Positions 1 through 28,653 of a stretch of 28,653 nt of DNA are shown here, piece by piece. Source of the DNA: Candidatus Heimdallarchaeota archaeon (GTDB taxonomy: Archaea; Asgardarchaeota; Heimdallarchaeia; Heimdallarchaeales; Heimdallarchaeaceae); contig JAEOSZ010000106.1 of assembly GCA_016840095.1 (NCBI GenBank), positions 1 through 28,653 of the forward strand, read 5' to 3'. The notes beneath the pieces were generated by a model that had not been told where the DNA came from, searched no databases, and worked only from the letters and a program-made list of their open reading frames with translations. Every line of letters starts with the position of its first letter. Position 1 is the stretch's first letter. The position numbers and the translations under genes are program-made.

Positions 1-939
1 CGAAGAATAAGGAATCTTGAAGGAGAACAGCTCATAGCTGAACTAGAGGAAATCATCCAAGATATCCGTGACAAGAAACTGGATAAATTGGGTGTTTTCA
101 AGCTTCAAATTGAAGAGCTTGAAAGTATGATTTCTCAAGCTAAAGCTAAACCTAAAGTAAAAGGTAGAGAACATGACCCCTTTCATATACCTTATTCAGG
201 TGATGGAAGAATAGCTTTGTTTGGTCTTTCAAACGTTGGTAAAAGTACTTTGATGAATGCTATAACCAACACTGATGTGAAAACAGGTGCTTATCTTCAT
301 ACAACTAGAGAAGCTCTTGCAGGAACTCTAGAATATGAAGACTTGAAGATACAGATTATAGATCTTCCTGGATTTCTAGATTTCCGAGAAGATTGGGCTA
401 TAAGTAAACAAATAGTCAGAGTTACAAGAACAAGTGATGCTATATTGATGGTTATAGATTTATCAATGGATATTGATAGACAGCTGAACTTCCTAATGAA
501 ACAGCTGGAGGATGCTAAATTGATAATTGATGAACAGACTCCATACAAACTAGGAATCATAGCTACTAAAGGAGATTTACCTGGATCAAAGGAAAGATTT
601 GAAGAGCTGAAAACTAAAACCAATCTTCCTATTCATCCAATAACAATCAAATCAGAAGAAACACTTGAAAGTCTAAAAATGATGCTTTTTGAGCAACTTG
701 AGGTTATTAGGATATATACTAAGAAACCCGGACAGAAAGCTGATTTAGAGCAACCTTTTGTTATCAGTGAAGGTTCGAAAGTTTCTGATGTAGCAAAGAA
801 AATTCATACAAGTTTCATCGATAGATTCAGATATGCAAAAGTTTGGGGACCATCAGGAGAGTTTGAAGGACAGCGAGTAGGTTTAGAGCATGAATTAGCA
901 GACACAGATATTCTTGAGATAATTGTTGAGAGAAGGTAA
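1..939 (+). CDS. OBG/DRG-family GTP-binding protein with C-terminal TGS domain (5'-partial)
   Basis: G1 GLSNVGKST, G2 YLHTT, G3 DLPG, G4 TKGD; TGS domain IRIYTKKPG...IH...FRYAKVWGPS...GQRVGLEHEL.D.DILEI. The frame is open from base 1 (RRIRNLEGEQLIAELEEII...), so the true start probably lies upstream of the window rather than at TTG 88. Confidence 0.9.
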   Translation, partial: RRIRNLEGEQLIAELEEIIQDIRDKKLDKLGVFKLQIEELESMISQAKAKPKVKGREHDPFHIPYSGDGRIALFGLSNVGKSTLMNAITNTDVKTGAYLHTTREALAGTLEYEDLKIQIIDLPGFLDFREDWAISKQIVRVTRTSDAILMVIDLSMDIDRQLNFLMKQLEDAKLIIDEQTPYKLGIIATKGDLPGSKERFEELKTKTNLPIHPITIKSEETLESLKMMLFEQLEVIRIYTKKPGQKADLEQPFVISEGSKVSDVAKKIHTSFIDRFRYAKVWGPSGEFEGQRVGLEHELADTDILEIIVERR

Positions 940-957
940 TCCTCTCTCTTTCTTTTC

Positions 958-1236
958 TCAAAAAACTAAATCTAGATCACAATTTGTGCAAAATATATGT
1001 CCAGAGGTATCATAGATTCCAATGTTCTTTACTATGGTAACTTCAGTCACTAGTTTCTTTTCAAAACACTCAGGACATTCAATTTGTGAAAAATCAGGAC
1101 TTCTTTCATTACATGACTGACATTGATGCACAACAGTTTTTTCTAACATCTCTATAGGTACAGCCATCATAGGATTAAGCACCTCTACAAACATATCTAA
1201 ATCTCCTCCACATATAGTGCATTCCATAGCTTTCAT
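958..1236 (-). CDS. Small zinc-ribbon protein (four CxxC pairs), function unknown
   Basis: CTIC, CQSC, CPEC and CTNC in 92 aa; fills the gap between neighbouring genes without overlap. Confidence 0.7.
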   Translation of the reverse strand: MKAMECTICGGDLDMFVEVLNPMMAVPIEMLEKTVVHQCQSCNERSPDFSQIECPECFEKKLVTEVTIVKNIGIYDTSGHIFCTNCDLDLVF

Positions 1237-1290
1237 TGAATGTTATTTTGTGCACATGTTTTAAAAACTAAATTGTCTATGTATAACCGA

Positions 1291-2742
1291 ATGACCTCAA
1301 TTACTCTCCATGGAGCTGTTGAAGAAATTGGTGGAAATAAGATTCTGATTGAAGATGGCTCAACAAAAGTCTTCTTCGATTTTGGGTTAAGTTTTGGTAA
1401 GTACGGAAGCTTCTTTTCTCCATACCTCCAACCTCGTCGTTATAGTATAATTAGTGATTATATCAATTTGGGATTATTACCAGATCTAACTGGTCTCTAT
1501 AGGCAAGATTATGAGAAACGTTTCAGAGAAACAAGTTCTGACCCAAAATATGATGGAGTAATACTCTCTCATCCTCATTTGGACCATGCTGGCTTTCTTT
1601 CGTATGTACGTCCAGATATCCCTGCTTATTGTTCTTCTGGGTGTAAAGCAATTTTAGAGGTTTTTGAAGAATCCTCTTATGGTTTTCACCAATATACTAG
1701 AATTAAAGAATCTTTCATAGTTAGGGAGAGTAAACGCGATGCATCAAAGAAGGTAAAAGATAGAACTTCGACTATACCAAGAGATGTTAATATTTTCAAG
1801 AACAGCTTTAAGGTTGGGGATGTAACAGTACATCCATTTCCAGTAGACCACTCAGTACCAGGAGCGAATTCATTCGTTATTGAAACCTCTGAAGGATCAA
1901 TTGTTTATACTGGAGATATTCGATTCCATGGAAGAAGAGCTAATTTCAGTCAAGCCTTTGTGGAAAAAGCTGCTTCCTTTGAACCAGAATTACTCATCAG
2001 TGAAGGAACAAATATTCATGAACCCAAAACCTACGGAGAAATGGATCTTCAGCAAGATCTGTTTTCAATTGTTGAAAACATTCGAGGATTGATAATTGTT
2101 AATTTTCCCGTAAGAGATACTGATAGGATGAGATCCTTCATAGAAGCAGCAAAAAAAACTGATAGGTCTTTGGTAGTTAATATGAGACAAGCATTTACAC
2201 TCAAAACATTGGCTGAATATGATGTTGCTCAGATGCCTGGATTGGAAGAAGTGAAGATTTTTGTTCCGAGAAAAGGCTGGGGTGTTCTTGATGATATGAA
2301 TTACCCTATTGAGATCCAAATGCAAGATTATCAAAGTTGGGAAAATCAATTCATTGAGCATGAAAATCGTGTTACAGCTGATGATATTAATGCTAATCCT
2401 GACAAGTATATTTTCAGATGTGATTTTGCTGAGTTGAAGTATCTTTTCGATATTAAACCACCTGAAGAATCAATTTACATTAGATCTGTAACTGAACCTG
2501 TGGATGAAGAGATGGAGTTAGATCAGAAAAAAGTAGACAATTGGTTAAAGTACTTCGGACTATATCCTTATACACAATTACATTGCTCTGGTCATGCTTC
2601 TGGATATGATATTCAAGAAATGACTAAGAAGATTAATCCCAAGAAAATTATGCCTATCCATACAGAAAGACCTACTGAGTTTAGTAACTTTCATGGTGAT
2701 GTGATTCTAAGGGCTTTAGGAGAAAAATACCATTTAAGTTAG
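1291..2742 (+). CDS. Metallo-beta-lactamase/beta-CASP-fold ribonuclease, RNase J-like
   Basis: GAVEEIGGN N-terminus, DFG, SHPHLDH (HxHxDH), DHSVPG, YTGD, HCSGHAS, PIHTE. Start placed at ATG 1291 (MTSITLHG); 1279 and 1240 are alternatives. Confidence 0.85.
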   Translation: MTSITLHGAVEEIGGNKILIEDGSTKVFFDFGLSFGKYGSFFSPYLQPRRYSIISDYINLGLLPDLTGLYRQDYEKRFRETSSDPKYDGVILSHPHLDHAGFLSYVRPDIPAYCSSGCKAILEVFEESSYGFHQYTRIKESFIVRESKRDASKKVKDRTSTIPRDVNIFKNSFKVGDVTVHPFPVDHSVPGANSFVIETSEGSIVYTGDIRFHGRRANFSQAFVEKAASFEPELLISEGTNIHEPKTYGEMDLQQDLFSIVENIRGLIIVNFPVRDTDRMRSFIEAAKKTDRSLVVNMRQAFTLKTLAEYDVAQMPGLEEVKIFVPRKGWGVLDDMNYPIEIQMQDYQSWENQFIEHENRVTADDINANPDKYIFRCDFAELKYLFDIKPPEESIYIRSVTEPVDEEMELDQKKVDNWLKYFGLYPYTQLHCSGHASGYDIQEMTKKINPKKIMPIHTERPTEFSNFHGDVILRALGEKYHLS

Positions 2743-3491
2743 CGAAGACAAGTTAGAAATCTTCCTCCATCAATACTTACTGTTTCTCCAGTTATCCAAA
2801 GAGCTTTATCTGATGCTAAGAATAGTATCAAATCTGCTACTTCATCAGGAGCCCCAACTCGACCTAATGGATGAGTCTGCTTACTATGCTCTAGAAACTT
2901 ACTGTATTGTTCCTCGTTCATCCCAGCAGCTCTATGAAGATTAGTTACTACAACACCTGGGTTTACTGCATTTACTCTAACTCCAAAGGGAGCTAAATCT
3001 AATGCAGAACATCTTGTTAAGTGATCTAAAGCTGCTTTGCTGACACAGTAAGAAAGGATTCCTGGAAATGCTCTAACACCTGTGACACTTGATACATTTA
3101 CAATGTTCCCTTTACTTTCCTTTAGAAATGGAATTGCTGTTTGCATTAGTAGAAAAACTGATCTCAAATTTACATCTATCATTTTGTCAAAATCTTCAAC
3201 TGAGGTACTCATGATATTTCCAGTTTCTAAGATTCCAGCAGCATTCACCAACACATCAATTTTATTCCATTCAAGTATAGTATCTCCAATTATCTTTTCT
3301 GCTGCATCTTTATCAGTAACATCAATTACAATATATTTTGCATCTATTTCTTCTGCTATAATTTTCAATCTTTCTTTAGATCGTGCAACAATTAGAACAT
3401 TAGCTCCTTCGCGTTTAAAGGCTCTAGCAGTAGCTAAACCTATTCCTGAGCTAGCTCCAGTGACAATAACTGTCTTTCCTTCAAATGACAT
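2739..3491 (-). CDS. Short-chain dehydrogenase/reductase (FabG-like SDR)
   Basis: TGASSGIG Rossmann motif, VNAAG, NVSS, YCVSK (YxxxK), NAVNPG, ITGETVSIDGG. ATG 3491 preferred over TTG 3506. Confidence 0.92.
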   Translation of the reverse strand: MSFEGKTVIVTGASSGIGLATARAFKREGANVLIVARSKERLKIIAEEIDAKYIVIDVTDKDAAEKIIGDTILEWNKIDVLVNAAGILETGNIMSTSVEDFDKMIDVNLRSVFLLMQTAIPFLKESKGNIVNVSSVTGVRAFPGILSYCVSKAALDHLTRCSALDLAPFGVRVNAVNPGVVVTNLHRAAGMNEEQYSKFLEHSKQTHPLGRVGAPDEVADLILFLASDKALWITGETVSIDGGRFLTCLR

Positions 3492-3577
3492 ATGTATTTG
3501 AAACAATCCTAGTAGAATAATCTTTCGAAGTAACTTTGTGAATAAGATATTTAAATCTTGAAATTAATGTTTCTTCT

Positions 3578-3964
3578 ATGTATAATTACATGTTCTGGTT
3601 ATTTTTTGCAAATTTTCTTTTTTATAGTTTCTTCATGATAAACATTGCATATTTGCAGGGATTTGGAGAATCAGAAAAAATGAATATGACTCCTTACTTT
3701 ACATTTCTTCATTTGGCTCTAGTTGCATTTCTTATATTTGGTATTGTAGAAGTCTTTAATGGAAGTGTTTTTGGTTTAGTTGCGATCATCATTTTCAGCG
3801 CAGGAAGTGTGCTCGCTCTTCCAATATACTATATTAAGAGGAAAGATTACATTAAGGAATCATATTCTTTATTTTCGAAGGTTTTTGCAGGCGGATACTT
3901 TCTTCTTTCTCTTGCAATAATTATAGTAATTATCGTTCTCTCAATAATGAATGTTATTGATTAG
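3578..3964 (+). CDS. Four-TM membrane protein, diverged paralogue of the downstream gene
   Basis: Four hydrophobic segments; residue pattern (FW..N..F, AY, F..LH, AG, SK, LLS.A) collinear with 4032..4427. Confidence 0.7.
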   Translation: MYNYMFWLFFANFLFYSFFMINIAYLQGFGESEKMNMTPYFTFLHLALVAFLIFGIVEVFNGSVFGLVAIIIFSAGSVLALPIYYIKRKDYIKESYSLFSKVFAGGYFLLSLAIIIVIIVLSIMNVID

Positions 3965-4031
3965 AAAAAATCCCTCCTATTTTTTTTCATTTTTTGAGTA
4001 AATCTTATATCTTTAAAAAAGAATTTTCCTT

Positions 4032-4427
4032 ATGTTACAAGCATTATTCTGGATATATGCAATCAATGCAATGTTTCTCATTTTACACGAAATAGAGTCA
4101 GCATATTGGAAAGAATGGGAACTATTCAAGTTAGGTGGGGGAATTACTGGATTTGTAGCACTACACATACCTATAATCGCAATGATTTTTCTTGGTTTAA
4201 TTACCGTTTATGATCCCTCTAGAATGGGTATGATAATATCATTGATTGTTTGTGCTGGAGGTTTTTTTGCTTTCTCGATACATACTTATTTCTTGAGAAA
4301 AGGAAAAGAAGAATTTACTCTACCAATATCTAAAATCCTACTCTACTTGATATTGTTGCTCTCAATAGCTCAATTAGTCTTAACAATACTCTCAATTGTT
4401 TATCATGATCCTCTTTATGTTATCTGA
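4032..4427 (+). CDS. Four-TM membrane protein, DUF6713-like
   Basis: HEIESAYWKEWELF motif, FVALH and SIH histidines, four TM segments. Family name recalled, not searched. Confidence 0.75.
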   Translation: MLQALFWIYAINAMFLILHEIESAYWKEWELFKLGGGITGFVALHIPIIAMIFLGLITVYDPSRMGMIISLIVCAGGFFAFSIHTYFLRKGKEEFTLPISKILLYLILLLSIAQLVLTILSIVYHDPLYVI

Positions 4428-4441
4428 TAATAAAACGAGAG

Positions 4442-4454
4442 AAAATATAAAAGA
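4442..4454 (+). promoter_or_regulatory. Putative archaeal BRE/TATA box of ferredoxin 1
   Basis: AAAATATAAAAGA; TATAAAA starts at 4446, 36 nt before the ATG, with the same motif and spacing upstream of copy 2. Confidence 0.55.
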
Positions 4455-4481
4455 CAATAGTGCATAGTTCATTTGATACTT

Positions 4482-4694
4482 ATGTCAGTAAAGGAATTTG
4501 TTTCAGAAGATTGGACGATGAAGATAGATCATGCAAAATGTGATGGATCTGCAAATTGTGTTGAATCCTGCCCTTCAGATGTTTTTGAGATCAAGGATAA
4601 CAAAGCATATGCACCAAACATTGATGACTGTATCGAGTGTTGTGCATGCGTAATGGACTGTCCTACTGGTGCTATATGGCATACATCTTGTTGA
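4482..4694 (+). CDS. Dicluster ferredoxin, copy 1
   Basis: CDGSANCVESCP and CIECCACVMDCP cluster motifs; ATG 4482 (TTG 4473 alternative). Confidence 0.9.
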   Translation: MSVKEFVSEDWTMKIDHAKCDGSANCVESCPSDVFEIKDNKAYAPNIDDCIECCACVMDCPTGAIWHTSC

Positions 4695-4708
4695 TTACTT
4701 CTAGGGAT

Positions 4709-4721
4709 AAAATATAAAAGA
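4709..4721 (+). promoter_or_regulatory. Putative archaeal BRE/TATA box of ferredoxin 2
   Basis: AAAATATAAAAGA; TATAAAA starts at 4713, 36 nt before ATG 4749. Confidence 0.55.
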
Positions 4722-4748
4722 AAGAAATATGTTCACATCTTGATAATC

Positions 4749-4961
4749 ATGTCAATTAAGGAATATGTTTCTGATGACTGGACAATTAAAATTGATCATA
4801 ACAAATGCATTGGTGCAGGAGATTGTGTCGATGTTTGTCCCTCTGATGTATTTGAATTAGTAGATGGAAAATCGACAGCCCCTAACACTGATGATTGTAT
4901 TGAGTGCTGCGCCTGCGTAGGAGCATGTCCAGTTGAAGCTATAGAACACACTAGCTGCTGA
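4749..4961 (+). CDS. Dicluster ferredoxin, copy 2
   Basis: CIGAGDCVDVCP and CIECCACVGACP; 48/70 residues identical to copy 1 by manual count. Confidence 0.9.
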   Translation: MSIKEYVSDDWTIKIDHNKCIGAGDCVDVCPSDVFELVDGKSTAPNTDDCIECCACVGACPVEAIEHTSC

Positions 4962-5409
4962 ACTTAATATTTGCTAAGTTTTCAATTTTTTCTTTTTTTA
5001 CTTCTCTAAAAGTAAAGAGACCTTTAGTACAGATATCTCCAGCTGAGTCCTTGATATATCCTTGAATGATCATATCTCTCCCTTCTACTTCTTGAATCTC
5101 TCCTACTATCTTAATTGAATCTTCAACATATAGAGGTTTGAGGAAATTGATATTTACATTAATAGTCAAACCTGTTTTCTCTAATAGAGTAATCATTGTC
5201 CATCCACATACTTCATCAAGAAGAACTGTCTGTAGCCCACCATGAGCTATTTTTCCCCATCCTCCATAAGTATCGGGTATTTTGAAATCTGCACCTAGAG
5301 AATTTTCAGAGATTTTGTAAAAGTTTAATTTCGCACCAATTGGATTAGATTCTCCACAGCCAAAACAATAGTCATTGACTCCCAATTCTTTATCAATATA
5401 TTCTTTCAT
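4951..5409 (-). CDS. PaaI-family hotdog-fold thioesterase
   Basis: CFGCGESNPIG, GWGKIAHGG...LLDEV.GW, T..VNINFLKPL. Confidence 0.88.
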   Translation of the reverse strand: MKEYIDKELGVNDYCFGCGESNPIGAKLNFYKISENSLGADFKIPDTYGGWGKIAHGGLQTVLLDEVCGWTMITLLEKTGLTINVNINFLKPLYVEDSIKIVGEIQEVEGRDMIIQGYIKDSAGDICTKGLFTFREVKKEKIENLANIKFSS

Positions 5410-5564
5410 TATGCTACACTAAACTATTGGAATATCTTTTTTTCTGTTCAAACATAAGTTGATTTTACTATATTTTTGTTCTATAATAATATAAGAAACA
5501 TTCATATGCTTCAACTCCTTAGTTAATAAAAACGAAAGTAAAATGAAGAAGGATGTAAAATTGC

Positions 5565-6449
5565 ATGCCAAAATCTGCAATTATAATTGACTCAACATCA
5601 GATATTTCTCAGAATCTTATTGATAAATACAAATTGCATTCCATATCAGTCTATATAGTTTTTCCTGATACTGACGAAGCTTTGAAGGATAAAACTGATA
5701 TCTCAAGAGAACAATACTTTGAAAGATTAGAAAATGAAAAAAAGCATCCTTTTACCACACAACCAAGTCCAAACGAATTTTTATCTTTATATAGAAAATT
5801 GGAGAAGGAAGGTGTTAAGGAAATCTTATATGTCCCGTTTTCTTCGAAATTGTCAGGTTTGTATAATAATGCACATCTAGCTAAGAAGCTTTATCAGAAA
5901 GAAGGTGGAAAATCAGAAATTGCGATTCATGATTCTAAACAGAGTTCTATGGGAGTGGGAATACAAGCTTTGAAAGCTGCAACTTTATTTCAACAAGGTT
6001 TTACTCTTCATGAAGTTTTAGAAAAACTAGAGTATTTTAGAATTAACCAACTAAAATCTACACTTGTTGTTGAATCATTAAAATATTTAATGAAAGGAGG
6101 TAGAATTAGTAAGATTCAATATGCTATTGGATCAGTTCTGGGTTTAACTCCATGTTTAGAAGGAACTTTAGAAGGATTACTTGTTTCATATGATAGAACA
6201 AGAAATTACCAAGAAGGTATAATGAATGTGATAGATAGAGCTTTTGAGGAAATAAAAGAGAAAGAAGATTTAGCTATCTATATAATAGAGGGTAAAGCTG
6301 AAGAAGGAGTTCGAATAGCTAAAAAGTGTTTACATGAAAAATATCCTGATATCAAGATAACTGGTGTTCTACCATTGGGAGCTGCAATTTATACACATAC
6401 TGGTCCTGGAGTAGTTGCATTTATTTTATTCAAAAACTTCGATTTCTAA
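5565..6449 (+). CDS. DegV-family fatty-acid-binding protein
   Basis: IIIDSTSDI, PFTTQPSP, SSKLSG.Y, HDSKQSSMG.G, LKYL.KGGRI, HTGPG. Confidence 0.93.
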   Translation: MPKSAIIIDSTSDISQNLIDKYKLHSISVYIVFPDTDEALKDKTDISREQYFERLENEKKHPFTTQPSPNEFLSLYRKLEKEGVKEILYVPFSSKLSGLYNNAHLAKKLYQKEGGKSEIAIHDSKQSSMGVGIQALKAATLFQQGFTLHEVLEKLEYFRINQLKSTLVVESLKYLMKGGRISKIQYAIGSVLGLTPCLEGTLEGLLVSYDRTRNYQEGIMNVIDRAFEEIKEKEDLAIYIIEGKAEEGVRIAKKCLHEKYPDIKITGVLPLGAAIYTHTGPGVVAFILFKNFDF

Positions 6450-6500
6450 AGACTGGCTATAGAAAAGAAAAAAATATTGCAATAAAAGAATGAAAGAATT

Positions 6501-7313
6501 TTATTTTTTCTTAGAAAACCATGGTATTAGCGCACTTGTTCTTTTCTTGTAATCTTGATAATCTTCGTTATTTTCAAATCTCTTTTCGGCTAAAGGAAGT
6601 CCGGTAACATAAATTAGAAGCATTGCTATAATAATAGGACTCAGAATCGATACAAAGTTCCAAGCTTTTAATTCATAAAGAGCTATGAAAAACAAGCCAA
6701 ACCACATAGTTATTTCACCAAAATAATTGGGATGACGAGAATATTTCCAGAGACCCTTTGTCATAATTTTGCCTTTGTTTTCTGTTTTTTTCTTAAAAAT
6801 ATGCATTTGTAAATCTGCAATAAACTCAAATAGAAAGCCAATAGACCAAATACTAATACCTATATAATCAAGTACCCCGAGAGGTCCACCATTTGATGTG
6901 TTTGCAGTAACTACAAGAACAGGTAATCCAATAATCATAATTAAAATAACTTGTGATAAATATATTTGAAGAAATCCTCTCCACCAAAGAGTTTTACCCC
7001 ATTCATCACGGTATATTTTAAATCGTCTATCTTCGCCTGTTTCCTCATCTTTTCCAAATTTTCTCAGAGTCAGAAATACAGCAATCCTAACTCCCCATAG
7101 AATTACCAATACTGTACTCAAAATCTTTCTTTCTATAAGAAAATCACTTCCACTTACAATCCAAGAAACAACAGCAACTAAAATAAACCCTGCTCCATAT
7201 GCAATATCTACTGTATTGAAACTTTTTTGATATAAGCCTATGAAATAGAATATTAGAAATAATCCAAATACAGCAAGTAAGCTCCATAAAATAGGAATAA
7301 TCATGAATATCAT
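6501..7313 (-). CDS. DUF1295 / steroid 5-alpha-reductase-like membrane protein
   Basis: WGVRIA, EDRRF, E.IADLQ, GLWKYSRHPNYFGE, Y..RTS.LIPW; multiple TM segments. Start may be 7304. Confidence 0.9.
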   Translation of the reverse strand: MIFMIIPILWSLLAVFGLFLIFYFIGLYQKSFNTVDIAYGAGFILVAVVSWIVSGSDFLIERKILSTVLVILWGVRIAVFLTLRKFGKDEETGEDRRFKIYRDEWGKTLWWRGFLQIYLSQVILIMIIGLPVLVVTANTSNGGPLGVLDYIGISIWSIGFLFEFIADLQMHIFKKKTENKGKIMTKGLWKYSRHPNYFGEITMWFGLFFIALYELKAWNFVSILSPIIIAMLLIYVTGLPLAEKRFENNEDYQDYKKRTSALIPWFSKKK

Positions 7314-7415
7314 TTTAACTTGGTAAACGAAGTATATGTATTTTTGGTCTTGTTGAAACTGCAGATTTAATATCGTAAGTATTACTTTTGTAAATAATAG
7401 GAAAAGAACTTAAGC

Positions 7416-7706
7416 TTATTCTTTTTTAGGTATAGCTAATCTGTAAGCTTTTAATCCACCTGAAACTAACATGGCAATACCACTTGCTAGAAGTGGAAAC
7501 ATAATTATTAGCCAGATTATCAATAAAGGATCACCAACTCGATCTTCTTTAGGTATATGGAATAATTTATTGTAAAACCAGATGTAAAAACCTTCCCAAC
7601 CAAGCCAAAATCCCAATAATATTAATAGGATGCTTGCTCCTCCAAATCCTTTTCCAAGAGCTTTGAAGAAAGCTTTTCTAGTATCTTTATCGTATCTGAC
7701 ACTCAT
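7416..7706 (-). CDS. Small two-TM hypothetical membrane protein
   Basis: ATG-started 96-aa ORF with two hydrophobic helices and no overlap with neighbours. Confidence 0.65.
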   Translation of the reverse strand: MSVRYDKDTRKAFFKALGKGFGGASILLILLGFWLGWEGFYIWFYNKLFHIPKEDRVGDPLLIIWLIIMFPLLASGIAMLVSGGLKAYRLAIPKKE

Positions 7707-7811
7707 TGAACTTCAAATTGCAGAAAAAAAGACTCTTTAAATCTTTTTTGCTCAAGTAAAAATATCTGTAAAGGAAGATTTATTTCTTACTTAATTGAAA
7801 AGAAATCAGAA

Positions 7812-8615
7812 ATGTCTAACGGAAATCATTCAGAACGAGAATTGCTGGATATGAATGAATATAGTTTCTATTACTATATGCCAGATTCTTATGTTGAGAA
7901 AAATAAGTTAGGTTATTTCATAAAAAACAGAAGTATTGAAACCTATAGTTATGTTGTTCCAACTGAATATGGTGATGAAAACTTTCAAGAGTTCATTGAT
8001 TTTACTCATTCATTTTTCGCAGATGGAAAGGAATACTACATTGTGAAGGTATATCATAATGACTACTTCCTAAAAAACTCCAAAATCTTACGTGATAAGA
8101 GGCTAATCCAATATCATTTAGATACTTCAGTTATGTCATGGGAGAAATCATGTGATGATAAACTAACTCCGGAGACTTATCTTGATATAGATCTTCTCTC
8201 TGCAAAGAAACTTAATCGATGGATAAGTGTATTTTTTGATTCTTTTAACTATCCTCCTCACTTGAAGAAGTACATTACTTCGATGGTCAAAAAACAACAT
8301 GAAAATGGAATCGAGTTTTTTATAGGAACAGTTTCGGGTAAGGATGTTAGTTGTTTTTGTTGTTATGAAGATGAGAACTATTTGGGGATTTATGGAGTTG
8401 GGACTAGGCAAAAACATCGTAGAAAAGGATACGCAAAAACGATGATGTCAAATTATATTGAGGAAAAGAATCAAACAAATCCTCAACTCAAGTTTTGTCT
8501 TCAAGCTCAGAAAAATTCTGGTGCTGAACTTCTTTACAAAAGTATAGGTTTTGATTCTCCATATGTTCAGAAAAGATTTGATTGGGACCCTTCAACATCT
8601 AATTTGTTATTCTAG
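7812..8615 (+). CDS. GNAT-family N-acetyltransferase
   Basis: C-terminal acetyl-CoA motif A GIYGVGTRQKHRRKGYAKTMM and motif B LQAQ..SGAELLYKSIGF. Confidence 0.82.
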   Translation: MSNGNHSERELLDMNEYSFYYYMPDSYVEKNKLGYFIKNRSIETYSYVVPTEYGDENFQEFIDFTHSFFADGKEYYIVKVYHNDYFLKNSKILRDKRLIQYHLDTSVMSWEKSCDDKLTPETYLDIDLLSAKKLNRWISVFFDSFNYPPHLKKYITSMVKKQHENGIEFFIGTVSGKDVSCFCCYEDENYLGIYGVGTRQKHRRKGYAKTMMSNYIEEKNQTNPQLKFCLQAQKNSGAELLYKSIGFDSPYVQKRFDWDPSTSNLLF

Positions 8616-9314
8616 TTCAATCCCTTTCCATTCTTTATCAGCTTCTTGAAGGTCTTTTGGGCTGTCAATACTTCTCCAATAATAACCAGGATCAACTTTG
8701 AAAGCTTTTAATTGTTGTTCCTTAGCTAAGTTTACGAAAATAGTTTCTTCCATTTGACCTTGTGTTGGAAATCTATCTAGGACATCACTCTTGAATAAAT
8801 CAATTCCTGCATGAATCCAATGATCTAACATAGGTTTTTCTCTGAACTCAGATATTATATTATTCTCTTTTATATCTACTATTCCAAAAGGACTGCGCAT
8901 TTTTACAACTGCTATTGTTCCTAGTTCAGGTCCTGCAATATGATTTTTAATAAGTTCATCTAAACCAAAATTGGTAAGAATGTCACCATTCATTACAACA
9001 ACATTGGTACTTGAAACAAACCCCTGTGCTAGTTTTATTGCTCCTCCAGACCCAAGCTTCTCTTGTTCTTTACTATAACTGACTTCTATCTCACCATAGG
9101 GAGTTTCATAAATGCTACCAAATTGTTCTTCGATATAACCAGCTAAATGTCTTACTGCGAGGATTGCGTGGGTTATATTATACTTTCTTAACCATTCTAA
9201 TTCCCATGCTAGGATAGTTTTCCCCATAATCTCAACCATAGCTTTAGGATAGCTATCCTGTGTAACTGTTCGAATTCTAGTTCCTAACCCACCACAGAGC
9301 AATATTGAATCCAT
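8607..9314 (-). CDS. Sugar-phosphate nucleotidyltransferase family protein
   Basis: ILLCGGLGTRIR, PKAMVEI.GK.IL, E.EKLGSGGAI, VMNGDI, FREKP, W.SIDSPKDL. Confidence 0.92.
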   Translation of the reverse strand: MDSILLCGGLGTRIRTVTQDSYPKAMVEIMGKTILAWELEWLRKYNITHAILAVRHLAGYIEEQFGSIYETPYGEIEVSYSKEQEKLGSGGAIKLAQGFVSSTNVVVMNGDILTNFGLDELIKNHIAGPELGTIAVVKMRSPFGIVDIKENNIISEFREKPMLDHWIHAGIDLFKSDVLDRFPTQGQMEETIFVNLAKEQQLKAFKVDPGYYWRSIDSPKDLQEADKEWKGIELE

Positions 9315-9413
9315 ACCTTACTCGGTTCGAATGATAGTTTAATAAGTTTTTCCCAAATTACTGCTAGTATCTTCGTAAGATTAATATTAAGGAAAAGAGT
9401 TTAGTAAATCATT

Positions 9414-10016
9414 ATGGAAGGAACAACAAAAACTCCCTTAGAAGAATTCATCGACCTTTATGCCCAGATAAAAGACAAATTCGCAGAACTTCCAGATGTA
9501 TTAACAAAGCTTTCAAACTATTCTGACGACATTGTTAAAGCAAACAATGATCTAAAATCAGAGAATGATGATCTTAAATCCAAACTCAAAGAAATTGAAG
9601 ATAAATTCACCAAACTCAAAACAGAATATGAAACAAAAGATCAATCTATTGAAGAAGCATTGAAAGATGCAAATAAATACAAAATCCAACTTGAAAGCGT
9701 AGAAGAGCAAATGAAAGGATTACGTGAAATGTATGAAGAAATGGCACAAGAGAGAGCTGAAGAGATAGATATTCAAGATCTTCTTGCCATTTATACCGCA
9801 CTTTTCGAAAAAGTCTTTGCTGGAAATCCCCACACTAAAATTCTCTTATTATTCCAAGGTGTAGACAAGGAAGAATGGACAAGAGATGAAATTGTAAAAA
9901 CTACTGGTTTTTCCCCAGCAGCTATTATTCGAGCTCTTCATGATTTGCGAAACAGTGAATTAGTCGAAACAGATGATTCTGCAACTAAAGCTAAATTAAT
10001 TAAAAAATTAGGTTGA
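9414..10016 (+). CDS. Coiled-coil protein with C-terminal winged helix-turn-helix
   Basis: Heptad-rich E/K/L segment at residues ~20-115; C-terminal TKILLLFQ...TRDEIVKTTGFSPAAIIRALHDLRNSELVE wHTH pattern. Confidence 0.75.
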   Translation: MEGTTKTPLEEFIDLYAQIKDKFAELPDVLTKLSNYSDDIVKANNDLKSENDDLKSKLKEIEDKFTKLKTEYETKDQSIEEALKDANKYKIQLESVEEQMKGLREMYEEMAQERAEEIDIQDLLAIYTALFEKVFAGNPHTKILLLFQGVDKEEWTRDEIVKTTGFSPAAIIRALHDLRNSELVETDDSATKAKLIKKLG

Positions 10017-10049
10017 GGAGAAAAACTACAACAGATTTCGTAGGACTCC

Positions 10050-10988
10050 TTAGTCCTTTTCTTTACTATTTTCTTTGTCAGATTTTTTCTCATTTTCTAT
10101 TTCTCTTTGTTTAACAGCTGCCTTAACATATACTAAATCTGCTAAATAGGCTTTCAAAGGTACGACAATTAAACCCATAACAACAGCTATTCCACCTATG
10201 ACAGAGAGTGTCCATCCTATTGCTCCACCTAATAGGAAAACAGGAGCAAACATCAATGCAAGAAGAGCGAAAACTAATATTCCTAAGGAGTAATTTATTA
10301 GAACTGTGCTTAGTTTTACTGGTCTCTTTATCTCAAATGCCCTATACAACCATCTAGAACTAATAAAATATAAACCAAACATTGGAGCAGAGAAAACAAA
10401 CACACTTCCAATGATACCAAGAAGTACTGCAAAAGTTTCTGACTTGAAAGTAGATAAACCAATAGCAATGATTCCTATTCCTAGAGCAATAAAAATCAAG
10501 GCAATTCCAAAAGCTTCTATTGTAGCTGCAAGAGCATTAGTACTGGGAAGAGATCCTTCTAGAAATCCTATAAACTTCACTTTTTTGTACTTATACTCTA
10601 ACATCTCAGGTTCAAATGATGGTTCAACTTCTGTAAACCTCACTGATTTTTGTGCAGGGGTAGGTGGTTTTGGTTGAATTTGCATAGCAGGTGGTTGAGC
10701 TGGCATTGGAGGCCAAAGAATAAGTTTAGGTTGGTCATCATCTTGACCTTCTGTCTTTTGAATAACTGGTTGAAATACACCAGTTCTTCCTGGAGCTTGA
10801 GTAGGAGTTCTTTCAGGAACCTCAATATCCTTGATGTCATGTCCACATTCTGCGCAGAAAAGATCATCAGCTTTGTTCAAAGTACTACATTCAGGACACT
10901 TTTTCAAAGAATTTCCACAAAATTTGCAGAATTTTGAGGTTGAGCGTATATTTCTCAAACAAATAGGACATTCACTATTTACACTCAT
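10050..10988 (-). CDS. Zinc-ribbon membrane protein (N-terminal double zinc ribbon, Pro-rich linker, about 4 TM)
   Basis: CPIC, FCKFCG, CPEC, FCAECG; PPMPAQPPAMQIQPKPPTP linker; four hydrophobic segments. Start 10988 or 10997. Confidence 0.8.
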   Translation of the reverse strand: MSVNSECPICLRNIRSTSKFCKFCGNSLKKCPECSTLNKADDLFCAECGHDIKDIEVPERTPTQAPGRTGVFQPVIQKTEGQDDDQPKLILWPPMPAQPPAMQIQPKPPTPAQKSVRFTEVEPSFEPEMLEYKYKKVKFIGFLEGSLPSTNALAATIEAFGIALIFIALGIGIIAIGLSTFKSETFAVLLGIIGSVFVFSAPMFGLYFISSRWLYRAFEIKRPVKLSTVLINYSLGILVFALLALMFAPVFLLGGAIGWTLSVIGGIAVVMGLIVVPLKAYLADLVYVKAAVKQREIENEKKSDKENSKEKD

Positions 10989-11059
10989 AAATTTCAAGAA
11001 TAACTTGTGATGAATCTTTATATCGGTATCTATTCATTGAAAAAAAGTTGAGTAGAAAA

Positions 11060-12235
11060 CTACTCTGTTTCTGTAATAACTTCAGTGTCTGTTTCTGCTT
11101 CAGTCTCTTGTTCTGGTTCTGGGATTATGTTTTCAGCTTCGAGTAATTCATCTCTGGTATCTTTTCCTTTTTCTAATACTTCCCAGAATCTATCTACATA
11201 ATCTGGATGAATACCCGTCAGTACACCTCTGATTGTCAGTATTGGTTCTTCAATTGAGTTTAAGGAAACTTTCACTTCTCCTCTTTCGAATCTTTTTACT
11301 ATTTTTCTTGTTTCAAATGTAGATTGAAAAGTGGTAGGCATAGTAATTGCTAGATATCCCAATTTAGCTCTTGTAACATCTGTTGTCAAACTGGAACTCT
11401 CATCCAATTCACCAAAGAACAGATCAGAAAATCTTGTGTTTTGTGCTTTTTCAAGTGATTCAAATTCTCTATCCAAAGATATTATGATTCCTAATCCTCT
11501 AGCTTCTTTTGAAAAAGTTTTGAAGAAATCATTCAAGTCTGCATTAAATTCTTCATGAGTACTTTCTTGTAGAGCAGAAAGTATAGTAGTTGTTAGAATA
11601 TCAGCAAGTAAATCATTACTCCTCTCAATTACTTCTTCTATTGTTTCCCCTTCAGAAACTGCTAACCGTTTTTCATTGTCAAATAGAATAACCGGACAAT
11701 GTGGACCTACAGTATCAAATCCTAAGTAATATAAAGCTCTAGAAGCACTGAATTGAACAAGAGATGAATCATCTTTCTTTGGTAAAACAAAGATAACAGT
11801 TGGAGGTTCGCCAGTAATATCTGCTAGGATTCTACTAGTGATTATTGTTCCTGCACTTCCAGTTCCTCCACCACTTCCAATAATGAGATGAAGAGCTAAT
11901 TCATCTTCTCTTTTATGTTCTCCTTTTCTAGAAAAAACAACTCTATCCAATTTATTTCTTAGTCTGTTTTCTTTTGCTTTGAGCTGTTTGTAAGCTTTTT
12001 CGAAATTTAGGTCAGAAGTAACAAAATTTTGATCTCCAAACCAGAAAGTATCAGAGAACTTGGTTAGTTTTGGCTCAAAATCATCAAAGAGATTGATAGC
12101 TAGAGATTTGACTGTTATGTTACTTTCATTTAGGTGTTGAATTAGTTTTTCACCGATTTCACAACCTGCATTACCAACACCTATTACTGCTATAGATATT
12201 TTCTTTTTGAATAATTTTCTTTTTAGCCACGACAT
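11060..12235 (-). CDS. Divergent tubulin/FtsZ-superfamily GTPase (CetZ/TubZ-like)
   Basis: T1 IAVIGVGNAG, T4 signature GSGGGTGSAG, T5 FVLP, T6 LFDNE, T7-like NADLNDF; C-terminal domain ending I..RGVLTG. Confidence 0.88.
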   Translation of the reverse strand: MSWLKRKLFKKKISIAVIGVGNAGCEIGEKLIQHLNESNITVKSLAINLFDDFEPKLTKFSDTFWFGDQNFVTSDLNFEKAYKQLKAKENRLRNKLDRVVFSRKGEHKREDELALHLIIGSGGGTGSAGTIITSRILADITGEPPTVIFVLPKKDDSSLVQFSASRALYYLGFDTVGPHCPVILFDNEKRLAVSEGETIEEVIERSNDLLADILTTTILSALQESTHEEFNADLNDFFKTFSKEARGLGIIISLDREFESLEKAQNTRFSDLFFGELDESSSLTTDVTRAKLGYLAITMPTTFQSTFETRKIVKRFERGEVKVSLNSIEEPILTIRGVLTGIHPDYVDRFWEVLEKGKDTRDELLEAENIIPEPEQETEAETDTEVITETE

Positions 12236-13573
12236 TTAGGAACCTCCTACAGATCTGATTATTTTGAGAATATTGACAACCCAGATTGCAATTACCATTA
12301 TTGTTCTGAAAACTTTCTGTGATGAAATTGGAAAGATTCTCATGTTAGCAATAAATTCTCTTAATTGAAGCATTGTCACTTGTTCTCTCTTTACTTCTTC
12401 ATCATATTTCTCCCCAAACTCTACAACATTAGCATAAATGTAATTATCTAATTCCATCAAAGCTTTGATTTTGAATTTCTTTGCCTTGTTGCTGAAAGCC
12501 CATAATGGAAGAATAACATAGAATACCATTAAAATTGCTACTAAGGCTGAAATTGTAACAACTAAGATAGTTGCAGGTTGCCCAACATGAATGAACAAGA
12601 ATTCGAAATTGAGCGTTGGCATACCTGGAGGAGGTAGAGAATAGATTAACTGGTTTACATTTCCCATTACCATTGCTATTATTATGATCAAAGTTGAAAT
12701 TATTCCAGCAGTTGGAATGTTTTCTAATTGACTGATAGATCGTCCTTTTGACCATCTGTCTCCTAAAGACCAGATAAGATCATAATTCTCTTTTATTAGT
12801 AGAGTACCATATTCATTTCTATAGATATTCATCTGCTCTTTAATTGGTTTTAGAACCTTGGCATAAATTCTTGTATTATATAGCATGAAATACATTGCTA
12901 CATAGAAAATATAATGGAGAAAAGGACCGAATATACAAGCTAGTACACCGAAGAATGCAGCAGCTGGATATCCATTGAATGCAATTCTGAGCATAGGTAT
13001 TTGAACTCCTATACCAGTTGCAAGAGATGCTAGGATAACTAATGGATTTAGCGGTAAATGTCGATCATAATGCTTTGCATAATACTCTCTTACTGGTTTC
13101 TCAATCCACTCAACTCTTTTGGCAATTGTTAAACCAAGAAATCCATCATGTGTATATTTCAAATAGAATAATGATAATAGAATCGCTATAAGTAATGGTG
13201 TTCCAACATTGAATAGAATATCTATAAACCTCCACCATGGAGCAGCAGAAGGTAATAATTCTTTATAAGGAATATGAACAAAAAGTAGTGTTGGAATAAA
13301 CAATACTCCTATGTAAATCCACAGTTTGAGAAATTCCTTCCACCCTAAGGAGAGAATTGTATTTAACTTAAGTCTGAATAAAGCAATCGGAACAAGATAA
13401 AATTTCTTGAAGGGATTCATCAAAGCGTCTAAATATACTGGATTTTCAACAATTGCAGCTGTTTTAGGATATCTCTTGTAGTGATCGAATAGTAGATTTT
13501 CAAATTCAAAAGTTGGTACATCAATATCTTCAGGAACAGCTTTTTTTGATTTAAACTCAGGTTCTGATTCCAT
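12236..13573 (-). CDS. Polytopic membrane protein of unknown function (about 7-8 TM)
   Basis: 445-aa ORF with repeated hydrophobic segments; its TAA directly abuts the ATG of the tubulin/FtsZ-like gene. Confidence 0.8.
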   Translation of the reverse strand: MESEPEFKSKKAVPEDIDVPTFEFENLLFDHYKRYPKTAAIVENPVYLDALMNPFKKFYLVPIALFRLKLNTILSLGWKEFLKLWIYIGVLFIPTLLFVHIPYKELLPSAAPWWRFIDILFNVGTPLLIAILLSLFYLKYTHDGFLGLTIAKRVEWIEKPVREYYAKHYDRHLPLNPLVILASLATGIGVQIPMLRIAFNGYPAAAFFGVLACIFGPFLHYIFYVAMYFMLYNTRIYAKVLKPIKEQMNIYRNEYGTLLIKENYDLIWSLGDRWSKGRSISQLENIPTAGIISTLIIIIAMVMGNVNQLIYSLPPPGMPTLNFEFLFIHVGQPATILVVTISALVAILMVFYVILPLWAFSNKAKKFKIKALMELDNYIYANVVEFGEKYDEEVKREQVTMLQLREFIANMRIFPISSQKVFRTIMVIAIWVVNILKIIRSVGGS

Positions 13574-13663
13574 AACGATTCCATATACCTTTTAGTTACT
13601 TTTAATCATTTCGAAAGTGTTGGTGAGTTAGTAAGTATTTTATTCTAGTATTCTACTGTCTTT

Positions 13664-15088
13664 TTGGTTAAGTTGAGACTAACAAAAATTGTTTGTACAA
13701 TAGGTCCTGCATCAGATTCAGAGAATGTTCTAAAGAAGATGATAGATTCAGGTATGGATCTAGCTCGTTTGAATTTTTCTCATGGCAATCATCAAAGCCA
13801 TGAAAAAACTTTCAACAAACTTAGGAACTTGTGTGATGACCTTGCTATTGGAATTGATATCACTGGTCCTAAGATTCGGTTAGGTGAATTAGCTGAAAAG
13901 AGAATTCTACAAAAAGATGAGATTATCAAACTCACCACAAGAGATGTTGTAGGAAAAAATGACACTTTTCCAATCAATTATCCAAATTTAACCAAAGAAT
14001 TGAAAGCTAAAAGTACTCTATTCATCAATGATGGTTTGGTTAACCTTGTAACTGAATCAGTTACTGATGATGAGATAGTTTGTAGAGTTGTTGATGGAGG
14101 AGAAATTTCATCTAGAAAAGGCGTAAATTTTCCAGATTCCAATCTATCAGTTAGAGTTCCAACAAAGAAGGATATACTTGATATCGAAAAAGCATGCGAT
14201 TTAGAGACAGATTTTCTTTTCATCTCTTTTGTCCGTGATGTTGATGATCTAAGGAAAGTCAAAGAAATAGTTGATTCCAAAACAAAAAGGAACATTCATC
14301 TCATTGCTAAAATTGAGCACAAAGATCCATTAAATTCAATTGAAGAAATAGCATCCTATAGTAATGGTTTAATGGTTGCTAGAGGGGATTTAGCTATTGA
14401 AGTAGGTTCTGCAAAAGTACCTGTTTTACAGAAACAGTTGATTCAACTAGGTATGAGAGTTGCAAAACCAGTAATTGTGGCAACACAAATGTTGGAATCT
14501 ATGACAAAGGAAACCTTGCCTACTCGAGCAGAAGCAAGTGATGTTTCTCATGCTGTTTTTGATGGTGCTGATGCACTGATGCTATCAGCAGAAACAGCTA
14601 CAGGAAAACATCCTTTACAAGTTATGAAAGTAATGAACGAGATTATTTTGGAAGCAGAGAAAAATCTGTCTCTTGATCGTCCATTAATTGTTGAAACTGA
14701 GACTTCTATAGGTAAGGAAATTGGCATTGCAGCTGTTAGACTAGCAAAGAGAATGTCTGCTAAAGCAATCATAGCGTTAACTCAAACTGGATATTCGGCT
14801 AGTATGGTTTCAAGAAATAGAGAAAATTTTCCAATTTACTCTGTTACTCATAACCAAACTACAAAGCGTACTACAAGGCTTTTCTGGGGAGTTAAGCCTA
14901 TTATACATGAATTTGAAGAAGATTATGATCAGCTTGTATTCAGTGTAATAGAGAAGCTACATCAAGACCAATATCTTGAATTGAAAGATAATGTTGTTCT
15001 AATCGCTGGTTCTATGGTTGGAATTTCCGGAAAAACTCATACAATACAGCTTTTGAATGTTGATGAAACACTGAGAAATGAAAAATAA
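13664..15088 (+). CDS. pyk: Pyruvate kinase
   Basis: TKIVCTIGP, ARLNFSHG, GPKIR, LIAKIE, MVARGDL, ATQMLESM, PTRAEASDV, DALMLSAETA.G.HP. Confidence 0.97.
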   Translation: MVKLRLTKIVCTIGPASDSENVLKKMIDSGMDLARLNFSHGNHQSHEKTFNKLRNLCDDLAIGIDITGPKIRLGELAEKRILQKDEIIKLTTRDVVGKNDTFPINYPNLTKELKAKSTLFINDGLVNLVTESVTDDEIVCRVVDGGEISSRKGVNFPDSNLSVRVPTKKDILDIEKACDLETDFLFISFVRDVDDLRKVKEIVDSKTKRNIHLIAKIEHKDPLNSIEEIASYSNGLMVARGDLAIEVGSAKVPVLQKQLIQLGMRVAKPVIVATQMLESMTKETLPTRAEASDVSHAVFDGADALMLSAETATGKHPLQVMKVMNEIILEAEKNLSLDRPLIVETETSIGKEIGIAAVRLAKRMSAKAIIALTQTGYSASMVSRNRENFPIYSVTHNQTTKRTTRLFWGVKPIIHEFEEDYDQLVFSVIEKLHQDQYLELKDNVVLIAGSMVGISGKTHTIQLLNVDETLRNEK

Positions 15089-15327
15089 ATCATATCATCT
15101 GTTTGTGATTTTCTAATTTTTTTAATTCAGCGTCTGCATTTGTTAATTGTAGACAAGAACCCTCTCTACATACTCTCCAACTGCTCAGTTCCAACCGTAA
15201 GATATATAATGTTCCTATATTCACTCAACGTAATATTAGTCTCTAACGATACTAGTACTATTAGTCATTAACTTTAAATATCTATGAGAGACGAAACAAT
15301 AGAAAGTGAAAAAAAAGAGGATTCACA

Positions 15328-18300
15328 ATGGATAAAAGATTTCGAACATTATTAGGCGCACTGATTCTTACGCTAGCTATTAGTTCAGCATTAGTGATTG
15401 GAATTATTTTGCCTATAAATTCAATTAATATTATTAACGGAGTAAACACTAATTTAGATCATTTTGGGAAACTAACTGTAGATGATATTATTCCCAATAC
15501 TGGTATTGGTTCATATTCTGATTGGATGCATACTGCTCCAAGCACAAATGAATCAAGGTTCTATGATCAAGCTTACTTCGAATTCTTTAATATAACTGAC
15601 AGATCAGGTTACATAGATTATGGCAATCCGCTTGCTTATTTCTATATACAAGGAGAGCTTATTTTCGATATAACGATAAACAAAACAGTTCTAGAATATA
15701 ATGCTGAAGATGATTATGTCGTTTTCACAACTCGAAGACAATATACTCTTAATGAATCAGTTTCTACATTGACAGGAGACGAAAAAGTCATCAATGTAAA
15801 TTATATGTGGCCATATTATATTGAATACTTTGGAAACGGAACTGAATATGGTTTTCAATCTTATGTTGCCACTTTTCTCCTAAAAACCGAATCAGACCTT
15901 CTTAATACTTCTTACACATATCCTGAAATCGCACATGCCATTCTCAATAGAGGATATGCAGAAAGTGAAGGTATACTAGATCTGGGGACATATTTTCCTC
16001 ATAATTGGATAAGTGTTAGACCAGCATTCCAAGATTTAGACTTTGATCAATCAACAAGCTACAATATGCTCTATAATGCTACATATGATGGAAAAGATTA
16101 TTCAATTCTAACTGGAGATGCAGGTGCTCCTAAATTCTTCTTGGATTTAGTAAGAGGACTAGATTATGGTGAGCCTGATGATTTAACAGTTGATGTTACT
16201 CAGTTATTAGCTGATGTTTATGGTATTGATACTCCAACTGAAATAGAATCAGCTAAATCGTTTGCTGCTTATCTTAATTATCTACTTGGGAGACCTTCGT
16301 TAGACTGGTTATATGATAATAAAATTTCTTATATTTGTGAAAGAACTACAATGGAATGGGTTTCTGGTGTTCCAGATCCACTTCTCGACGATAGAGTATT
16401 TCCGCTTCTTGTTAACGAAACACTATCTTCATCAAGTATTGATTGGGATCAAGATGTTTATTACGTTGAAAGATTAGGACTGGTTGATCCCATAATAACA
16501 GGGTCTCTAACAGGAATAGCCAATATTCCATTTTATGAGTATTCTAAATCTATGGATGTAATAATGGAAAATGATATGGCTTATGTCCTAGAAGGTGGAA
16601 CTGACATTAAAGTTGTTAATACAACAGATCCGCTGTTTAGAGCTGTTGGTCAATTTGGTGATTATGATGGTGTAATCAATGATTATGCCGTAATAGATGG
16701 TATTGCTTACGCTGTTGAAGGAACTAAAGGATTAGAAATTCTCAACGTTACAAATCCACATACTATTGATGAAATAGATCAATGGAATCTTGGTAATAAC
16801 GACATGAGAGGAGTTTCAGCTGTAAGATATATGATTGGAGGAACTCCAATGGATGCCTTAGTTATAGCCAATGGTGAAATAGGTGTAAAGATTGCAACCT
16901 TAACAGCTGATACTAAAGAAGTCAGCACTATCTATACTTTTGTTAACTCTTCAGGAACAGCCATAGCAGTAGATGCTAGAGTAGATATCAATAACAGAGA
17001 TGCTTTTGTTGCTTTAGGAACAGATGGTATAGATGTTATGGATTTAGGAGATTATGCAGCACCGGATTTAGATCTTGTTTGGCATTATGATTCAGCAAAT
17101 TTCTCAAATCTTAAAGATGTAAGAGATGTAAAAATTGATGGATTATACTTATACGTTTTAGATGCGATAGAAGGTATGTTAATCTTTAGAATTCAATCAA
17201 ATAAAACACTTACAGAGATGGGACATTTAGAATATGCTCCAGGTGATGAACCTTTCAATAATATCTATATTGACGGTTTTAATGCTTACTTGACTCAAGG
17301 TGAAGACGGTTTTATGATGGTTGATATTACTGATAAAAACAATCCTACAGAGGATGAAAGATTCAATAGTACTAGTCATCTAGGAACAGCATACGGAATC
17401 TATGCTGACGGAGATGATATCTTTTTAGCTGATTACGAACAAGGTCTTGTTCATTTAGATTATAGCATTATTTCTGGAGATTTTGATTTTGTTGAAAAAG
17501 ATGAGATTCATACATTTCTAGAATGTTGGCAAAGAGATAGTAAAGTTCAATTTGACTTCTGGGATTTAGGTCCTGATGCAGCACAAGCAGAAGTTGATCC
17601 ATTTAACTATACCTACGATTCATTTTCTGTTACTCCTTATACTGAGAGAGGATTTAGGTTACAATGGAATGACTTCTTCCTCAAACCATTTGCCTACAGT
17701 TCAACAGATACTGCTCTATGGTTTGACGAGACTGTGGATGTATATCTAGCTCAAGCAGGAGTACCATATCTTCAAATGGATCAATATGATCTTTATTGGA
17801 TGCATGCTGCAAACTTTATCAACACAAGTTTCATACAAGTTGGAAAATGGAATAAAATGTATGATTTAGACTTAACTCTTCAAGATGTATTCATAACCTA
17901 TTCCTTACCAGGACAAGTAGGAAGAGATCCATTTCATATGCAATACATGATGGTTGAACCAATTACTGGGGTTGTTGTGGATAGACGAGATAGGATTCAA
18001 TATAATACAATTGTGGCTAACTTTATTGAAGCATTTGAGTTCCTAAACAGAACTAAATATACGGGTCCAATCCAATCTCTTCCTGGAATACATAAATATC
18101 CAACATGGCATCAAACATTCCCAGCAGTACCTGGTGGAATGTCAACTATGTTCTGGCAAGAAGATATCCATCTAGGCACTGGTGTTTTATACGTAGATAT
18201 GAATACAGATTTTCTTGATGTGATTGAAGGAGCAGATACATCTCGTACAATAGGTGCTTTTGGTTCAATGTTCTTAGTTACAATAGGTTTTGTTATAACT

Positions 18301-18354
18301 TCTGTGGTTCTCCATAGAACTAAACAAAAAACTGAAGTAATTCCTGACAACTAA
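15328..18354 (+). CDS. Two-TM cell-surface glycoprotein with CD36/SR-B/LIMP-2-like ectodomain and inserted LVIVD beta-propeller
   Basis: N- and C-terminal TM helices; CD36-like motifs W...P..., YFEFFNITD, RTTMEWVSGVPDPLL, H.QY..VEPITG....R.RIQYN and MFWQE; seven LVIVD-type repeats; many NxS/T sequons; SD-like GAGG at 15317-15320. Confidence 0.78.
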   Translation: MDKRFRTLLGALILTLAISSALVIGIILPINSINIINGVNTNLDHFGKLTVDDIIPNTGIGSYSDWMHTAPSTNESRFYDQAYFEFFNITDRSGYIDYGNPLAYFYIQGELIFDITINKTVLEYNAEDDYVVFTTRRQYTLNESVSTLTGDEKVINVNYMWPYYIEYFGNGTEYGFQSYVATFLLKTESDLLNTSYTYPEIAHAILNRGYAESEGILDLGTYFPHNWISVRPAFQDLDFDQSTSYNMLYNATYDGKDYSILTGDAGAPKFFLDLVRGLDYGEPDDLTVDVTQLLADVYGIDTPTEIESAKSFAAYLNYLLGRPSLDWLYDNKISYICERTTMEWVSGVPDPLLDDRVFPLLVNETLSSSSIDWDQDVYYVERLGLVDPIITGSLTGIANIPFYEYSKSMDVIMENDMAYVLEGGTDIKVVNTTDPLFRAVGQFGDYDGVINDYAVIDGIAYAVEGTKGLEILNVTNPHTIDEIDQWNLGNNDMRGVSAVRYMIGGTPMDALVIANGEIGVKIATLTADTKEVSTIYTFVNSSGTAIAVDARVDINNRDAFVALGTDGIDVMDLGDYAAPDLDLVWHYDSANFSNLKDVRDVKIDGLYLYVLDAIEGMLIFRIQSNKTLTEMGHLEYAPGDEPFNNIYIDGFNAYLTQGEDGFMMVDITDKNNPTEDERFNSTSHLGTAYGIYADGDDIFLADYEQGLVHLDYSIISGDFDFVEKDEIHTFLECWQRDSKVQFDFWDLGPDAAQAEVDPFNYTYDSFSVTPYTERGFRLQWNDFFLKPFAYSSTDTALWFDETVDVYLAQAGVPYLQMDQYDLYWMHAANFINTSFIQVGKWNKMYDLDLTLQDVFITYSLPGQVGRDPFHMQYMMVEPITGVVVDRRDRIQYNTIVANFIEAFEFLNRTKYTGPIQSLPGIHKYPTWHQTFPAVPGGMSTMFWQEDIHLGTGVLYVDMNTDFLDVIEGADTSRTIGAFGSMFLVTIGFVITSVVLHRTKQKTEVIPDN
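16549..17470 (+). repeat. Seven LVIVD-type beta-propeller blades (protein-level repeat)
   Basis: Examples: DVIMENDMAYVLEGGTDIKVVNTTDP; DYAVIDGIAYAVEGTKGLEILNVTNP; DVKIDGLYLYVLDAIEGMLIFRI; NIYIDGFNAYLTQGEDGFMMVDITDKNNP; GIYADGDDIFLADYEQGLVHLD. Boundaries approximate. Confidence 0.8.
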
Positions 18355-18360
18355 AGGTTA

Positions 18361-18389
18361 TTTTTCCTCTTTTTTTCTTTACTTTTTTT
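18361..18389 (+). terminator. Putative archaeal oligo-T terminator
   Basis: TTTTTCCTCTTTTTTTCTTTACTTTTTTT just after the stop codon at 18354. Confidence 0.45.
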
Positions 18390-18620
18390 ACATACATTTA
18401 TCTAGTCTTAAATTGATAGAATTTCTCTGTTTATGCTAATTTTAATTAAGAAAAACGCTCTTCATATACAATTTTTTGATTGAACATTATTGAAGTTTTC
18501 AAGCTATAAAAGTTCTGGATTTTTTTGAACCTATGATCAATAATTTTCTTGCTTACGTGCTCCTTAAAATACTTTTTTTACTTATTTTAATGCTAAATAA
18601 CTCAATGGTGAAGAATAACA

Positions 18621-18718
18621 TAAATATTATAACCTTAACAGATAATAATACAATTGTATCTAAAATGCCGACATTATGATTCGGTATTTTCGGTTTCAAT
18701 ATTTCAAGATTAAGAGGT
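18621..18718 (+). promoter_or_regulatory. Putative top6B promoter/leader: TATA-like element, palindrome, hairpin and SD
   Basis: TAAATATTATAA 18621-18632; perfect palindrome ATACAATTGTAT 18648-18659; stem AAAATGCCGA/TCGGTATTTT 18662-18690; SD GAGGT 18714-18718, 7 nt before the GTG. Confidence 0.45.
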
Positions 18719-18725
18719 AACAAAC

Positions 18726-21700
18726 GTGTCTGAAACTTCAGTTACTAAAAAGATGTCTGCAGCTGCTTTTTTCAATGAAAACAGAGCAATAGCTGGCTTT
18801 GGAAATTCCATGCGTGCTGTATTTACAAGCATACGCGAATTAGTTGAAAATGGATTAGATGCTGCAGAAAAAAGAGGGATAAGTCCCAATATCACAGTTG
18901 AATTGAGAAAACTATCAAGTAGAGAAATAAATGAGCTTCTTGATGTTAAACAACATAAGAAGCTAGAAAAGCATTTAGATTTCTTACAATTGACATGTAA
19001 GGATAATGGGATTGGTGTTCCAGGAAACTTAATCGCTGAGCTCTTTGGTAGGGTTCTTACAGGTACAAAATATGGAGTTATTCAGACACGAGGAAGATTT
19101 GGATTAGGTGCAAAAATGTGCTTATTATATTCCATGTCTTCTGTTGATCTTCCAGCTAAAATCAGATCACGGTACTTCATGGATGACATTACACATGAAA
19201 TGCATTTGATGATAAATCTTGAGAAAAATGAACCAATTATCATGGAACAAAGAGAGTATCTCCCAGGTGATGAAAGTTATCTCGAGGAACCAGGTACAGA
19301 GATTTCTATAACTTTTACAGGAGCTTGGAATCTTGCTAAGAACAGCGTTCGAGAATATTTCAGACAATTAGCTATAATTACTCCTTATTCTTCTTTTGAT
19401 GTTAAAGTTCCAGGTGATAAGGAAGGGGAATTTGAAGAGTTTATTTTTGAGAGTGTTGTAGATGACATGCCTCCTCCTCCTCAAGTTGTTAAGATTCATC
19501 CCTATGGGTGTGATATCACCCAGTTCAAAGCGGAATTAGGTTCAAACAATGCCAAATCACTCAAACAATTCCTGGCAAATCAATTTATGGGAGTAACAGA
19601 AGAAATTGCTGAAGATTTTTTCCAATTGTTAGAAATAGATCCTAATAAACATCCAAAAGAACTTGATTCTAGAGAGATACGCAGAATTGTCCATGAAGGA
19701 TTTGTTAAAGCATACCAAGAAGCAAAAGATGTCAAACGAAAGCGTGATAGAGTATTCCAGTTTGATCCTCCAAAAGGAACAGCTCTTTCTCCATTAGGTG
19801 CAGGAAGACTGAAAAGAGGACTTGAAAAGGAATTAGTTCCTAAATTTACAGAAGCTATTTCAAGACCACCAAAAGCATATTCAGGTCATCCATTTGTTGT
19901 AGAAGCAGCGATAGGTTATGGTGGTGGAGTAACTGAAGCTTCTCAGCAAAGAGGAACTAATGTTCAAGATAATAAAATCATCTACAGATATGCAAATAGA
20001 ATACCTCTGATATTTGGTGCAGGGAATGATGTTATTTCCCATGTTGTTTCTTCAATCAGATGGAATGAGTATGGTTTAACAAGGCAATCTGATCCTCTAG
20101 CAATAACAGTTTCTGTTGTAAGTACAAAAATACCTTTTCCAGAAACAAGTAAAGAGTATATATCAATAGTTCCAGAGATTGAAGAAGAAATAAGACTTGC
20201 TCTACAACAATTGGGTAGAAGACTGAAAACATTTCTAAGTAGAGCAAAAAGACGGCGTCGAGAACATGCTAGATTATCACGGTTTGTTAAATCTGCTCCT
20301 GGTGTTGTTGAAAATCTTTCTCAAATAATTGAGGATGAAGGTATAGAAATTGCAGATTTCAGATTTGAGAAAAACAGAATAGCCTCTGCTTTGGCACATG
20401 GTGCTACTAAAAAAGCTAAGTTATTCATGCCTTTAGGTAAGAGACTCTTTGGACTTAACATTTGGTGTCCAGTATCTACTCAAAACATATTGAAAAGTAA
20501 AAACATCTTGACAGTGTCTGACTTTCTACTAACTCCTACTAAAGAGTTAACAACAATTATGTCACTTGATGAGGAAGCAGTATATAACATCAAATTAAGA
20601 ACAATCTATGAGTTAGATAGAGAAGGATTAAGTCCTCAGTTTGATGCAAAAATCTTTGTTTCTAGAGCTGTTGAGAGAAGGTTTGATAAGTCATCAATTT
20701 CATTAAAAGATGCTTTAAATCGAAGATGGATACAAAATAGTTATCATTATTTAGCCACTGAATTTGAGAAACTAAAGAATGTTACAGGGCTTTTAGAGAA
20801 ACTATTTGAAAACAAAAAGGATGAACTGATTAATCAACTTCTACTTTTGAATAGAAAAGATGATGGTTCAAAGAGCTATCCAAAATCAAAACATCCAACA
20901 GATACCTTAACTGCAAAAGGACAGCTGAAAATTGGTCATCTTTTCCCGTCATTTAAAGTCTTCAAAGCTCAATCAAATGAGATTCTTGCTGCTGATTTAA
21001 CAGTGGAAGAATTTATTTATCAAACATTACTTCCCGAAAAAATCAACTATCAACAAGAAATTACTTCAATACTAATTGATTACTTGAAAGAAGTTTTCAA
21101 TAAAATGATTGCCAAATTTCCAACTTTCTTAACAACCAACATAACAAAAATGACACCAGATTGGACAGATGGTTATACAAAAAATGCTTTCCACAGAAGA
21201 AAAATAAAAACGATTGAGAATTTCATCAATACTTCAACTGATGATCTTGTCCAAATCAAAGAAATGGAGCGAATAATATATTCATTGTTCCTTGAAAAAT
21301 TAGTTAAAGAATCTCCATCAATCAATCTAACAGCTTTTGAATTTATTGAAAGTGATACTCTTAAAAGTGCTGAAAAATCAGCAATCAATTTGTTAGCAAC
21401 TAAAGGTATCAAAACCTTAGCTCAATTACTATTTTATAGTGCTGAGCAAATTTATGATAAGAAACTGGAAAGCTTAGCAGAGTTATTAATGAATGAAACA
21501 AAATATACTATTTTATCCTCTCTGCAAGCAGCTGAAAAGGGATTAAACTCCAGTCATATTAAGATTATACCTAGTAGTATAGAAACTGAACTACACAGGA
21601 ATCAAATATTTAATTCATCAACTTTCCTTTCATACTCTTCCCCAGGTTTGAGAAAGATGGGTATGAAGAAAAGGGATGTTGATCAGATTAAAAAAGTACT

Positions 21701-24700
21701 CGGTACTCCATTACCTAACTGGTTGGGAGAACAAGAGATGTTCAGGGAATGTGGAATAATTGTATTAGAAGAGTTGTTCTCAAACTCACCTGATTCCTAT
21801 GCTATTTCTGCTGAGAAAAAGAAGAAATATTCTGAATTATCGAATTTTCTAAGAACACCAATTATATTCTCTTTCCCACAGCTTAGACGAGCTTCCTATT
21901 TATTAAAAGAAGTTGGAATAAATTGTATTGGAAGATTTCTCATCTGGTCTAATGAAGAATTAGCAGATATTTTAGGATACAAAGTCGAAGAAATCAAAAA
22001 AATGAAAGATAGTGTGTCTTTAGATGAAATCAACAAGAATAGAAAAGAACTAAGTAAACCATTAGCACAGCTGAAGACTCTCTTCCCCCGATTGAATGAT
22101 TACTTTGGAGGGACTAATGAAACACTACAAGATTTGTTCTATCTATATCCATCAGAGAAAGTTAATTTATCGCTAGGATTATGGAAGAAAATTAAGAATC
22201 TAAGTACTTTATCTCAACTTGAAATCATAGAACTTGCCCAACTATTTTCCAAGAAACCAAATCAGTTAGAAGATGCTAAAGATGCTCTTCTAAGATTGAA
22301 TGCGAGGAATATCATTACTATTAAACAATTTCTAGATCTTATACCAGAAATTTTAGAGTCTGAATTGTCATCTGCTGCTCATAGAAAAGTTATGATTGAA
22401 CTCTATTACATGATAAAGAATCGAGACTTTGAAGAAACAAATGAGTTCAGAAAACAAGTTTTATTGTTTAGTGAGTATGACGAGTTTGAACGAACCTTAA
22501 GCTTACCTATTTCAAGAATAGGGAATCTTTCTCTTCAAGAATATGAAGATTTACGTACTAAAGGAATAATAGCTGTTCACCAGTTATTTGAGTATTCTTC
22601 AAAGGAAATTGAAAAGATTCTCAACAAAACTGAAGAAGAAATCAATCAGATATTTACAGGATTCGAGATTGAACAAAAAGGTACTAGTTTCTTTGAAAGA
22701 GCAGAAAGGAATAGATTGAAGTCCTTAATATCATTCGAATATGAAGATTCTGAACGTTTTTCAGCTCTTGAAATTGAATCACTTGTTCTCGCAGGATATA
22801 ACTCTGTTGACAAAATATTCTTCCTATCTCATCCACTTACATTTTCTGCCTCAATTGTTCATTGGAATGTAATTGATAAATTTAGAAAACTACTACGATC
22901 ACCTCTTACTCTAGTAACTTGGGATAAAATTGTCAAAAAGAAAGTAATAGACGAGGAATCTGGTGAAGAAAAAGAAATCAAAGAAACAAAACTCTCTTCA
23001 CTTACAACTGAACAACTAAATGTACTTAGAGCTAATGGTATCTCTCGAATTATTGATTTACTCATTGTTAAAAAGGAAAAACTTGAAGGAATTTTAGGGA
23101 TAACTTCATCAGAAGCACTTCTCCTGCAAAGAAATCTAAGGATAAGTGATACCGGAACTGATCTTGCTGAACTTGATATATTCAAACCTCATATAGTTGA
23201 TAAACTTGAGGAATACAATATAGTAACAATTGAGGATCTATATTTCTCGACTTCTAAACGTGAGTGGAGAATTGCTGAACTACCCTGGAATATAATTGAA
23301 GCATTCAAACAAGTTCTGAATTTACCCTTGAAATACATCTCTGATATGCTAGATAAAGAATTGATTGAAACTTTGAAGAAAGTAGATATAACTACGCTAT
23401 TAGGATTTATGCTAATCTCTCCTGAGAATCTGATGGAAAAAACTGGAATTCCTGATGAGAGATTTGAAAATATTAAAAGAGGTCTTGCTTTAGCAGATAT
23501 TTTGGGAACATTCACACTTCCAAGTTATTATCTTCCTGCTATATCTTTTGAAAAGACAGAGATTTTGAGAGAAAATGAGATATTTACTATTGCTGATTTT
23601 ATCCTTACATCAACTCAGAAACTTACTAAATTACTAGAAATCCCTGCAAACGATATAAGTTCAGTGAAGAATTCCTTAAACGCTCAGAGTATCCAGGAAG
23701 CGTATGAGGATAAAGGTATTTTTGCATCAGAAACAAAGTTATTTGATAGACTAGAACAACGACAATTGAGTCGAGATTCTATAATTCAATTCGAGAGATT
23801 TCAAACTCTTCAGGAAATTTATTATGTTATTGAAGAAGAATTTTACGCACTTAATCCAGATTTATGGTCAAAGGTTTCAGCTGTTAAGAAAGTATTAGAA
23901 CTACCATTAAGAATCTTCACAGAAATATCAGAATATTCACTAGAGGTTTGGGAACAAAATAACATTAAGTATGTACATCAACTGCTCTTCTTACCTGATG
24001 AGGAAATAAAAGATCCTGTTCTTTACAGATCAATATCAACCTACTCTTCAAAAATGCTTGAGATGAGAGCATTTCATTATTTTGCAAAACTACCTTCATC
24101 TGTATATAATTCATCATTCTTCAGTAATATTGTTCAGAACTTCGAAGAAAAGACTCTTTCAGATGTTGTTACAGATACCAAAGTCTTAGATCATCTACTT
24201 TCAAAGGATGGTCAATACCTTAATGAAAATTATAACCTCACACTTATCCGTGCTCTCTTAGAGCTACCTGTAAGAATAACTCCATTTTTCAACAGAATAA
24301 AGAAAATAAGAAGAGAAGATTACAAGAATACCAAAATAGGTGATGTTTTTGATATAGATTTAGTGGAACATTCTGCTTTAGCTCCATTCTACAATAAACT
24401 ACAAGAAGTAGATTCATTCAATAACCTAATCATTGATTTAGCAGTACCTATTTCATCAATGGGCCTTCCAAGGGAGTTGGCATTGAAGCTTAGTAAATCA
24501 TCTATCAATACACTAATTGATTTCTTCTCTACACCTATTCAGACAATTTCTGAAATCACTGGATTACCACAAAGGTATATCAGAGAAATACAAGGAAACC
24601 TTGATTATTCACTGATACAATCCTTCAAGAAAGCACAAACACATCCAATTGTTGCTTCTGTTCTGATTACAGAGAAACAGATTGAATCATTAAAGAAGAG

Positions 24701-27700
24701 AGGAATCACAGATATTGAATCTCTCTACTATTCAGCTGAAACACAAAACATATCCTCTATTCTTTCCGTTGAAAATTATGCTAAGGTGAAAGAAATTCTA
24801 TCAGGATCAATAAGATTCATTGGTTTCTTAGCATCTGACGAGATAAAAAGACTAGAATTTTACAATATTAATTCTATTATTGATTTAGCTTTATTAGACA
24901 AGAAAGAACTGTTTCATATTACTCAAAATCCAATTTACAAAGAATTCCATGCATTAGATATACTTTCATTAGATGAAGTAGCTGAGAAAAGAGCAGAAAC
25001 AGCTTTATCACTTAATTTACTTCCTTCTATAGAAGCAGACTATTTAGAAAAACTCAAGCAATTGGGAATAAACTCTATTCAAGATTTCAATTCTAGAATG
25101 TCTGAAATAAGGGATTCTCATCCTCATTTGGTTAAGCTAGATGTATTCCGAGATGTTCAGTTATATCTCTCTTCTGTAGCATTTCTAGGATTGAGTAATC
25201 AACAGGTCCAGAAGCTTGTATACTCTGGTGTAGGAGATATGTTATCTTTCATTACTGAGGATGTATCTACAATTGCAATCATCTTAGATATAGATGAAAG
25301 CGAAGTAAGGAAATATCTAGATAAAATTAATCCAGAAAACCTATTAACTGAACTGGACAAGAAGGGAGTAAAACTTACAGAGTTTCCTGTACTTTCGAAA
25401 TCAACAGTAAACTACCTTTTGAAGTCTGATAAGCAATATGTTCAAGATGTTTATAGTCAGTACTATCAAGCTTTTACAATAGCTAATGTTTCTGATGAAG
25501 TTCTAAGAGATTTTCTAAACAGCTGTAATGTCTCTATTTATAGAATTAAAGAACTATCTCCAGAATCGAAAATAAAATTATCACAGATGGGAATACTAAG
25601 AGTAATAGATTTCTTGTGTTCAAATGATACCGAGCTGAAGAAAGCTTTAGGTGGGAAAATAACCAAAGAAATAACTAGAATTAGAACAGGTAACTTCACA
25701 CTAATCAGAGGTACAGCATTGCTTCTTAATGAACCCATTCTTAATATTTTAAGAGATCTATATTTTGATCCTTCAAAGAAAACAGTTGAAGATCTATTTG
25801 GTTTTGTACCAGAACATCTTCTACAATTTACCGAAACAGAACGAATAGAGAAAATAACAAATATCTCTTTTGTTGAACAACTTGTTAGTTTCTTAAGTTT
25901 GAGTACTCTCTCACTTGCTTATTTTGATTTAGAAACCAAAGCTGTTCTCTGGAAAATTGGAATAAAACATGTAATTGAACTAATTTCAACAAATGTACAA
26001 ACAATAGAAGATGCCCCAAAAAGCGTTATTAGAGCTATTAAAGAGTTTCAACGTGGTTTCAACCTGAGTCTAAAAATGTCAGAAACCTTCTCTCCATATA
26101 TCGAACAGCAGTTAAGTTTACCAAAAGATATTCAAAGTAAATTCAAGAATTATGGTTTAACCACTGCTTTATTCTTATTTGACTTTATGCATCATCCTTT
26201 GTTTGAATTAACAAACAAAGAAGAAAATCTACTTCAGAATGTTACTTCAAACTTGTTCAAACCCATTACTTGGCTGTATGAATATTCTGATTTCAAAATA
26301 GAAAGTATGTCGCTACTAGGATCCAAAGATGCGAATAACATTATCACAGCTTTGCTATTGTTAGCAGATGATTCAAAAACAAGTGAGACCAGGAATTTCT
26401 CAGATCAGTTCTTTAGGAAATTCATTGAAACTATCAATAAAAATATTCTCAAGATCAAACCTACTGAATGGTCGTTGAAACTTACAGATTTAAGTCTAAT
26501 AAAAGATCAAAAAATATTAAGAAAATTGAAATCTGCAAAGATTCAGTATCTAGATGAATTACTTGCTTTGGACAGCACAATTATTGAGGATCAAGCTATA
26601 TATGAAGAAATGCGACCAACTCTCTTCTCATTAAAGAATTTCAGCGTTGCTTCAATTGATGGACTATCAATATCCAATGTTCAGATGTTAAAAAGCAAGG
26701 GTGTGAGAAATGTATTTCAATTCCTTCAGATACCTGAAATCCATCTTTCAAAATACATGAACATTAGTACTGAAAAAGTCAAGCAAATCAAAGTTAAGGT
26801 AGATCTAGAGGTTTTAGAAGCAAATGCTAAGTTAGTTGGCTTAGATATTCAACTAATTGGAAAACTTTCTGATAAGATTAAAAAAGTGTTAAAGGATCAT
26901 GGGTGTGTTTCCTTAACCCAAGCTGCTCATCTTCAAATTGATGAGTTACCTCTAACTGCTGAAGAAAAACAAAGTGTTAGAGAACTAGTTTCAATTTTGC
27001 ATACTCCTATAACCTTAATTGGTAAGGTTTTGAAATTAAGCAGAAAGAATATCGACTTATTAGTTCAGGAAAAAATATTTACTTACACAGATCTTCTAGA
27101 GATTCCTCAAGAAAAATGGCATTCAAGCCTCCAGAAACTTATTACAAACCAAAAATCAGATCCAACATATCTCATAAAACAATTATATGGCATTCAGAAG
27201 TTTGGTCTTTCTATAGACGAACTAAACTTTACAAAATCAGTAAAAGCATCATTACTTCAAGCAGGTTTAACGACTGTAGATCACCTCCTTTTTGTTCCAG
27301 ATTCATATATAACATCCAAAGGTAAGATGAAAACAGCTGAACTTCTTGAATTAAGAGATGGATTAGGAAAAAGTGTTAGTGTATTACCAAATCTGACTGA
27401 AGAAACAATAAAATATTGTTTAACAAACAATTTCCAGATTATTGAAGATTTACTGATTTACTTTAAGGATCATCCTAAGAAAATGCGTGAAGAAATTATA
27501 CCATCTCTCAGTACAATCAAAACACTTTCAGAAATTGGTTTCGAAGGATCTCTTTCTGAAACAGAACAAGATTTACAAAAACGAGGTTATTATTCCTACA
27601 CGTCCTTACTTACATCATCTGGTTTCAAGGACGATAGTGAGTTATTCTCCCAATATGCTCCATACTTGTTGGCAAACTTAAGATTCTTGGAAATAGACCC

Positions 27701-28653
27701 AACTATCTATAATCGATTGAAAAGGTCTGAAGTTTCAACTATATCCGATTTATTAATTGTATCACCAAAAACAGTTGCTACTAAATCAAAATTGAGTATA
27801 GCAAAGATTACCGATATAATTGACTCAATCAACTTTGAGAGTCTGAAAGAAAAAATAGATACAGAAAGTGTTTCTGTGGATAGAGAGTTCTTCCTATTAT
27901 CCCCTAGAGATAAGAATTTCTTGAAATCTATTGGAATTTATACAATCTCTGATTTAAATGAATATTCAACTTATTCTTGGTTGATTCCTGAAAGTAAATT
28001 GAACAAGATAAAAAACAAGATTGAAACAATCTTAGAAACACCAATACTTTACTATCCTGATATCAACAGCTTAACCTTCTTTGAAATTGACAAACAATAT
28101 TATAACAAAGGAATTTTCAGTATTCAAGATCTTCTTAATACAGTAGAAGAAACTGAAAATAAGAAAATAATAAGTTTTCTACAAAACTTTTCTTCCTTGG
28201 AAGAAAGAATTGATGAAGAATATCTTAAAGCATCTCAACTCTTCTCTGAAGCAGAATTGACATCACTCTCAAAATCCATTCCTAAAAAGAAGATAAAACA
28301 CTTAAATGATTATTTATCTGAATTATACAAGAATTATGAGAAGATTTCTGAACCAAATAAGAAAATCCTTAGAACACTGAAACATCCTCTATCTGCATTG
28401 TCTAAACTAACGTCAAACGATGTAAGGAATCTTAACAATAATGGTATGTTTCTCGTAGTAGATATTTTGATTAAATCAAAGACTTATTGGAACAACTTTT
28501 CTGCAAAGACAACAGGTTCCAAGGTTCTCTCTCTTCTACAAACACTGACATTGAGTAAATTAAAGAGTGAAATAAGAAAGCGTCCAAGCATCGCATCCTT
28601 AGGAGTATTTGATGAAGAGACAATCAAGGAAATAGGTGAGTATTATCAGACTA
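18726..28653 (+). CDS. top6B: Giant DNA topoisomerase VI subunit B with C-terminal tandem helix-hairpin-helix repeat array (3'-partial, >=3309 aa)
   Basis: Manual translation from GTG 18726 shows no stop to the window end. Top6B motifs: SAAAFFNENRAIAGF, RELVENGLDA (GHKL N-box), DNGIG, FGRVLTGTKY, QTRGRFGLG, PGTEI, AIITPY, KIHPYG (into H2TH), LSPLG, RPPKAYSGHPFVVEAAIGYGG, RYANRIPL, STKIPFPETSKEYI, EEIRLALQQLGRRLKTFL. Core ends near 20335 and is followed by repeats. Confidence 0.95.
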   Translation, partial: MSETSVTKKMSAAAFFNENRAIAGFGNSMRAVFTSIRELVENGLDAAEKRGISPNITVELRKLSSREINELLDVKQHKKLEKHLDFLQLTCKDNGIGVPGNLIAELFGRVLTGTKYGVIQTRGRFGLGAKMCLLYSMSSVDLPAKIRSRYFMDDITHEMHLMINLEKNEPIIMEQREYLPGDESYLEEPGTEISITFTGAWNLAKNSVREYFRQLAIITPYSSFDVKVPGDKEGEFEEFIFESVVDDMPPPPQVVKIHPYGCDITQFKAELGSNNAKSLKQFLANQFMGVTEEIAEDFFQLLEIDPNKHPKELDSREIRRIVHEGFVKAYQEAKDVKRKRDRVFQFDPPKGTALSPLGAGRLKRGLEKELVPKFTEAISRPPKAYSGHPFVVEAAIGYGGGVTEASQQRGTNVQDNKIIYRYANRIPLIFGAGNDVISHVVSSIRWNEYGLTRQSDPLAITVSVVSTKIPFPETSKEYISIVPEIEEEIRLALQQLGRRLKTFLSRAKRRRREHARLSRFVKSAPGVVENLSQIIEDEGIEIADFRFEKNRIASALAHGATKKAKLFMPLGKRLFGLNIWCPVSTQNILKSKNILTVSDFLLTPTKELTTIMSLDEEAVYNIKLRTIYELDREGLSPQFDAKIFVSRAVERRFDKSSISLKDALNRRWIQNSYHYLATEFEKLKNVTGLLEKLFENKKDELINQLLLLNRKDDGSKSYPKSKHPTDTLTAKGQLKIGHLFPSFKVFKAQSNEILAADLTVEEFIYQTLLPEKINYQQEITSILIDYLKEVFNKMIAKFPTFLTTNITKMTPDWTDGYTKNAFHRRKIKTIENFINTSTDDLVQIKEMERIIYSLFLEKLVKESPSINLTAFEFIESDTLKSAEKSAINLLATKGIKTLAQLLFYSAEQIYDKKLESLAELLMNETKYTILSSLQAAEKGLNSSHIKIIPSSIETELHRNQIFNSSTFLSYSSPGLRKMGMKKRDVDQIKKVLGTPLPNWLGEQEMFRECGIIVLEELFSNSPDSYAISAEKKKKYSELSNFLRTPIIFSFPQLRRASYLLKEVGINCIGRFLIWSNEELADILGYKVEEIKKMKDSVSLDEINKNRKELSKPLAQLKTLFPRLNDYFGGTNETLQDLFYLYPSEKVNLSLGLWKKIKNLSTLSQLEIIELAQLFSKKPNQLEDAKDALLRLNARNIITIKQFLDLIPEILESELSSAAHRKVMIELYYMIKNRDFEETNEFRKQVLLFSEYDEFERTLSLPISRIGNLSLQEYEDLRTKGIIAVHQLFEYSSKEIEKILNKTEEEINQIFTGFEIEQKGTSFFERAERNRLKSLISFEYEDSERFSALEIESLVLAGYNSVDKIFFLSHPLTFSASIVHWNVIDKFRKLLRSPLTLVTWDKIVKKKVIDEESGEEKEIKETKLSSLTTEQLNVLRANGISRIIDLLIVKKEKLEGILGITSSEALLLQRNLRISDTGTDLAELDIFKPHIVDKLEEYNIVTIEDLYFSTSKREWRIAELPWNIIEAFKQVLNLPLKYISDMLDKELIETLKKVDITTLLGFMLISPENLMEKTGIPDERFENIKRGLALADILGTFTLPSYYLPAISFEKTEILRENEIFTIADFILTSTQKLTKLLEIPANDISSVKNSLNAQSIQEAYEDKGIFASETKLFDRLEQRQLSRDSIIQFERFQTLQEIYYVIEEEFYALNPDLWSKVSAVKKVLELPLRIFTEISEYSLEVWEQNNIKYVHQLLFLPDEEIKDPVLYRSISTYSSKMLEMRAFHYFAKLPSSVYNSSFFSNIVQNFEEKTLSDVVTDTKVLDHLLSKDGQYLNENYNLTLIRALLELPVRITPFFNRIKKIRREDYKNTKIGDVFDIDLVEHSALAPFYNKLQEVDSFNNLIIDLAVPISSMGLPRELALKLSKSSINTLIDFFSTPIQTISEITGLPQRYIREIQGNLDYSLIQSFKKAQTHPIVASVLITEKQIESLKKRGITDIESLYYSAETQNISSILSVENYAKVKEILSGSIRFIGFLASDEIKRLEFYNINSIIDLALLDKKELFHITQNPIYKEFHALDILSLDEVAEKRAETALSLNLLPSIEADYLEKLKQLGINSIQDFNSRMSEIRDSHPHLVKLDVFRDVQLYLSSVAFLGLSNQQVQKLVYSGVGDMLSFITEDVSTIAIILDIDESEVRKYLDKINPENLLTELDKKGVKLTEFPVLSKSTVNYLLKSDKQYVQDVYSQYYQAFTIANVSDEVLRDFLNSCNVSIYRIKELSPESKIKLSQMGILRVIDFLCSNDTELKKALGGKITKEITRIRTGNFTLIRGTALLLNEPILNILRDLYFDPSKKTVEDLFGFVPEHLLQFTETERIEKITNISFVEQLVSFLSLSTLSLAYFDLETKAVLWKIGIKHVIELISTNVQTIEDAPKSVIRAIKEFQRGFNLSLKMSETFSPYIEQQLSLPKDIQSKFKNYGLTTALFLFDFMHHPLFELTNKEENLLQNVTSNLFKPITWLYEYSDFKIESMSLLGSKDANNIITALLLLADDSKTSETRNFSDQFFRKFIETINKNILKIKPTEWSLKLTDLSLIKDQKILRKLKSAKIQYLDELLALDSTIIEDQAIYEEMRPTLFSLKNFSVASIDGLSISNVQMLKSKGVRNVFQFLQIPEIHLSKYMNISTEKVKQIKVKVDLEVLEANAKLVGLDIQLIGKLSDKIKKVLKDHGCVSLTQAAHLQIDELPLTAEEKQSVRELVSILHTPITLIGKVLKLSRKNIDLLVQEKIFTYTDLLEIPQEKWHSSLQKLITNQKSDPTYLIKQLYGIQKFGLSIDELNFTKSVKASLLQAGLTTVDHLLFVPDSYITSKGKMKTAELLELRDGLGKSVSVLPNLTEETIKYCLTNNFQIIEDLLIYFKDHPKKMREEIIPSLSTIKTLSEIGFEGSLSETEQDLQKRGYYSYTSLLTSSGFKDDSELFSQYAPYLLANLRFLEIDPTIYNRLKRSEVSTISDLLIVSPKTVATKSKLSIAKITDIIDSINFESLKEKIDTESVSVDREFFLLSPRDKNFLKSIGIYTISDLNEYSTYSWLIPESKLNKIKNKIETILETPILYYPDINSLTFFEIDKQYYNKGIFSIQDLLNTVEETENKKIISFLQNFSSLEERIDEEYLKASQLFSEAELTSLSKSIPKKKIKHLNDYLSELYKNYEKISEPNKKILRTLKHPLSALSKLTSNDVRNLNNNGMFLVVDILIKSKTYWNNFSAKTTGSKVLSLLQTLTLSKLKSEIRKRPSIASLGVFDEETIKEIGEYYQT
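20430..28653 (+). repeat. About 40-44 degenerate ~63-aa HhH (RNAP alpha-CTD / RadA-N-like) protein repeats
   Basis: Recurrent P-h-x-x-h-x-x-h-S/T...L-x-x-x-G/N-I-x-T/S-h-x-D/E/Q-h-h, e.g. LKSKNILTVSDFLL (~20490), LATKGIKTLAQLLF (~21393), LKEVGINCIGRFLI (~21903), LRANGISRIIDLLI (~23025), LKKRGITDIESLYY (~24690), LKQLGINSIQDF (~25053), LLQAGLTTVDHLLF (~27252), LKSIGIYTISDL (~27921). Count is by eye and includes some weak units. Confidence 0.8.

Follow-up and report, generated by a model that had tools for sequence, protein, structure and literature searches.

In eukaryotes, CD36, SR-B1 and LIMP-2 have central roles in the uptake of lipids, in phagocytic recognition and in lysosomal sorting. The actinobacterial DUF3068/PorA/LmcA proteins (MSMEG_0317; PF11271) are prokaryotic envelope proteins with a CD36-like elongated beta-barrel and have been proposed to bind lipids; the apex of LmcA is a single helix and that of LIMP-2 and CD36 a three-helix bundle (PMC8972800). 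The DUF3068 superfamily is reported to be exclusive to actinobacteria (PMC9678360). Descriptions of the CD36 family have so far come from eukaryotes, and a broad evolutionary survey limited to Eukarya traced an SR-B back to the last eukaryotic common ancestor (PMC10715195); our literature search brought up no account of CD36 proteins in archaea. Here we describe a gene within a 28,653-nucleotide stretch of Heimdallarchaeaceae DNA (the window) that encodes P0001, a protein whose ectodomain is a very divergent relative of CD36 and LIMP-2 and carries an inserted beta-propeller. The receptor family is therefore not confined to eukaryotes.

The open reading frame begins at the first start codon past the upstream stop, and its product has the hairpin topology of the CD36 family, with terminal helices, short tails and a single large ectodomain (Table 1). 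In a hydropathy scan the hydrophobic stretches are confined to the two termini, which bears out the original prediction of two terminal membrane helices with short tails (about 7 and 13 residues). Both structure models (full-length and N-terminal half) extend the N-terminal helix over residues 3-46, the full model places the C-terminal helix at residues 952-997, and in hhalign both pair with the terminal helices of canonical CD36 proteins. There are 17 N-x-S/T sequons, the number originally estimated, compared with 6.9 +/- 2.4 expected from 1000 composition-preserving shuffles; 13 sequon columns are present in at least half of 31 orthologues, with N88, N170 and N363 in all 31 and N832 in 30. 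The CD36-like motifs pointed out earlier also lie where they had been placed, FFNITD at F86 (nt 15583), RTTMEW at R339 (nt 16342) and EPITG at E877 (nt 17956), with MFWQE around W943.

Table 1. Features of the P0001 gene, in positions of the window.
Feature	Residues	Coordinates	Strand	Basis
Whole gene, predicted CD36-like hairpin membrane glycoprotein P0001	1008 aa	15328..18354	+	ORF and translation
N-terminal transmembrane helix, after a 7-residue basic tail	~8-30	15349..15417	+	hydropathy scan
CD36 block 1, W...FFN-x-T-D and first long strands to V-x-N-x-N	54-168	15487..15831	+	hhalign
Helical apex region, no sequence match, larger than in vertebrate CD36	169-307	15832..16248	+	model
CD36 block 2, C-x-R-T-x-x-E-W...D-P-L-L and next strand	308-395	16249..16512	+	hhalign
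Inserted seven-bladed LVIVD beta-propeller	408-724	16549..17499	+	model, Foldseek, Pfam LVIVD in orthologues
CD36 block 3, S-L-P-G, H...V-E-P-x-T-G, R-x-Q-x-N, F-W-Q-E	764-974	17617..18249	+	hhalign
C-terminal transmembrane helix, then a 13-residue basic tail	~975-995	18250..18312	+	hydropathy scan

The propeller is modelled as 28 strands forming seven blades of four, with a pLDDT of about 90, and its limits agree with those first proposed (residues 408-715). Foldseek matches it to WD40, BamB and PON1 propellers at E about 1e-9. Pfam LVIVD (PF08309) matches 28 of 31 family members, with a best E of 3.7e-13, and scores 13-16 bits on P0001 itself, under the cut-off of 20.2. The insertion point corresponds approximately to residue 276 of LIMP-2, or residue 239 of CD36.

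We favour a reading, to which we give as a whole a probability of roughly 0.55, in which P0001 would be a two-helix CD36-family surface receptor with an inserted propeller, serving ligand capture and lipid passage; the same joint figure takes in the proposal that P0001 is the only CD36-family protein of Heimdallarchaeaceae. Both short tails are predicted to be cytoplasmic, and the ectodomain of about 930 residues, presumably outside the cell and probably N-glycosylated, would consist of a fast-evolved CD36 domain, a helical apex and the propeller in a loop. The analysis establishes the homology, architecture, predicted topology, conservation and taxonomic distribution, and the rest of the explanation is drawn by analogy with CD36, SR-B1, LIMP-2 and SNMP1: a ligand may be caught at the cell surface by the apex, the propeller or both, and hydrophobic cargo such as fatty acids or other lipids may reach the membrane by way of the barrel, through it or along it. 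A role for P0001 in handling lipids or in recognising surfaces is inferred from these relatives.

It is also possible, if on balance unlikely, that the CD36 scaffold has lost lipid transfer and acts only as a rigid glycosylated stalk for the propeller. P0001 would then be an adhesin, or a receptor that recognises, for example, partner cells, particles, glycans or the S-layer. Such a role is consistent with an extreme stem branch length of about 3.7 substitutions per site, with a propeller that exceeds the rest of P0001 in conservation and model quality, and with the poor modelling of the C-terminal half of the barrel, where residues 759-829 have a pLDDT below 50. By the Pfam description of PF08309, LVIVD propellers are characteristic of surface proteins in prokaryotes, and no lipid genes lie in the neighbourhood of the P0001 gene. 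However, the motifs that characterise the canonical CD36 barrel, V-E-P-x-T-G, R-x-Q-x-N, W-x-E and R-T-x-x-E-W, are invariant or nearly so, which would be unexpected in a mere stalk, and sister families retain canonical CD36 without a propeller. A single acyl-CoA dehydrogenase and a pair of AMP-binding enzymes occur in the genome; they are unspecific and were not counted toward lipid uptake.

The relationship to CD36 itself is seen at several levels. P0001 scores 27.1 bits (E 1.9e-6) against Pfam PF01130 (CD36), narrowly above the 26.5 cut-off. The match consists of two collinear stretches; the best covers residues 105-268, and profile positions 367-396 match residues ~870-900. The same profile matches 16 of 31 orthologues at E<0.01. 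A six-frame search of this archaeon's own genome with PF01130 gave nothing at E<=0.001, the C-terminal stretch alone appearing at E 0.007 (15.7 bits). Profile-profile comparison by hhalign with A4, a profile of 10 canonical Asgard CD36 proteins, gave E values of 1.4e-5, 1.6e-5 and 2.8e-7 for blocks 1, 2 and 3 respectively, and a profile of five eukaryotic proteins matched block 1 (E 1.8e-5) and block 3 (E 1.9e-4). With the membrane helices removed, the three blocks match a 22-sequence canonical CD36 profile in collinear order at E 5e-5, 1.1e-5 and 3.5e-5. The apex region (residues 150-340) gave no significant match to A4 (E 0.42), nor did residues 716-860 alone to canonical CD36; global hhalign at low mact mis-threaded the middle of P0001 and was left out.

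An exhaustive profile search of 1.84 billion representatives with the N part gave eight matches, all to the family itself, with no propeller-free form and no eukaryotic or DUF3068 protein among them. When family profiles (whole, N part and C part) were run against PDB sequences with hmmsearch, only noise was obtained and neither CD36 nor LIMP-2 appeared; a Vps4 MIT-domain stretch at E 0.08-0.3 in that search was rejected as noise. P0001 has no match in NCBIfam.

Structural comparison was carried out with both models. In a search with the N-terminal half, LIMP-2 and CD36 are the top two of 48,161 chains; Foldseek with the same half also places them near the top of the list, yet at E about 1, and with the full model returns propellers only. 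Folded alone, this half has a pLDDT of 65.7, below that of the same region in the full model. Its nearest ESM-Atlas cluster is 94% PF01130, with a TM of 0.51 by query over 297 aligned residues (within residues 18-403, apex region included), and querying the ESM Atlas by features with residues 40-405 produced no usable match.

These results make it very improbable that the likeness to CD36 arose by chance or convergence in an unrelated LVIVD-propeller surface protein. Three independent blocks occur in the right order within the same two-helix topology, while reversed and shuffled controls against the 22-sequence profile stay at noise level (E 0.37 and 0.84 for block 1, 0.3 and 0.73 for block 2, and 0.54 and 0.86 for block 3); the independent structural search and the ESM-Atlas neighbour likewise point to CD36, and within one order the family and canonical CD36 have complementary distributions. 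The original assignment to the CD36 family is therefore supported by the Pfam score above cut-off, the three collinear profile-profile matches and the structural match to LIMP-2 and CD36, and no better match to an unrelated surface-protein family emerged. Its main alternative, that P0001 belongs to the actinobacterial DUF3068/PorA/LmcA family (PF11271) and not to CD36 proper, did not hold up and we regard it as most improbable: PF11271 gives no match at E<=10 in P0001 or its three parts, where PF01130 does match, and at E<=0.01 not one of the 31 members matches it. The model has helices throughout residues 161-330, a multi-helix apex in contrast with the single apex helix of LmcA (PMC8972800), and the reported restriction of the superfamily to actinobacteria (PMC9678360) also argues against membership. 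Among the matches listed for the N-half model LIMP-2 and CD36 lead and LmcA is absent, an absence that excludes nothing.

Full-length orthologues number 37, with 40-76% identity, all in Heimdall-group MAGs. A single copy is present in 27 of the 30 other Heimdallarchaeaceae genomes, across all five genera and with two closed genomes among them, and the gene neighbourhood is conserved. In relatives, pyruvate kinase and the CD36-like gene are separated by a gene of 429-445 aa without a Pfam family; used as a query it was not found in this genome. The propeller-bearing family was sought in the sister families and not found there, whereas several of them carry CD36 genes of the canonical type (E as low as 1e-71 to Pfam CD36), so that canonical CD36 (families f2, f3 and f4) and the propeller form (f1, Heimdallarchaeaceae) occupy complementary sets of genomes; some genomes of f2-f4 gave no canonical match and may be incomplete. 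In a tree with eukaryotic and canonical Asgard CD36 sequences, the propeller-bearing family is monophyletic on its very long stem, apart from eukaryotes. This branch length marks the family as a derived side branch, not as the CD36 form closest to eukaryotes. Of the proposal that P0001 is a eukaryotic signature protein, the homology to CD36 stands; the label suits it less well, as the protein is a long-branch derivative of one family and canonical Asgard CD36 is far nearer to eukaryotes. Recent transfer of the gene from a eukaryote to this archaeon, which the description of CD36 so far in eukaryotes (PMC10715195) might suggest, can be dismissed as extremely improbable, given that all five genera have the gene in single copy and in conserved synteny, that its G+C of 0.34-0.35 equals that of its flanks, and that the family is monophyletic on a long branch and does not group with eukaryotes. 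Four sediment metatranscriptome runs each contained one or two contigs (151-266 nt, at least 99% identical) within the reading frame and none in its flanks, at most a weak hint of transcription, with DNA carry-over possible.

With genuine CD36-family genes in several Asgard lineages, the history of the family now reaches into archaea, and the list of eukaryote-like Asgard proteins gains a membrane-surface and lipid-handling element. We tentatively suggest that the CD36 (SR-B) family may have been present in Asgard archaea before eukaryotes and passed by descent to the last eukaryotic common ancestor, and that the Heimdallarchaeaceae copy may have been rebuilt into a propeller-bearing surface receptor that recognises and takes up particles, lipids or material from partner cells; it would be an archaeal forerunner of scavenger-receptor function, or a parallel to it. 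P0001, a derived form and not an ancestral-looking one, offers a compact experimental target for the role of such a receptor in a cell without endomembranes.

The DUF3068/PorA/LmcA proteins differ from P0001 in being confined to actinobacteria, in lacking a propeller and in having no Pfam match to the P0001 family. The Thermoplasmatota PF01130 cluster of the ESM Atlas is the nearest predicted structure, archaeal and of about 870 aa, a likeness known from structure only; it belongs to another phylum and no propeller is reported for it. Vertebrate class B receptors, namely LIMP-2/SCARB2 (PDB 4F7B, 4Q4B, 4TW0), CD36 (5LGD) and SR-B1, share about 15% identity with P0001 in the aligned blocks; P0001 differs from them in its archaeal host, in the 317 residues of propeller added near LIMP-2 residue 276, in a larger helical apex of unrelated sequence, and in lacking the conserved disulfides. 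In the 31 orthologues C337 is the one conserved cysteine, present in 30, with C733 in 16, and the three metazoan ectodomain disulfides are absent; these are conserved in Metazoa and may not define the whole CD36 family (PMC10715195). The canonical Asgard CD36 proteins (among them the Kariarchaeaceae-type P0045/L031 of 607 aa, and L024-L035 of 607-1367 aa) give E values from 1e-28 to 1e-71 with Pfam CD36, and reach 1.4e-72 with LIMP-2 and 2e-68 with CD36. None has a propeller, and their extra sequence lies at the apex (profile positions ~150-170) and not at the propeller site, but they come from the same phylum, and partly the same order, as the P0001 family and share with P0001 the same topology and the same three blocks.

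The gene at 15328–18354 on the forward strand is a single uninterrupted open reading frame encoding a 1008 aa protein, P0001, in which a hydropathy scan finds a hydrophobic helix near each end and no others; the tails outside the helices (7 and 13 residues) are both basic, and an ectodomain of about 930–940 residues lies between. P0001 has 17 N-x-S/T sequons, compared with 6.9 ± 2.4 in shuffled sequences of the same composition, and the 31 orthologues compared have 10–18 each; 13 sequon columns are present in at least half of these orthologues, with N88, N170 and N363 in all 31 and N832 in 30. The reading frame, the terminal helices and the roughly 17 sequons of the original prediction are thus borne out, and every motif that it quoted lies where it was placed. 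Four sediment metatranscriptome runs contain short contigs that match six places within the reading frame at ≥99% identity, which hints at expression weakly at best.

The Pfam CD36 profile (PF01130) matches P0001 just above its cut-off (E 1.9e-6, 27.1 bits; cut-off 26.5) in collinear stretches, with residues 105–268 on profile positions 74–223 and residues ~870–900 on 367–396, and it matches 16 of the 31 orthologues at E<0.01. DUF3068, the main alternative assignment in the original prediction, is very unlikely, as its profile (PF11271, DUF3068/PorA) gives no match to P0001 even at E≤10 and none to the 31 family members at E≤0.01, whereas PF01130 does match. Because the PF01130 margin is thin, we looked for intermediates by scanning 301 Asgard genomes. 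Strong matches (E 1e-28 to 1e-71) are present in three sister families of the same order (4 of 11 genomes in f2, 1 of 1 in f3 and 2 of 3 in f4), in family f7, which belongs to the same class, and in 12 of 68 genomes of another Asgard family, f14; matches in the Heimdallarchaeaceae are weak only, and correspond to the P0001-type gene. A profile of ten of these canonical Asgard proteins (607–1367 aa) matches LIMP-2 (E 1.4e-72) and CD36 (E 2e-68), and profile–profile comparison aligns it with three collinear segments of the P0001 family (see the table). With the membrane helices removed, the three blocks match a canonical profile of 22 sequences, five of them eukaryotic, at E 5e-5, 1.1e-5 and 3.5e-5, while controls with reversed or shuffled target columns give E 0.3–0.86. 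The five eukaryotic proteins alone (from Acanthamoeba, fish, frog, fly and one other) match the N-terminal part at E 1.8e-5 and the C-terminal part at E 1.9e-4, and the motifs in the profile alignments are those named in the original prediction. The proposed CD36 relationship therefore holds, and we put the probability that P0001 is homologous to the CD36 family at about 0.9.

Features of P0001 and the segments of its family aligned with the canonical Asgard CD36 profile
Feature	Residues	Aligned segment (profile–profile E)	Remarks
Membrane helix 1	8–30		Approximate limits
CD36 block 1	54–168	1–168 (1.4e-5)	
Helical apex	169–307		Larger than the vertebrate CD36 apex; no sequence match
CD36 block 2	308–395	308–395 (1.6e-5)	
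LVIVD propeller	408–724		28 strands, seven blades of four in the model
CD36 block 3	764–974	764–997 (2.8e-7)	
Membrane helix 2	975–995		Approximate limits

An AlphaFold model of full-length P0001 (31-sequence alignment; mean pLDDT 74.9, pTM 0.71) is good in the N-terminal ectodomain (pLDDT mostly 80–90) and the propeller (~90), and poor at residues 759–829 (<50). Since Foldseek with this model returned only propellers, the N-terminal 405 residues were folded separately (pLDDT 65.7). This half retrieves LIMP-2 and CD36 entries at Foldseek E-values of only about 1. Its structural alignment stops at LIMP-2 residue 276 and CD36 residue 239; its closest ESM-Atlas cluster is archaeal (Thermoplasmatota), 94% PF01130, with a TM score of 0.51 over 297 residues. 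In the profile alignment, the propeller is flanked by what in the canonical proteins are the T-G-x-D-D-I strand and the G-T-D-G motif.

A word-indexed search recovered 37 relatives of ~1000 aa with 40–76% identity to P0001, labelled 'hypothetical' or 'LVIVD repeat-containing', from Candidatus Heimdallarchaeota or Heimdallarchaeaceae MAGs. Searching whole genomes of the order with a profile of the family's N-terminal 405 residues gave one match in each of 27 of the 30 other Heimdallarchaeaceae genomes, spanning all five genera and including two closed genomes, and none in 16 genomes of the three sister families; among 1.84 billion representative proteins the same profile recovered this propeller family alone, with no shorter propeller-free version. 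Gene order (pyruvate kinase, an optional 429–445 aa gene, the CD36-like gene, a giant Top6B gene) is kept in relatives that are 53% and 40% identical, and the gene does not differ from its flanks in G+C content. We conclude that this is a conserved, single-copy gene, vertically inherited in one Asgard family.

The optional gene (L001:6496–7785 and L003:1606–2943 in two relatives), which has no Pfam family, is replaced in the window by a 240-bp spacer (15089–15327), and a relative's sequence used as query did not find it elsewhere in the genome. The giant reading frame (18726–28652, forward strand, >3309 aa, open at the window end) has a GHKL ATPase and the Topo VI-B transducer domain (E 3e-53) at its N-terminus, and the thousands of residues after them contain RAD51D_N/HhH-like repeats; in relatives it has 4144–4196 aa and is always directly 3' of the CD36-like gene. 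Two reverse-strand genes (11060–12235 and 12236–13573) encode a divergent member of the tubulin/FtsZ family (E 1.3e-6 and 29.2 bits with Pfam Tubulin, under the cut-off of 33) and, adjoining its stop, a 445 aa protein that matches no Pfam family. Next comes a double-zinc-ribbon protein (10050–10997, reverse strand), and the trio is kept in relatives' loci L001 and L002. A 200 aa coiled-coil protein (9414–10016, forward strand) resembles eukaryotic coiled-coil families such as COG6_N and Mod_r only weakly, always below cut-off, and these matches are probably compositional.

In a tree of 353 columns from the three homologous blocks (31 rows, LG+C20 PMSF), the propeller family is monophyletic (100/100), with a stem about 3.7 substitutions per site long. 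Its attachment point separates the f3-type canonical proteins of the same order (labelled Kariarchaeaceae) from all others, and the five eukaryotic sequences sit inside a group of canonical Asgard proteins that the tree does not resolve. Because the branch is long we read only two points from this tree: the family is a strongly derived lineage, and it has no specific relationship to eukaryotes. When the complementary distribution of the two forms is considered as well, the tree makes descent and rebuilding of a canonical Asgard CD36 gene the simplest account of the Heimdallarchaeaceae copy. It is compatible both with eukaryotic inheritance of the family from Asgard ancestors and with donation by eukaryotes, and cannot decide between them.

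These data show homology, domain order, predicted topology, sequon enrichment, conservation and distribution, whereas the proposed mechanism is drawn from analogy to CD36, SR-B1, LIMP-2 and SNMP1: the ectodomain would lie on the cell surface, ligand would be bound at the apex, the propeller or both, and hydrophobic cargo would reach the membrane via the barrel. Motifs that mark the barrel, namely V-E-P-x-T-G, R-x-Q-x-N, W-x-E and R-T-x-x-E-W, vary little or not at all across the family, which argues that the barrel is still selected for more than display. Counting against cargo transfer are the extreme divergence, the unmodelled C-terminal half and the neighbouring genes, none of which is lipid-related, and we hold this mechanism only tentatively; a role purely in recognition or adhesion seems to us somewhat less likely.

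We found no paper linking CD36 to Asgard or other archaea, and the principal evolutionary survey of the family is limited to Eukarya, with disulfide conservation treated under Metazoa (PMC10715195). The propeller family has one conserved cysteine, C337 (30 of 31 orthologues; C733 is in 16), and therefore lacks the disulfides of metazoan CD36. Canonical Asgard CD36 proteins have extra sequence at the apex, where the PF01130 match splits at profile positions ~150–170, whereas the insert of the propeller family is elsewhere, and none of them has a propeller. Tandem paralogous canonical genes (815 and 900 aa) lie at 864–3311 and 3825–6527 of L032 (G234:C33), from an f14 genome, and several f14 genomes have more than one PF01130 match. 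Two canonical CD36 proteins of 603–615 aa from Heimdall-group MAGs, P0045 (L031:549–2369) and P0046, have precomputed matches to both PF11271 and PF01130, and proteins of this type may form a sequence-level bridge from the actinobacterial to the eukaryotic families. A CD36-like fold in prokaryotes is already known from actinobacterial LmcA/DUF3068 (PMC8972800, PMC9678360), whose profile does not match the propeller family; the new element is an archaeal CD36-family receptor carrying an inserted propeller.
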